This document shows, piece after piece, positions 1 through 49,528 of a DNA stretch of 49,528 nucleotides. Position 1 is the stretch's first letter, and each line of letters opens with the position of its first letter. Source of the stretch: Clostridia bacterium (GTDB lineage Bacteria > Bacillota > Clostridia > TANB77 > CAG-508). The notes beneath the pieces are model-generated. The model made no database searches and was not told the origin of the DNA. It saw nothing but the letters and a program-made list of their open reading frames with translations. Where the stretch lies: the NCBI GenBank assembly GCA_017886645.1, contig JAGHJM010000012.1, forward strand, positions 1-49,528, read 5' to 3'. The translations under genes and the position numbers were made by a program.

Positions 1-361
1 CATTCCTTTAGGTTCAATGTCTTTAAAAGCACTAAAAGAATATATGGAAGAAGCAAGACCAGTAATAATAAAAAATGAAAATGAAAAAGCTTTATTTGTT
101 AACATAAATGGAAAAAGATTGACAAGACAAGGATTTTGGAAAATTATAAAATATTATAAAGAACAAGCACATATTACAAAAGATATTACTCCACATGTTT
201 TAAGACATTCATTTGCAACGCACTTATTACAAAATGGTGCTGATTTGAAATCAATACAAACAATGCTTGGACATTCTGATATATCATCAACACAAATTTA
301 TATGCAATTTCAAGATCCAGAATTAAAAGAAATATATAAGAAAAGCCATCCAAGGGCATAA
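1..361 (+). CDS. site-specific tyrosine recombinase, XerC/XerD family (C-terminal part; 5' end lies outside the window)
   Basis: The frame of ORF 17..361 stays open to the window edge (IPLGS-MSLK...). C-terminal catalytic motifs HVLRHSFATHLL..GADL..IQ.MLGHSDISSTQIY are typical of Xer recombinases. Confidence 0.85.
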   Translation, partial: IPLGSMSLKALKEYMEEARPVIIKNENEKALFVNINGKRLTRQGFWKIIKYYKEQAHITKDITPHVLRHSFATHLLQNGADLKSIQTMLGHSDISSTQIYMQFQDPELKEIYKKSHPRA

Positions 362-379
362 TATAGCTATTAACTATAG

Positions 380-415
380 AAGCAGTAAGAATTCCAAAAA
401 ATTCTTGCTGCTTTT
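380..415 (+). terminator. rho-independent terminator after the xer gene
   Basis: 14-bp stem AAGCAGTAAGAATT / AATTCTTGCTGCTT (one G:U pair), 6-nt loop, then TTTT. Confidence 0.7.
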
Positions 416-456
416 ATAATGAAAATATTAAAATAATATTAAGCAATAAAAACTAC

Positions 457-485
457 TTGACAGTTTACAATAATAAATATAAAAT
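457..485 (+). promoter_or_regulatory. candidate sigma-A promoter for rny
   Basis: TTGACA (457-462), 17-nt spacer, TAAAAT (480-485). The AT-rich background makes -10-like hexamers common. Confidence 0.35.
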
Positions 486-583
486 ATTAATGTAGGCAAA
501 ATATATTTTTATACAAATAATAAAAATTTGTTATATATATTATGGTACATTGAAAATTAAATAGAAAGAGGTGCAAAAAGATT

Positions 584-2125
584 ATGGATATAGTAATCAA
601 TATCGCCGTTTTTCTAATCTCAGCAGTTATATTTACATTTGTTGGAATGTATATTAGAAAAAAAATTGCTGAATCTAAAATGGAAAGTGCTGAAGCAGAA
701 GCAAAGAAAATATTAGAGATTGCTAATGTTGAAGCTGAAAATAAGAAAAAAGAGGGAATCATTAAGGCAAAAGAAGAAATAATGAATGCCAGAAACGAGT
801 TAGATCAGGAGATTAGAGAAAGAAGGGGCGAAGTACAAAGCCAAGAAAAAAGATTAATTCAGAAAGAAGAAAATTTGGAAAGAAAAGTAGAAAAGATTGA
901 AAACAAAGAAAAAGAATTAGAAGGAAAAGAAAAAGAGCTTGACGATAAGAGACAAGAACTAGAACAAACAATTAATAATCAATTAAAAGAATTACAAAGA
1001 ATTTCTGGATTAACTAGAGATGAGGCAAAACAAATTTTACTTTCAGAAATGGATAAAAAACTTACTGCGGAAAAAGCACAAATAGTAAGAGAAAAAGAAA
1101 GTGAAATTAAAGAAGAGTCAGAAAAGAAGGCAAGAGAAGTAATTGGTTATGCAATTCAAAAATGTGCTGCAGACCATACTTCTGAAACAACAGTATCAAT
1201 AGTAGCTCTTCCTAATGATGAAATGAAAGGAAGAATTATTGGTAGAGAAGGAAGAAATATAAAAGCTTTAGAAACCTTGACAGGAATTGACTTAATTATA
1301 GATGATACTCCTGAAGCTGTTGTTATTTCGGGATTTGATCCATTAAGAAGAGAAGTTGCCAAAATAGCTCTTGAAAAATTGATTGAAGATGGAAGAATAC
1401 ATCCTGCAAAAATTGAAGAAATGGTTGAAAAGGCAAAAGAAGAAGTATCAGCAAGTATTAAAGAAGCAGGAGAAAGAGCTGTAATGGAAACAGGTGTAAT
1501 AGGACTTCATCCAGATATTATAAAATTACTTGGTAAGTTAAAATATAGAACAAGTTATGGACAAAATGTATTAAATCATTCTATAGAAGTATCAAATCTT
1601 GCTAGAATTATGGCAGAAGAATTAGGACTAGATCCAAAACTTGCAAGACGTGCTGGTCTTCTACATGATATAGGTAAAGCTTTAGACCATGATATGGAAG
1701 GAACACATGTTGAAATTGGTGTTGAGATATTGAAAAAATATAAAGAAAATGCTAATGTTATAAATGCTGTAGAAGCACATCATGGAGATGTAGAACCACA
1801 AACAATAGAGGCAGTATTAGTACAAGCTGCAGATGCTATTTCTGCATCAAGACCAGGAGCAAGACGTGAAACTTTAGAAACATACATTAAAAGACTAGAA
1901 GAATTAGAAAATATTGCAGACTCTTTTGAAGGGGTTGAAAAATCATTTGCTATTCAAGCTGGAAGAGAAATAAGAATTATAGTAAAACCAGAAAAAATAA
2001 CAGATGATAAAATGACACTTTTAGCAAGAGATGTAGCTAAAAAGGTAGAAGATGAAATGGAATATCCAGGACAAATAAAAATAAATCTAGTAAGAGAAAC
2101 TAGAGTAGTAGATTATGCAAAATAA
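584..2125 (+). CDS. rny: ribonuclease Y
   Basis: N-terminal TM helix, long K/E-rich coiled coil, KH domain ([15 protein letters not shown]) and HD domain (LLHDIGKA...HHGD). RBS AGAGG lies upstream. Confidence 0.95.
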
Positions 2126-2129
2126 AAAG

Positions 2130-2170
2130 AAACACTAATTAGTAATAAACTAATTAGTGTTTTATTTTTT
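2130..2170 (+). terminator. rho-independent terminator after rny
   Basis: Perfect 13-bp stem AAACACTAATTAG / CTAATTAGTGTTT followed by a T-run. Confidence 0.8.
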
Positions 2171-2241
2171 ATAATATTGTTTAATTAAAACAAATGTAGT
2201 ATTATATTTGTATATTAGATTAATATTGGGAGGAAAATAAA

Positions 2242-3015
2242 TTGAAAATTTTAGCTGTAGGAGATATTGTTGGAGAAAGCGGTTTAGAAAAATTAAAGCA
2301 GGTTTTACCAACAATAAAGGAAGAAAATAAAATAGATTTTGTTATTGTAAATGCTGAAAATGTTGCAGGCGGAATGGGAATGACTTTTAAATGTTACAAT
2401 GAATTATTAAAATTAAAGGTAGATGTAATTACAATGGGAAATCATACTTGGGCAAAAAAAGATATATTCGAAATCATTAATAACCCGATGATTATAAGAC
2501 CTGCTAATTATTCAGAGGGAGTTCCTGGACATGGATATGGAACATACGAGTGCAATGGTAAAAAGATAGTTGTTATAGACTTAATAGGTAGAACTGATAT
2601 GTCAGTACTTTCAGAAAACCCATTTACGGTAGTTGATAAAATAATAAATAAAATAAATGGTAGTGCAGACATAATAATTGTTGACTTCCATGCAGAAGCA
2701 ACAGCAGAAAAAATTGCAATGAAATATTTTCTAGATGGAAAAGTAAATGCAATATTTGGAACACATACTCATGTTCAAACTGCTGATGAAGAGGTAACAG
2801 AAAAAGGAACAGCTTATATTACTGATTTGGGAATGACAGGACCAAAACAATCAATTATTGGTATGGATGTAGAAGCATCTTTAAAAAGATTTGTTACTTC
2901 ACTTCCAGAAAGATATAAATTAGCAGAAGGAGAATGCATTTTAAATGGATGTATTTTTAGTATAAATGACGAAAATTGTCGAACAGAAAAAATAAATAGA
3001 ATATATTTGAAATAA
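2242..3015 (+). CDS. ymdB: YmdB-family metallophosphoesterase (2',3'-cyclic-nucleotide 2'-phosphodiesterase)
   Basis: TTG start 8 nt after GGGAGG. Motifs ILAVGDIVG, VNAEN, MGNH and DFHAEATAEK. It sits directly after rny, as in the Bacillus rny-ymdB-spoVS arrangement. Confidence 0.9.
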   Translation: MKILAVGDIVGESGLEKLKQVLPTIKEENKIDFVIVNAENVAGGMGMTFKCYNELLKLKVDVITMGNHTWAKKDIFEIINNPMIIRPANYSEGVPGHGYGTYECNGKKIVVIDLIGRTDMSVLSENPFTVVDKIINKINGSADIIIVDFHAEATAEKIAMKYFLDGKVNAIFGTHTHVQTADEEVTEKGTAYITDLGMTGPKQSIIGMDVEASLKRFVTSLPERYKLAEGECILNGCIFSINDENCRTEKINRIYLK

Positions 3016-3144
3016 ATGACGAAAAAGCCCAAAATAGCTCGACGAGAAGTGGTTTGAATTTTGATAAATCTATAGACAATTTCCAAAAAATGTAATATAA
3101 ATATATTTGTAAACGAAATAAAAATAAAATTATAGGAGGCAAAA

Positions 3145-3408
3145 ATGGAAATTTTAAAAATCTCATCAAAATCAAATCCAAATTCAGTAGCAGGGGCTAT
3201 TGCAGGATTGGTAAAAGAATCTGACAGGGCAGAAATGCAAGCAATAGGTGCGGGGGCACTTAATCAAGCAGTAAAGGCGGTAGCAATAGCAAGAGGATTT
3301 GTAGCACCAGCAGGAGTTGATTTAGTATGCATACCAGCATTCGCAGAAGTTGAAGTAGAGGGGGAAGACAGAACAGGCATTAAATTAATTGTTGAATCTA
3401 GAAAATAA
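3145..3408 (+). CDS. spoVS: stage V sporulation protein S
   Basis: 87 aa. MEILKISSKSNPNSVAGAIAG...AIGAGALNQAVKAVAIARGF is the characteristic SpoVS sequence. RBS AGGAGG. Confidence 0.95.
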   Translation: MEILKISSKSNPNSVAGAIAGLVKESDRAEMQAIGAGALNQAVKAVAIARGFVAPAGVDLVCIPAFAEVEVEGEDRTGIKLIVESRK

Positions 3409-3425
3409 TTTAGATAAATGTTAGG

Positions 3426-3450
3426 GGGCATGTAACAACATGCTCTTTTT
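3426..3450 (+). terminator. rho-independent terminator after spoVS
   Basis: 7-bp stem GGGCATG / CATGCTC (one G:U pair), 6-nt loop, TTTTT. Confidence 0.55.
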
Positions 3451-3542
3451 AATGTAAACTTATTATTAATAAAAATTCTTGAAAAACTTAATATTATGTT
3501 ATATTATATAAGGGTGAAAAGCGAATAATTAAGAGGTAAAAG

Positions 3543-5129
3543 ATGAAATCTAATGTTATAAAATATATTTTTATAGTTTTTATAGTTGGTATTGTAATTT
3601 TTGCTGTATACTTTTTATATAGCCAAAGCAATAAAGAAGAAAAAAACACTGAAAATACGGTAGAACATAAAACAGAATCATCAATAATAACTAATTTAAG
3701 ATTGGGAATAGCAAATTTTGATAATATCAATCCAATAGTAAGTAAAAATAAAGAAATATTAAATATTTCAACCCTATTATTTGACCCATTATTAAAAATT
3801 AGTTCAGACTATAAGGTAGAGTATTGCTTAGCAAATGAAATTGCAAAATCAGATGATACCACATATGTAGTAAAGTTAAATGATAACTTAAGATGGAGTG
3901 ATGGCACAGCAGTAACTGCAACAGATATACAATTTACAATAAATAAATTAAAAGAGGGAAATTCAAATTACTCTGAAAATGTGGCAAGAGTTAAAAATGT
4001 AGAAGTTGTAGATAATACTACTGTTAAGATATATTTAGATAGGAAGGTAGCATTTTTTGAATATAATTTAACATTTCCTATTATATCGTCTGCACAATAT
4101 AATGAAAAAGATATATCTACTGGAATTCCACTTAGTACGGGAATGTACAAAATTTCTGAAATAACAGATGAAAAAATAGAATTAGTAAAAAATGAAAACT
4201 GGAGAAACTTAGGGACAACCGAATTAAAATTAGATAATATTACTATAAAAAAATATAATTCAGTTGGGGAGATATTTAATGCGTTTAAACTTGGAAACAT
4301 AGATATAGTTAATACATCACTAACTAATATAGAAGATTATGTAGGAACAATGGGATATAACAAAAAAGAATACGAAGGAAGAGAATATGATTTTCTTGCA
4401 TTAAATTGTGAAGATACAGTTTTACAGTACAAAGAAGTAAGACAAGCTATAAGTTATGCTATAGATAAAGAATATATAATAGCAAATGTATATAATACCA
4501 CAAAAACTGTGGCAGATTTTCCAATTGATTATGGACATTATTTATATTCAGAAGATGTAGAAAAACACTCATATGATATACAGAAAGCAAGAGAAATACT
4601 AGAAAATGCAGGTTGGACATATAGATATGGAGAATGGAGAAAAACAGAAAATTATAGAACTAGAACAATCGACTTAACTATAGTGGTAGATAGTACTAAT
4701 GCAGATAGGGTAAAAGTAGCCAAATTAATTGAAGAACAATTAGAGGATATAGGAATAAACGTATATGTAAACGAAGTTACAAAAGCAGGATATGAAAGAA
4801 GGTTAGAACAAAAAGACTATGAAATAATATTAACAGGAATATATAGTTCTTACAATCCAGACTTAAGTTACTTTTATGGAGAAGATAATTTGGCAAATTC
4901 TGCAAATGAAGAAATGACAGGCTTACTTAATGAAATAAATAACATATCAGATATAAATTTATTATCAGAAAAATATAAAAGAATTTTAGAGATTGCTATT
5001 GATGATTCATCATATATTGGAATATCTAGGAACAAGAATACAGTTATATATGGTCAAAAATTAATAGGAGAGATTAGCCCAAATAATTATACAACTTATT
5101 ATAATGTGCAAAATTGGTATAGGCAGTAA
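3543..5129 (+). CDS. ABC-transporter solute-binding protein, family 5 (peptide/nickel type), N-terminally TM-anchored
   Basis: 528 aa. An N-terminal hydrophobic helix is present but no lipobox Cys. Length and layout (LRLGI..FD.INP..., LFDPLL, DLTIVV) fit SBP_bac_5. No permease or ATPase genes are adjacent. Confidence 0.7.
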   Translation: MKSNVIKYIFIVFIVGIVIFAVYFLYSQSNKEEKNTENTVEHKTESSIITNLRLGIANFDNINPIVSKNKEILNISTLLFDPLLKISSDYKVEYCLANEIAKSDDTTYVVKLNDNLRWSDGTAVTATDIQFTINKLKEGNSNYSENVARVKNVEVVDNTTVKIYLDRKVAFFEYNLTFPIISSAQYNEKDISTGIPLSTGMYKISEITDEKIELVKNENWRNLGTTELKLDNITIKKYNSVGEIFNAFKLGNIDIVNTSLTNIEDYVGTMGYNKKEYEGREYDFLALNCEDTVLQYKEVRQAISYAIDKEYIIANVYNTTKTVADFPIDYGHYLYSEDVEKHSYDIQKAREILENAGWTYRYGEWRKTENYRTRTIDLTIVVDSTNADRVKVAKLIEEQLEDIGINVYVNEVTKAGYERRLEQKDYEIILTGIYSSYNPDLSYFYGEDNLANSANEEMTGLLNEINNISDINLLSEKYKRILEIAIDDSSYIGISRNKNTVIYGQKLIGEISPNNYTTYYNVQNWYRQ

Positions 5130-5148
5130 AAAATATTTTATAAAAAGC

Positions 5149-5176
5149 TTGACAAAATAAAATAGTAAGATATAAT
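5149..5176 (+). promoter_or_regulatory. candidate sigma-A promoter for recA
   Basis: TTGACA (5149-5154), 16-nt spacer, TATAAT (5171-5176). Confidence 0.5.
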
Positions 5177-5181
5177 ATGTA

Positions 5182-5195
5182 CAAACAGATGTTTA
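5182..5195 (+). promoter_or_regulatory. possible degenerate LexA (Cheo/DinR-type) operator
   Basis: CAAACAGATGTTTA is the palindrome AAAC-N4-GTTT, lying just downstream of the -10. It matches about 10 of 14 positions of the Firmicute CGAAC-N4-GTTCG consensus. Confidence 0.3.
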
Positions 5196-5222
5196 TATTA
5201 TACAAAACAAGGAGGAAATATA

Positions 5223-6281
5223 ATGAATAACGAAAATCCAGAAAAGAAAAAAGCATTAGAAGCAGCATTAGGACAAATAGAAAAACAATTTGGTAAAGGT
5301 GCTGTTATGAAATTAGGAGACTTCACAGCAATGAATGTAGAAGCAATTCCAACAGGTGCATTAAGTTTGGATATTGCTTTAGGAATAGGTGGAATCCCTA
5401 GAGGAAGAATTATAGAAATATTTGGACCGGAATCATCAGGAAAAACAACACTTGCACTTCATATGATAGCAGAAGCACAAAAATTAGGTGGAGAGGCAGC
5501 TTTTATAGATGCAGAACATGCACTAGATCCAGTTTATGCAAAACACTTAGGTGTAGATATAGATAATTTAATAGTATCTCAACCAGATACAGGTGAACAA
5601 GCATTAGAAATAGCTGAGGCATTGGTAAGAAGTGGAGCAATTGATATAATTGTTATTGACTCTGTTGCAGCATTGGTTCCTAAAGCAGAAATAGATGGAG
5701 ATATGGGAGATTCACACGTTGGATTACAAGCAAGACTAATGTCACAAGCCTTAAGAAAACTAGCTAGTGTTATCAACAAATCAAAATCTGTTATTGTATT
5801 TATAAATCAATTAAGAGAAAAAATAGGTGTTATGTTTGGGAATCCAGAAACTACACCAGGAGGAAGAGCTTTAAAATTCTATGCATCTGTTAGAATGGAT
5901 ATAAGAAAAATAGAAACAATGAAACAAGACGGAGAAGTAGTTGGAAATAGAGCAAAAGTAAAAGTAGTAAAAAATAAAGTGGCACCTCCATTTAGAGAAG
6001 CAGAGTTTGATATTGTATATGGTAAAGGAATATCTAAAGTAGGAAATATATTAGACTTAGGTGTAAATTTAGATATAGTTAACAAGAGTGGAGCATGGTT
6101 CTCATACAATGGAGAAAGAATAGGGCAAGGAAGGGAAAATGCTAAGAAATACTTAGAAGATCATCCAGAGATAGCAAAAGAGATAGAAAAGAAAGTAAGA
6201 GATAATTTCTCAGAAGCCTTTGAGAAAAGCCTTGGTGAAGAAGAAATAGATGAAGAACAAGAAAAAGAACCAGAAGAATAA
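5223..6281 (+). CDS. recA: recombinase RecA
   Basis: [22 protein letters not shown], Walker [10 protein letters not shown], and an acidic C-terminal tail. RBS AAGGAGGA. Confidence 0.98.
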
Positions 6282-6306
6282 AATAGAAAGTGTTTGAGAG
6301 TAAAAA

Positions 6307-6747
6307 ATGTATACAATAGAAGAATTTGATAAAACAAAAACAAAGATATTAAAATATATTTTTTATAAAAAAAGAACAGAAAAAGAAATTAAGCAGAAGT
6401 TTTCTTCATCAGTTGATGAAAATTTATTAGATGATGTAATAGAAAACTTAAAAGAATTGGGTTATATTAATGATTTAAGCTATGTAGAAAGAGCGGTAAA
6501 TGAATTTATTGCTATTAATACACTTTCAATAAAAGAAATAAAGTATAAATTATATTCAAAAGGTGTGGAAAGCAATCTAATAGAAGATTATATTTCAAAT
6601 AATATAGAAGAGCTTAAGGAATATGAACTTAATTGTGCAAGAAAAATTTTTTATAAAAAGCAAAATAATATGGAATATGATGATATAGTACAGTATCTTA
6701 AGAAAAAAGGATATACATCTGAAACCATAAATAATATAGAAGAATAG
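6307..6747 (+). CDS. recX: RecX-family regulatory protein
   Basis: 146 aa, immediately downstream of recA. Repeated three-helix modules with the Y(I/L)ND..Y pattern typical of RecX. Confidence 0.65.
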   Translation: MYTIEEFDKTKTKILKYIFYKKRTEKEIKQKFSSSVDENLLDDVIENLKELGYINDLSYVERAVNEFIAINTLSIKEIKYKLYSKGVESNLIEDYISNNIEELKEYELNCARKIFYKKQNNMEYDDIVQYLKKKGYTSETINNIEE

Positions 6748-6756
6748 GAGAAAATA

Positions 6757-7512
6757 ATGCAAAAAGTATTAACATTTGAAACAACTAAATATCCTATAAA
6801 AATAGATAATTTTGAAGGCCCTCTTGATTTACTATGCCATTTAATAGATAAGAATAAGGTTGATGTTTGCGATATTAAAATTAGTGAAATCACAGATCAA
6901 TATTTGGACTATATAAATGCTATGGAAGAAATGAACTTAGAAATTGCAAGTGAGTTTTTAGTTATGGCTTCTACTCTTATATACTTAAAATCTAAAAGCT
7001 TACTTCCAAAAGAAGTAGAAAACGAAGAAGAAATATCGGAGGAAGAATTAATAAGAAGAATTATAGAATATAAAAAATATAAAGAAATTTCGTTAAAATT
7101 AAAAGAGATGTTTAATGAAAACTCAAAAGTATTTTTTAAAAATCCAGACGAAGTAAAACTACCTAAACAGAAATTAGAAGTTGAATACAATAAAGAAGTT
7201 CTTACCGAAGCATATGCTTCAATAATAGAAAAGAGTAGCCAAAGACTAAATAAAAATGCCAAAAACATAGAAAAAATAGCTATTGTAGAACACTATACTG
7301 TTGCTGAAAAAGTAAAAGATATGTTTAGAGAATTAATTCACAGTAAGAAATTTGTATTTAATAAGTTATTTTCTTCTAAAAAATGTAATAGAGAAGAAAT
7401 TGTAACAGCATTTACGGGGTTATTAGAATTGTCAAGAAGAAGCAAAGTGATAACAGAACAAAATATTATTTTTGGAGATATTACAGTACAAAAAAATAAA
7501 AAAGTAAAATAA
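6757..7512 (+). CDS. scpA: segregation and condensation protein A
   Basis: FEGPLDLLCHLIDKNKVDVCDIKISEITDQYLDYI and the C-terminal FTGLLELSRR are the ScpA signature. Confidence 0.9.
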   Translation: MQKVLTFETTKYPIKIDNFEGPLDLLCHLIDKNKVDVCDIKISEITDQYLDYINAMEEMNLEIASEFLVMASTLIYLKSKSLLPKEVENEEEISEEELIRRIIEYKKYKEISLKLKEMFNENSKVFFKNPDEVKLPKQKLEVEYNKEVLTEAYASIIEKSSQRLNKNAKNIEKIAIVEHYTVAEKVKDMFRELIHSKKFVFNKLFSSKKCNREEIVTAFTGLLELSRRSKVITEQNIIFGDITVQKNKKVK

Positions 7513-7577
7513 ATGATTAAATTAATAAAATATGGAAAAACTAGTATTATGTACCATACTTCAAGGAGGTAACTTAC

Positions 7578-8234
7578 ATGATACTAGTTTTAATTTTTTT
7601 CTCAATTATTATTTTACTTATATTTATCGCATTTTTAATATTAATATCTGATTTAAAAATATATATAAAAAATATATACTTATCCAATATAAAAAAAGAA
7701 AATAATGAAAACGCAAAAAATAGTGATATAAAAATATCTTTATCAATATTTAATAAGCTAAACTTTATATCTTTAAAATTAAACAAAGATAGAATAAAAA
7801 ATATAGGAAAAAAGTTTCACATAGAAAAATTAGATATAAAGAAAATAGAAAAAGAAGTACAGCCAAAAGACTTATTACTTTTAAAAGAATTAAAAATAAA
7901 AATATCAAAATTAAATTTAGATGTAAAACTGGGAGTAGAAGATGTAATATTAACTTCATATATAATAGCACTAATATCAATATTAATATCTAACATATTA
8001 CCACATATCATAAAAAAGAATATGTATAAAAATTGTTTTTATGATATAAAGCCTATATATAAAGATAAAAATTTATACGAAATTTCTCTAAATTGTATAA
8101 TTGAAGTAAAAATGGTACATATTATCAATATGATTTATAAAATTGTGAAGAAAAGGAGAAGTGATAAAAATGAGCGAACATCCAATAGAAGGGCTTATGA
8201 CAACAGCGATGAACAGTTTGCAAAATATGGTTGA
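7578..8234 (+). CDS. hypothetical membrane protein (possibly YtfI/DUF2953-like, judged by its position upstream of ytfJ)
   Basis: RBS AAGGAGG. N-terminal TM helix, very K/I/N-rich. It overlaps the ytfJ start by 65 nt. The family assignment is tentative. Confidence 0.4.
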   Translation: MILVLIFFSIIILLIFIAFLILISDLKIYIKNIYLSNIKKENNENAKNSDIKISLSIFNKLNFISLKLNKDRIKNIGKKFHIEKLDIKKIEKEVQPKDLLLLKELKIKISKLNLDVKLGVEDVILTSYIIALISILISNILPHIIKKNMYKNCFYDIKPIYKDKNLYEISLNCIIEVKMVHIINMIYKIVKKRRSDKNERTSNRRAYDNSDEQFAKYG

Positions 8235-8787
8235 TGTGAACACTATTGTAGGAGAACCTATAGAGACCACAAACAATATAATTATTATTCCAATTTCAAA
8301 AGTTGGGTTCGGATTTGCTGCAGGTGGAAGTGAATTTAAAGGAGAAACTATAGACGAATACACGAAAAAAGATAAGGAAGAGGCTATACAATATAGACTA
8401 CCATTTGGAGGTGGTAGTGGAGCAGGAGTTTCTATTACGCCAGTAGCCTTTTTAGTAGTACAACAAAACAATGTAAAATTGTTGCCAGTATCTCATTGTT
8501 CGTCAGTAGACAAATTATTAGACTATGTTCCAGATTTAATTGAAAAATTAAATAGTTATATAAATAAAGTTATGCAAAATATGCAACAAGATAAAAAAGA
8601 ACAGAATAAAAGAAAAGAAACAATTCAAAAAGAAATAAAGGAAACATTAGAAGATATGACAGAAGTACCTTTAACAAATAAAATTAAACCACGTAGAAAT
8701 AAAATACCAAAAACTCCAGAAAATACTACTTATGAATATGAATATAATGAAATGGATGAGCAAGAAGAAAATAATTTTGATGAATAG
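8170..8787 (+). CDS. ytfJ: sporulation protein YtfJ (GerW family) with a long K/E-rich C-terminal extension
   Basis: EHPIEGLMTTAMNSLQNMVDVNTIVGEPI....IIPISKVGFGFAAGGSEF is the YtfJ/GerW core. I prefer the ATG at 8170 (after AAGGAGAA) to the GTG at 8161 in the ORF track. Confidence 0.85.
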   Translation: MSEHPIEGLMTTAMNSLQNMVDVNTIVGEPIETTNNIIIIPISKVGFGFAAGGSEFKGETIDEYTKKDKEEAIQYRLPFGGGSGAGVSITPVAFLVVQQNNVKLLPVSHCSSVDKLLDYVPDLIEKLNSYINKVMQNMQQDKKEQNKRKETIQKEIKETLEDMTEVPLTNKIKPRRNKIPKTPENTTYEYEYNEMDEQEENNFDE

Positions 8788-8806
8788 TAAAATATTACGA
8801 AAATTT

Positions 8807-8856
8807 AACAAATAGATTGAATTTATGTTACATATATTTAATCTATTTGTTTTTTA
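8807..8856 (+). terminator. terminator after ytfJ
   Basis: 12-bp stem AACAAATAGATT / AATCTATTTGTT, ~21-nt loop, TTTTT. Confidence 0.55.
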
Positions 8857-8865
8857 TGTTATAGT
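8857..8865 (+). promoter_or_regulatory. candidate extended -10 promoter for the amidoligase operon
   Basis: TG-T-TATAGT (TG at 8857-8858, hexamer at 8860-8865), immediately after the ytfJ terminator. Confidence 0.3.
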
Positions 8866-8889
8866 AGAAATTAACTAAGGAGAAATATT

Positions 8890-10041
8890 ATGAAATTTAT
8901 TGAGGGAAACAAACCTTTGGGGTTATCTGACTTATTTCAATTTGGAATAGAATTAGAGGCTTTTAATGTACATACAGGTATTCCAACGAAAGATAAGCCT
9001 AGTTTATATATGTCAAAAGAAAGTAAAGAATTTTTAAAAGAGCGTAGATGGAAAAATGCAAATATATTTGAAGAAGACTTAGTAATGCATGGAGGAGCAG
9101 AATGTGTTTCTCCTATTTTGCATGATACAGAAGAAGATTGGCAAAATCTATCTGAAGTATGTGAACATATGAAAAAATTTCCAGGGAAACATGGAGATGA
9201 AGTTGTTGCAGATGACAAATGTGGTTGTCACATACATATTGATGCAAGATCTTTAACAGGTAGAAATATACAAGAAACAGAAGGTATTACAGGAAATTTT
9301 TTAAAACTATGGGCAGAAGGCGAAGAACTAGTATATAAAATGTGTAATGATGTAGGAAGTCCAATAAGAGCAGGAGCTTTAGAGAACAAACAAAAAGGAC
9401 TTACAAGATTAGTAATGAAATTACAACATATTAAAGCAATGGCAAGTCCTACAGGTAAAAAAATAAAAAGGGATATAGAAAGAGGAACTTTAAAAGTATC
9501 TCATAAGAGGCAAAGTTTTTTAAGAAAATTGATAACCAAAAATAAACTTGATCCAAGAAGATATTCTGGATTAAATTTAACAAACATAGGAAATCCAAAG
9601 AAAAATACCGTAGAATTTAGAATAGGAAATGGTTCATTAGATTCTAATGTTATAAAACAAAATGTATTCTTGTATTCATCATTAATACAGGCTGCAAGAA
9701 CAATGACTCTTGAACCAGAAAAAAATAAAAAGCAAGTTGATGAATTTTTTCAATCAGATGTAACAGAAGAGCAAAAAGCAGATGCTTTTTTAAACTTATT
9801 ATTTCAAGATGAGCAAGATAGAAAGATATATAAAGATAGATGGGAGTCTGTAAAAGATGCTCCTGTATTTACTAGAAATCAGAGTCAGTTTGCACAAACA
9901 TTTAAGAGAGATGAATTCAAGCAAATTGCCAAAAGAACCCCAGTAACAATGGTAAAAGATGCATTTTCAAGAATGAAGGAAATGGTAGTACAACAAAAAG
10001 ATACAAAAGAAAGGGAAGGTTATAATGGATTGGAATTATGA
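8890..10041 (+). CDS. putative amidoligase (Amidoligase_2 / GCS2-like COOH-NH2 ligase fold) with a ~120-aa C-terminal extension
   Basis: Ordered motifs as I recall them for Pfam PF12224: FGIELEAF (N-terminal E-x-E), GGAECVSPIL, CGCHIHIDA, and YSGLNLTNIG....NTVEFRIGNGSLD. RBS AAGGAGAA. Not verified by a search. Confidence 0.6.
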   Translation: MKFIEGNKPLGLSDLFQFGIELEAFNVHTGIPTKDKPSLYMSKESKEFLKERRWKNANIFEEDLVMHGGAECVSPILHDTEEDWQNLSEVCEHMKKFPGKHGDEVVADDKCGCHIHIDARSLTGRNIQETEGITGNFLKLWAEGEELVYKMCNDVGSPIRAGALENKQKGLTRLVMKLQHIKAMASPTGKKIKRDIERGTLKVSHKRQSFLRKLITKNKLDPRRYSGLNLTNIGNPKKNTVEFRIGNGSLDSNVIKQNVFLYSSLIQAARTMTLEPEKNKKQVDEFFQSDVTEEQKADAFLNLLFQDEQDRKIYKDRWESVKDAPVFTRNQSQFAQTFKRDEFKQIAKRTPVTMVKDAFSRMKEMVVQQKDTKEREGYNGLEL

Positions 10042-10456
10042 AATAGCATTAACTGAAGTAGATGAAATTTTAAAATTTACTGATACTGAGTTAGTAAATA
10101 AAATTCCTATGTCATTTAAAAAATTTATTAAGAAAAATAAAAATAAAGATTATAAGCCTAACATAACACCAGGAATTCCAATTAATGAGCAAGTGCTAAA
10201 AAAAGAGACAGAGGCAATATTAAGCTTAATCTTTAGAAGTTATTGGGCAACAGAAGAAGAAAAAAGAGAGTTAGAGGCAAATGACGAAAATTATATATCT
10301 ACATTAGAGGCCGAAACTGAAATAAAATTTCCCGTTAATAACAAAGCAAATAATACTACAAAAGAAAACGAAAATATGCAATTGATGAACATAGAAAAAG
10401 TACCATGGTATAAAAAGATATACTATAAAATATTAAAATTGATACATAAAAATTAA
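10025..10456 (+). CDS. hypothetical protein, translationally coupled to the amidoligase gene
   Basis: The ATG overlaps the upstream gene by 17 nt (10025-10041), and GGGAAGG lies inside the upstream coding sequence. 143 aa, no TM helix, no recognised domain. Confidence 0.6.
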   Translation: MDWNYEIALTEVDEILKFTDTELVNKIPMSFKKFIKKNKNKDYKPNITPGIPINEQVLKKETEAILSLIFRSYWATEEEKRELEANDENYISTLEAETEIKFPVNNKANNTTKENENMQLMNIEKVPWYKKIYYKILKLIHKN

Positions 10457-10478
10457 TATATTATAGGAGGGGAAATTT

Positions 10479-10919
10479 ATGAATGGAAAAAAGTCTTATA
10501 TAACAAAAATAATTATACTTATAGTTATTGTAGCAATAGCAGTATTTGCACATATCTATTTAATTGATATGGAAAGGCTATTTCATGATGAGGATGTTCT
10601 GTTTAGTACTTGGGGACAAGGAAGTGTAGGGATAATCCCTATGGAAGACGGAGATGATATTGTAACAGAAAAAAGAACCTGTACAATTGTAGAAAATTTA
10701 GAGAAAGAAGATACAACTGGAGAGTATAATTATTATGTAGTAAAAAATATAGATGAAGATAATCCAGTAGTAGTAAAAATAGATAAAAAATACGAATTAC
10801 AAGCAAACACTAATTATGAATTTGAATTTTCAGGACCTAAAAAAGCATATTATTTAAACAATGATGACATGAGATATATTTTTGAGCTTTGTGAAATTAT
10901 TAATATAAAACAGTTATAA
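10479..10919 (+). CDS. small membrane-anchored protein, paralog 1
   Basis: RBS AGGAGGGG. N-terminal TM helix. Shares FSTWG, GEYNYYV, DNP.V and NTNYEFE blocks with the next ORF. Confidence 0.7.
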   Translation: MNGKKSYITKIIILIVIVAIAVFAHIYLIDMERLFHDEDVLFSTWGQGSVGIIPMEDGDDIVTEKRTCTIVENLEKEDTTGEYNYYVVKNIDEDNPVVVKIDKKYELQANTNYEFEFSGPKKAYYLNNDDMRYIFELCEIINIKQL

Positions 10920-10956
10920 AAATATACAAATAAAATGATAAAATGGAGGAATTAAA

Positions 10957-11427
10957 ATGAAAAATAAAAAAATTTTTATATTAATAGTTTTACTTTTGAT
11001 TATATTAATAGTTATATCATTTTTTATTCATTTATATATAATAGATAAAAATAGAATGGAAAATGGAGAAGAAGTAATGTTTAGCACATGGGGAAATAGC
11101 AATTATGTTGCAAATACTACATCACAATCTATTGCAATAGAATTTCAAACCGTAAATAGAGTATATACGGTAATTTCTAATTTAAATAATATGACAAATG
11201 AATCAGGAGAATACAATTATTATGTAATAGAACAATTTCAAATGGACAACCCAACAGTTATACGCTTAAATAAAAAACATGGAGAATTAAAGGAAAATAC
11301 TAATTATGAATTTGAACTATATGGAGCAAAAGAATTACTTGATGATACGAAAGATTTAAGTAATATATTTAATAGTTGTCAAATACTATCAATACAAGAA
11401 ACGGATAAAGTGGGATTAGATATATAA
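10957..11427 (+). CDS. small membrane-anchored protein, paralog 2
   Basis: RBS TGGAGGAA. Same architecture and conserved blocks as 10479..10919. Confidence 0.7.
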   Translation: MKNKKIFILIVLLLIILIVISFFIHLYIIDKNRMENGEEVMFSTWGNSNYVANTTSQSIAIEFQTVNRVYTVISNLNNMTNESGEYNYYVIEQFQMDNPTVIRLNKKHGELKENTNYEFELYGAKELLDDTKDLSNIFNSCQILSIQETDKVGLDI

Positions 11428-11433
11428 AATAGA

Positions 11434-11468
11434 AAAGAGCATGAATTTTCATTAATTTCATGCTCTTT
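11434..11468. terminator. bidirectional terminator between convergent genes
   Basis: 12-bp stem AAAGAGCATGAA / TTCATGCTCTTT, flanked by an A-run on the left and T-rich sequence on the right. Confidence 0.65.
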
Positions 11469-11472
11469 AGTT

Positions 11473-12720
11473 TTATCTTAATAAAGTTCCCCATTTTTTG
11501 TATACGTGACTAAACATATTAAAAATAGTGTTTTTTTCTGCAGATTCATTTGCAATAATATTAACTCTTGAAAGTTCCATACCATCTATTGTATATACAA
11601 TTTCACCAATTTTATCGCCTTTATTAATTGGTGCTTGAATAGTATCTGGAATATTTATAATTTGTTCTATATTACTATCATCACCTTTTTTCAAAATTGT
11701 TCCAATTGTATTTTCGTATACAACTTCTATACTATCTTTGGTACCCTTTTGAATGTCTACAGTTTTTACAACTTCATTTGCTTCTGCAAATTTTTTGTAT
11801 TCAAAATTATTAAAACCATAGTCTAAAAGCTTTTGAGCTTCTGAAAAACGGACTTTTGTAGAAGGAGCTTTCATAATTACAGCAATTAAAGATAAATCAC
11901 CCCTTGTTGCACTAGCAGACAAATTGTATAAAGCAACTGAAGTAGACCCTGTTTTTAAACCAGTAGCACCTTTATAATTTCTAATTAATTTATTAGTGTT
12001 AACTAATTCAGATTTACCATCTCGTAATGTATCCATCCATATAGTAGTATATTTTGTAATATCAGGATGCTTTAAAAGTAACTCTCTTGACATTAATGCA
12101 ATATCATATGCAGATGTTAAGTGTCCGTCTTCATCTATACCGTGGCAGTTTTTAAATGTAGTATCATTCATTCCTAGCTCTTTAGCTTTATTATTCATCT
12201 GCTCAACAAATGCTTCTTGACTTCCAGCCAAATATTCTGCCATAGCAACAGTACAGTCATTAGCAGATACAACACATATTGCTTTTAGCATTTCATCTAC
12301 AGTAAGTTCTTCTCTTACATCCAACCAAATTTGGGAGCCACCCATGGCTGCTGCAGTTTCTGTACAAGGTATTTTATCGGAATATGATAGTTTACCAGAG
12401 TCTATAGCCTCCATAATTAGTAAGAGGCTCATTACTTTAGTAACACTAGCAGGTCTTAATTTTTCATGCATGTTATGGTTATACAAAACTCTTCCAGTAG
12501 TTTGCTCAATTAAAACAGCTCCGCCTGATTCTAAATTTAAGTCTGTTGTATTTTCTATTTTTTCTTCATTAATGTTTGCATTTGTTTCAACGGTATTATT
12601 TAAAGGCTCTGATGTAGGAGACCATACATAAATTTCTGATGTTGCAAAACAGCTAGTGGTGATAAATATTAGTAATATTAGAAACAAACAAAGTACTGAT
12701 ATTATTTTTCTAAAGAACAT
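11473..12720 (-). CDS. D-alanyl-D-alanine carboxypeptidase (peptidase S11, PBP5 type)
   Basis: Signal/TM N-terminus, SxxK (ASVTKVM), SxN (VSANDC) and KTG (LKTGST) motifs, plus a PBP5-like C-terminal domain. RBS GGAGGG. Confidence 0.9.
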   Translation of the reverse strand: MFFRKIISVLCLFLILLIFITTSCFATSEIYVWSPTSEPLNNTVETNANINEEKIENTTDLNLESGGAVLIEQTTGRVLYNHNMHEKLRPASVTKVMSLLLIMEAIDSGKLSYSDKIPCTETAAAMGGSQIWLDVREELTVDEMLKAICVVSANDCTVAMAEYLAGSQEAFVEQMNNKAKELGMNDTTFKNCHGIDEDGHLTSAYDIALMSRELLLKHPDITKYTTIWMDTLRDGKSELVNTNKLIRNYKGATGLKTGSTSVALYNLSASATRGDLSLIAVIMKAPSTKVRFSEAQKLLDYGFNNFEYKKFAEANEVVKTVDIQKGTKDSIEVVYENTIGTILKKGDDSNIEQIINIPDTIQAPINKGDKIGEIVYTIDGMELSRVNIIANESAEKNTIFNMFSHVYKKWGTLLR

Positions 12721-12786
12721 ATAAATCCCTCCAATTTATTAAATATTATTTATGAAGGGATGTTTTTAGAAGTAAAATAGAAATAT

Positions 12787-13440
12787 TTATTCAATTTTTA
12801 ATATTCTCGCAGTTACATTTTTTTCATCAACTGTTACTAATAATTTAATATCATTTTTTGTATTATTTTTGAATTTTAAGTCCAAACTATCATAAGCAAC
12901 TGTTGCATCTTTACCTTTTTTTACATAACCAACTTCCTTACCGTGTTCATGTCTTTCTGTAACTTCTAAATTTTTTACGCCTAAAACAGCATTATATATA
13001 GTAGTACTTACTTGACAATTTCCTCCACCATAACCTTTAACTTTTTTACCATTTACAAATACACCGGCTTTTTCATAACCTTTTTCTTCTGTAGGACTTC
13101 CAACTACTTGGTTAAAAGAAAATTCTTCACCTTGTTTTACTATAGTACCATTAATTTTTTTTGCAGTAATTTCCATATTTGTATCTCTATTATTATCATC
13201 TATTTGAATTGGAGTAGAAAAAGAAGAAATCTCTGTTTCAATAGGTTCGGTTTCAGAAATACTTATATTATTTGTAACATTTTTGGAAGTTTCAGTATTT
13301 GACGCAGTTTTCTCAGCATTATAATTTTGATTATTAGAAGACATATTTTCATTATTAGAATTATCATTAGAACAACCAGTTAAAACAAATAATAATGATA
13401 AAAATGTAAAAGCAATAAAAATACATTTTGTTTTTTTCAT
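12787..13440 (-). CDS. VanW-family lipoprotein
   Basis: Lipobox LTGCSN, N/S-rich linker, and the VanW core GYGGGNCQVSTTIYNA. I prefer the ATG at 13440 (MKKTK...) to the TTG at 13458. Confidence 0.8.
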   Translation of the reverse strand: MKKTKCIFIAFTFLSLLFVLTGCSNDNSNNENMSSNNQNYNAEKTASNTETSKNVTNNISISETEPIETEISSFSTPIQIDDNNRDTNMEITAKKINGTIVKQGEEFSFNQVVGSPTEEKGYEKAGVFVNGKKVKGYGGGNCQVSTTIYNAVLGVKNLEVTERHEHGKEVGYVKKGKDATVAYDSLDLKFKNNTKNDIKLLVTVDEKNVTARILKIE

Positions 13441-13518
13441 TTTAATCAGTCCTTTCAAAATTATATTATTTCCTTTAAAATATAAAATATTTTAACTATA
13501 ATTTCTAAATAACTTATA

Positions 13519-13546
13519 TTGACAAAATTAAGTTTTGTAGTATAAT
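13519..13546 (+). promoter_or_regulatory. near-consensus sigma-A promoter
   Basis: TTGACA (13519-13524), 16-nt spacer, TATAAT (13541-13546). Confidence 0.55.
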
Positions 13547-13576
13547 TAAAAGTGTAGTAAATTAAGGAGAAAAAGT

Positions 13577-13735
13577 ATGTTAGGTAAAATTTGGAAAAAA
13601 GTTTTATTTTTTGTATTAATTGTAGCCTGTTTGTTTAATATAATAAACAAATTAGTACATAAGGCATCTTTAGATGAAGAATTACAAGCATCTGCACAAT
13701 ATATACAAGAAAGGCAAATGCAAGAAAATAATTAA
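13577..13735 (+). CDS. small (52-aa) membrane protein, absent from the ORF track
   Basis: AAGGAGAA RBS 6 nt before the ATG. MLGKIWKKVLFFVLIVACLFNII... is a single TM helix followed by a charged tail. It is preceded by the consensus promoter. Confidence 0.5.
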   Translation: MLGKIWKKVLFFVLIVACLFNIINKLVHKASLDEELQASAQYIQERQMQENN

Positions 13736-13815
13736 CATATCACTTGAAAATTTTTCTAATATATGTTATTATATAAAATAGTAGTTTAAAAAATTAAGGG
13801 AGAGGTGAATACAAA

Positions 13816-14016
13816 ATGAAAGAAGGATTACATCCAGAATATAATGAAACAACAATAACATGTGCATGTGGTAATGTAATGAAAGTTGGTTCAACAAAAA
13901 AAGATATAAAAGTAGATATTTGCTCAAAATGTCATCCATTTTGGACAGGTAACTTAAAAAGAGAAACAACTGGTGGTAGAGCAGATAAATTTAAGAAAAA
14001 ATATGGTCTTCAATAA
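13816..14016 (+). CDS. rpmE: 50S ribosomal protein L31 (zinc-binding type A)
   Basis: [20 protein letters not shown]...[10 protein letters not shown], with Cys pairs present. Confidence 0.95.
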
Positions 14017-14034
14017 AAGTTGTAACATATATGG

Positions 14035-14069
14035 AAAAAGTAGTAACCTAAAAAAGTTACTACTTTTTT
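14035..14069 (+). terminator. rho-independent terminator after rpmE
   Basis: 13-bp stem AAAAAGTAGTAAC / GTTACTACTTTTT with a T-rich tail. Confidence 0.8.
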
Positions 14070-14141
14070 ATTAAATTAATAAAATCTTAAAAAATATATT
14101 TTATTTGTATGTTATAATTTTTAAAACAAAAGAGGTGTTTT

Positions 14142-14957
14142 ATGAAAAGAAAATGGATATTAATTTTATTGGTGATTATTTTAATATGTTTATTTATATG
14201 GTGGTTTAACACATTTACAATAAAAACAACAGTTACAGAGATTGTTAGCGATAAAATAAAAAATGAAATAAAAATAGTACAAATATCAGATTTACATGGT
14301 AGTACTTTTGGAAAAGATAATAATAAACTAATAAGAAAAATAGAAAAAGAAAATCCAGACTTTATTTGTGTAACAGGAGATATGTATACTGCAGGAGATG
14401 AAAAAGGAAAACAAGTAGCGAAGAATTTAATAGTTACTCTTGCAGAAAAATATGATGTTTATTTTGTTAATGGAGAACATGATAGTAGTGAAGAATTTAT
14501 GAATGAACTAAAAGCAAATAATGTGAAAGTTTTAGATTATAAAAAAGAAACAATAGAAATAAAAGATACAAAATTAAACTTATATGGAATAACTAATCAA
14601 TATTATTCTCCAACATTTGATTTAGCAAATGAATTTGAAATAAATAAAGATGAATATAATATTTTATTAGCACATATTTCAAATTTTTCGAAATTTGAAC
14701 AATTTGGAATAGATTTATCGTTATGCGGAGATACTCATGGAGGTCAGGTACGTTTACCTTTTATAGGGGCTGTTACCAATGACGGAATTTGGTTTCCAGA
14801 AATAAATGCAAGTGATACTGATGCAAAATATACTAAAGGCTTATATAAGGAAAATAATTCATATTTATTTATAACAAGCGGATTAGGTAATTATCCAATA
14901 CCTATAAGATTATTTAATAGACCGGAAATAGCTGTTATAAAACTTTTAGGTGAATGA
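14142..14957 (+). CDS. membrane-anchored calcineurin-like metallophosphoesterase
   Basis: N-terminal TM helix. Motifs VQISDLHG, TGDM, NGEHD and CGDTHGGQ. Confidence 0.85.
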   Translation: MKRKWILILLVIILICLFIWWFNTFTIKTTVTEIVSDKIKNEIKIVQISDLHGSTFGKDNNKLIRKIEKENPDFICVTGDMYTAGDEKGKQVAKNLIVTLAEKYDVYFVNGEHDSSEEFMNELKANNVKVLDYKKETIEIKDTKLNLYGITNQYYSPTFDLANEFEINKDEYNILLAHISNFSKFEQFGIDLSLCGDTHGGQVRLPFIGAVTNDGIWFPEINASDTDAKYTKGLYKENNSYLFITSGLGNYPIPIRLFNRPEIAVIKLLGE

Positions 14958-14962
14958 TGTGA

Positions 14963-14991
14963 TTGACTGATTTACATAAAAGTTGTATAAT
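14963..14991 (+). promoter_or_regulatory. near-consensus sigma-A promoter of cassette 1
   Basis: TTGACT (14963-14968), 17-nt spacer, TATAAT (14986-14991). Confidence 0.6.
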
Positions 14992-15020
14992 TGTTTTATC
15001 CGAGTTTAGGAGGGACATTT

Positions 15021-15332
15021 ATGACTGATCCTTTAGTAGTAAGAATTCCGTATTATCGTCAGGTTCCGGGATATATTCTGGAACAAGAAAGTTCGGGTTT
15101 CTGCAGGCTCGCAAAATACACCAGATCAGGTGACTATACCGTGATAGCACGGTATGTGATGCCATCAACAGAAGAAGAGCTTGACACGATTATCCACGAC
15201 ATACGCCGGAAACACTGGAAGAAGAGGCTGTTCGTTTCTGTACGGATCCTTTCCGCAGAAGAGCAGCAGGCACTAAAAGATGAAGAGGAATATCTTGAAC
15301 TTCTTCTTAAAGAAATGAGGGATGAAAAGTAA
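15021..15332 (+). CDS. hypothetical 103-aa protein of foreign composition
   Basis: AGGAGG (15008-15013) lies 7 nt before the ATG at 15021; the track's TTG at 14991 sits inside the -10 box. The ORF is rich in CGG, CCG, CGC, CTG and GTG codons, which I rarely see in flanking genes. No recognised motif. Confidence 0.7.
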   Translation: MTDPLVVRIPYYRQVPGYILEQESSGFCRLAKYTRSGDYTVIARYVMPSTEEELDTIIHDIRRKHWKKRLFVSVRILSAEEQQALKDEEEYLELLLKEMRDEK

Positions 15333-15338
15333 TGTTCC

Positions 15339-15376
15339 GGACTGGCGAGGCTTTGCCAAGCCAGTCCTATTTTTTT
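15339..15376 (+). terminator. GC-rich rho-independent terminator of cassette 1
   Basis: GGACTGGC..GGC ttt GCC..GCCAGTCC followed by TATTTTTTT. Confidence 0.8.
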
Positions 15377-15408
15377 ATAAATATAATTTTAATAACTATA
15401 TACTTTAT

Positions 15409-15449
15409 AAAACATATTGTGATATAATCACGATATGTTTTATTTTTTA
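15409..15449 (+). terminator. AT-rich terminator, probably the original terminator of the metallophosphoesterase gene
   Basis: 15-bp stem AAAACATATTGTGAT / ATCACGATATGTTTT (one G:U pair), 3-nt loop, ATTTTTT. Confidence 0.65.
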
Positions 15450-15488
15450 CAAAAGATGTTAATAAAAACGTGAAAGGAGAAATTAATA

Positions 15489-17090
15489 ATGAAAAAGAAA
15501 GTATGGTATATAGTAATTGGAGTATTAGTTATTGCAATTATAGTAGCTATAACATTATTTTTAGTGTTTAGAAATAATGAAAATAATAACAATGAAGAAG
15601 AATTAAGTTTAAATTCAGAATTGAATGGAATGGTAGCTGTTGCTAAAAGAATGGAAAATGATATATCTAAAATTGTTGTCTTAAAAGAGGATGGAACAAG
15701 AGTAGATATAACACAAAATAGTGCTACTGAATACGAAGCATTAGACTATTATAATGGAAAAATATATTTACAAAGAGGAAAAGATTTTTATAGTATTGAT
15801 CTAAGCCAAGGTGATGGAAACTACAAATTAGAAAAAGTATTAACTTTTAATATGGAAGAATCAGATCTTCCAAAAGATATGTATGTATATGATGGAAAAA
15901 TATATTTAAATAAAAATAAAAGCCAAATAATTGCCTATGATCTTGCAACAGGTGTTTCAAATACAATAACAGAAGAAACAGAATATACTGAATTTAAAAT
16001 GGATAAAGAAAATGGTTTAATATATTATTGTGAAGCAACACCAGAATATTCTTTAAAAGAATATAATATTAGCACAGGAGAAACAAAAATAATTGATACT
16101 AATGATAGTGAATTAGTAGGAGATAATGAATATTATTATCAAATAAATCTTTATGATGTTAGTCAAGATGGAAAAATATTATATAGCAAATATGAAAAAG
16201 AAGGGAATGAAAGACCTTTAAAATATTACTTATATGATACAAATACCGGAGAAAAGGAAGAAATAGAAGGATTCCAGAGTGGAACTATTTCAGATGGTAA
16301 ACTATATTATTGTGCAAGCATGGAAAATGAACCAATGTACCCAGATTATAATTTAAGAGTTTATGAAAATGGAACAGTAAAAGAAATTACAGAGGCACAA
16401 GAAAATGATTATATGTATTTTTTTGATTTAGGAAATGGAAAAATTCAAGCTGTTATGACATGGGGACAAGATACTTCAACAAGTGGAGAACAAGCATATT
16501 TAATAGATAAAGAAACTTTACAAATAGAAGAAACAAGGGATAAATATGTATTAGTGCATGTTATTCAAAATGCAGATAATAAAGTAAGTTCATCAAATAC
16601 TAATGTTCAAGATGATAATGTATTAAGTAACAATACATCTAATAATACAGACACTAATGAAGAAGAAACAATTATTACATCACAAATAGCAATGCAAATT
16701 ATAGGAAAAAAATGGGGAACAGAAGTACCAAATACAGATTCAGCAGAAGATGGTTACAGTATAATTGGTGGCTATAGTAATATAAAAGTAAAAGATTTAA
16801 ATGGATTAGAATATTATGTTTTTCCATACTATGCTGTATCATCAGATGGACTAAATAGAAGTTATGTGCAAACTATTTTTATATCTATAGATGGAAAAAA
16901 GTATAAAATTAGTACTAATAGTGAAAATTTGAAAGATGGAGAAATAATAACAGATTTTAATGAAGAAGGAGATACAGAAGTAGATATTGAAGAACTTGAA
17001 AGCTATGAAAATACTGATGACTCTGAAAATATAGAAAATTTGGAAGATATAGAAAATGATGTAATCTTAGAAGAAAATGAAGAAATATAA
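15489..17090 (+). CDS. membrane-anchored extracytoplasmic protein with repeated GKIY(L/Y) motifs (possible beta-propeller, DUF5050-like) and an acidic tail
   Basis: N-terminal TM helix. Recurrent YYNGKIYLQRG, VYDGKIYLNKN, DGKILYSK and DGKLYYCAS. The C-terminus is D/E/N-rich. The family guess is tentative. Confidence 0.5.
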   Translation: MKKKVWYIVIGVLVIAIIVAITLFLVFRNNENNNNEEELSLNSELNGMVAVAKRMENDISKIVVLKEDGTRVDITQNSATEYEALDYYNGKIYLQRGKDFYSIDLSQGDGNYKLEKVLTFNMEESDLPKDMYVYDGKIYLNKNKSQIIAYDLATGVSNTITEETEYTEFKMDKENGLIYYCEATPEYSLKEYNISTGETKIIDTNDSELVGDNEYYYQINLYDVSQDGKILYSKYEKEGNERPLKYYLYDTNTGEKEEIEGFQSGTISDGKLYYCASMENEPMYPDYNLRVYENGTVKEITEAQENDYMYFFDLGNGKIQAVMTWGQDTSTSGEQAYLIDKETLQIEETRDKYVLVHVIQNADNKVSSSNTNVQDDNVLSNNTSNNTDTNEEETIITSQIAMQIIGKKWGTEVPNTDSAEDGYSIIGGYSNIKVKDLNGLEYYVFPYYAVSSDGLNRSYVQTIFISIDGKKYKISTNSENLKDGEIITDFNEEGDTEVDIEELESYENTDDSENIENLEDIENDVILEENEEI

Positions 17091-17117
17091 GAAATTATGA
17101 AAAATATTTTAAGTTTG

Positions 17118-17126
17118 TGTTATAAT
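17118..17126 (+). promoter_or_regulatory. extended -10 element 7 nt upstream of the next ATG
   Basis: TG-T-TATAAT (TG at 17118-17119, hexamer at 17121-17126). There is no SD-like sequence between it and the ATG at 17134. Confidence 0.35.
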
Positions 17127-17133
17127 AGAAAAT

Positions 17134-18228
17134 ATGGGAACAAATAAGTTTGAAAAAATAAATATATTAATAAATAATTTAATAAAAAACATAAAATATG
17201 TAATAAAGTCAATACCAATAGGAACTAAAATATTACTTGCTATTATATTAATTATTATAATTGTATTAGTATCAATTTCAATAATTATAAAAACAGAAAA
17301 TAGACAGAAATATGAAATTTATAGTGGAGCAAATTTAGATGAAAATAAGTATCCAGGGTATAAGGAATTAATAGATAACTTACTAGCAAGTCATCCAAAT
17401 TGGACATTTACATTATTTTATACAAGACTTGACTGGAATGAAGTAATTGCAAATGAAGGACATTCTGACTCAAGAACTAATCCTTTAAATTTAATTCCAG
17501 ATTCTTCTGAATATCCAGAGGATTGGAGATGTGAAATAGATAAAGACAAAAGATTTGATAATGGAACATGGCTTTGTACTTCAAATAAAGCTATAAGCTA
17601 TATAATGGATCCAAGAAATATTTTAAATGAGGACAATATATTTCAATTCGCAGAATTAAAGTATACAGAAGGAGCTCAAACTGTAGAAGGAATAAAATCA
17701 CTTACAGAAGATTCATTTTTAGAGGGAGATAGCATTGCAGAAGCATTAATACAAGCGGGAAAGAACGCAAATTTAGATCCATATTTTATTACATCTAGAC
17801 TAATACAAGAGCAAGGAAGAAGTGGTACAGTTTTATCTAGAGGCTATGAATATAATGGTATAACAGTATATAATCCATTTAATATAAATGCAACAGGAAA
17901 CTCGAGAGAAGAAATTTTACAAAATGCAGCTATGTATGCATATGAACAAGGATGGGACTCAATGGAAAAGGCATTAACTGGAGGAGTTGATTTTGTAAAA
18001 ACAGGTTATATAGATGTTGGACAAAACACATTATATTTACAAAAATTTGATGTTGTAAATCAAGATGGAGAATTATATTCACATCAATATATGCAAAATT
18101 TATTGGCATCTAGATCAGAAGCAAGTAATATGAAGGCAATATATGAGGCATCAAATACATTAGACTCAAAGTTGAATTTTATAATACCTTTATATGAAAA
18201 CATGCCAGAAGAAGTTTCAGGATATTAA
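17134..18228 (+). CDS. membrane-anchored peptidoglycan hydrolase, glucosaminidase (mannosyl-glycoprotein endo-beta-N-acetylglucosaminidase) family
   Basis: TM helix near the N-terminus. LDPYFITSRLIQEQGR...YNPFNI resembles the glucosaminidase-domain catalytic region. Confidence 0.55.
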   Translation: MGTNKFEKINILINNLIKNIKYVIKSIPIGTKILLAIILIIIIVLVSISIIIKTENRQKYEIYSGANLDENKYPGYKELIDNLLASHPNWTFTLFYTRLDWNEVIANEGHSDSRTNPLNLIPDSSEYPEDWRCEIDKDKRFDNGTWLCTSNKAISYIMDPRNILNEDNIFQFAELKYTEGAQTVEGIKSLTEDSFLEGDSIAEALIQAGKNANLDPYFITSRLIQEQGRSGTVLSRGYEYNGITVYNPFNINATGNSREEILQNAAMYAYEQGWDSMEKALTGGVDFVKTGYIDVGQNTLYLQKFDVVNQDGELYSHQYMQNLLASRSEASNMKAIYEASNTLDSKLNFIIPLYENMPEEVSGY

Positions 18229-18510
18229 ATGTAAATAAATTATCCATAATGTTTTAAAAAATATAATAATGATATTAATGAGATACTAGTTTAATACAGC
18301 TTTATAAAATTTCATAGAGCTTTTTAATTCAAAATTACAAAACATAAGTTTTTATATAAGAAATAATAAGTCAATTTATAAAGTTTACAGAATATTTTTG
18401 ACTTATTATTTTTCTAGTTATGTACTCTAAAAACATAAAAATGTTATAATGGTTTTAATTAAATAAATAGTAATTTATCATTTATAATTGAGTTAGAAGG
18501 GAAAATAATA

Positions 18511-19011
18511 ATGTTTGAAACAATATATGTGAATTTTATGTTGCTATTAGTGATACCGTTAATTCTGTTTATGATATATGTGGGACCGTTTATTTTAGTT
18601 TTTTCAAGTATAATATTTGTATTAACGAGGAAATCAATAGATGTATTTTCGAGAATTTTAATAGTTATAATTATTTTACTTATTACTTTTCTATTATTTA
18701 TAACATTGATAAAATTTAATGATAAACCAAGTGAATATTATTCTAAAATGAAACAAATAAATGATAGCAAAAGTATTGTTGGTTTGTCAAAAGACGAAGT
18801 TGAAAACAAATTAGGAGAACCAGGAAAAATAAAAGAAGCAGAGAATATGTATTTATATAATGCAGGAACTTTATTTAGAGATGTTACATTTGTAAATCAT
18901 TATGATTTATGGGTAAAAACTTATTATTATGCATTATTTGTTTATTTTGATGAAAATGACATTGTAAAATCAACTAGCCTTAAAGAATCATTAGAATTTT
19001 ATGTGCCATAA
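18511..19011 (+). CDS. hypothetical membrane protein
   Basis: RBS GAAGGGAA. Two or three TM helices, then a ~90-aa soluble domain (LSKDEVENKLGEPGK...). Confidence 0.55.
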   Translation: MFETIYVNFMLLLVIPLILFMIYVGPFILVFSSIIFVLTRKSIDVFSRILIVIIILLITFLLFITLIKFNDKPSEYYSKMKQINDSKSIVGLSKDEVENKLGEPGKIKEAENMYLYNAGTLFRDVTFVNHYDLWVKTYYYALFVYFDENDIVKSTSLKESLEFYVP

Positions 19012-19435
19012 TATAAAAGGTAGAAATAAAATTAGAAAAATTAAAGTATAAACAATATGGTGTTTTACATATAAAAATAAAACTGATATAAGGAAACAAA
19101 TTACATTTTGATGTGAATACAAAAATATGTTCCAAAAGAAGATGTGTATAATACTGACATGAGTAGAACACAAAAAATATTTGTAAAATACTACACAAAA
19201 TAAAAAAAGTATGATAAAATATTTGTAATGTTGTTTAAAATTGGATAAATTTAGCAACAAAATAATCTATTTACATAAAGAACAAACTGAAATTTTTGGC
19301 ACAATTCGTTGGGTAAAGAACCTCGAAACACTATATAAATTGGCAAAGAACAATAAAGAAATTTAATTAAATAGTTTTATAATGAAACAGCCGAAATAGG
19401 CTTAAATACTAAAAATCAAGAAGGAGGAATTAGTC

Positions 19436-20161
19436 ATGTCAGGACATTCTAAATGGCATAATATTCAAGCAAAAAAAGGTAAGGCAGATGCAGCAAGAGG
19501 AAAAATTTTTACAAAGCTAGGAAGAGAACTATTATTAGCAGTAAAGCAAGGTGGTCCTGATCCGGCTGGAAACTCTAAACTAAAAGACGTAATTGCAAAA
19601 TGTAAGGCAAATAACATGCCAAATGACACAATAAATAATGCAATAAAAAAAGCATCTGGAGCAGGAAACAATGAAAACTATGAAGAAATTACATACGAAG
19701 GATATGGAGTAGGCGGAGTTGCAGTAATTGTAGAAGCAAGTACAGATAATAAAAATAGAACAGCAGCAGATGTAAGACATGCTTTTGATAGATCAGGAGG
19801 AAATTTAGGTACATCAGGTTGCGTATCGTATTTGTTTAGCAAAAAAGGTGTTATTGTAATAGATAAACTATCAACAGATTTATCAGAAGATGATTTAATG
19901 ATGCTTGCAATAGATAGTGGAGCAGAAGACTTTCAGGTAAGTGATGAAGTTTATGAAATAACAACATTACCAGAAGATTTTTCAAGAGTAAGAGAAGCGT
20001 TAGAAGCAAAAGGGCTAGAATTTTTAGAGGCAGAAGTACAAATGGTTCCATCTACATATATTCAATTAGATGCAAAAAATGGAGAAAAAATGCAAAGATT
20101 AATAGATAACTTGGAAGATTTAGATGATGTAATGAACGTATATCACAACTGGGAAGAGTAA
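19436..20161 (+). CDS. yebC: YebC/PmpR-family transcriptional regulator / translation factor
   Basis: [31 protein letters not shown] is the invariant YebC N-terminus. RBS GAAGGAGGA. Confidence 0.95.
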
Positions 20162-20218
20162 AAAATTAAATTTAGTATATAATTATTTTAAATATATAAT
20201 ATAGAGGGGAGAAAACAT

Positions 20219-22129
20219 ATGAAGAAAAAGAAAACTTTATTAATTGTAATAATAGTATTAATTGTTTGGATACTAATCATTGGGGGAATAGTAGCATTTT
20301 TATTCTTAGGAACTGATTTATTTAAATCAGACAAAGAATTATTTGCTAAATATGTAGCAAGTATGACAGAAAAAGAAACAGGATTTTTTCCAATATCTTT
20401 AAATGATTATGAAAATAGGAAAATGAATAATGCATATGAGGTAAATGGAACATTTTCAGTAAATACAGAAATTTTAGCAACAGCAAATTCTATGCAAAGT
20501 TCATCAACAGACCAATCTTCAATGGCGGCACAACTTATGCTAATAGAAAGCCTTGTTGATTATGGAAATAATACTAATATTTCTTATTCTGGTAAAGTTG
20601 ATAATCAAAATAAGAAAGTAGAGCAAAACATTCAAATAAATTATCAAGATGGGGTAAGTTTACCTCTTAATTATAAACAAGTAGGAGACGTTTATGGACT
20701 TCAAGCTGATTTTGTTTCATCTGATTATATTGCAATAGAAAACAATAATCTTCCAGCTTTGTTACAAAAGTTAGGTGCTACCAATATAACCAATGTACCT
20801 AATAAAATTGAAATACAAGAAATAGAATCTTTAAACTTTACAGATGAAGAAAAACAACATATATATGACAACTATGTTGCGAATGTATTAATGGAGTTAT
20901 CTGATGACAAATTTACAAAAACTGAAAACAACGATGGGTCAGTAAGTTATACTTTAACTTTGTCTGTTAATGAAGTGAAAGATTTATTAGTAAAAGAATT
21001 ACAAATATTAAGCGAAGATACAATGATGATAGATAAAATAAACAATATATTCCAGGAAGTAAGTTCAAATAGTGCACAAACTATTACTTCACAAGATATA
21101 TTAGATTTAGTGGATGAAATGAATGTTGAAACAACAACAGCTAATGATAATTTTGTAATTACAGTTACTCAAAATAGTGGAGAAGTAAATAGCCTTGTTA
21201 TATCTACTACTGATATGAAAGTAAGTATTACAAAAAATGTACAAGATAGCAATCTTTCGTATACAATTGCAATGAACGCAAATATAGAAGAAATAGGAGA
21301 AATAGTATTTAGTTTTGATATGTCATATTCAGGAATAAATACAGATAATGTATCAGAAACTTATAAAATAAGTGCAAATATACCACAAATGGCAAATGTG
21401 GAATATACATTAAATAATAATGTAAACTTTTCTAACAGTGTAAATATAGATGACTTTGATACAAATACAATAATACTAAATGATGATAACTATTCATCTA
21501 CAGAAATACAAAACTTTATGACTCAAGTTGTACAATTAGTAATGCAGAAAAATATAGAGCAAATGCAACAAATTGGTTACCCAACAGAAATGGTAAATCC
21601 AATGGCAATGTGGGTAGTTGGACCTGGTTTAGGAATGTATATGTATAGTTCGCAACAAGGTGTAATGGATAATACAGATTTATCAGCACAAGAAATACTA
21701 GCATATAACTCTCAATTTACTCAGTATGAAGGAACAATAAGTGGTATACAAGTAAATACTTTAATATCAACTATAAGAGCACATAATAATTCAAACATAA
21801 GTGATTATAATTCACAAATACAGATAACAAATGATGAATATGACCAAGATGGAAATGATACAGTAAACGCACTTACAGCACCTGCAACATATGATGATAT
21901 AGTAAATAATATAAATACAGGAAGCACATATGTAGTTACATTTGCATATGATCCAACTACAGGATATGTAACTTCATGTGGTATAGTAGAACAAGGAAGT
22001 GGTCTTACAAACTCATTAGTAAATAGTAATAGTACTATAACAAACACTCTTACAGATACTACTAACACAGCAGGAGGAGTAAGTAACCTTATAACAAATG
22101 CAGAAAACTTTCTTAACAGCACAAATTAA
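20219..22129 (+). CDS. large membrane-anchored extracytoplasmic protein, N/S/T-rich, function unknown
   Basis: RBS AGAGGGGAG. N-terminal TM helix, 636 aa, no recognised catalytic motif. Confidence 0.6.
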   Translation: MKKKKTLLIVIIVLIVWILIIGGIVAFLFLGTDLFKSDKELFAKYVASMTEKETGFFPISLNDYENRKMNNAYEVNGTFSVNTEILATANSMQSSSTDQSSMAAQLMLIESLVDYGNNTNISYSGKVDNQNKKVEQNIQINYQDGVSLPLNYKQVGDVYGLQADFVSSDYIAIENNNLPALLQKLGATNITNVPNKIEIQEIESLNFTDEEKQHIYDNYVANVLMELSDDKFTKTENNDGSVSYTLTLSVNEVKDLLVKELQILSEDTMMIDKINNIFQEVSSNSAQTITSQDILDLVDEMNVETTTANDNFVITVTQNSGEVNSLVISTTDMKVSITKNVQDSNLSYTIAMNANIEEIGEIVFSFDMSYSGINTDNVSETYKISANIPQMANVEYTLNNNVNFSNSVNIDDFDTNTIILNDDNYSSTEIQNFMTQVVQLVMQKNIEQMQQIGYPTEMVNPMAMWVVGPGLGMYMYSSQQGVMDNTDLSAQEILAYNSQFTQYEGTISGIQVNTLISTIRAHNNSNISDYNSQIQITNDEYDQDGNDTVNALTAPATYDDIVNNINTGSTYVVTFAYDPTTGYVTSCGIVEQGSGLTNSLVNSNSTITNTLTDTTNTAGGVSNLITNAENFLNSTN

Positions 22130-22189
22130 AGTGTAATGGATATAAAAAATAAATAATTAAAATATTTAATAATAGTTCTAAATAAAAAA

Positions 22190-22230
22190 ATACAGCATAT
22201 ATATTAATATATATATGTTGTATTTTTTTT
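22190..22230 (+). terminator. terminator after 20219..22129
   Basis: 15-bp stem ATACAGCATATATAT / ATATATATGTTGTAT (one G:U pair), then TTTTTTTT. It overlaps the track's 22215 start codon. Confidence 0.6.
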
Positions 22231-22244
22231 ATGGAGAAAATTAT

Positions 22245-23148
22245 ATGTTAGATGATATTTTTAATTATTTTCCAAATAGAATAAAAGAACTAATAATTAG
22301 AAAAGCAAATATTAACGATTTAGAAGAAATAAGAATACGAACTAATAGACAAATTTTTTTGAAAACTGGACAAGAGGAAGTAAAAATAGAATATATAGTA
22401 TCTCAGCAGGATGTATTAGAAATACTGCAAAAAATATGTGATAACTCAATATATTCATATCAAACACAAATATGTAATGGATATATAACATTAAAAGGTG
22501 GACATAGAGTGGGTATAACAGGAAATGTAGTTATAGAAAATGGCAAGGTTATTAATATTTCGTACATATATAGCTTAAACTTTAGAATAGCTAAACAAAT
22601 TTTAGGTTGTAGCAGGAAAATATGGAAATACATAATTAATGAAAAAGATAAAACTATTTTTAACACAATTATTGTTTCTCCTCCAGGTAGAGGGAAAACT
22701 ACTATTTTAAGGGATTTAGTAAGGAATATTAGTAATGGAATTAATGAGATGAGCTTTAAAGGAATAACAGTAGGTGTAGTTGACGAAAGAGATGAAATAG
22801 CGGCAATGTATAAAGGATGTCCACAAAATGATGTAGGAATAAGAACAGATATAATATCTAATGTACCTAAACATATAGGAATGAAAATGCTTATAAGGTC
22901 AATGAGCCCAAAAGTAATTGTAGCAGATGAAATTGGAACAAAAGAAGATGTAGAGGCAATAAATTATGCTGTATGTTCACGGAGTAAAAGGAATATTTAC
23001 AGCACATGGGGAAAGCATAGAGGATATTATTTCTAATCCAATATTAAATACATTGTATAAAACTAATATATTTGAGCGTATTATATTTTTGGACAAAGAC
23101 AGACAAGCTTATATAGGGTACGAAAAGCAAAATAAAATAATTGCATAA
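22245..23148 (+). pseudogene. spoIIIAA: stage III sporulation protein AA (AAA+ ATPase); reading frame broken by a +1 shift near 22980
   Basis: GGAGA RBS 7 nt before the ATG at 22245. Walker A SPPGRGKTT and MLIRSMSPKVIVADEIG. The frame then runs into ...AVCSRSKRNIY* while the +1 frame continues GVKGIFTAHGESIEDI... . Removing the C at about 22980 restores AVCS-GVKGIFTAHG. Confidence 0.8.
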
Positions 23149-23162
23149 ACAAAGGAGAAAAA

Positions 23163-23675
23163 ATGATCTGGGTTTTAAAAATTTTTATATTTGCATTAAT
23201 AATAGGAGGATGTACAGCTTTAGGAGTTATATATGCAAAAAGATATTCTAATAGAGTATTGGAATTGAAAGAAATGAAAAATGCACTTAACATGTTTGAA
23301 AACAAAATAAAATTTACATATGAAGATATACCTACAGTATTTAAGGATATATCAAAAACAATAAAGGGAAATATAGGCAAAGTTTTTGAAAATGCATCAA
23401 ATAAAATGATAAATAAAAATGCAGGAGAAGCATGGGAAGAAGCACTTAATGTTACGTTTACAGCACTTAAGCAAGAAGATATAGAAATTATAAAAGGTTT
23501 AGGGAGAATGCTTGGAAAAACAGATATAAATGGGCAAATAAGTGAAATAGAACTAGTAAACGAATTTCTAGAAACTCAAATAAAAGAAGCAGAATACGAA
23601 AAGAATAAGAATTATAAAATGTATAAAACTTTGGGAATAGTAGTTGGAATTGCAATAGTTATTATACTTATATAA
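23163..23675 (+). CDS. spoIIIAB: stage III sporulation protein AB
   Basis: 170 aa with terminal TM helices; RVLELKEMKNALNMFENKIKFTYEDIP pattern; position in the operon. Confidence 0.85.
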   Translation: MIWVLKIFIFALIIGGCTALGVIYAKRYSNRVLELKEMKNALNMFENKIKFTYEDIPTVFKDISKTIKGNIGKVFENASNKMINKNAGEAWEEALNVTFTALKQEDIEIIKGLGRMLGKTDINGQISEIELVNEFLETQIKEAEYEKNKNYKMYKTLGIVVGIAIVIILI

Positions 23676-23702
23676 TTTTAAATAATTTGAAAGGGGAATT
23701 TT

Positions 23703-23897
23703 ATGGATATAAGCTTACTTTTTAAAATTGCTGCAATAGGTATTTTAGTAGCTGTTTTATATCAAGTATTAGTAAGAGCAGGAAGAGAAGACCAAGCCAT
23801 GATGACAACACTTGCAGGACTTATAATAGTTCTTACCTTAGTAATAAAAGAAATAAGTACCTTATTTACAACTGTTAGAACTATGTTCGGCTTATGA
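23703..23897 (+). CDS. spoIIIAC: stage III sporulation protein AC
   Basis: 64 aa; LFKIAAIGILVAVLYQVLVRAGREDQAMMTTLAG is the SpoIIIAC signature. Confidence 0.9.
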   Translation: MDISLLFKIAAIGILVAVLYQVLVRAGREDQAMMTTLAGLIIVLTLVIKEISTLFTTVRTMFGL

Positions 23898-23923
23898 TTA
23901 TAAATATCATAGAAAGGAATAAT

Positions 23924-24310
23924 ATGGATGTTATAAAAATTATAGGAGTAGGATTAATTGCCTTAATTATAATAATTATAATAAAACAGTATAGACCAGA
24001 ATTTACAATTTATGTATCAATAGCAGCTGGGGTTATTATATTACTTCTTATAGCAAACAAGCTTACAGCGATTATAAATTTATTAACTAGTTTGGCAAAT
24101 AGAACATCAATAAATAATGAATTTTTAACATTGCTAATAAAAATAACGGGAATTGCAATATTAACAGAATTTGCATCTAGTATATGTAAAGATTCAGGAG
24201 AAACAGCAATAGCAAGTAAAGTGGATATAGGAGGAAAAGTTATAATAATTGCATTATCAATACCTATTATTTCTAGTCTATTAGAAACAATATTAAAAAT
24301 TCTTCCATAA
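23924..24310 (+). CDS. spoIIIAD: stage III sporulation protein AD
   Basis: The ATG at 23924 follows GAAAGGAA. MDVIKIIGVGLIA...KQYRPEF, 128 aa, four TM helices. Confidence 0.85.
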   Translation: MDVIKIIGVGLIALIIIIIIKQYRPEFTIYVSIAAGVIILLLIANKLTAIINLLTSLANRTSINNEFLTLLIKITGIAILTEFASSICKDSGETAIASKVDIGGKVIIIALSIPIISSLLETILKILP

Positions 24311-24340
24311 AACATTCTATTAAAATTGTGGAGGATACAA

Positions 24341-25507
24341 ATGAAAAAATTAAAATTTATTTTCAAATTAATAATACTAATTGTTATTTTTATATCATTT
24401 GGAAATATTTCATTAGCAGAAGAAAATACTACAGATGAAATATTAGAGTCACAAAAAGATTCCTTAAACATAGGTGGATTTCTAGAAGAATCAAAGAAAT
24501 ATACAGAAGATATATATGGAGATATTAATATTGAGGATATATTTAATTCTGCAATAACAGGAAATATAGATAATAAGCAATTGCTAAATAACATATTATC
24601 AATAGTTGGCAAAGAAATTCTAAGCTGTGTAAGTGTATTAGGAAGTGTAATTGTAGTTATTGTAATACATAGTATATTAAGAAGCATTAGTGATGGACTT
24701 CAAAACGAAAATGTTTCAAAAATAGTATATTATGTTCAATATATTTTAATTGTTACACTTATAATGACAAATTTTGCAGAAATTATTAATATGGTAAAAA
24801 CTTCAATAGAACAATTAGTTGGATTTATGAATAGTTTAATTCCTATTTTAATTACATTAATGTTAACTACTGGAAGTTTTACTTCTGTAGGAATATTAGA
24901 ACCAATATTATTATTTTTAATAACTTTTATAGGAAATATTATAAATATGATAGTTATACCAATAATTTTAGTATCAACTGCATTAGCAATAATATCAAAA
25001 ATATCTGAAAGAGTTCAATTAGATAAGCTTTCAAAATTTTTTAATTCATCAATTGTATGGCTATTAGGAATTATACTTACTATATTTGTGGGAGTAGCAT
25101 CTGTAGAAGGAAGCTTAAGTAGTACTGTGGATGGAATTACAGCAAAAACAACTAAAGCTGCTGTATCCAATTTTATACCTGTTGTTGGCAAGATTTTAGG
25201 GGATGCAGTAGAAACCGTAATTGGATGTGGGGCTATATTAAAGAATGCGGTTGGCATTATAGGGGATATAGTGATTATAGGAATTTGTATTACTCCAATT
25301 ATAAAATTAGCAATATTAATGGGACTGTATTACCTGTGCGCAGCTGTATGCCAACCTATTGCAGATGAAAAAATTATAAAATTATTAGAACAAATAGGAG
25401 ACACATTTAAGATATTATTTGCAATATTATGTAGTATAAGTGTAATGCTTGTAATTGGAGTTACTCTGGTTGTTAAAATTTCAAATAGTGGTTTAATGTA
25501 CAGATGA
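24341..25507 (+). CDS. spoIIIAE: stage III sporulation protein AE
   Basis: The ATG at 24341 lies 6 nt after GGAGG. Signal peptide plus a polytopic membrane domain of SpoIIIAE size; position in the operon. Confidence 0.85.
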   Translation: MKKLKFIFKLIILIVIFISFGNISLAEENTTDEILESQKDSLNIGGFLEESKKYTEDIYGDINIEDIFNSAITGNIDNKQLLNNILSIVGKEILSCVSVLGSVIVVIVIHSILRSISDGLQNENVSKIVYYVQYILIVTLIMTNFAEIINMVKTSIEQLVGFMNSLIPILITLMLTTGSFTSVGILEPILLFLITFIGNIINMIVIPIILVSTALAIISKISERVQLDKLSKFFNSSIVWLLGIILTIFVGVASVEGSLSSTVDGITAKTTKAAVSNFIPVVGKILGDAVETVIGCGAILKNAVGIIGDIVIIGICITPIIKLAILMGLYYLCAAVCQPIADEKIIKLLEQIGDTFKILFAILCSISVMLVIGVTLVVKISNSGLMYR

Positions 25508-25522
25508 TGAAAGGAATATAAG

Positions 25523-26152
25523 ATGGTAGAATGGATTAGCACATGGGCACAAGGAATAATTGTTGCAGTTATTATTGCTACAATTATTGAAATGATTTTA
25601 CCGAATGGAAATTGTAAGAAATACATAAAAGTAGTAATTGGAATTTACATACTTTTTACTATTGTTTCTCCAATTATTACTAAAGTTACTGGAAATAACT
25701 TTAATATTAGCGAAGAACTAAATTTAGATAAGTTTTATGAAGAGGCAGATAGTAAATCTATATATAATGAATTAAATGAAAATAATTCTGATAATATAAA
25801 AAATATTTATATTGCAAATTTAAAAACAGATATTGAATCAAAACTGAAGAACAAGAACTATTATGTAGTTTCATGTGAGATAGAAATAGAAAATGAAGAA
25901 ACATATGAAATAAGTAAAGTAAATTTAACATTAGAAAAAGATATTAATGTACAGCAAAATACAGAAAAAAATAATAATGTTGTAAATACCATTGCAGAAG
26001 TAAATGAAATAAACATTCAAATCTCACAAAATACACAAAATAGTGAAAATAAAGATAATAAAAGAAACCTTACTATGTATGAAAAAAATGAAGTGAAAGA
26101 ATATTTACAAGAAACTTATGATATAAAAAAAGAAAACATTATTATAAACTAA
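25523..26152 (+). CDS. spoIIIAF: stage III sporulation protein AF
   Basis: The N-terminus MVEWISTWAQGIIVAVIIATIIEMILPNG..KKYIKVVIG is typical of SpoIIIAF. Confidence 0.85.
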   Translation: MVEWISTWAQGIIVAVIIATIIEMILPNGNCKKYIKVVIGIYILFTIVSPIITKVTGNNFNISEELNLDKFYEEADSKSIYNELNENNSDNIKNIYIANLKTDIESKLKNKNYYVVSCEIEIENEETYEISKVNLTLEKDINVQQNTEKNNNVVNTIAEVNEINIQISQNTQNSENKDNKRNLTMYEKNEVKEYLQETYDIKKENIIIN

Positions 26153-26163
26153 GGAGGTTTTAG

Positions 26164-26781
26164 ATGTTTAAGGAAAAGATTAAGTCTCTTATTTCGAAAA
26201 AGGATAAAGAAGATGATGTAAACAGCAAAAAGAAAATAGAAAACATAGTAGTATTTATATTAATACTAATTATTACAGTAATTATTATTAATGTAATTTG
26301 GAATGGAGATAATAATAAAGAAGAACAGGTAACAGATTCAAATAAAAAACTTGCTACTACAAATGAAGTAACTATGGAAACTTCAAATAACGAATATAAT
26401 ATTGACAGCCAACTAGAAGAAATATTATCTAAAATTGACGGAGTGGGAAATGTAAATGTTATGATAACTTATTCCCAGACTAGCCAAACAGTACCTTTAT
26501 ATAACGAAGAAACAACAGTAAGAGATACAGAAGAAACAGATCAAGAAGGTGGTACAAGAAAAATAACTGAATCAGATAGCAAAAAGGATGTAGTTTATAA
26601 AGAAAGTAGCGGAGAAAAAGAACCAATTACTCAAAGTATTGTTAGTCCAAAAATAGAAGGAGCTATAATTACTGCACAAGGGGCAAGTAATGCAGACGTT
26701 AAGACTAATATTATTCAAGCGGTAGAGGCCGTAACAGGGCTATCCGTACATAAAATACAAGTATTCGAAATGAAAGAGTAA
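26164..26781 (+). CDS. spoIIIAG: stage III sporulation protein AG
   Basis: TM helix, then the GVGNVNVMITY...EGAIITAQGA...AVEAVTGLSVHKIQV ring-building motif region. Confidence 0.85.
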   Translation: MFKEKIKSLISKKDKEDDVNSKKKIENIVVFILILIITVIIINVIWNGDNNKEEQVTDSNKKLATTNEVTMETSNNEYNIDSQLEEILSKIDGVGNVNVMITYSQTSQTVPLYNEETTVRDTEETDQEGGTRKITESDSKKDVVYKESSGEKEPITQSIVSPKIEGAIITAQGASNADVKTNIIQAVEAVTGLSVHKIQVFEMKE

Positions 26782-26795
26782 AAAGGAGGTAAAGT

Positions 26796-27476
26796 ATGTT
26801 TATGAAAGTTATAAAGAAAAACCAAATTATTTTATTTGTTGGTGCGTTGATGCTTGTCGTGGCTGGTTATTTAAGTTTAAGCAAAACAAGTCAAGATATT
26901 TCAAATTTAATAGCAACAAGTGTTGTGGCAGATACAGAAGAAATGGCGGCACTTGGGGATGCTAAATTAGTTAATGCGAATGCTGTTACAGAAAACACAA
27001 TAACAAATACAGAAAATGAAAATACAGTTACTAATGAAGGAATAGAAAAAGAGAATATAAAACAAAATACGATAGAAACTGGTTCTACAGTAGAAGAAAA
27101 TAGTACTAAAAGTGAAGACAGTACAGAAAATGAAGATTATTTTACTAAATCAAGATTAGAAAGAGATACTATGTGTTCGCAAACATTAGAAACATATGAA
27201 AATATGATTAATAATGATAATATATCTGAAAACCAAAAATCAATTGTACAACAGGAAATTACCAAAATAAATAATCAAAAAAATGCAATCATGATAGCAG
27301 AAAATTTAATAAAAGTAAAAGGATTTGAGGATTTAATAATATTTGTAAACAACGAAAATGTAAGTGTTATTATAAAAGCAGATAAATTAGAAGAAAAAGA
27401 TGTTGCCCAAATACAAAATATTATTACAAGAGAACTTGAAGTAAGTGTAGAAAATATTAATATAAGTAATAAATAA
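26796..27476 (+). CDS. spoIIIAH: stage III sporulation protein AH
   Basis: GGAGG lies 6 nt before the ATG. TM helix, an FTKSRLERD... coiled region, and a C-terminal YscJ/FliF-like domain. It is the last gene of the operon. Confidence 0.8.
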   Translation: MFMKVIKKNQIILFVGALMLVVAGYLSLSKTSQDISNLIATSVVADTEEMAALGDAKLVNANAVTENTITNTENENTVTNEGIEKENIKQNTIETGSTVEENSTKSEDSTENEDYFTKSRLERDTMCSQTLETYENMINNDNISENQKSIVQQEITKINNQKNAIMIAENLIKVKGFEDLIIFVNNENVSVIIKADKLEEKDVAQIQNIITRELEVSVENINISNK

Positions 27477-27479
27477 AAT

Positions 27480-27505
27480 ATACACCAATTAGGTGTATGT
27501 TTTTT
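27480..27505 (+). terminator. terminator of the spoIIIA operon
   Basis: 7-bp stem ATACACC / GGTGTAT, 5-nt loop, GTTTTTT. Confidence 0.6.
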
Positions 27506-27508
27506 GTG

Positions 27509-27537
27509 TTGACTGAAAATGTAATTTTTTATAAAAT
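27509..27537 (+). promoter_or_regulatory. candidate sigma-A promoter for the ECF sigma operon
   Basis: TTGACT (27509-27514), 17-nt spacer, TAAAAT (27532-27537). Confidence 0.4.
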
Positions 27538-27606
27538 TTTATATAAAAATGTAACTATTTCAAATTTAAAAAGTCTTATATACAAGAAAGGGGGAATGTA
27601 AAGAAA

Positions 27607-28074
27607 ATGGAAGAAATTTATAAAGAATATTTCTCCATAATATATAAATATTTATGTTCCTTATCACATAACGAAAATATAGCAGAAGAATTAGCACAGG
27701 AAACTTTTTATAGAGCTGTGAAAAATATTAAGAAATACAAAGGAACTTGTAAGATGTCTACATGGCTATGTCAAATTGCTAAAAATTTATGGTATACAGA
27801 ATTAAAAAAAGAAAAACGAAATTTAGATATAGACATTGAGGAAATGTATGAAAGTCCAGATATATTAGAAGAGTACATAAATAAAGAGCAAAAAATGGAA
27901 TTATATAAAAAAATAGCTAAATTGGATGATAAAACAAAAGAAGTAATTTACCTACGATTGAATGGAGTAACTTTTAAAGAAATTGGAGAAATATTAGGAA
28001 AAAATGGAAATTGGGCAAAAATAATTTTCTATAGGGGAAAGGAAAAATTAAAGGAGAGTGAGAAAGATGAGTAA
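27607..28074 (+). CDS. ECF-type RNA polymerase sigma-70 family factor
   Basis: Region 2 (AEELAQETFYRAVKNIKKYKG....TWLCQIAKNLW) and region 4 (VIYLRLNGVTFKEIGEILG...). 155 aa. Confidence 0.85.
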   Translation: MEEIYKEYFSIIYKYLCSLSHNENIAEELAQETFYRAVKNIKKYKGTCKMSTWLCQIAKNLWYTELKKEKRNLDIDIEEMYESPDILEEYINKEQKMELYKKIAKLDDKTKEVIYLRLNGVTFKEIGEILGKNGNWAKIIFYRGKEKLKESEKDE

Positions 28075-28948
28075 AGAATATGATTATTGTAAAATCGTTC
28101 AAGATTTATTGCCAAGTTATATTGAAAAAGTAACAGATGAAGAGACAAATAAATTTGTTGAAGAGCATATTAATATATGTGATAAGTGCAAAAAGATGTA
28201 TAATGACTTATTACACAGTTTTGAAGATAATGAAAAGACAAAAATAAAAAAAGAAGTAAAATACATGAAAAAATATAAAAATAAAATGACAGTATTAAAA
28301 ACTATATTGTTAACTATTTTAGCAGTAGTAATTATATACATAGGAAGAAATATGATTATAATAGGAAGCTTGCAAAGTAAAGCCAACAAATATACTGACA
28401 TGACTAATTATCATATTGAGTGGTATTCATATGAACCAGATGGAATAGGAATTACAGAAATATATATGCAAGACGATGAATATTTGCAAAAAAATGGAGA
28501 TTATAACATAGAAGAAGGGTTTTCGGGAAATATAACATATGCTAATAAAGTAACAGGGTCACGAGTATATTTTTTAGATGTTAAAGCTTATGGCGAAACA
28601 GAAGAATATATAGAACCATGGATGAATATGGAGGCAATAAATTATATAAATACTCAGAACGATATATTAAGATTTATATGGATGTCTATAACAGCTAGAA
28701 TATCAACTGTTGAATGTAATGGAAGAGAATGCTATAAAATAGATGACTTAGGAGTAACTACATATGTAGACAAAGAAACAGGATTAACAGTAAGAGTGTT
28801 AAATGTTTCTGCGACAGTAACAGAAGATCGAAAAGAAAGCTCGGTATTTGATATATTTTACGAAGTAAATACTGTTACTGATGAAGATTTAGAAGAACCA
28901 GATAAATCTGAGTTCGAAAAAGTAGATTTTAGTTATGATCCATCTTAA
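28067..28948 (+). CDS. anti-sigma factor (zf-HC2 N-terminus, one TM helix, ~190-aa extracytoplasmic domain of unknown fold)
   Basis: The ATG at 28067 overlaps the sigma gene by 8 nt (ATGAGTAA). C..VQDLLPSYIE....HINICDKCKKMY is a zf-HC2 pattern, and the TM helix is at TILLTILAVVIIYIG. Confidence 0.75.
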   Translation: MSKEYDYCKIVQDLLPSYIEKVTDEETNKFVEEHINICDKCKKMYNDLLHSFEDNEKTKIKKEVKYMKKYKNKMTVLKTILLTILAVVIIYIGRNMIIIGSLQSKANKYTDMTNYHIEWYSYEPDGIGITEIYMQDDEYLQKNGDYNIEEGFSGNITYANKVTGSRVYFLDVKAYGETEEYIEPWMNMEAINYINTQNDILRFIWMSITARISTVECNGRECYKIDDLGVTTYVDKETGLTVRVLNVSATVTEDRKESSVFDIFYEVNTVTDEDLEEPDKSEFEKVDFSYDPS

Positions 28949-29161
28949 ACTATACATTTCGCAGTAGAAATAATAAAACTATTAGTATAAATTACACTCT
29001 GAAAGGTAAATATTTTATGCTAATAGTTTTATTTAATATAAAATATAATTAAGTAATATTTAATTGTAATTTAATTATAAAATATTGGACAATTTCTTTT
29101 TTTATGATAATATAAAACTATACAAATAGAAATAATAAATGATATATAGAGAGGTGTTTTT

Positions 29162-29878
29162 ATGGAAGATACAAATGAAAAGCCAAACTTGGCATTATTA
29201 ATACTTTTAGGAATAATACTAATTGCAGCTTTTATTTTAATATTAAAAGTAACTGGAATTATACAGCCAAGTGATAGTAAGCAAGAAAATGATACAATTA
29301 CAGATAGTTCTTATACATATATAGATAAAGCCATAGAAAAATATGAAAATAGTATTAAAGTAATAACAAGGCAAAATATATTATATTCAGTTATTAGTCT
29401 AGCTATTGCAATTATAATATCAATAGGCATATGTAAACTATATATAAAACTTGAGCTTCCAAAAGCAATTGTAGTATTTACATTTATATATCCGATATTA
29501 GCTATTGTGGAAGTATGGCTTTCAGGAATAGTATCGTTAATAGTATCCATAGTATTTTTAATTTTAGGAATAATGTCTCTATATTATTATTTTAAAGCAG
29601 TTGGAATGCCAAGGGCTTGGGGTGCAGTACCTTTTATAGCAATAGTAGCCGCTTCATTTGGAATTAGCTCTATAATAGCAGGAACGCAAGAATTTCTACT
29701 TATTATAGCGTTGATATTGTTTGTAGCATGGATAATAGCTTACATTATATCAAATGTAAAATTGGGAAAGATGTTTAATAAAGGAGTACCTTTTATAATA
29801 GGACTTGCAATATTGCCTTTTATATTTCAACCAATATTGGGATATTCTAAAAATAGCAAATTAAATAAACAAGAATAA
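29162..29878 (+). CDS. polytopic membrane protein, DUF5684-like C-terminus
   Basis: Several TM helices. The C-terminal GKMFNKGVPFIIGLAILPFIFQPILGYSKN resembles the DUF5684 signature, recalled from memory. Confidence 0.5.
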   Translation: MEDTNEKPNLALLILLGIILIAAFILILKVTGIIQPSDSKQENDTITDSSYTYIDKAIEKYENSIKVITRQNILYSVISLAIAIIISIGICKLYIKLELPKAIVVFTFIYPILAIVEVWLSGIVSLIVSIVFLILGIMSLYYYFKAVGMPRAWGAVPFIAIVAASFGISSIIAGTQEFLLIIALILFVAWIIAYIISNVKLGKMFNKGVPFIIGLAILPFIFQPILGYSKNSKLNKQE

Positions 29879-29910
29879 ATTACAACTTTATAGTTGTAAT
29901 TTTTATTTTT
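29878..29910 (+). terminator. rho-independent terminator
   Basis: 10-bp stem AATTACAACT / AGTTGTAATT, 4-nt loop, TTTATTTTT. Confidence 0.6.
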
Positions 29911-29961
29911 ATTGATATAATAATAATGTAAATTTGCGTAATAAACTTAAAGGAGGTATAT

Positions 29962-31104
29962 ATGTTAAGAAAAGTAGCTATTTTAGCAAATGGTGGAGAT
30001 GTTTCAGGGTTTAATGCAGTTATAAGAGCAATATTAAAAACAGCAGAAAATAATAATATAGAATGTTATGGATTTATTGATGGGTATAGAGGATTATTAA
30101 AAAATGATTTAATAAGATTATCTACAAGTGGAGATGGAAATGCAGTTGGAATTTTACCTAAAGGTGGTTCAATAATAGGTTCTTCAACAAATGCAAATGT
30201 ATTCCAATATCCAGTAGAAGAAGATGGAAAAAAGGTTTATAAAGATTTATCAGATATATGTGTTGAAAATATAAAAAAGGATGAAATAGATTGTTTATTT
30301 ACATTAGGAGGAGATGCAACACAAAAATCAGCTAGAGACTTGTCTTTAAAGGGAATTAAAGTTATAGGTGTACCAAAAACTATAGATAATGATGTTGCAT
30401 GTACAGAAATTACATTTGGTTATAATACAGCAGTATCTGTAGCTGCAGATGCATTAGATAGATTACATACAACAGGTGAAACACATCATAGAATAATGGT
30501 ACTAGAGGTAATGGGAAGATATGCTGGATGGATAGCATTAGAGTCTGCAATAGCAGGTGGCGCAGATGTTGCTTTAATACCAGAAATTCCATACGATATA
30601 AATAGTGCTGCAAGAAAAGTAATAAATAGAAAAAACAGAGGTAAAGGATTTAGTGTTGTTGTTGTTGCAGAAGGAGCTAAGCCAATTGGTGGAGATATTT
30701 CAGTAGCTAATGTAAGAAACAACGGATTAGGAGTAGATAATACTAAGCTTGGAGGAGCTGGAGAAAGAGTTGCAAGAGAACTTGAAAAACTTACAGGATT
30801 AGAAGCAAGATGCACAGTATTAGGTTATATGCAAAGGGGTGGAACTCCTACAGCATTTGATAGAGTTTTATCTACAAAATATGGTTCAAAAGCAATGGAA
30901 CTTGCACTAAATGGAGAATTTAACAAATTAACTATAATAAAAGATGGAAGATTAGATTCTGTAGATTTAGAAGAAGTAGTAGGAAATAATAAAGTAGTAG
31001 GAGCTGTTTCAGGTAATACACCAGAAAGTAATATAAGAAGAGTAAAATTAGATGATGACTTAGTAAAAACTGCAAGACATATAGGAATAAATTTAGGAGA
31101 CTAA
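29962..31104 (+). CDS. pfkA: 6-phosphofructokinase (PfkA family, long ~380-aa clade)
   Basis: GGDVSGFNAVIRA, LGGDATQKSA, GVPKTIDNDV, MGRYAGWIAL and GYMQRGG. Confidence 0.85.
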   Translation: MLRKVAILANGGDVSGFNAVIRAILKTAENNNIECYGFIDGYRGLLKNDLIRLSTSGDGNAVGILPKGGSIIGSSTNANVFQYPVEEDGKKVYKDLSDICVENIKKDEIDCLFTLGGDATQKSARDLSLKGIKVIGVPKTIDNDVACTEITFGYNTAVSVAADALDRLHTTGETHHRIMVLEVMGRYAGWIALESAIAGGADVALIPEIPYDINSAARKVINRKNRGKGFSVVVVAEGAKPIGGDISVANVRNNGLGVDNTKLGGAGERVARELEKLTGLEARCTVLGYMQRGGTPTAFDRVLSTKYGSKAMELALNGEFNKLTIIKDGRLDSVDLEEVVGNNKVVGAVSGNTPESNIRRVKLDDDLVKTARHIGINLGD

Positions 31105-31112
31105 AAAATATC

Positions 31113-31147
31113 AAAATAGTAGAAATTTAAAGTTTCTACTATTTTTT
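31113..31147 (+). terminator. rho-independent terminator after pfkA
   Basis: Perfect 13-bp stem AAAATAGTAGAAA / TTTCTACTATTTT followed by TT. Confidence 0.8.
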
Positions 31148-31259
31148 ATGGAAGAGAATAATAAAATTTTGTAACAAAATGTAATTTTATACGTTATATA
31201 TTTAATAAGCATATAATTGAATAAGAATATTTTATAAAGAAATACTAATGTAAAAAACA

Positions 31260-31288
31260 TTGCAAAGATTAATTAAGTAATGTATAAT
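31260..31288 (+). promoter_or_regulatory. candidate sigma-A promoter for argS
   Basis: TTGCAA (31260-31265), 17-nt spacer ending in TG, TATAAT (31283-31288). Confidence 0.45.
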
Positions 31289-31338
31289 AATAAAGAATTA
31301 TACATTACTTTTTTATTCTAAAAGGAGAGAACATAATT

Positions 31339-33045
31339 ATGTTAGATTTTAAAGAAAAGATTGCAAATCAAATATCAAGTATTACAAATATAGATAAAAA
31401 TGAAATATATGAATATATAGAAATACCATCTGATAGCAAAATGGGAGATTATGCATTTCCATGCTTTAGATTAGCAAAAACAATGAAAAAATCACCTCAA
31501 CTAATTGCAAATGATATTAAAGATGGTATTATTTTAAGTGATGAATTTGAGAAAATAGAAGTTGTTGGCGGATATATTAACTTTTATGTAAATAATAAAG
31601 CAATAGTAGAAAATGTATTAAAACAAGTGGATTTAGAAAAAGAAAAATATGGTAGTAGTAATATAGGAAAAGGAAAAAACATAGTAATAGATTATTCATC
31701 TCCAAATATTGCTAAACCTTTCCACATAGGGCATTTACGTACAACAATTTTAGGTAATAGTTTATATAAAATGTATTCGTTTTTGAATTATAATTGTACA
31801 GGTGTAAATCACATTGGAGATTGGGGGACACAATTTGCTAAATTAATAGAAGGATATAAAAGATGGGGAGATGAATATGATATAGAATCTAACCCAATAG
31901 AAGAATTAACCAAAATATATGTTAGAATAAATGATTTATGTAAGGAAGACGAAAGTGTATTAGAGCAATGTAGAAATAATTTTAAAAAGCTAGAAGATGG
32001 AGACGAATATTGCGTAAAAGTATGGAAGAAATTTAGGGATTTAAGTCTAAAAGAGTTCCAAAGAATATATGACTTATTAGATATACAATTTGACTCTTGG
32101 AATGGAGAAGCTTTTTATGTAGATAAAATGCAAGAAGTTAAAGATATATTAGAAAAAAATAATAAACTAGTAGAATCTGAAGGAGCGAAAGTAGTTGATT
32201 TATCTGATAAAGATATGCCACCATGTATAATAGAAAAATCAAATGGTTCTACAACTTATGCGACACGTGATTTAGCAGCTATATTATATAGGGCTAGAAC
32301 ATACGATTTTGATAAAGATATTTATGTTACATCATATGAGCAAATATTGCATTTTAAACAAATATTTGAAACAGCAAAATCTCTTGGTTTAGATGAAAAA
32401 TATATAAATGGATTAGTACATGTACCATATGGAATGGTTATGCTTAAAACCGGAAAAATGTCTACAAGAGACGGAAATGTAGTAAAAATTGAAGATTTAT
32501 TAAAAGAAGCAATTTCAAAGGTAAAAGAAATAATAGAGAATAAAAATCCAGAATTAGAAGATAAAGATGAAATAGCTAAAAGAGTTGGAATTGGAGCAGT
32601 AATTTTTAATGATCTATATAACAGCAGAATTAAGGATGAAATTTTTGATTGGGATATAATGCTTAACTTTAATGGTGAAACAGGTCCATATATGCAATAT
32701 ATATATGTAAGAACTAAAAGTGTGTTAGAAAAAGCAGGATATATACCAGAAATTAAAGATGTCAATTTTGAGAAACTATTAGATGAAGATTCAATAAAAG
32801 TTATTAAACTTTTATATCAATTTAATGATAAAATAATGCAAGCACTAGATAAATACGAACCATATATTGTAGCAAGATATTTAATAGAAGTCGCTAAAGC
32901 ATATAGCTCATTTTATAATAATAATAAAGTTATATGTGATGATAAAGAAATACAAGATGCAAGAGTATATTTGACTTATGCAGCAGGTATAGTTTTAAAA
33001 ACTGGAGCAGGATTATTAGGAATAAAAATGCCAGATAAAATGTAA
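31339..33045 (+). CDS. argS: arginine--tRNA ligase
   Basis: SSPNIAKPFHIGHLRTT (HIGH motif), MSTRDGNVV, and an anticodon-binding C-terminus ending in M. Confidence 0.95.
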   Translation: MLDFKEKIANQISSITNIDKNEIYEYIEIPSDSKMGDYAFPCFRLAKTMKKSPQLIANDIKDGIILSDEFEKIEVVGGYINFYVNNKAIVENVLKQVDLEKEKYGSSNIGKGKNIVIDYSSPNIAKPFHIGHLRTTILGNSLYKMYSFLNYNCTGVNHIGDWGTQFAKLIEGYKRWGDEYDIESNPIEELTKIYVRINDLCKEDESVLEQCRNNFKKLEDGDEYCVKVWKKFRDLSLKEFQRIYDLLDIQFDSWNGEAFYVDKMQEVKDILEKNNKLVESEGAKVVDLSDKDMPPCIIEKSNGSTTYATRDLAAILYRARTYDFDKDIYVTSYEQILHFKQIFETAKSLGLDEKYINGLVHVPYGMVMLKTGKMSTRDGNVVKIEDLLKEAISKVKEIIENKNPELEDKDEIAKRVGIGAVIFNDLYNSRIKDEIFDWDIMLNFNGETGPYMQYIYVRTKSVLEKAGYIPEIKDVNFEKLLDEDSIKVIKLLYQFNDKIMQALDKYEPYIVARYLIEVAKAYSSFYNNNKVICDDKEIQDARVYLTYAAGIVLKTGAGLLGIKMPDKM

Positions 33046-33075
33046 AAAATAATAAAGTAAAATATGGAGAATTAT

Positions 33076-33945
33076 ATGAAAACAAAAAATAAAGCACCAG
33101 AGCTGAGTGGTAAAATAGAAGTAGCAGAAGATTTAGATAAAACAGAAAAAAATATTAAAGAAAAAGACAAATTCACAATTTTTGGAATTGAGGCTCCGAG
33201 AATAGTAGCATATTTTGTTATTTATAGTATAATAGGATTTATAATAGAAACTTTATTTGGATTAGTAACAAAAGGTGTTTTAGAAAGCAGAAAAAGCTTT
33301 TTATATGGACCACTTTGTGGAATATATGGGTTAGGAGCTATTATTATGATAATAGCCCTAAGAAGATTTAATAAAAATAACTATACACTATTTGTTGGCG
33401 GTTTTATTGTAGGATCAATTATAGAATATTCAATAAGCTTAATAGGAGAGGAATTATTTCAAATAAAGTGGTGGGATTATTCAAATATGCCATTTAATAT
33501 AAATGGTAGAATTTGTGTAAGCTTTTCTATTTTTTGGGGAATATTAGCAATTTATTTAATGTCACACCTAAATCCAAAAATAGATAGAATTATCGATAAA
33601 GTAAATCCAAAATTATTAAAAAGAGTTGCAATAGTAGCGGCAATATTACTATTATTAGACTTTTTAATAACAAGTTTTGCATTAAAAATGTTTTTCACAA
33701 GATTAGTTAATGACTATGATTTAGAACTTCAAAATGTAGACCAATATAGAGAAGTGTATACAGCACTATATAATAATGAGGATATAAAGAAAATAGTAGA
33801 TAAATATTTTTCATATGAAAAAATGTTGCACACATTTCCTAATATAAAAGTAACAGATAAAGATGGCAATATAATATTGGTAGCTGATATATTAAATTAT
33901 ATACAGCCTTATTATGTTAGAGTTTTTACACCAAAAGCATATTAA
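33076..33945 (+). CDS. polytopic membrane protein, putative ABC-transporter type IV family (PF06541-like)
   Basis: I prefer the ATG at 33076 (GGAGA 5 nt upstream) to the one at 33064. The FLYGPLCGIYGLGA and WWDYS motifs recall PF06541. Confidence 0.55.
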   Translation: MKTKNKAPELSGKIEVAEDLDKTEKNIKEKDKFTIFGIEAPRIVAYFVIYSIIGFIIETLFGLVTKGVLESRKSFLYGPLCGIYGLGAIIMIIALRRFNKNNYTLFVGGFIVGSIIEYSISLIGEELFQIKWWDYSNMPFNINGRICVSFSIFWGILAIYLMSHLNPKIDRIIDKVNPKLLKRVAIVAAILLLLDFLITSFALKMFFTRLVNDYDLELQNVDQYREVYTALYNNEDIKKIVDKYFSYEKMLHTFPNIKVTDKDGNIILVADILNYIQPYYVRVFTPKAY

Positions 33946-33987
33946 ATTGAATATATTATTATATAAAAATTTTTTGGAGGTTTGTTT

Positions 33988-35352
33988 ATGAGAAAATATT
34001 TTGGTACAGATGGAATTAGAAGAATTGCTAATACAGAGCTTACACCTGAATTAGTATATAAGGTTGCAAAAGCAGGAGCATATGTTTTATCAAAACATGT
34101 TAATCATGCTCCAACTATTTTAATAGGAATGGATACTAGAATTTCTGGTACATTAATAGAAAGTGCAATGACAGCTGGATTTTTAAGTTATGGAGCTAAT
34201 GTAAAATTGTTAGGAGTTATACCAACGCCAGGTGTTGCATACTTAACTAAAAAATTAAAGGCAGATGCAGGAGTTGTTATTTCAGCTTCTCATAATACAT
34301 ATGAATTTAATGGAGTAAAGTACTTTAGTAATAAAGGAATGAAGATACCAGATGAAATAGAAGAAGAAATAGAAGAAATAATGGATTCTAATAAACTAAA
34401 TGAACTAACAGCTGTAAATGATAAAATAGGAGTATCTGAAATTAGAAGAGATTTATTAGATGAATACTTATATTTCTTTAGAAAAAATTTTGAAGAAGAT
34501 TTTGAAAATCTTGATAAATCAAATTTTGTTGTAGCTATAGATACAGCAAATGGAGCTACGTCTGTAATAGCAGAAAAAGTATTTACTGCACTTGGTATAA
34601 AGCATTACATTTTAAATAATACTCCAAATGGTACAAATATTAATGAAAATTGTGGTTCTACACATTTAGATGTAGTCAAGAAATATGTAGTTGAAAATCA
34701 TTGTAATTTAGGTATAGCTTATGATGGAGATGGAGATAGGTGTTTAGCTGTAGATGAAAATGGAAATGTTATTGATGGAGATAAAATTTTAGCAATAATG
34801 TCTAAATATATGGAAAAAGAAGATACATTAATGAGAAATACAGTTGTTGCAACAGTAATGAGTAATTTGGGCTTGAAAAAATATGCTAAAGAAAACAATA
34901 TAAATCTTATTCAAACTAAAGTAGGAGACAGATATGTATTAGAAGAAATGCTAAAAAATGGGTATAATTTAGGAGGAGAGCAATCAGGGCATATAATATT
35001 CTTAGATTATAATCCAACAGGGGACGGAATATTAACATCTCTAATGTTAATTAAAGTAATGCTAGAAAAAAATGTTTCCGCTTCTAAATTATGTAGCATA
35101 ATAAATATATATCCTCAAGTATTAATAAATGCAAAAGTAAGTAGTGATAAAAAGTATGATTATGATAAAGATGAAGAAATTTTACAAAAAATAAAAATAC
35201 TTGAAGAAGAATTTAAAGATAATGGAAGAGTGTTAATAAGACCATCTGGAACAGAACCTTTAGTAAGGGTTATGATAGAAGGAGAAAATAAAGAATATAT
35301 TACTAAAAAGGCAGAAGAGTTAGCAAAATTTATAGAAAATAAATTAAAATAA
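33988..35352 (+). CDS. glmM: phosphoglucosamine mutase
   Basis: MRKYFGTDGIR, active-site SASHNTYEFNGVK, DGDGDR and GGEQSGH. I prefer the ATG at 33988, after GGAGG, to the TTG at 33982. Confidence 0.95.
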   Translation: MRKYFGTDGIRRIANTELTPELVYKVAKAGAYVLSKHVNHAPTILIGMDTRISGTLIESAMTAGFLSYGANVKLLGVIPTPGVAYLTKKLKADAGVVISASHNTYEFNGVKYFSNKGMKIPDEIEEEIEEIMDSNKLNELTAVNDKIGVSEIRRDLLDEYLYFFRKNFEEDFENLDKSNFVVAIDTANGATSVIAEKVFTALGIKHYILNNTPNGTNINENCGSTHLDVVKKYVVENHCNLGIAYDGDGDRCLAVDENGNVIDGDKILAIMSKYMEKEDTLMRNTVVATVMSNLGLKKYAKENNINLIQTKVGDRYVLEEMLKNGYNLGGEQSGHIIFLDYNPTGDGILTSLMLIKVMLEKNVSASKLCSIINIYPQVLINAKVSSDKKYDYDKDEEILQKIKILEEEFKDNGRVLIRPSGTEPLVRVMIEGENKEYITKKAEELAKFIENKLK

Positions 35353-35376
35353 AACAAAGGATAAGGGGAGATTTAT

Positions 35377-35724
35377 ATGCCAATAATTAATTTTATGGAA
35401 CCATTTACACTTTTAATAGGAGTAGTACTATTTATTTTAGTTACTTATTTAAGTAAAAAAACAAAAAAGAGCTGGATTTCAGCAATAATGCTATTTGCAT
35501 TTATAGCTGTATTAGTAAGCTATGTAATACAATTTATGATGTTAGATGTTAATGCTCCAAATATAAAAGAAATAGAATTAACTATTATAAGATCAACAGG
35601 GGTAACCTTAGTATTTGTACTTTTATCATTCTTTATCTATTTATGGGTAGATGATACAGAAGCAAAAATGGGAAAAAGAAAAAGTATTGATAATAGTTTA
35701 GAATGGTTTTGGAAAAAAGTTTAG
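35377..35724 (+). CDS. small membrane protein (three TM helices), unknown function
   Basis: RBS AAGGGGAG; hydrophobic profile. Confidence 0.55.
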   Translation: MPIINFMEPFTLLIGVVLFILVTYLSKKTKKSWISAIMLFAFIAVLVSYVIQFMMLDVNAPNIKEIELTIIRSTGVTLVFVLLSFFIYLWVDDTEAKMGKRKSIDNSLEWFWKKV

Positions 35725-35745
35725 TAAATAAGGGAGTGACAATAT

Positions 35746-37317
35746 ATGAAAGAGAAATTTTATATAACAACACCAATATATTATCCTAGTGGGAAGTTTC
35801 ATATAGGGACAGCATATACAGAGGTGCTTGCAAATACAATGAAAAAATATAAAGAAGAAAGAGGATATGATGCATATCTTCTTACTGGAGTGGATGAGCA
35901 TGGACAAAAAGTAGAGCAAGTTGCAATAAAAAATGGTAAAACACCACAACAACACGTAGATGATATGGCTAATGAAGCAAAAAAATTGTGGGAGCTAATG
36001 GAGATAGATTATAATGACTTTATTAGAACTACAGAAGAAAGACATTCAAAAGTAGTTGCTGAAATATTTGATAAATTAATGGAACAAGGAGACATATATA
36101 AATCTGAATATGAAGGTTGGTATTGTATGCCTTGTGAAACATATTTTACAGAAACACAATTAGTAGATGGAAAATGTCCAGACTGTGGTAGAGAAGTTAA
36201 AAAGATGAAAGAGGAAGCATATTTCTTTAATATGAAAAAGTATGCTCCAAGATTAATAAAATATTATGAAGAACATCCAGACTTTATTATGCCTGAATCT
36301 AGAAAAAATGAGTTATTTAATAACTTTTTAAAACCGGGACTTGAAGATTTATGTGTAACTCGTACAAGTTTTGATTGGGGAATAAAAGTAAAAAAAGATC
36401 CAAAGCATGTTATATATGTATGGTTAGATGCACTAACAAATTATTTAACAGCTCTTGGATATATGTCTGATGATGATACATTATTTAAGAAATACTGGCC
36501 AGCAGATTTACAAATAGTAGGTAAAGATATAATTAGATTTCATGGAATATATTGGCCAATATTCTTAATGGCTTTAGACTTACCGCTTCCAAAACATATT
36601 TACGCACATAGTTTTATAATGATGAAAGATGGAAAAATGTCTAAATCTAAAGGAAATGTTGTATATCCAGATATGTTAGTAAAACGTTATGGATTAGATG
36701 CTACAAAATATTTCTTATTAAAATCTATGCCATATGCACAAGATGGAGAATTTAGTCCAGAAGAATTTGTACAAAGATTTAATTCGGATTTATGTAATGA
36801 TTTAGGAAACTTATTAAATAGAACCATAGGTATGATAAATAAATACTTTGATGGTAAAATAGAAAAATATCCAGACAATATTTCTGAATTAGATAAAAAT
36901 TTAGAAAATTTTGCAATTGAAATAATTTCTAAAGTAGAAGAAAAATTTGAGTCTGTACATTTAAGTGATATTATTTCAGAGACTTGGACATTAGTATCAA
37001 GAACAAATAAATATATAGATGAAACAACACCATGGATTTTGGCAAAAGAAGATAAAAGAGAAGAGCTAAAATCTGTAATGTATCATTTAGTAGAAAATTT
37101 AAGAAAAATTGCAATACTAATTAAACCATACATGGAACATACTGCAAATAACATATTTAATCAATTAAATATAAAAGAAGAATTACAGAAATGGGATACT
37201 GTAAGAAATAATAAATTACTAGAAAATATAACTGTAACAAATAAACCAGAAGTATTGTTTGCAAGATTAGATGCAGAAGAAGAAATAGAGTATATTAAAG
37301 CTCAAATGAAAGGCTAG
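35746..37317 (+). CDS. metG: methionine--tRNA ligase (short form, no C-terminal tRNA-binding domain)
   Basis: PIYYPSGKFHIGTAYT (HIGH-type motif), zinc knuckle CMPCE...CPDCG, and KMSKSKGN. Confidence 0.95.
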   Translation: MKEKFYITTPIYYPSGKFHIGTAYTEVLANTMKKYKEERGYDAYLLTGVDEHGQKVEQVAIKNGKTPQQHVDDMANEAKKLWELMEIDYNDFIRTTEERHSKVVAEIFDKLMEQGDIYKSEYEGWYCMPCETYFTETQLVDGKCPDCGREVKKMKEEAYFFNMKKYAPRLIKYYEEHPDFIMPESRKNELFNNFLKPGLEDLCVTRTSFDWGIKVKKDPKHVIYVWLDALTNYLTALGYMSDDDTLFKKYWPADLQIVGKDIIRFHGIYWPIFLMALDLPLPKHIYAHSFIMMKDGKMSKSKGNVVYPDMLVKRYGLDATKYFLLKSMPYAQDGEFSPEEFVQRFNSDLCNDLGNLLNRTIGMINKYFDGKIEKYPDNISELDKNLENFAIEIISKVEEKFESVHLSDIISETWTLVSRTNKYIDETTPWILAKEDKREELKSVMYHLVENLRKIAILIKPYMEHTANNIFNQLNIKEELQKWDTVRNNKLLENITVTNKPEVLFARLDAEEEIEYIKAQMKG

Positions 37318-37409
37318 TTATAGCAAAGAATTTCAATTTTCAGGACTAATTAATTAAAATATAAAGCATAATTTCAAATGATAATAAGTACGAAAGGAAG
37401 TAAAATAAT

Positions 37410-38081
37410 ATGGGAAAATTATTTGTAATTGATGGAACAGACGGAAGCGGAAAACAAACACAATTTGAAGAATTAAAAACACATTTTGATAAAGATGGAA
37501 TTGATTATAAAACAGTTAGTTTTCCAAATTATGATAGTCCATCATCAGGGCTTGTAAAAATGTATTTATCTGGAGAATTTGGAGAACATGCAAAAGAAAT
37601 AAGCCCATATATTGCTTCAACATTTTATGCTGCAGATCGTTATGCAACATATACTACACAATATAAGAATTATTATGAAAATGGAGGAATTATATTAGCT
37701 GATAGATATACTACTGCTAATATGGTTCATCAAACAGGAAAAATAGAAAGCAAAGAAGAAAGAGAAAAATTCTTAAACTGGTTATGGGATTTTGAATTTA
37801 AATTATATGGACTTCCAGTACCAAATGAAGTATTTTTCTTAAAGATGCCACCAGAAAAATCTTTAGAATTAATGAAAAATAGAGAAAATAAATTCACACA
37901 TGATGCTAAAAAAGATATTCATGAAAGAGACAAACAACATATTATTGATAGTTATAATGCAGCATGTTATGTTGCAGAAAAATATAATTGGTATACAATT
38001 GAATGTGTAAAAAATGGAGAAATTAGAACTATAGAAGATATACATACTGAAATTTATAACGAATTAAAAAAACATTTATAG
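37410..38081 (+). CDS. thymidylate kinase-like P-loop nucleotide kinase
   Basis: FVIDGTDGSGKQTQ P-loop and the DRY motif (ADRYTTANMVHQ). This is not the classic Tmk lid sequence, so the substrate is uncertain. Confidence 0.6.
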   Translation: MGKLFVIDGTDGSGKQTQFEELKTHFDKDGIDYKTVSFPNYDSPSSGLVKMYLSGEFGEHAKEISPYIASTFYAADRYATYTTQYKNYYENGGIILADRYTTANMVHQTGKIESKEEREKFLNWLWDFEFKLYGLPVPNEVFFLKMPPEKSLELMKNRENKFTHDAKKDIHERDKQHIIDSYNAACYVAEKYNWYTIECVKNGEIRTIEDIHTEIYNELKKHL

Positions 38082-38120
38082 AAATAATATGTATATAAAT
38101 TTTATTACAGGAGGAATTTA

Positions 38121-39068
38121 ATGGTAGAAAAAAGAAAAGTTGTTTTAGTAGGGACAGGCTTTGTTGGAATGAGTATGGCATATGCACTTTTAAATCAAGG
38201 AGGAGTAAACGAGCTTGTTTTAATAGATGTGGCAAAAGAAAAAGCAATAGGCGAGGCCATGGATTTATCTGATGGAGTTCCATGTGCTTCTGCCAGAATG
38301 GTAATAAGAGCAGGAGATTATAATGAATGTAAAGACGCAAATATTGTAGTAATTACAGCAGGAGTTGCTCAAAAACCAGGAGAAACAAGACTAGACTTAG
38401 CTAAAACAAATGCTAAAATAATAAAAGAAGTAACAGAAAATGTTGTTAATTCTGGATTCAAAGGTATATTTCTTATTGCAAGTAATCCAGTAGATTTAAT
38501 GACATATGTTGTAGGCAAAGTGTCTGGATTTCCTACAAGTAAAGTAATTGGATCGGGTACGGTTTTAGATACAGCTAGACTTAGATTTTTAGTTGCACAA
38601 CATTTAAATGTATCTAGTAAAAATGTACATGCATATATAATGGGAGAACATGGAGATTCATCATTTGTACCATGGTCTAAAAGTTATATAGGATGTAAAC
38701 CTTTAAAAGATATTATAGAAGAAAGAAAAGAACCAGAAGATGTATTAGAAAACATATATAAACAAGTACAACAAGAAGCTTATGAAATAATAAATAAGAA
38801 AAAAGCTACTTACTATGGAATAGGAATGGGACTTACTAAAATAATAAAAGCTATATTAAATGATGAACATGAAATACTTACAGTTTCTACTTATTTAAAT
38901 GGAGAGTATGGACAAAAAGATATTTATATAGGTGTACCTGCAATAGTAAACTCTAGTGGAGTACAGGAAATTCTAAATTTAAGATTATCTGAGGAAGAGA
39001 AAAATAAATTTAAATATAGTGCTGATGTATTAAGTGAAATGAAAAATGAAATGAATACTATTATTTAA
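38121..39068 (+). CDS. ldh: L-lactate dehydrogenase
   Basis: VVLVGTGFVGMSMAYAL (NAD-binding), ITAGVAQKPGETRLDL, and GEHGDS with the catalytic His. Confidence 0.9.
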   Translation: MVEKRKVVLVGTGFVGMSMAYALLNQGGVNELVLIDVAKEKAIGEAMDLSDGVPCASARMVIRAGDYNECKDANIVVITAGVAQKPGETRLDLAKTNAKIIKEVTENVVNSGFKGIFLIASNPVDLMTYVVGKVSGFPTSKVIGSGTVLDTARLRFLVAQHLNVSSKNVHAYIMGEHGDSSFVPWSKSYIGCKPLKDIIEERKEPEDVLENIYKQVQQEAYEIINKKKATYYGIGMGLTKIIKAILNDEHEILTVSTYLNGEYGQKDIYIGVPAIVNSSGVQEILNLRLSEEEKNKFKYSADVLSEMKNEMNTII

Positions 39069-39100
39069 AAAATAGCAGAGAAAAAACTCTGCTATTTTTA
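39069..39100 (+). terminator. rho-independent terminator after ldh
   Basis: 12-bp stem AAAATAGCAGAG / CTCTGCTATTTT plus T. Confidence 0.8.
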
Positions 39101-39108
39101 ATATTTAA

Positions 39109-39137
39109 TTGACTATTTTACATAATGAATATATAAT
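39109..39137 (+). promoter_or_regulatory. near-consensus sigma-A promoter for the 982-aa ORF
   Basis: TTGACT (39109-39114), 17-nt spacer, TATAAT (39132-39137). Confidence 0.55.
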
Positions 39138-39174
39138 TTGTATATGAAAAAATTTAGTAAGTAGGGGAACTATA

Positions 39175-42123
39175 TTGAAATATTTAACTCATGAACAAAC
39201 TTACGAAAGAGTAAAGAATACTGTTAAAGGAGTAACAGAAGAGCTAGAAGCACTAGAATATATAAATAATTTATCCAAGACTATAGAAGGAGAAATTTAT
39301 ACTTTAGAATTAGAAATTAGCGAAAGCTTTGATGATGCACAAATAGATCAAATTATATATTCAGTTCGTGATGAAAGTGTTGAAATAGACGAAGGTTTAG
39401 ATCGTTGGTTAGAAAATTTTGCAGATGAAAATACTAATGAACATTTGGGGCTGGATTCTGAGCAAATAGCAGATTATTTGGACTTTATAAAAGACAAAGA
39501 AAAAAAGGAAAAATCTATAATATTGTTAAAAAATATTATAGATGGTCCAGAGATTGAACAATATAGAAATACTAGAATATTTTTTGACTTCTTACAAGAA
39601 GAATTACAGGAAGATATGGAAAATGCCCCAGAAATTTTGCAAATAAAACAAAGAGAGTTATTATATGTAATAAGTGAAAATATTATTAATTTAGAACCAA
39701 CAGATATATTCCACTTAGATGCTAACGAAAAAGTAGATACTAATCAACATGCTTTGTATCTAGGATTTAAATTTGCTTCAGAAGATATTTCACCAAATGA
39801 TTTTGAAAGCTTTTATAGAGAAATGGCAAATAAAATAACAAACCCATATACAAAAATTGGTATGAATTTATTATATCTCTCTAAAATAGAAGAATATATG
39901 CTAGACGATTCTAATTACCAGCCAAGCTCGGATTTAATAAGTGAAGCTTTGCCATACCTAGCTTTAAAATTAGGCTTGGATAATGTAGATAAAACAAGTA
40001 TGATGTATGGTGCATCTAGTAATGTTTTTTTAGAAAAAGCAAATATTTGGGATGGAATGTATTTTGTAAATTTTTATATTCAAGAAGCAAATTTGGATAG
40101 AGAATTATATAATTTATTATTAGAATTAATGAAAAATACTAATATAGCTTCAGAATATGCTAATTTAATACAGAAATTAGCTCAAGGAAAAAATAAAGAT
40201 ATAACATATGAACTTGTAAATAATATATTTGAAAACTTTATAAAAAATCAAACAGAAAAGCAAACTAATTCAGAAATTACAGATTCAACATTTACAGCAT
40301 TAGTTTTAAAGTCATTATCTATATCTTCAGAAAATTTTAATGAACATATACAAAATATTCTCTCCGTTATTGAAGAAAAAGAAGAAATAAGCGAAGAAGA
40401 ATTATTTGAAATGTGTAGTTTAATGTTTTATATAGAAAGAATAGAAGGAATATCTCCTAATATTATAAATATGCTAAAAGAAGCTACAGGATATTGGTTA
40501 GATGCTTATATTGATGGGGCAAATATTGATGGATTAAAAATAACTGTAAAAGATATTTGTGAGGAAGCAATACAATTGAATGAAGTGCATGTAAATAGAA
40601 AACTAAGTGACAAAGAAATTGATGATGAGATGTTTAGCTTATCTCAAGATTTTTATAAAGAATATGTAGCTGCATATATATTAAGAAATATATCTGAAAA
40701 AGCAGAAGAGAAAGTATATACTTACGAACAAAAACTTTCACAGAAAGGAATTAATAAAGATAATTATTTAAAAGTTCTTAAATATACATACAGTAATTCT
40801 AAAACATTTAATAGTATTATGCAATTGTTTGATAAGGAAAAGCAAGAATGGCTTAAAAATTTACTTTCATCAAAAAGTAAAGATGAAAATAACAGAGATA
40901 TTGATTGTATGTATCTTATACCATATATTTTCTACATGAAAAATACAGATTATATTAAACAAGCAATTGAGCTACTATATGAAATTTTAGAAGGAGATTC
41001 TAGTAAAATATATAGAAAATCTGCCAATTTAATTAATTTGTTACAAAAAGAACTAGGAGAAGAAGAAAATACATTAGATAGAGTTACTTTAGCAGGAAGA
41101 AAGTTAATGCTTTTAAATATTATGTTTTTACTTCCAGAAGATTTAAAATATGTATATGAAAGTGAAAGCTCTTTATATCATATGGTATTAAGAAATGATA
41201 GTGAAATTAGAGAACATGGGAATTTTTTTGCACTAGGAAGGCTAATAGAAAATATGTCTGTAGATCAATTTGAAAAAAATTTTGAAAGAATATATAATAA
41301 TACTTCAAATGAAGATATAAAAGCTGGGTTAGACTTACTTTATGTATATTGCATGGAAGAATATGCATTGGAAGATGAAGATTTCTCACCCAATATTAAG
41401 AAAATTGCAAAAAAATTACCTGTAATATTAGCTAAATCATATATGGAAAGAGAACTACCTATGCAAATGTATCAACACGGAGCATTTACTAGTACATTTA
41501 AAAGTGATATTCCAAGTTCTATAGAAGCGACAGTAATGTCAAATTATTTAACTAGCTATGATGTAGAAGATGATTTTTATAGTGTGATTATTAATAGAGG
41601 AAATAAAGAGGAAATTTCAAAAGATGATATAGATTGTTTTAGAGGGTTAGGAATGCTAAAAGAAAATGGAAAAAATGGAGAATTTTATAAAAAATATATA
41701 GAGAAATTTTTAGGGAATTTTATAGAAGAGCAAAGAGAAAGATTATTACCTCTAGATCCAGCAAATGAAGAAACATCTAATAATACAACTCTTTCTAAAG
41801 CTTATATAGCAATGGCATTGGCTACTAGCAAATATGATTGCTTTAGTAAAGTCAGTATAGATATTTTAAAAAGGCTAAGCAGTAGTTTAAATGAGGATAG
41901 AGTTTCATCTAATAATTTGTTTGATATAGGTAGTTATTTAATATTTATAGAGAGAAGTATACTAGAAAAATTTCAAATAGATGTAAGTACAATATTATCA
42001 GACTTAGGAGAAAACTGGATGGAATGCTATTTAGATGGAGGAAAAATTCCAGAAGAAATGAAAGCAAATTTAGCAAAGTTATTAAATATTCTTGAAAAAG
42101 AACAAGAATATGAAGAAAGATAG
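39175..42123 (+). CDS. 982-aa acidic cytoplasmic protein with internal repeats, function unknown
   Basis: TTG start after AGGGGAA. No signal peptide or TM helix. Recurrent module ends: LDRWLENFADEN, GYWLDAYIDGANIDG and ENWMECYLDGGKIPEE. LFEMCSLMFYIERIEGI parallels LFDIGSYLIFIERSILE. Confidence 0.75.
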   Translation: MKYLTHEQTYERVKNTVKGVTEELEALEYINNLSKTIEGEIYTLELEISESFDDAQIDQIIYSVRDESVEIDEGLDRWLENFADENTNEHLGLDSEQIADYLDFIKDKEKKEKSIILLKNIIDGPEIEQYRNTRIFFDFLQEELQEDMENAPEILQIKQRELLYVISENIINLEPTDIFHLDANEKVDTNQHALYLGFKFASEDISPNDFESFYREMANKITNPYTKIGMNLLYLSKIEEYMLDDSNYQPSSDLISEALPYLALKLGLDNVDKTSMMYGASSNVFLEKANIWDGMYFVNFYIQEANLDRELYNLLLELMKNTNIASEYANLIQKLAQGKNKDITYELVNNIFENFIKNQTEKQTNSEITDSTFTALVLKSLSISSENFNEHIQNILSVIEEKEEISEEELFEMCSLMFYIERIEGISPNIINMLKEATGYWLDAYIDGANIDGLKITVKDICEEAIQLNEVHVNRKLSDKEIDDEMFSLSQDFYKEYVAAYILRNISEKAEEKVYTYEQKLSQKGINKDNYLKVLKYTYSNSKTFNSIMQLFDKEKQEWLKNLLSSKSKDENNRDIDCMYLIPYIFYMKNTDYIKQAIELLYEILEGDSSKIYRKSANLINLLQKELGEEENTLDRVTLAGRKLMLLNIMFLLPEDLKYVYESESSLYHMVLRNDSEIREHGNFFALGRLIENMSVDQFEKNFERIYNNTSNEDIKAGLDLLYVYCMEEYALEDEDFSPNIKKIAKKLPVILAKSYMERELPMQMYQHGAFTSTFKSDIPSSIEATVMSNYLTSYDVEDDFYSVIINRGNKEEISKDDIDCFRGLGMLKENGKNGEFYKKYIEKFLGNFIEEQRERLLPLDPANEETSNNTTLSKAYIAMALATSKYDCFSKVSIDILKRLSSSLNEDRVSSNNLFDIGSYLIFIERSILEKFQIDVSTILSDLGENWMECYLDGGKIPEEMKANLAKLLNILEKEQEYEER

Positions 42124-42129
42124 AAGATT

Positions 42130-42162
42130 AAATAACTGTATGAAAAATACAGTTATTTTTTT
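42130..42162 (+). terminator. rho-independent terminator after the 982-aa ORF
   Basis: 12-bp stem AAATAACTGTAT / ATACAGTTATTT plus TTTT. Confidence 0.8.
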
Positions 42163-42242
42163 GCTAATTTTTAAAATTTAAGGTTAATTTAAGAAACTGT
42201 TACTATAATGCTTATAAATTTTAAGGAAAGGATACAAACTTT

Positions 42243-42938
42243 ATGGAATTAGAAACAAATGAAAATAAAAAATTAGAAATTGAAGTGGAAGGAGAAAAGT
42301 TTAACAGATATGCTGTAAAAACTCATTTTGTGCAAATTGGGGAAAATTACATTGATATTATAGAAAAATATGTTAAGCCAACATATAAGGAAAATGATTT
42401 TATATCAATTAGTGAAAAAATAATATCTTTATGTCAAAAAAGGATTATATATAAAAAAGATATGAAAGTAAGCAAACTAGCTAAATTTTTATCTAAATTT
42501 GCAATGAAAAGTGATGCTGGTATAGGTGTGGATAGTCCTTATAAAATGCAGGTTGCAATTAATTTATGTGGTAAATTAAAAGTTATATATGCAACTATAG
42601 TAGCAGGAATTGGAAAAATATTTAAAAAGAAAGGTATTTTCTATAAGATAGTTGGTCAAGAAATAAGCGGATTAGATAGCTTTTATGGAAAGGTATTTCC
42701 AGAGTATGCAGAATATGGAATTCGTATACCAGAAAATTCTTCTAAAGTTTGTGATGAAATATATCAAAAATTAGGAATAAAAGCAATGATAGTTGATGTT
42801 AATGATTTTAATGTAGAAATATTAGGAAAATCATTTTCATTAGATTATGATGATAAAACTTTAGCAAGTATTATAAAAGATAATCCTGCAGGGCAATCTA
42901 ATCAACTTACACCAATAATTTTAGTAAGGAAAATATAA
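42243..42938 (+). CDS. CofE-like (F420-0:gamma-glutamyl ligase family, PF01996-like) protein
   Basis: 231 aa. The pattern NDFISISEKIISLCQKR ... AMIVDVNDFN parallels GDVLVVCSTVISKAEGR ... GVIITDTNGR of archaeal CofE. This is a by-eye comparison only. Confidence 0.45.
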   Translation: MELETNENKKLEIEVEGEKFNRYAVKTHFVQIGENYIDIIEKYVKPTYKENDFISISEKIISLCQKRIIYKKDMKVSKLAKFLSKFAMKSDAGIGVDSPYKMQVAINLCGKLKVIYATIVAGIGKIFKKKGIFYKIVGQEISGLDSFYGKVFPEYAEYGIRIPENSSKVCDEIYQKLGIKAMIVDVNDFNVEILGKSFSLDYDDKTLASIIKDNPAGQSNQLTPIILVRKI

Positions 42939-42971
42939 AAACTTATTATAAGAATAATCTAATAAGCTTAT

Positions 42972-42999
42972 ATAAAGATAGTACAAGGACTATCTTTAT
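42972..42999 (+). terminator. hairpin after the CofE-like gene (weak terminator)
   Basis: 11-bp stem ATAAAGATAGT / ACTATCTTTAT, 6-nt loop, short T tail. It is immediately followed by TG-G-TATAAT (43002-43010), a candidate extended -10 for the response regulator. Confidence 0.4.
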
Positions 43000-43032
43000 T
43001 ATGGTATAATATTTATAGAAGTAGGAGGAATA

Positions 43033-43700
43033 ATGAAGGTATTAATAATAGAAGATGATAGGATATTATCAGATACAATAAAACAATGCATAATTAAGTT
43101 ATATGATATTAATCAGGCCTATGATGGTTATAACGGTTATATAATGGCAAAAGAGGCTATATATGATATAATAATACTAGATTTGATGCTACCTGAAATG
43201 TCAGGATATGAAGTATTAAAAAAATTACGTGATAATAAAATATATACTCCTATTTTAATACTTACAGCTAAAGATGGTGTGCAAGATAAAATAAAGGGAT
43301 TTAATTATGGGGCAGATGACTATTTAGTAAAACCATTTGAAAGGGAAGAATTAATTGCAAGGTTAGCGCTATAATTAGAAGAACAAATGGCAATTATACT
43401 ATAAATATACTAGAATTTAAAGACATGAAGCTTGACTTAAATAGTAGAAAAACTTATATAAAAGATGAAGAAATTAATTTACAGGGAAAACAGTTTGATA
43501 TATTAGAGTTTTTAATAAACTCCAAAAATACAATAATAACAAAAGAGCAAATATTTGATAGAATTTGGGGATTTAATTTTGACACAACTGCAAACGTAGT
43601 TGAAGTATATGCAAGCGGATTAAGAAAAACATTAAAAAAATATGGTTATGATAAATATATAAAGACCATAAGAGGAGTAGGCTACATGCTTTCAGATTAA
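43033..43700 (+). pseudogene. OmpR-family response regulator, frameshifted between the receiver and winged-helix domains
   Basis: The receiver domain (VLIIEDD..., DLMLPEMSGYEVL, LTAKD) ends ...ELIARLAL* at 43374. A different frame continues AIIRRTNGNYTINILEFKDMKLDLNSRK... into a Trans_reg_C domain ending at 43700. This is consistent with a 1-nt loss near 43366. Confidence 0.8.
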
Positions 43701-43711
43701 AAGGAGTTACA

Positions 43712-44076
43712 ATGAATGAACAAAAAGAAATGAAAAAGCAATTAATATAGATAGAAACAAAATTACGGAGTTAATGGTAATATTATTAGATAATGCTATA
43801 AAATACACAGCAAAAGGTGACACTATTACAATTAAAACATATCAGAAAGAAGGAAAATGTAATATAGAAGTACAAGATACAGGAATAGGTATTAGTGATG
43901 AAGGACTAAAGGAAGTATTTAATAGATTTTATAGGGAAGATAAAGCACGTTCAAGAGCAACAGGAGGTACAGGATTAGGTTTGTCTATAGCTAGTACTAT
44001 AGTATTGAGTCACAAAGGAACTATAAAAGCAATACACAATAAACCAAAAGGAACAATTATTTTGGTAAAAATATAA
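43712..44076 (+). pseudogene. histidine kinase remnant: start codon region plus the HATPase_c tail only
   Basis: An AAGGAG RBS precedes a 12-codon stub (MNEQKEMKKQLI*). A different frame is open from 43720 and encodes only the N-box to G2-box region (LLDNAIKYT, DTGIGI, FNRFYRED, GGTGLGLSI). There is no TM, HAMP or H-box region. Confidence 0.75.
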
Positions 44077-44080
44077 ATAA

Positions 44081-44108
44081 AAGAGGGCACCAATTATGGT
44101 GCCTTCTT
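44081..44108 (-). terminator. GC-rich hairpin terminator of cassette 2
   Basis: 11-bp stem AAGAGGGCACC / GGTGCCTTCTT (one G:U pair) with a 6-nt loop. The ORF's stop codon lies in the loop. T-rich sequence follows on the - strand. Confidence 0.6.
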
Positions 44109-44408
44109 GATACACAACTCCTTTCTGTGATTTATGCATAGATACAATTTTTCGTAGTTCTCGGTCCCAAGAAGCATGGGGATAGTGTTATAAAGATTCT
44201 TCGAAAGAATAAAACGATTTTTTTTGTCGTCCACATGGACTTCGCCGATGAACACGGCAGAGTCATCATATTTGCTTTTCGAAGAAAAAGTGATGCTCCG
44301 CTTTCCACCGTCAAAGAATACCATAAGATCCCGATTCTCGGGAAGGTCCTCCATAGCTTTGGCTAACTCCTTGGGAATTGTTACACGCCGTTGAGACAAA
44401 AGTTTCAT
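44094..44408 (-). CDS. SpoVT/AbrB-domain (MazE-like looped-hinge-helix) protein of foreign composition
   Basis: MKLLSQRRVTIPKELAKAM is a typical AbrB/MazE N-terminal DNA-binding motif. I prefer the ATG at 44408, downstream of GGAGGTG, to the GTG at 44420, which lies inside the RBS. Confidence 0.65.
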   Translation of the reverse strand: MKLLSQRRVTIPKELAKAMEDLPENRDLMVFFDGGKRSITFSSKSKYDDSAVFIGEVHVDDKKNRFILSKNLYNTIPMLLGTENYEKLYLCINHRKELCIKKAP

Positions 44409-44458
44409 ATGCTGAAACACCTCCGTTTGATTGTGTACTATGAAGAGTTGTACATATA

Positions 44459-44487
44459 ATTATACCAAAAAAATGTAAAAATAGCAA
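44459..44487 (-). promoter_or_regulatory. extended -10 promoter of cassette 2
   Basis: On the - strand: TTGCTA (44487-44482), 17-nt spacer, TG-G-TATAAT (hexamer 44464-44459). Confidence 0.5.
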
Positions 44488-44536
44488 ACAGACATTCTTT
44501 ATAAATTAAATTTTATAATAAGTAAAATTTAATTTA

Positions 44537-45373
44537 TTATACTTTTCCAGCTAATGACACTTCTGATGAATCATAAGTATCATTTACTAATATTGTTGAA
44601 GCAAAATCATTATTTATAGTTAATCTATATTTAGTAGCTAATACATTGTCATTAAGTCCACCAAAATTTTCTTGAATCCATATAAATGAATTTCCTTCTA
44701 TTTTATAATATGTATAACCGTATTCATCATGTTGAAATCCATCTAATTCTTGGTCATTGTTTAAAGTAACTGAAGTACCATAGGATGTATTAATAGATGC
44801 TATGATTTCACCTTTATCATTGACAAAATAAAAATATTCATATTGTCCTGAATCAGGAAAAGCTTTCATAGGAATAACTAAATATTTATTATTCATTATT
44901 TTTAGGTCGCTGACTATTAGTTTTAAATCTTTGGCTAATTGAGGACAAAGAAAGTTTTCTAATACTTTAATAGTTTTAGAATCCAATTGAATTGTACATG
45001 TAGTAGTATAAGTATAATCACCAGATTGCTGTGGAGTTGTAGCATTAATTGTGATTGTATGAGTTTCTCCATTTAATGTTACTTGTTGAGTTAAAATATT
45101 TTGCTCATTACTATAAGAAGTATTAGCATTATTTTCTTCAATATTAGATAATGTGGAATTGGTTTCTGTAATATTTGATGTATTAAGTAATTGATTTTCT
45201 TGGACTAATGTGTTTACATTACTTTGCGATAGAGAAGTTGAATTGTTAAGATTTGAAGTAGTATGATTAATATTTAAATAAATACACATTCCTATGATAA
45301 TTGCAAGTAATAATATAATTACAAGACTTAAAATGACAATAATTAATTTTTTATTATGATTATTTTTTTCCAT
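44537..45373 (-). CDS. membrane-anchored extracytoplasmic protein with an N/S/T-rich linker, unknown function
   Basis: TM helix LIIVILSLVIILLLAIIIGMCIY. I prefer the ATG at 45373 (MEKNNH...) because AAGGAG lies within the first codons of the 45394 start. Either start is possible. Confidence 0.6.
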   Translation of the reverse strand: MEKNNHNKKLIIVILSLVIILLLAIIIGMCIYLNINHTTSNLNNSTSLSQSNVNTLVQENQLLNTSNITETNSTLSNIEENNANTSYSNEQNILTQQVTLNGETHTITINATTPQQSGDYTYTTTCTIQLDSKTIKVLENFLCPQLAKDLKLIVSDLKIMNNKYLVIPMKAFPDSGQYEYFYFVNDKGEIIASINTSYGTSVTLNNDQELDGFQHDEYGYTYYKIEGNSFIWIQENFGGLNDNVLATKYRLTINNDFASTILVNDTYDSSEVSLAGKV

Positions 45374-45545
45374 ATTTATAATTTCTCCTTTCATGTTATA
45401 AGTTGATTTTAACGCTTAAAATATGGTTCGTCAATATTTATTCTTTTTTAGTTTTTATGGTCATGTAACATTAATTAATGCAAATTCATAGAATACAAAT
45501 AAAAAGAAGTTCTTGATGAACTTAAAGAACTGAAAGGAGTTTTTT

Positions 45546-46247
45546 ATGGATTATGAAATTTTAATGAATGGAAATGTAAAGATAGGTACATATGCTCCAG
45601 ATTTTGAAGCAAAAACAACAATGGGAAATATAAAGTTAAGTGATTATAAAGGAAAATGGGTGGTATTATTTTCACATCCAGGAGATTTTACCCCCGTCTG
45701 CACTACAGAAATAATTGCATTTGCAAGAGCTAACAATTATTTTAGTCAGTTAAATACTTGTTTAATTGGATTAAGTGTAGATAGTAATGCTTCACATTTA
45801 GCATGGGTATATGATATTTATTGTAGAACAGGTATAAAAGTACCATTTCCAATAATAGCGGATATGAATGGAGAGATTGCAAGAAAATATGGTATGATTT
45901 CTAGTGATGTAAGCAAAACAGAAACTGTAAGAAATGTTTTTATAATAGATGAAAAAGGAATAATAAGAGCTATATTTGTATATCCTATGCAAATAGGTAG
46001 AGCTATACCAGAAATATTAAGAACTTTACAGGCATTGCAAGTAGCAGATTCAAATAATGGAATGACTCCTGCTAATTGGGTACCATGCGAACCAATAATA
46101 TTACCACCTCCTCAAACATTTCAAGAGTTGCAAAAAAGAATGTTGGAAATTGAAAGAGACAGAAGCGGAATGAATTGGTATTTAAGCTTTAAACAACCTA
46201 ATAATTGTAAACTAATAGAAAATTCCAAAAATCAATTGAAAGAATAA
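45546..46247 (+). CDS. peroxiredoxin (Prx6-like / AhpC-TSA family)
   Basis: WVVLFSHPGDFTPVCTTE peroxidatic-Cys motif; 233 aa. Confidence 0.9.
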   Translation: MDYEILMNGNVKIGTYAPDFEAKTTMGNIKLSDYKGKWVVLFSHPGDFTPVCTTEIIAFARANNYFSQLNTCLIGLSVDSNASHLAWVYDIYCRTGIKVPFPIIADMNGEIARKYGMISSDVSKTETVRNVFIIDEKGIIRAIFVYPMQIGRAIPEILRTLQALQVADSNNGMTPANWVPCEPIILPPPQTFQELQKRMLEIERDRSGMNWYLSFKQPNNCKLIENSKNQLKE

Positions 46248-46284
46248 TAATAGTATGGTATATTGTGTGCAATGAGGTGAACAT

Positions 46285-48684
46285 ATGAAATATAAGGAAT
46301 TAATACAAAAGATGACTTTAGAAGAAAAAGCTAGTTTGTGTGTTGGAAAAGATTTATGGCATACAAATGAAATACCGAGGCTTTATGTACCAACTATTAT
46401 GATGGCTGATGGACCAAATGGCTTAAGAATTGAAACTACTAATAGAAGAAGAAATGATTTAGAAATACCAACTAGTGAAATAGCAGTTTGCTTTCCTACA
46501 GAAGCTACACTTGCAAATAGCTGGAACAAGAACTTAATATATAAAGTAGGAAAAGCAATTGGTAAAGAAGCACTATGTAAAGGAATAAGTATTTTATTAG
46601 GACCAGGGGTTAATATTAAAAGAAGCCCTTTGTGTGGAAGAAATTTTGAATATTTTTCAGAAGATCCGTATTTAGCAGGAACTTTAGGAATATCATATGT
46701 AAATGGAGTTCAAGAAAATGGTGTTGCTACTTGCGTAAAACATTTTGCAGCAAATAACCAAGAATGTAACAGAAGATTAATAGATGTGGTAATTGATGAA
46801 AGAACTTTAAGAGAAATTTATTTAAAAGCATTTGAAATGATAGTAAAAGAGGCAAAGCCATATTCTATTATGAGTGCATATGATAGAATTGATGGTATAT
46901 ATTGTTCAGATAATAAGAAATTAATAAATGATATATTATATAGTGAATGGAACTTTGAAGGAATTGTTATAACAGATTGGAGTGCAGAAGATAATAGAGT
47001 AGAAGGGATAAAAGCAGGAACTGCTATAGAAATGCCAGGCAATAGGGCAGGAATTAAAGAACAAATTGTAGAAGCAGTAAAAAATGGTGATTTAGAGGAA
47101 GAAAGATTAGATGAAATAGTAGATAAGATATTAAATATAACTTTTAAATTAGCAGATAATAAAAGAAATGGAAAATATAGTGAAATAGAAGATCATAATT
47201 TAGCTTTAGAAGCGGCAGAAGACTCTGTAGTGCTTTTAAAAAACGAAGATAATATTCTTCCTATAAAAAATAAAAAAATAGCTATAATAGGTGATTTTGC
47301 AATAAATCCAAGATACCAAGGTGCAGGAAGTGCAAAAGTAAATCCGTATAAGTTAGAAAATGCATATAACTATTTTAAGGAACTGGGATATGAATTTGAT
47401 TTTGCAAAAGGATATGAAAGAAGCATATCAAATAACAATGATGAATTATTACAAGAGGCTGTAGAAGTCTGCAAAAATAATGAAGTTGTACTTATTTTTG
47501 CAGGTTTAACAGAAATAGAAGAAGCGGAAGGGCTAGATAGAAATAGTTTAGATATATCTAAATCACAAAATAAATTGATAGAAGAAATATGTAAAGTAAA
47601 TAATAATGTGGTAGTTGTATTATCAAATGGTGCACCTATTACTATGCCATGGAAAGATAAAGTAAAAGGTATTATTACAGGTTATCTTGGAGGAGAAACA
47701 GGGGCTAAGGCAATAGTAAATTGTATAGTTGGAAAAGTAAATCCAAGTGGTAAACTTGCAGAGACATATCCTATTAAATTAGAAGATACACCATGCTATA
47801 ATAATTTTCCTGGAACAGATGTAATTGTAGAATATAAAGAAGCAATTTATGTAGGATATAGGTATTATGATAAAATAGAAAAAGATGTATTATTTCCATT
47901 TGGATATGGATTAAGTTATACTAATTTTATGTATTCTAACTTAAAAATTAATCAGAATAATACTGATATAGAAGTAAGCTTTAAAATAAAAAATATTGGA
48001 AATGTAAAAGGAAAAGAAATTGCACAAGTTTATATTTCTAAAGAAAATTCAAACATATATAGGGCTAAAAAAGAATTAAAAGGTTTCGAAAAAATAGAAT
48101 TAGAGTCAGGAGAAGAAAAAGAAATTGTAGTACATTTAAATAAAGATTTATTTAATTATTATGATGTAAAAAGTAAAAAATGGAGTATAGAATCAGGAAA
48201 ATATAAGATATTAGTAGGAAAGTCTAGTAAAGATATTGTATTAGAAAGCGAAATAGATATAGAATCTAATGATATATGCGAAATAAACAATGTCCCAGAA
48301 TGCTATAAAACAGGACATATTGAAAATGTTAGAGATGAAGACTTTGAAAAAATTTTAGGAAAAACAATTCCAAATAAACATATTAATATAAGTGAAATTA
48401 CTGATGCAAATTCTTTAGAGCAAATTAGAGAAACGAAAATAGGAAAATATATTTACGAAAAAGAAATGAAAAGAGCAAATATTTTTTTTGAAGCACAAAA
48501 TGTAGATAAAGGATATAAAATAATTCAAAGACTTCAAAAACCTATTAAAAGATTTTATGAAAAGAAAAATGCGAAAATTACAAAAGAAATAGTAGATGAA
48601 TTTATTAAAATAGCAAAAGAGAATGTAGAAAATTATGATATAGAATTTGTGAAATTATATTTTGGCGATTATGTAAATAAATAA
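46285..48684 (+). CDS. glycoside hydrolase family 3 beta-glucosidase with a C-terminal Fn3-like domain
   Basis: MTLEEKASLCVG..W, DGPNGLR, KHFAANNQE, VITDWSA (nucleophile Asp), and the Fn3-like block EIAQVYI...KELKGFEKI. Confidence 0.9.
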   Translation: MKYKELIQKMTLEEKASLCVGKDLWHTNEIPRLYVPTIMMADGPNGLRIETTNRRRNDLEIPTSEIAVCFPTEATLANSWNKNLIYKVGKAIGKEALCKGISILLGPGVNIKRSPLCGRNFEYFSEDPYLAGTLGISYVNGVQENGVATCVKHFAANNQECNRRLIDVVIDERTLREIYLKAFEMIVKEAKPYSIMSAYDRIDGIYCSDNKKLINDILYSEWNFEGIVITDWSAEDNRVEGIKAGTAIEMPGNRAGIKEQIVEAVKNGDLEEERLDEIVDKILNITFKLADNKRNGKYSEIEDHNLALEAAEDSVVLLKNEDNILPIKNKKIAIIGDFAINPRYQGAGSAKVNPYKLENAYNYFKELGYEFDFAKGYERSISNNNDELLQEAVEVCKNNEVVLIFAGLTEIEEAEGLDRNSLDISKSQNKLIEEICKVNNNVVVVLSNGAPITMPWKDKVKGIITGYLGGETGAKAIVNCIVGKVNPSGKLAETYPIKLEDTPCYNNFPGTDVIVEYKEAIYVGYRYYDKIEKDVLFPFGYGLSYTNFMYSNLKINQNNTDIEVSFKIKNIGNVKGKEIAQVYISKENSNIYRAKKELKGFEKIELESGEEKEIVVHLNKDLFNYYDVKSKKWSIESGKYKILVGKSSKDIVLESEIDIESNDICEINNVPECYKTGHIENVRDEDFEKILGKTIPNKHINISEITDANSLEQIRETKIGKYIYEKEMKRANIFFEAQNVDKGYKIIQRLQKPIKRFYEKKNAKITKEIVDEFIKIAKENVENYDIEFVKLYFGDYVNK

Positions 48685-48756
48685 AAATTAAATAAATAAA
48701 AAAATAAAAAATAGCCATACTAATAATGAAAATTATCTTAAAGGAGGCTATTTTTT

Positions 48757-48921
48757 ATGGAAAAAAATCAAAAAATAAACTGCACAGTTGGCAGTTGCAA
48801 ATATAATGATATAGGAAGGCAGGAATGTAAGTTAGAACAAATAATTGTGACACCAGTGGTAGGATGTGAAACAAAACAAGCTGACGAGTCTATGTGTAGT
48901 AGTTACAAATCTGAAAATTAA
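48757..48921 (+). CDS. DUF1540-type small cysteine-rich protein (54 aa), absent from the ORF track
   Basis: AAGGAGG RBS 8 nt before the ATG. INCTVGSCKYN....CKLEQIIV....GCET fits the DUF1540 Cys pattern. Confidence 0.6.
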   Translation: MEKNQKINCTVGSCKYNDIGRQECKLEQIIVTPVVGCETKQADESMCSSYKSEN

Positions 48922-48978
48922 TAATTATATGTAAAATAGAGATGCACGAGATAAAAAATATATATTATAAAAAATAGA

Positions 48979-49008
48979 AAAGGGTACACCTCAAATGGCG
49001 TACCCTTT
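48979..49008. terminator. GC-rich hairpin between convergent units
   Basis: AAAGGGTACACC / GGCGTACCCTTT (one mismatch), 6-nt loop. The T-run is on the - strand side only. Confidence 0.5.
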
Positions 49009-49034
49009 CCAAATTTAATTTTAATAGAATTAAA

Positions 49035-49205
49035 TTACTGGAAGTGCGTATTTAGGGATCTTACACATCCATAAGGATTAATCCTGAAAAATGTGTTTCT
49101 GTTTCCAATGCCAACTTCTTTAACATTATTTACTTCCCGCAAAACACGAGATGCAAACTTGTCCTTTACTTCAGGCTCTCCATGAACTATATTTATAAAG
49201 TTGAT
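49035..49205 (-). pseudogene. start-less remnant resembling the C-terminus of an MBL-fold / beta-CASP hydrolase
   Basis: The - strand frame reads NRFSHINFINIVHGEPEVKDKFASRVLREVNNVKEVGIGNRNTFFRINPYGCVRSLNTHFQ*. There is no in-frame ATG, GTG or TTG upstream before the frame runs into the fba promoter. VHGE is the classic last MBL/beta-CASP motif. Confidence 0.35.
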
Positions 49206-49235
49206 GTGAGAGAAACGATTTAAGAAAGAAATATA

Positions 49236-49264
49236 TTGACATTAACAAAATTTAGAAATAAAAT
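49236..49264 (+). promoter_or_regulatory. candidate sigma-A promoter for fba
   Basis: TTGACA (49236-49241), 17-nt spacer, TAAAAT (49259-49264). Confidence 0.5.
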
Positions 49265-49296
49265 AGATATACTAGGATAAAAAAGGAGGAAATTTT

Positions 49297-49528
49297 ATGC
49301 CATTAGTAACGACAAAAGATATGTTTGAAAAATCAATGAAGGAGCATTTTGCAATAGGGGCTTTTAATGTAAACAATATGGAAATTATACAAGCAATAGT
49401 AGATGCTGCAGCAGAAGAAAATTCACCAGTAATTTTACAAGCATCATCAAGTGCAATAAAATATGCAAGAATTGGTTATTTAAGAAAAATGGTTGAAGCA
49501 GCAATAGAAGAACATGATATACCTATCG
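49297..49528 (+). CDS. fba: class II fructose-bisphosphate aldolase (N-terminal part; runs off the window)
   Basis: MPLVTTKDMFEKSMKEHFAIGAFNVNNMEIIQAIVDAAAEENSPVILQAS. RBS AAGGAGGA. Confidence 0.9.
   Translation, partial: MPLVTTKDMFEKSMKEHFAIGAFNVNNMEIIQAIVDAAAEENSPVILQASSSAIKYARIGYLRKMVEAAIEEHDIPI

Follow-up and report, generated by a model that had tools for sequence, protein, structure and literature searches.

Introduction

Phage morons, a concept associated with Juhala and Hendrix, are reportedly autonomous promoter-gene-terminator units of deviant composition that lie between prophage genes. Horizontally acquired and taxonomically restricted ORFans or "genomic islets" are said, following Lawrence and Ochman and Daubin and Ochman, to undergo amelioration. 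Bacterial ORFans typically have a lower G+C content than their host. When a GC-rich island occurs in an AT-rich genome, it is often a structured non-coding RNA gene, and structured or dual-function mRNAs are represented by the RNAIII/hld and SR1/SR1P type. Rare-codon systems include the Streptomyces bldA tRNA-Leu(UAA) with its TTA genes, and Mycoplasma capricolum, in which the CGG codon is unassigned.

Here we describe a GC-rich, one-gene unit in a 49,528-nt stretch of DNA from an AT-rich Clostridia bacterium (the window). A preliminary description of this DNA had likened the unit to a phage moron and proposed that it was inserted between a metallophosphoesterase (MPE) gene and the terminator of that gene. 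Below, the 103-codon ORF at positions 15021 to 15332 is called X and the allele or locus in the window is called W; L-numbers denote comparison loci, of which L001 and L098 to L100 group with W and L002/L097 and L004/L083 represent other lineages. Features lie on the plus strand unless stated otherwise.

Results

Composition and expression signals of the GC-rich unit

The block from 15048 to 15367 contains 46.6% G+C, compared with a window mean of 26.9%, and forms the highest peak in the 49.5 kb. When G+C content was computed in 312-nt segments across all 49,528 nt (mean, 26.9%; standard deviation, 4.3), the maximum was the stretch from 15056 to 15367 with 46.8%, and the G+C content of ORF X itself, 43.3%, was reached by only 0.23% of all 312-nt segments. 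A recount of the lines 15061 to 15240 (27, 29 and 29 of 60) and 15421 to 15480 (14 of 60) gave figures identical to those counted previously by hand. The third-position G+C content (GC3) of X is 0.41, compared with 0.07 to 0.21 for the 45 host ORFs that are 100 amino acids or longer, and across all lineages that carry the gene it ranges from 39 to 47% against approximately 13% in the host. Rare codons make up 21% of X (host maximum, 7.5%), a CAI-like index gives 0.28 (host minimum, 0.61), and CGG occurs three times in the 103 codons of X but only once in the 45 host ORFs, which comprise about 14,000 codons. The earlier impression that CGG, CCG, CGC, CTG and GTG are unusual for the flanking genes was confirmed. 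A composition like that of highly expressed genes, which the preliminary description would have counted against its reading, does not apply, since recA, rpmE and other such genes have low GC3.

A sigma-A-type promoter is predicted at 14963 to 14991 (TTGACT-17-TATAAT; 11/12 in a consensus scan), from which transcription would start near position 14998. Promoter-like sites are not commoner here than in shuffled sequences, and the match by itself proves nothing; all the orthologues (L001, L002 and L004), however, keep the -35 TTGAC, the -10 TAnAAT and the spacing of 17 nt. The 5' leader (14998 to 15020) carries the Shine-Dalgarno sequence AGGAGG at 15008 to 15013, 7 nt upstream of the ATG at 15021, and contains the string TTAGGAGGGACATTTATG, which is invariant across four aligned orthologous loci. 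The initiation region is unstructured (folding z = +0.68). X ends with a TAA codon at 15330 to 15332 and is followed by a putative intrinsic terminator at 15339 to 15376, consisting of a GC hairpin with 13-nt arms and a T-run. The hairpin (15339 to 15367) with its T-run has a folding energy of -21.3 kcal/mol (z = -5.2), and the matching hairpins of L002 and L004 reach -18.9 and -18.2 kcal/mol, with compensatory changes that keep the stem paired. The promoter, the AGGAGG ribosome-binding site and the ORF described earlier were all reproduced, and the sequence-level description of a single promoter-RBS-ORF-terminator unit of strongly deviant composition proved correct to the base. From these signals we infer that the promoter and the terminator of the unit are active.

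We also observed that the promoter, the leader and the first nine codons of X are AT-rich and resemble the host consensus, which is unexpected if a whole unit came from a GC-rich donor.

X encodes a conserved orphan protein

X is truly protein coding, and its product is under purifying selection. Substitutions at the three codon positions numbered 30/23/67 between W and L002 and 11/13/37 between L002 and L004, and dN/dS ranged from 0.13 to 0.27. Although synonymous sites are saturated, every lineage retains an uninterrupted ORF along with its Shine-Dalgarno sequence and ATG.

In protein collections of approximately 15 billion proteins, X forms three 90%-identity clusters inside one 50%-identity cluster. 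A k-mer search with X matched only P0001 and P0002, and when all 1.84 billion representatives were scanned with a HMMER profile, the only hits were the cluster of X itself and two spurious repeat proteins (P0003 and P0004), which we rejected as homologues because they are low-complexity artefacts. Pfam, NCBIfam, PHROG and PADLOC contained nothing significant for X (the best PHROG match had a nonsignificant E value of 0.02), a sequence-profile search of the PDB gave no match, and a Foldseek comparison of the structural model with the PDB and BFVD returned nothing at E ≤ 0.001. These outcomes agree with the earlier remark on a product without recognisable motif. X constitutes a strict orphan family that is confined to a few uncultured gut Clostridia, and its protein defines a new family without structural relatives.

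The AlphaFold2 model of this soluble protein (mean pLDDT, 67) has the order strand-strand-strand-helix-strand-helix. As a guess based on this model, the product of X, with its alpha/beta core and a C-terminal helix that is long and charged, might be a small protein with a binding or regulatory role in the cytoplasm. The unit is monocistronic; there was no small partner ORF in the ORF list and no match to a toxin-antitoxin or defence profile in PADLOC or Pfam.

Chromosomal context and search for a donor

The surroundings of X are core chromosome and include recA, recX, scpA, the PBP5 gene, vanW, rpmE, yebC and the spoIIIA operon. No significant direct or inverted repeats flank the unit, no integrase or transposase gene lies within approximately 10 kb on either side, and the 49,528-nt window holds no tRNA gene. 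The neighbours and the repeat search agree with the core location, free of recombinase, terminal repeats and target duplication, that had been described at the outset. X was not found in plasmids or phages by blastn or tblastn or in a scan of IMG/VR, and INPHARED was likewise without a match. Degenerate peptide patterns retrieved no X from GTDB genomes, although these patterns were too strict, as they missed L004, which carries X; a scan of metagenomes yielded L083 only. The donor lineages and other insertion contexts for which the preliminary description had suggested a search did not emerge: the members of the one 50%-identity cluster always occupy the same locus, and no GC-rich homologue was recovered in these searches.

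X occupies the same locus in diverged lineages

Three or more lineages of uncultured AT-rich Clostridia, diverged from one another, carry X downstream of rpmE. The gene order in L002/L097 and L004/L083 is vanW-rpmE-X-p364, without MPE and without the 533-amino-acid (aa) protein gene that follows X in the window, and synteny between W and L004 extends across more than 10 kb, from an SBP gene and recA to rpmE, X and p364. At X, the homology of the other-lineage loci to W begins precisely at the -35 box and stops past the terminator of X. Amino acid identities were 64, 61 and 79% for X where they were 79, 81 and 91% for p364, and the ratio of dN between X and p364 was 2.7 for W and L002 and 2.8 for L002 and L004. 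Across the lineages, X is thus both syntenic and co-divergent with host genes. That its divergence tracks host-gene divergence indicates vertical descent, and it follows that the acquisition is older than the split of these species.

All loci that share the rpmE...p364 arrangement (W, L001, L098 to L100, L002, L097, L004 and L083) carry X, and no empty site was found among these lineages; p364 lies in different contexts in the remaining relatives that we fetched. The possibility that relatives all carry the gene with host-like composition, raised in advance as an argument against a foreign cassette, was therefore only half realised: every lineage sharing the locus has X, but its composition is equally deviant in each of them. 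A GC island 5' of p364 in L022 and L031 was considered as an X homologue and rejected; the island has no relation to X and looks like a miniature inverted-repeat transposable element (MITE).

The same X protein and junctions recur across 17 contigs derived from six or more independent assemblies (ENA ERZ26778541, ERZ17292903, ERZ16268051, ERZ24773462 and ERZ24773276; Logan SRR27748169), which excludes the assembly chimera that the preliminary description had considered.

The flanking genes of X are probable newcomers in the W lineage

The upstream neighbour of X is the MPE gene (14142 to 14957; stop codon at 14955 to 14957; Pfam PF00149), and the downstream neighbour is p533, the gene for the 533-aa membrane-anchored protein (15489 to 17090); both are host-like, with a GC3 of 0.10. 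In L002, L097, L004 and L083, no MPE gene separates rpmE from X. Its closest orthologues (72 to 75% identity, in three other species) share a conserved rubrerythrin-MPE-feoB context, and a rubrerythrin-feoB locus, which we looked for in the window with regard to a relocation of MPE, was not there. A tblastn search with the 533-aa protein against L002, L004 and other relatives gave no match, and a p364 homologue lies directly 3' of X there. The occurrence of X elsewhere without MPE and p533, together with the different context of the MPE orthologues, argues that X is the resident gene and MPE the newcomer. Parsimony over five loci would thus place X first and MPE and p533 later. An insertion of the cassette that split MPE from its terminator, as proposed earlier, is contradicted by the rpmE-X-p364 order without MPE in two lineages.

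There is no terminator between the MPE stop codon (14957) and the promoter of X, and the terminator of X would presumably also have to end MPE read-through transcripts. Further downstream lies a second, AT-rich hairpin of 17 bp with a T-run (15407 to 15449), for which we calculated a folding energy of -17.5 kcal/mol and a z-score of -7.8 (hairpin 15407 to 15443 with T-run). It is unique in the window, occurs otherwise only in contigs of the same species and not in loci of other species, and is absent from L002 and L004. This hairpin belongs to the segment with p533, which is missing from the other lineages that carry X. The element at 15409 to 15449 had been taken for the original terminator of MPE; this view could not be maintained, because the 3' flanks of the MPE orthologues differ from, and are unrelated to, the hairpin (15407 to 15443), which is confined to the p533 segment. 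It may instead act as a back-up for the first terminator or as a palindromic operator, and the motif TGaTATAAT in its loop and arm is a possible extended -10 element for p533.

Allelic variation within the species

A comparison of W with L098 revealed a patch of approximately 560 nt (14777 to 15339) in which the two alleles are dimorphic, while the flanks are mostly 0 to 1% diverged. The two X alleles differ by 5% in the coding sequence (16 of 312 sites) and by 11% in the promoter (7 of 63 sites in the promoter and leader). Elsewhere, the same two loci differ by 0 to 0.5% in PBP5, vanW, rpmE and the 5' part of MPE, by 2.3% at the 3' end of MPE, by 0.3% in p364 and by 1.1% in p533. According to our haplotype table, L084 has a comparable imported patch in PBP5 and L087 has one in p364; the X patch is ordinary homologous-recombination mosaicism. 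Local hypermutation was considered as a source of the 5 to 11% strain divergence at X and rejected, given that other strains have similarly diverged patches in PBP5 and p364; it is also contradicted by L004 and L083, in which X is identical and p364 differs by 1.9%.

Discussion

In our view, X is best explained as an orphan cassette that was gained long ago by horizontal transfer, is now fixed and has since been inherited vertically, a reading to which we assign a probability of roughly 0.6. G+C content and codon usage foreign to a 27%-GC genome make horizontal entry most likely; this origin is deduced from composition, and no donor was present in the collections searched. X would have arrived as a complete one-gene transcription unit from an unsampled GC-richer donor, and the ancestor shared by three or more species-level lineages of uncultured AT-rich gut Clostridia would already have had it downstream of rpmE. 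Vertical inheritance would then have followed, accompanied by ordinary recombination between strains and by purifying selection on the X protein. In the W lineage only, MPE upstream and p533 downstream, both of host composition, would have arrived later, and MPE, without a terminator of its own, would now read through to the terminator of X. Foreign-looking single genes recur in this clade: the window contains a second GC-rich orphan island on the minus strand (44094 to 44408), which has no similarity to X, and other relatives carry a gmk-like gene with a GC3 of 0.57 (L003) and further candidates (L014, L053 and L076). X would be a further example of how single foreign genes, equipped with expression signals of their own, settle in the core chromosome of uncultured gut Clostridia. 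The locus also illustrates that an apparent insert can predate its host-like neighbours, which calls for caution in composition-based island calling.

A point of possibly greater weight is the 30-point GC3 excess, which has outlasted largely randomised host synonymous sites. Between W and L004, approximately 84% of the host synonymous third-position S/W (GC versus AT) states have been randomised, and under a neutral two-state model the ancestral GC3 of X would need to have been about 0.84 (95% confidence interval, 0.62 to 1.12), a value possible only with a very GC-rich donor and an acquisition just before the split. A force other than history may keep the composition of X, and it is conceivable, if rather improbable, that selection actively maintains the GC-rich, rare-codon state, either in addition to an old foreign origin or in place of it. 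The GC-rich message could provide a stable structured mRNA that is long-lived or acts as an RNA as well, or CGG, CGC, CTG and CCG could gate the translation of X via scarce tRNAs in an inverted form of bldA/TTA control. Such maintenance would account for a GC3 of 0.39 to 0.47 everywhere even though the synonymous sites of X are saturated between W and L002/L004 (pS, 0.83 to 0.89; 15 to 17 of 22 to 23 four-fold sites differ); the confidence interval for the ancestral GC3 extends past 1, but its lower bound of 0.62 is attainable and neutrality is not rejected. Each X orthologue has two or three CGG codons at differing positions, and the positions of GC-ending codons in general are hardly conserved between W and L002/L004 (odds ratios of 3.0 and 1.2, not significant). 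A strong promoter and Shine-Dalgarno sequence beside the worst codon usage in the window would be paradoxical for a simply expressed gene. Folding of the X coding sequence compared with synonymous-codon shuffles gave z-scores of -1.6 to -2.8 in five orthologues (30 host gene segments as a control: mean, -0.2; standard deviation, 1.1), and the alifold consensus energy compared with codon-column shuffles gave z = -2.2 for X and +0.4 to +0.7 for three p364 control segments. These modest scores, at z about -2, are weak evidence for extra mRNA structure, as one host segment reached -2.5 and the foreign-looking control from L076 reached -4.0, and the X sequences amount to only three effectively independent ones. 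Synonymous GC-to-AT and AT-to-GC changes in X looked balanced in number, but they were polarised with saturated outgroups and hence have no power; tRNA-Arg(CCG) and other relevant tRNA genes, sought in the analysed DNA only, were not present there. Were selection at work, the second cassette at 44094 to 44408 (minus strand) would be another member of a codon-gated set, and X would offer a clean natural test case of synonymous-site selection that works, by way of mRNA structure or rare-codon gating, against an AT mutation pressure ranking among the strongest known.

The remaining explanations appear far less probable than either selection or the old, vertically inherited cassette that we favour. 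A recent moron-like insertion of foreign DNA between MPE and its original terminator (15407 to 15449) would fit the promoter-gene-terminator layout, the deviant G+C content, the missing terminator of MPE ahead of X and the two hairpin/T-run elements in tandem; we nonetheless regard it as very unlikely, because X occupies the same position between rpmE and p364 without MPE in two lineages, co-diverges with host genes and lies outside any prophage context, phage and plasmid records contain no match, the MPE orthologues have different neighbours and 3' ends, and the second hairpin occurs only where the p533 segment does. What stands of the moron likeness is an autonomous unit of deviant composition, and what falls is the recent event. 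Still less credible is a structured non-coding RNA gene in which the ORF would be incidental: a GC island that stands out in so AT-rich a genome and has a promoter and terminator to itself, and the slight excess of predicted structure, would suit such a gene, but the strongly three-periodic substitutions, a dN/dS well below 1 and an intact ORF with conserved Shine-Dalgarno sequence and ATG in all lineages do not, and the block had no Rfam match at the gathering threshold or up to E = 10. The abrupt switch in composition at both ends of the block could also suggest contamination, with foreign GC-rich reads joined into an AT-rich contig; with identical protein and junctions from independent samples and assemblers and diverged orthologues at the same locus in other species, we give this practically no credence.

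An integron gene cassette is a promoterless ORF with attC and an adjacent integrase and attI, whereas X has its own promoter, the only palindromes downstream of it are terminator hairpins, and no integrase is nearby. By analogy with the bldA/TTA system and the CGG codon of M. capricolum, X may be seen as loaded with codons that the genome hardly uses; it differs from bldA/TTA in that no dedicated or limiting tRNA or regulatory link is in evidence, so that the likeness is one of analogy only. RNAIII/hld and SR1/SR1P share with X a small ORF, a compact transcript and a modest excess of predicted and conserved structure, but in X this signal is weak (z about -2), with no target or second function indicated and no Rfam family. 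Like a phage moron, X is a single gene with its own predicted promoter and terminator, placed tightly between two genes and contrasting with them in composition (43 to 47% versus 27% G+C); unlike a moron, it is flanked by recA, rpmE, yebC and the spoIIIA operon and not by a prophage, predates the genes next to it there, and descends vertically across species. In comparison with ORFans, X is exceptional in being 16 to 20 points GC-richer than its host and in deviating strongly even after the approximately 84% randomisation of host synonymous S/W states, yet it resembles them in being short and restricted to a narrow clade, with no detectable homologues, atypical codon usage and purifying selection, and in evolving approximately 2.7 times faster than the neighbouring core gene.

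Transcription unit and composition of X

X, a GC-rich ORF of 103 codons, runs on the forward strand from an ATG at 15021 to a TAA at 15330-15332. A promoter (TTGACT-17-TATAAT, 14963-14991), called from a sequence scan and conservation, precedes a Shine-Dalgarno sequence (AGGAGG, 15008-15013), and downstream of the ORF lies the predicted terminator, a GC hairpin with 13-nt arms and a T-run (15339-15376; −21.3 kcal/mol, z = −5.2). A second, AT-rich hairpin of 17 bp with a T-run follows on the same strand (15407-15449; −17.5 kcal/mol). Only five bases separate the stop codon of the upstream metallophosphoesterase gene, MPE (14955-14957, forward strand), from the −35 box of X, and MPE thus lacks its own terminator. 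Promoter-like hexamer pairs, of which 32 were found, are as frequent as shuffled sequence predicts (30.9), and the promoter call thus depends on conservation and not on the hexamer match. The surroundings are core chromosome (an SBP gene, recA, recX, scpA, ytfJ, PBP5, vanW, rpmE, yebC, and the spoIIIA operon), and no meaningful flanking repeats were found around X.

The window has 26.9% G+C overall, and the hand-counted G+C values of the preliminary description proved exact on recount. Among all 49,528 bases, the GC-richest 312-nt window was 15056-15367 (46.8%), and the 43.3% GC of the X ORF was reached by just 0.23% of windows. The compositional anomaly sits at synonymous sites: GC3 was 0.41 in X and 0.07 to 0.21 in the 45 host ORFs with 100 or more codons. 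For GC1, too, X tops the window. Host-rare codons, defined as those below 10% of their synonymous family in the host, made up 21% of X (host mean, 4.1%; host maximum, 7.5%), a CAI-like index was 0.28 compared with a lowest host value of 0.61, and CGG, present three times in X, has a single occurrence among the roughly 14,000 codons of the 45 host ORFs. Highly expressed host genes do not share this profile, as recA, rpmE, and others are low in GC3. Across all X-bearing lineages, GC3 stays at 0.39 to 0.47. The earlier view of X as an autonomous cassette of foreign composition is sound. Nor is the arrangement an assembly chimera: the identical 103-aa product is present on 17 contigs, and in all six contigs examined, from independent samples and assemblers, the junctions from MPE through X to p533, the downstream gene for a 533-aa membrane-anchored protein, were alike.

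Two possible foldings of the X leader were seen. RNAalifold paired GGGACA, the 3′ part of the Shine-Dalgarno region (15012-15017), with UGUUCC just past the stop codon and beside the terminator stem (15333-15338). The counterpart of UGUUCC is UGUCUU in L002 and L004, loci of two other lineages, and the pairing is kept in four of four loci (including L001, from the window's species) by G-C/G-U changes only. This end-to-end pairing could mask the Shine-Dalgarno sequence of X, and at only 6 bp it could also arise by chance. Separately, the 3′-terminal 33 nt of the MPE coding region (14923-14955) are 76% complementary to the promoter/leader region of X (14970-15002); in MPE read-through transcripts these segments could fold and affect the Shine-Dalgarno sequence, and in such AT-rich sequence the complementarity may be fortuitous.

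Coding status and family of X

Between the window and L002, X differs at 30, 23, and 67 first, second, and third codon positions, with dN/dS not computable because synonymous sites are saturated. The corresponding differences were 11, 13, and 37 between L002 and L004 (dN/dS 0.13) and 4, 4, and 8 between the window and L001 (dN/dS 0.27). The substitution pattern by codon position and these dN/dS values show purifying selection on the protein, and X is a genuine protein-coding gene.

When 5.8 billion clusters were searched by k-mer and HMMER, P0001 (94% identity) and P0002 (64%) were the only homologues. Scanning 1.84 billion representatives in full with a HMMER profile recovered just X's own cluster and two repeat proteins, regarded as spurious, and exact look-ups placed the family in three clusters at 90% identity, of 7, 3, and 2 members. 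X had no match in plasmids, phage genomes, or IMG/VR, no family matched in Pfam, NCBIfam, PHROG, or PADLOC, and an Rfam search and a PDB sequence-profile search were likewise negative. An AlphaFold2 model from a three-sequence alignment was of moderate confidence (mean pLDDT 67) and predicted three strands, a helix, a strand, and a long charged C-terminal helix; Foldseek found no significant neighbor of this model in PDB or BFVD. By these searches, X is an orphan.

Probable order of gene arrivals at the locus

X also occurs in two other lineages, L002/L097 and L004/L083, at 64% and 61% amino acid identity to the window's copy, respectively. L004 is MGYG-HGUT-04539, an uncultured Clostridium sp. 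In both lineages, the gene order is vanW-rpmE-X-p364, p364 being the gene directly 3′ of X, and both MPE and the 533-aa gene are absent from the locus. Synteny between the window and L004 extends more than 10 kb upstream, with twelve orthologue pairs at 53 to 96% identity and X at 61%. DNA homology of the window to the L002 and L004 loci starts exactly at the −35 hexamer and ends past the X terminator; the promoter, leader, and Shine-Dalgarno sequence are conserved above the level of synonymous sites, and compensatory changes keep the terminator stem paired. The ratio of dN in X to dN in p364 was 2.7 between the window and L002 (0.316/0.118) and 2.8 between L002 and L004 (0.119/0.043), indicating that X divergence scales with that of its host. 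X and p364 also gave the same tree, ((window, L001), (L002, L004)). This co-divergence indicates vertical co-descent from a shared ancestor in which X was already in place 3′ of rpmE.

The closest MPE orthologues (72 to 75% identity; three other species) lie between rubrerythrin and feoB in all three cases, and their 3′ flanks showed no similarity to the hairpin at 15407-15443. That hairpin occurs only in the window's species, within the p533-side segment missing from L002 and L004. X had been proposed to be inserted between MPE and the terminator of MPE, which fits neither these flanks nor the presence of X without MPE in L002 and L004; MPE, not X, is the probable mover at this locus. Judging from five loci, the most parsimonious order would be rpmE-X-p364 first, with the window's lineage later gaining MPE (14142-14957) on one flank of X and p533 (15489-17090) on the other. 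Among about 76 other related loci fetched, p364 was found in other contexts.

The palindrome at 15407-15443 could act as an operator/promoter element instead of a terminator, or as both. Centered on its loop, about 60 nt ahead of the 533-aa gene, is TGATATAAT, a perfect extended −10. In L090, from a related species, the region 3′ of the MPE orthologue (6830-7000) has a promoter-like TTGACT...TATAAT and about 150 nt of GC-richer, hairpin-containing DNA that lacks an obvious ORF and may be a small RNA or leader.

Strain variation

Two X alleles circulate in the window's species. Between the window and L098, L099, L100, and L001, the X coding sequence differs by 5.1% and the promoter and leader by 11%, compared with 0 to 0.5% for PBP5, vanW, rpmE, and the 5′ part of MPE, 0.3% for p364, and 1.1% for p533. 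The diverged tract begins near 14777, in the 3′ end of MPE, and stops at 15339, where the terminator stem starts. A haplotype table revealed comparable short import patches in other strains of the species: p364 of L087 is about 20% diverged (window 17790-18070), and PBP5 of L084 has a SNP cluster (window 11521-12322). L004 and L083 have the same X sequence and differ by 1.9% in p364. Together, the patches elsewhere and the identical X beside a diverged p364 argue for ordinary recombination mosaicism and rule out local hypermutation of X. We read the tract at 14777-15339 as a recombination import, although balancing selection may instead have kept both alleles over long periods. The patches in L087 and L084 show frequent import of related-species DNA by homologous recombination here.

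Persistence of the unusual composition

Between the window and L002/L004, synonymous sites of X are saturated (pS 0.83 to 0.89; 15 to 17 of 22 to 23 shared four-fold sites differ). At host four-fold sites (631 sites, 7.7% GC), 44.8% differ versus 55.3% expected at saturation, and under a two-state GC/AT model, only 16% of the ancestral S/W (GC versus AT) signal is left at host third positions. In this model, neutral decay at the host rate would put the GC3 of X at about 0.84 at the window-L004 split (bootstrap 95% confidence interval, 0.62 to 1.12). This estimate leaves room for simple amelioration if X came from a very GC-rich donor shortly before that split, albeit at the edge of plausibility. 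No very GC-rich donor of X was found in the databases searched, and the promoter, leader, and first nine codons are AT-rich and host-consensus, contrary to the prediction for wholesale import from such a donor.

Alternatively, selection might maintain the GC-rich, rare-codon composition, either because the message is structured or because rare codons gate its translation; we consider this unlikely. Folding energies of native X coding sequences relative to synonymous-codon permutations gave z values of −2.8, −1.6, −1.8, −2.2, and −1.9 for five orthologues, compared with a mean of −0.2 (standard deviation, 1.1; one at −2.5) for 30 host gene segments, and the RNAalifold consensus energy of three diverged X coding sequences was at z = −2.2 versus codon-column shuffles, with +0.4 to +0.7 for three p364 control segments. 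These mRNA-structure signals are consistent but weak; other foreign-looking genes gave z values of 0 to −4.0 in the same folding test. GC-ending codon positions are not conserved between deep lineages, and every X orthologue has two or three CGG codons, placed differently. Polarizing the X substitutions is powerless because the outgroups are saturated.

Other GC-rich single genes

A second GC-rich cassette lies on the minus strand. Its ORF (44094-44408; 104 codons, 41% GC, GC3 0.50, 27% rare codons) has a Shine-Dalgarno sequence, a putative promoter with an extended −10, TGgTATAAT (near 44466-44440), and a GC hairpin terminator (near 44080-44110). It shows no similarity to X and is likewise an orphan, with one 96%-identity cluster only among 5.8 billion clusters. 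The ORF carries an AbrB-like VTIPKEL motif and weakly matches an antitoxin-like PHROG family. The adjacent two-component system (43033-44076) appears disrupted: its response regulator is divided between two ORFs (43033-43374 and 43425-43700), and of the histidine kinase just 100 aa from the C terminus are left (43774-44076).

Among relatives, L003 carries a 192-aa guanylate-kinase-like gene (11282-11860; GC3 0.57, 50% GC) directly 3′ of its p364 homologue in a genome of 27% GC, another single gene of foreign composition in this neighborhood, and L014, L053, and L076 hold further GC-rich single genes. Foreign GC-richer genes thus appear to enter these genomes repeatedly, which favors horizontal origin as the default reading for X. 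Immediately 5′ of p364 homologues in L022 (9416-9685) and L031 (about 9430-9730) is a GC-rich, MITE-like noncoding element that contains several GGGGTCGGTCC motifs and has terminal inverted repeats of 61 nt with 93% complementarity. The element is unrelated to X, although placed where X sits in L004, and its matches to plant miRNA-precursor models are spurious, reflecting the long hairpin.

Taken together, we favor, with a probability of about 0.6, the reading that X is an old, horizontally derived orphan that would have reached fixation 3′ of rpmE ahead of the divergence of these species and been inherited vertically under purifying selection thereafter, with newcomer genes later joining it on both sides. 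X had been likened to a phage moron of recent arrival; its co-divergence with p364 and its shared place downstream of rpmE speak against a recent, moron-like origin.

What the first reader, a model, noticed from the sequence alone, without database searches (positions are those of the whole stretch)
44081..44487. A second foreign-GC cassette with the same architecture, encoding an AbrB/MazE-like protein and abutting a decayed two-component system
Lines 44161-44400 have 37-48% G+C, in a background of about 25%. As at 14963-15376, the block is one autonomous unit, here on the - strand:
- promoter TTGCTA-17-TATAAT with an extended TG (44459-44487)
- GGAGGTG RBS
- a 104-codon ORF (44408-44094) whose N-terminus, MKLLSQRRVTIPKELAKAM, is a SpoVT/AbrB looped-hinge-helix motif
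- an 11-bp GC hairpin whose loop contains the stop codon

The cassette begins only 4 nt after the stop codon of a histidine-kinase remnant. It has the same size class (~0.4 kb), G+C and promoter-gene-terminator design as cassette 1, which lies 29 kb away. This suggests a shared donor or shared acquisition mechanism.

AbrB/MazE folds are used by transition-state regulators and by antitoxins, but no adjacent toxin gene is present.
Basis: partly seen in the sequence, partly recalled or inferred. Interest (0 to 1): 0.65.

Follow-up and report, generated by a model that had tools for sequence, protein, structure and literature searches.

The report
Resident GC-rich small regulator gene
The GC-rich block is a real, highly transcribed one-gene unit for a small MraZ/AbrB-like protein; related gut Clostridia carry it at the same chromosomal site with the same odd GC-rich codon usage, so it is an old resident, not a recent foreign insert.

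Summary
**Observation: confirmed.** Window 44101-44400 has 42% G+C against about 27%. The excess is synonymous: GC3 is 0.50 against 0.135 ± 0.028 in 39 other ORFs. The promoter, RBS, 104-codon ORF and stop-in-loop terminator are all present.

**Transcription.** In four chicken-gut or faecal metatranscriptomes, one ~300-nt contig spanning promoter to terminator is the deepest RNA contig of the whole 49.5-kb window.

**Interpretation: only partly supported.**
- Orthologues (33-50% amino-acid identity) lie between the same peroxiredoxin-GH3 pair and the same ~980-aa gene in at least five other species.
- Those species lack the broken two-component system and the 231-aa and 285-aa genes. Those genes are the insertions.
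- All orthologues keep GC3 at 0.38-0.45, although their synonymous sites are saturated against each other.
- No phage, plasmid, viral or GC-richer carrier was found.
- The composition is therefore maintained in place, not left over from an unameliorated transfer.

**The protein.** It belongs to an orphan ~100-aa family with two DxxxR-type repeats. The MraZ link is borderline, and Foldseek found no matching fold. There is no toxin partner.

**Extra findings.**
- A 5'UTR:3'CDS helix is conserved.
- The terminator is built from the last four codons and covaries.
- Codons almost unused elsewhere (CGG, CCC) are abundant here.
- The unit's history disagrees with that of its flanks.

Cassette 1 behaves the same way. 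Why the G+C is maintained remains unproven.

The parts
44488..44500 (-). Conserved element just upstream of the -35 box (AAAGAATGTCTGT); possible UP element or regulator site
   Evidence: Near-identical in window, L030, L026 and L025, and partly in L037. A relative's RNA contig re-aligns to the window at 44459-44500. Function is inferred.
44459..44487 (-). Sigma-A-type promoter: TTGCTA (44487-44482), 17-nt spacer, TG (44467-44466), TATAAT (44464-44459)
   Evidence: Best consensus match in 43700-44900 and the only one with an extended TG. The same TTGC(T/C)-17-TATAAT arrangement occurs in 9 of 10 orthologues; L034 has TTGATT. RNA contigs begin just downstream.
44409..44452 (-). 5' untranslated leader (start about 44452, inferred); contains RBS GGAGGTG at 44424-44418
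   Evidence: RNA contigs of four runs reach 44429-44439. The first ~20 nt are 90-100% identical between window and L030 and 75-95% between window and L026, while the CDS is about 50%.
44431..44445 (-). 5'UTR arm of a long-range helix (core GUACACAA, 44438-44431)
   Evidence: Inverted repeat I3 with 44103-44117. It is part of the closing helix in the MFE folds. The ELCIKK codon window ranks 1-3 of ~97 as partner of the UTR in 7 of 10 orthologues. L034 shows a compensatory UUA/UAA change.
44094..44408 (-). 104-codon ORF (stop TAA at 44096-44094): orphan ~100-aa protein with two beta-alpha-beta-beta repeats and DxxxR-type motifs (R8; D61-K63-R65)
   Evidence: Family of ~16 clusters, all 101-104 aa, except one called at 116 aa with an N-terminal extension. 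Codon positions 1+2 are more conserved than position 3. An in-frame 3-nt indel variant exists. AF2 model: pLDDT 89, pTM 0.81. Pfam MraZ scores 24.1 bits against a cut-off of 23 in orthologue P0013, and hits 6 of 18 members at E<1.
44103..44117 (-). 3'-CDS arm of the long-range helix (core UUGUGUAU, 44117-44110; Leu-Cys-Ile codons of the invariant ELCIKK motif)
   Evidence: Nucleotide identity between window and L030 returns to 90% exactly here.
44081..44108 (-). Intrinsic terminator: 5' arm AAGAAGGCACCA (codons K-K-A-P), loop UAAU holding the stop codon, 3' arm, then a T-rich tail; probably bidirectional
   Evidence: Only terminator-like site in the region. 12-nt arms are 92% complementary. 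Eight of 12 pairs show two or three standard pair types across 10 orthologues. RNA contigs end at 44109-44137.
43774..44076 (+). Histidine-kinase remnant (HATPase_c only), convergent with the unit; not part of it
   Evidence: Pfam HATPase_c E=1.8e-23, with no HisKA or sensor region. Absent at this site in relatives.
43033..43700 (+). Response regulator split into two ORFs (receiver 43033-43374; winged-helix 43425-43700); not part of the unit
   Evidence: Pfam Response_reg and Trans_reg_C fall on separate ORFs. Absent in relatives.
44537..45394 (-). 285-aa membrane-anchored protein gene, lineage-specific insertion between the unit and the peroxiredoxin gene; followed by a perfect 15-nt A+T hairpin at 44501-44537
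   Evidence: No family match. The segment 44501-45541 is skipped in a relative's contig. Absent in L026, L019 and L037. Hairpin I2.
14963..15376 (+). Cassette 1, the sister case: promoter, RBS, 103-codon ORF (15021-15332), GC hairpin; GC3 0.42
   Evidence: Found in the same context in 10 contigs. The 64%-identical orthologue P0029 (L038) has GC3 0.40 against 0.11-0.13 in its neighbours, and a conserved promoter and leader.

Best explanation
**What it is.**
- Window 44081-44500 (- strand) is a self-contained, monocistronic gene unit.
- It is an ancestral resident of this chromosomal site in a genus-level clade of uncultured, spore-forming, ~27% G+C gut Clostridia (chicken and human gut).
- It encodes a ~100-aa orphan protein built from two beta-alpha-beta-beta repeats. 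Each repeat carries a DxxxR-type motif of the kind MraZ, AbrB and SpoVT use to contact DNA.
- It is most likely a small DNA-binding regulator that works alone, not an antitoxin.

**How it is expressed.**
- A strong sigma-A promoter with an extended -10 drives a ~350-nt mRNA.
- In gut metatranscriptomes this is the most abundant RNA of the 49.5-kb window.
- Its 5' leader pairs with the Leu-Cys-Ile codons just before the terminator.
- The terminator stem is formed by the last four codons.

**What the G+C spike means.**
- It is not unameliorated foreign DNA.
- It is a GC-rich, rare-codon-rich synonymous composition that every orthologue keeps even though synonymous sites have turned over completely. 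Something therefore maintains it in place.

**Favoured mechanism (inferred, not shown).** G/C-rich codons, the 5'-3' clamp and the terminator make a compact, nuclease-resistant, long-lived mRNA in an organism whose other mRNAs are extremely A+U-rich. This would allow very high steady-state expression of a short gene.

**Other points.**
- The neighbouring broken two-component system, the F420-ligase-like gene and the 285-aa gene were inserted around the unit later.
- Cassette 1 is a second, unrelated gene with the same properties.

**Shown:** anatomy, transcription, synteny, shared GC3 excess, saturation of synonymous sites, covariation in the terminator, conserved UTR:CDS complementarity.
**Inferred:** DNA binding, mRNA stabilisation, selection as the maintaining force.
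For: **Composition.**
- GC3 is 0.50 against 0.135 +/- 0.028, with normal GC1 and GC2.
- 17% of its codons are codons used at <2 per 1000 elsewhere in the window, against 1.5% (maximum 3.9%) in other ORFs.
- CGG occurs once in 12,958 background codons but three times here and three times in cassette 1.

**Residency.**
- Orthologues P0013, P0014, P0015, P0020 and the L030 type lie in the same synteny.
- A relative's contig skips 42044-44080 and 44501-45541.

**Persistence.**
- Orthologue GC3 is 0.38-0.45 against 0.12-0.19 in their neighbours.
- Identical-codon frequency at identical residues equals the saturated expectation in nearly all orthologue pairs. Flanking genes give rough dS of 0.6-2.5.
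- Invariant Arg65 is CGN in 9 of 10 orthologues and uses all four third bases. The background uses AGA for 87% of Arg.

**No donor.** Only ~16 clusters of ~100-aa proteins were found; every context examined is A+T-rich (contigs of six clusters, P0022-P0028, were not examined). There were no hits in IMG/VR, phage or plasmid collections.

**Transcription.**
- A single contig at 44109/44137-44429/44439, depth 9-15, is present in four RNA runs.
- Every other contig lying wholly on the window has depth <=6.6.
- Depth is 29 against 5-11 for neighbours in a fifth run.

**RNA features.**
- Whole-mRNA fold z-scores are -4.0, -4.7 and -2.3.
- UTR:ELCIKK complementarity ranks 1-3 of ~97 windows in 7 of 10 orthologues.
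- The terminator covaries.

**Protein.**
- Coding signature.
- AF2 model: pLDDT 89, with two beta-alpha-beta-beta repeats.
- Pfam MraZ scores 24.1 bits against a cut-off of 23 in P0013, and matches 6 of 18 members.
- Both motifs align to MraZ chains in the PDB, weakly (E 0.37).
- The role of DxxxR and the single-chain AbrB-like barrel of MraZ are taken from PMC12957436.
Against: - The fold assignment is weak.
  - Foldseek found no AbrB or MraZ match in the PDB or BFVD (best E 0.03-0.1, TM ~0.2).
  - hhalign against E. coli MraZ aligned only 19 residues (probability 1.6%).
  - The window protein itself scores E 0.19 (MazE) and 0.13 (AbrB).
- The coding body has no conserved internal structure, and its fold z-scores (mean about -1) do not differ from control gene pieces. 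'Stable mRNA' rests on composition alone.
- Half-life was not measured, and contig depth is a poor measure of expression.
- The L025/L015 clade has lost the UTR:CDS complementarity but keeps the high GC3.
- In one run the RNA contig extends 200 nt upstream of the promoter.
- The unit's history disagrees with its flanks, which fits exchange between genomes better than plain vertical descent.
- A beta-CASP gene nearby in relatives is also GC3-rich, at different levels (0.44 and 0.31). Some genuinely foreign, still-ameliorating DNA therefore exists in this clade.
Confidence: 0.6

Rival explanations
1. Recent horizontal acquisition. A promoter-gene-terminator cassette from a 40-50% G+C donor inserted next to the two-component remnant, and cassette 1 arrived by the same route.
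For: - Codon usage resembles that of a ~42-45% G+C genome and is rich in codons the host hardly uses.
- The unit is autonomous and moron-like.
- It is weakly similar to phage family phrog_2329 (E 4e-4).
- A GC3-rich beta-CASP gene in relatives shows that foreign DNA does enter this clade.
Against: - Orthologues occupy the same site in at least five other species and show the same GC3 excess.
- The two-component remnants are what is missing in relatives.
- Alleles are mutually saturated at synonymous sites, so they are far older than any recent event.
- No donor was found in 1.84 billion representative proteins, IMG/VR, phages or plasmids.
- There are no direct repeats, integrase or transposase at the borders.
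Confidence: 0.07
2. Exchangeable allelic module. The unit, or its interior between the conserved leader and the conserved 3' end, is repeatedly replaced by homologous recombination among related species, as at pherotype or immunity loci. Alleles are therefore much older than the species. The G+C excess comes from GC-biased repair of heteroduplexes between diverged alleles, or from partial residence in unsampled GC-richer hosts. This is compatible with the main explanation for what the gene is. It differs only on why it is GC-rich and so divergent.
For: - Divergence is not clock-like. Species pair L025/L015 (flank dS ~0.65) has 90%-identical small proteins. Pair L026/L037 (flank dS ~0.85; Prx 90% identical) has 33%.
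- L026's promoter and leader are closer to those of window and L030 (0.81-0.87) than to those of its sister L037 (0.75).
- Between window and L030, identity is 90-100% in promoter and leader, ~50% across the ORF, and 90% again from codon 96 through the terminator.
- The G+C excess is confined to the divergent segment.
Against: - Only about ten sequences from a few loci were compared, and the species tree rests on two to four flanking genes.
- Window-L030 closeness is seen in Prx (dS 0.85) but not in GH3 (1.72).
- The conserved ends can be explained by function alone (promoter, helix, terminator).
- No within-species allele polymorphism was seen: the five members of the window's cluster are at least 90% identical to one another.
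- Known bacterial gBGC effects, as I recall the literature, are a few percent, not 13% to 50%.
Confidence: 0.25
3. Rare-codon throttle, a mirror image of Streptomyces bldA. The GC-rich codons (CGG, CCC, CGC, CTC...) are kept because they are rare. Translation of these small regulators would then depend on a scarce or regulated tRNA, such as tRNA-Arg(CCG).
For: - CGG occurs at 0.8 per 10,000 background codons. That rarity is reported for low-GC Firmicutes in which CGG is unassigned or reassigned (PMC8629427).
- CGG makes up 41% of Arg codons in seven orthologues and occurs three times in each window cassette.
- At invariant R8 and R65, CGG aligns with other Arg codons, so it is still read as Arg.
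- Both genes are small, possibly regulatory, and belong to a spore-former (SpoVS, YtfJ and DUF1540 genes nearby).
Against: - The shift affects all codon families and both G- and C-ending codons evenly. One or two rare codons would be enough for a bldA-type switch.
- No tRNA gene lies in the window or in the loci held, so the tRNA set is unknown.
- The bldA analogy comes from my own knowledge plus PMC4932002 (title and abstract only).
Confidence: 0.1
4. Regulatory or dual-function RNA. The abundant, structured ~350-nt transcript acts mainly as an RNA, and the ORF is secondary.
For: - It is a discrete, abundant RNA with a strong promoter and terminator.
- The leader is better conserved than the ORF.
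- Whole-transcript fold z-scores reach -4.7.
Against: - No Rfam family matched in the whole window at gathering thresholds.
- Only the terminator and one 7-13-bp helix are conserved.
- The body has no excess structure.
- The coding signature is clear: twelve invariant residues beyond the start codon, an in-frame indel and a confident AF2 model.
Confidence: 0.05
5. Orphan type II antitoxin (MazE/AbrB class) whose toxin partner was lost.
For: Weak MazE and AbrB motif hits (E 0.19 and 0.13) and phrog_4681 'antitoxin' at E 0.097.
Against: - The gene is monocistronic in all ten contexts, with no toxin gene next to it in any.
- No PADLOC hit.
- It has two repeats in one chain, not an N-terminal DNA-binding half plus a disordered toxin-binding tail.
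Confidence: 0.03

Closest known systems
MraZ (Pfam PF02381; SpoVT/AbrB clan)
   Same: - One chain carries two tandem repeats, each with a D-x-x-x-R motif followed by a (I/V)P turn and a helix.
- In this family these are D4/R8 in many members and the invariant D61-x-K63-x-R65.
- One orthologue passes Pfam's whole-protein cut-off (24.1 against 23 bits).
- Both motifs align to MraZ chains 9SX6, 9QLG and 9QLR.
- According to PMC12957436, MraZ forms the AbrB-type barrel from a single chain and reads DNA with Lys13, Arg15 and Arg86 of these motifs.
   Different: - About 100 aa instead of ~150.
- The motifs are 57 residues apart instead of ~71, so the helices that build the MraZ ring are probably missing.
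- It is not the first gene of a dcw (mraZ-rsmH-ftsL) operon.
- No Foldseek match. hhalign aligns only the first motif.
- In the window protein the first Asp is Leu (KLLSQRR).
AbrB / Abh / SpoVT transition-state regulators and MazE-type antitoxins (PF04014, TIGR01439)
   Same: - The N-terminal R-V-T-I-P-K-E-L segment looks like the looped-hinge-helix/swapped-hairpin DNA-binding motif.
- The gene is small, strongly expressed and solitary, in a spore-former.
   Different: - Scores are far below the cut-offs (12 bits against 24.7 and 28.3).
- These proteins form the barrel as homodimers of one ~50-aa domain plus a separate C-terminal domain. This protein has two repeats in one chain.
- There is no toxin partner.
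Phage 'morons' (promoter-gene-terminator units of deviant composition between phage genes; from my own knowledge)
   Different: - It is not in a prophage.
- It is conserved at a chromosomal site across species.
- No relatives were found in IMG/VR or phage records.
bldA/TTA codon control in Streptomyces (PMC4932002 abstract; own knowledge)
   Same: Codons that are almost absent from the genome are concentrated in a few small, possibly regulatory genes of a sporulating bacterium.
   Different: - The G+C bias is mirrored.
- Many codon families are affected, not one.
- No tRNA evidence is available.
5' stabiliser stem-loops of Firmicute mRNAs (ermC, aprE leaders; own knowledge)
   Same: A conserved base-paired 5' leader on an abundant mRNA.
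   Different: - The partner strand lies 313 nt downstream inside the ORF, next to the terminator.
- Any protective effect is untested.

Membership tests
MraZ (PF02381) | Sequence match to the family model above the curated cut-off | tested here: inconclusive
   The window protein has no MraZ hit at E<1. Orthologue P0013 scores 24.1 bits against a cut-off of 23 (E 3.5e-5), P0015 scores 16.7 bits, and 6 of 18 members hit at E<1. Profile against PDB MraZ chains gives E 0.37-0.8.
MraZ (PF02381) | Two tandem SpoVT/AbrB-like repeats in one chain, each with a DxxxR motif | tested here: met
   D61-x-K-x-R65 is invariant. D4-x-x-x-R8 is present in many members, and R8 is invariant. In the window protein D4 is replaced by Leu. 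The AF2 model shows two beta-alpha-beta-beta repeats. The feature definition comes from PMC12957436.
MraZ (PF02381) | MraZ/AbrB-type barrel fold | tested here: not met
   Foldseek with the pLDDT-89 model found no MraZ, AbrB, SpoVT or MazE chain among its top hits in the PDB (best E 0.12, TM 0.2) or BFVD.
MraZ (PF02381) | First gene of the dcw cluster (mraZ-rsmH-...); ~150 aa | tested here: not met
   The gene is monocistronic between Prx and a ~980-aa gene (or beside a MurJ/MatE-like gene) in all ten contexts, and members are 101-104 aa.
AbrB/SpoVT/MazE domain (PF04014, TIGR01439) | Sequence match above the cut-off | tested here: not met
   12.1 bits against 24.7 (E 0.19), and 12 bits against 28.3 (E 0.13).
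Type II toxin-antitoxin module | Adjacent, co-transcribed toxin gene | tested here: not met
   No adjacent ORF with a toxin domain. The RNA contig is monocistronic. No PADLOC hit. The gene is also solitary in relatives.
Recently transferred genomic islet or moron | Absent from the same site in related genomes, or present in a mobile element or donor | tested here: not met
   The unit is present at the same site in at least five other species. No phage, plasmid or viral relatives were found.
Recently transferred genomic islet or moron | Deviant base composition and codon usage | tested here: met
   GC3 0.50 against 0.135 +/- 0.028; 17% rare codons against 1.5%.
Structured non-coding RNA | Match to a known RNA family, or conserved structure with covariation across the body | tested here: not met
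   No Rfam match in the whole window at gathering thresholds, and no tRNA or tmRNA. RNAalifold keeps only the terminator and one long-range helix. CDS fold z-scores are about -1, like controls.
Integron gene cassette | attC site (R''/L''...L'/R' with GTTRRRY core) and an integrase nearby | tested here: not met
   The flanking inverted repeat GUACACAA/UUGUGUAU does not fit RYYYAAC/GTTRRRY (read directly from the sequence). No integrase ORF lies within 41000-47500.

The most novel reading that the evidence does not exclude
A clade of very A+T-rich, spore-forming gut Clostridia keeps a small set of short, strongly transcribed genes, including a mini-MraZ/AbrB-like regulator, in a GC-rich 'private' codon dialect. 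That dialect uses codons (CGG, CCC, CGC, CTC) that are otherwise virtually absent from the genome. Selection holds the dialect in place across speciation. Its role would be a regulatory device: either a bldA-like dependence on a scarce tRNA, or a composition-encoded mRNA-stability class.
Probability: 0.12. Interest if true: 0.8.

Novelty: new variant of a known kind. Interest (0 to 1): 0.5.

Why it matters
**Methodological lesson.** A sharp G+C and codon-usage spike around a neat promoter-gene-terminator unit is the textbook signature of recent horizontal transfer. Here comparison with relatives shows the opposite. The odd-looking gene is the old resident, and the normal-looking neighbours are the newcomers. 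Composition-based island callers would get this locus backwards.

**Biological question.** Two unrelated short genes, and their orthologues, hold a GC3 of 0.4-0.5 against a mutational equilibrium near 0.13, although their synonymous sites have fully turned over. If selection does this, through mRNA lifetime or rare-codon control, synonymous composition would be a heritable regulatory property of specific genes in an A+T-rich bacterium. It can be tested directly by recoding.

**New family.** The protein family is a new, compact two-repeat relative of MraZ/AbrB. It is abundant in chicken-gut transcriptomes and has no known function.

Tried and rejected
**RNA and alternative reading frames**
- Rfam on the whole window and a tRNA/tmRNA scan found nothing, so the spike is not a known structured RNA.
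- No antisense or alternative-frame ORF is conserved across orthologues.
- The coding body has no conserved internal structure: RNAalifold on a codon-aware alignment, and fold z-scores against controls.

**Fold and family assignment**
- Foldseek against the PDB and BFVD gave nothing below E 0.02.
- The PDB sequence search with two profiles gave nothing significant; the Ku70 and PurC hits are noise.
- hhalign against E. coli MraZ aligned only the first motif.
- NCBIfam and PADLOC gave no assignment; PHROGs gave only one weak match, to an unknown-function family (phrog_2329, E 4.4e-4).

**Search for a donor**
- No relative was found in IMG/VR, phage records or plasmid records.
- The long proteins P0019 and P0021 in the exhaustive search are repeat-protein noise.

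**Mobile-element signatures**
- The integron attC idea for the inverted repeat around the variable segment was rejected: the motifs do not fit and there is no integrase.
- The 27-nt A+T-rich inverted repeat at 44056-44082 / 44448-44474 is not conserved in relatives and is probably chance.
- The shared TTTACAT in the promoter spacers of cassettes 1 and 2 is not conserved in orthologues.

**Other**
- The third G+C bump, at 3161-3390, is spoVS. Its G+C comes from Ala and Gly codons, so it is not a third cassette.
- The first calls for cassette 1 failed because of a one-base coordinate error.
Full report

Yes.
- In 300-nt bins the window averages about 27% G+C. Only two bins exceed 40%: 44101-44400 (42.0%) and 15001-15300 (45.0%).
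- At 120-nt resolution a third bump appears at 3161-3390. That is the spoVS gene, whose G+C comes from Ala and Gly codons.
- The anomaly at the finding is almost purely synonymous. The ORF has GC1/GC2/GC3 = 0.45/0.30/0.50. The 39 ORFs of >=150 aa in the window have GC3 = 0.135 ± 0.028.
- Cassette 1 (15021-15332, +) has GC3 = 0.42.

- TTGCTA (44487-44482), a 17-nt spacer, TG (44467-44466) and TATAAT (44464-44459).
- GGAGGTG (44424-44418).
- ATG at 44408 and TAA at 44096-44094.
- A 12-nt-arm hairpin (44108-44097 / 44092-44081) whose 4-nt loop holds the stop codon.

The histidine-kinase fragment (HATPase_c only) ends at 44076. The response regulator is split into two ORFs.

The locus is not a mis-assembly. 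The same DNA with the same flanks occurs in several independent assemblies and in more than 20 public runs, mostly chicken-gut metagenomes.

**2. Is it a gene, and is it used?**

- No Rfam family and no tRNA or tmRNA matches anywhere in the window.
- The ORF belongs to a small protein family. An exhaustive HMMER search of 1.84 billion representative proteins found eight real relatives of 101-104 aa (34-47% identity, plus the 96%-identical P0001). A profile search added more, giving about 16 clusters.
- Thirteen alignment columns are invariant among nine members, including R8, P12, L15, D61, K63, R65, L79, L80, L98, C99, K101 and P104.
- Codon positions 1+2 are far better conserved than position 3.
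- One strain variant carries an in-frame 3-nt deletion. It is therefore a coding gene.
- In four metatranscriptomes the only RNA contig in 43600-45000 runs from 44109/44137 to 44429/44439, that is, from just after the predicted start site to the terminator, with depth 9-15.
- Over the full 49.5 kb, no other contig lying wholly on the window exceeds depth 6.6 in those runs.
- In a fifth run its depth is 29 against 5-11 for neighbours, although that contig extends about 200 nt upstream of the promoter.
- Contig depth is only a crude measure. Still, the picture is of a discrete, abundant, monocistronic RNA.

**3. Is it foreign?**

The comparative evidence contradicts a recent insertion.
- Orthologues P0015 (L019-L024, L027), P0014 (L026, L029), P0013 (L015, L016, L025, L028), P0020 (L037) and the L030 type lie between the same peroxiredoxin-GH3 pair and the same ~980-aa orphan gene. 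Ldh, thymidylate kinase and MetRS follow, as in window 35746-48684.
- In those genomes the small gene directly abuts the ~980-aa gene and the peroxiredoxin gene.
- A relative's RNA contig laid on the window matches only four places: 42004-42043, 44081-44108 (terminator), 44459-44500 (promoter) and 45542-45680 (Prx). It skips 42044-44080 and 44501-45541.
- So the F420-ligase-like gene, the broken two-component system and the 285-aa gene are the insertions. The GC-rich unit is the resident.
- More distant members (P0016, P0017, P0018) lie in another context (PPDK; MurJ/MatE-like) but have the same promoter design.
- The hosts are uncultured Clostridia and 'Clostridium sp.' MAGs from the gut. They are spore-formers, judging from the SpoVS, YtfJ and DUF1540 genes.
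- No relative exists in IMG/VR, 50,697 phage records or 72,556 plasmids.

**4. The composition anomaly is inherited, not decaying.**

- Every orthologue in the Prx-syntenic group has GC3 = 0.38-0.45, against 0.12-0.19 for its neighbours. The distant group has 0.23-0.25.
- Flanking housekeeping proteins are 85-94% identical. A crude estimate from identical-codon frequencies gives dS of about 0.6-2.5.
- Within the small gene, identical-codon frequency at identical residues equals the saturated expectation for nearly every pair.
- The invariant Arg65 is CGT, CGA, CGC or CGG in nine of ten orthologues. The host encodes 87% of its Arg as AGA and 3% as CGN.
- With an equilibrium GC3 of 0.135, G/C sites are lost about 6-7 times faster than they are gained. 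By my own calculation, a GC3 excess should relax roughly four times faster than the rate of AT/GC substitution per site, and so should be gone after such divergence. This is an inference, not a measurement.
- Hence the composition is maintained in place, by selection or a biased process. The alternative is that each species took its allele recently from an unseen GC-richer pool, for which there is no evidence.
- Cassette 1 repeats the pattern. Its 64%-identical orthologue in another species has GC3 = 0.40 against 0.11-0.13 in neighbours, with a conserved promoter and leader.

**5. Codon content.**

- All codon families are shifted towards both G- and C-ending codons.
- Codons used at <2 per 1000 elsewhere make up 17.3% of cassette 2 and 16.5% of cassette 1, against 1.5% (maximum 3.9%) in other ORFs.
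- CGG occurs once in 12,958 background codons but three times in each cassette. It makes up 41% of Arg codons in seven orthologues.
- That background rarity (0.8 per 10,000) matches what Shulgina & Eddy report for low-GC Firmicutes in which CGG is unassigned or reassigned (PMC8629427).
- Here CGG aligns with other Arg codons at the invariant R8 and R65, so it is still read as Arg.

**6. RNA features.**

- The coding body has no conserved fold and no excess stability beyond its composition.
- No antisense ORF is conserved.
- Two RNA elements are conserved.
  1. The terminator. Its 5' arm is the last four codons (K-K/R-x-P). Eight of its 12 pairs show two or three standard pair types across ten orthologues, for example GCACC/GGUGC, GUACC/GGUAC and GAUCCC/GGGAUC.
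  2. A long-range helix between the leader (core GUACACAA, 44438-44431) and the Leu-Cys-Ile codons (UUGUGUAU, 44117-44110).
     - It closes the MFE structures of the window and L026 transcripts. Whole-transcript z-scores are -4.0, -4.7 and -2.3.
     - The ELCIKK window ranks 1st to 3rd of ~97 windows as partner of the leader in seven of ten orthologues. That includes the distant L031, L034 and L039, with a compensatory UUA/UAA change in L034.
     - It is weak in L037 and lost in L025/L015, where the codons became CUU UGC.
- Between window and L030, nucleotide identity is 80-100% across promoter and early leader and about 50% through the ORF. It returns to 90% at exactly this point.

**7. 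The protein.**

- AlphaFold2 with nine sequences gives a confident model (pLDDT 89, pTM 0.81) of two beta-alpha-beta-beta repeats joined by a long strand.
- Both repeats start with a D-x-x-x-R-x-x-(I/V)-P-type motif. This is the motif MraZ, AbrB and SpoVT use for DNA contact, and MraZ likewise forms the AbrB-type barrel from one chain (PMC12957436).
- The statistics are borderline.
  - Pfam MraZ scores 24.1 bits against a cut-off of 23 in orthologue P0013, and matches 6 of 18 members at E<1.
  - The window protein hits only MazE at E 0.19 and AbrB at E 0.13.
  - The profile against PDB MraZ chains gives E 0.37.
  - hhalign against E. coli MraZ aligns 19 residues.
- Foldseek finds nothing in the PDB or BFVD.
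- I therefore describe it as a new, compact family that works like MraZ/AbrB. I do not file it as a member.
- It is solitary in every context and has no PADLOC hit, so an antitoxin role is unlikely.

**8. History of the unit.**

- Divergence is not clock-like.
  - L025 and L015 (flank dS about 0.65) have 90%-identical small proteins.
  - L026 and L037 are sisters by Prx and GH3 (dS about 0.85), yet their small proteins are 33% identical. L026's promoter is closer to those of window and L030 than to that of L037.
- This suggests that the unit or its interior is sometimes replaced between related species. The 'cassette' intuition thus has some merit, but within the clade and at a fixed site.
- The sample is small, so I treat this as a rival or complement (confidence 0.25).

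**9. Verdict.**

- The reading 'foreign cassette with a shared donor' is not supported.
- The unit is a resident, very actively transcribed gene for a small MraZ/AbrB-like protein.
- Its GC-rich, rare-codon-rich synonymous composition is a conserved trait, shared with at least one other small gene.
- My favoured cause is selection for a compact, long-lived mRNA, helped by the 5'-3' clamp and the terminator. This is inferred only. About 0.35 of my belief rests on that specific cause, against about 0.8 on the resident-gene account.
- Allelic exchange with biased conversion and a bldA-like rare-codon throttle remain open.
- Whole-genome GC3 and tRNA surveys of the MAGs, together with recoding experiments, would decide between them.

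Noticed in passing
window 49038-49238 (- strand): This is a remnant of a beta-CASP/RMMBL gene. Only the C-terminal 67 codons survive, 70% identical to residues 428-494 of the 494-aa gene in L026. In relatives the intact gene is itself GC3-rich (0.44 in L019, 0.31 in L026), against 0.13-0.19 for its neighbours.
   Followed up: partly
window 15021-15332 (+), with promoter from 14963 and hairpin to 15376: Cassette 1 encodes a 103-aa protein with no family match. It occurs in the same context in ten contigs. A 64%-identical orthologue (L038:200-511) keeps GC3 at 0.40 and the same promoter and leader. In the four RNA runs examined it is much less abundant than cassette 2.
   Followed up: partly
window 39175-42123 (+): A 982-aa orphan protein with no Pfam or PADLOC hit is conserved next to the small gene in the syntenic relatives whose locus extends that far. 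It evolves fast (37-58% identity where housekeeping neighbours show 85-94%) but has normal GC3 and unsaturated synonymous sites.
   Followed up: partly
whole window, 38 ORFs of >=150 aa: CGG and CGC each occur once in 12,958 codons, CCC twice and CTC three times. This rarity is in the range reported for low-GC Firmicutes with unassigned or reassigned CGG. The single background CGG lies in ORF 22215-23036.
   Followed up: partly
L025:1310-1375 and L016:785-850: In the P0013-type orthologues the terminator sits about 24 nt after the stop codon. It still contains a relic of the ancestral gene end (AAGAAGAAGGCACCGTAA-TTGGTGCC). These orthologues have also lost the leader:ELC complementarity through synonymous changes (CUU UGC).
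   Followed up: partly
window 44217-44221: A strain variant in one metatranscriptome has a net in-frame 3-nt deletion in the A8 run that encodes Asp-Lys-Lys. This matches the 103-aa cluster members P0003 and P0004.
   Followed up: no
window 44501-44537: A perfect 15-nt inverted repeat made only of A and T, with a 7-nt loop, lies between the stop codon of the 285-aa gene and the promoter of the unit. It may be a weak terminator or insulator.
   Followed up: no
window 3146-3408 (+): This is the spoVS gene. Its local G+C bump (>=42% in 120-nt windows) comes from Ala and Gly codons, not from synonymous sites. It marks the organism as a spore-former.
   Followed up: yes
window 42243-42938 (+): A 231-aa protein with a weak F420-0:gamma-glutamyl ligase match (27.3 bits against a cut-off of 25) lies in the segment that is absent from relatives at this site, together with the broken two-component system.
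   Followed up: partly
L019:5055-6000 compared with L022:5325-5936: Strains of the P0015-type species differ between Prx and the small gene. Some carry a 203-aa peptidase-M29 fragment, and one (L021) has a truncated Prx plus a different upstream gene set. The site is a hotspot for rearrangement.
   Followed up: no
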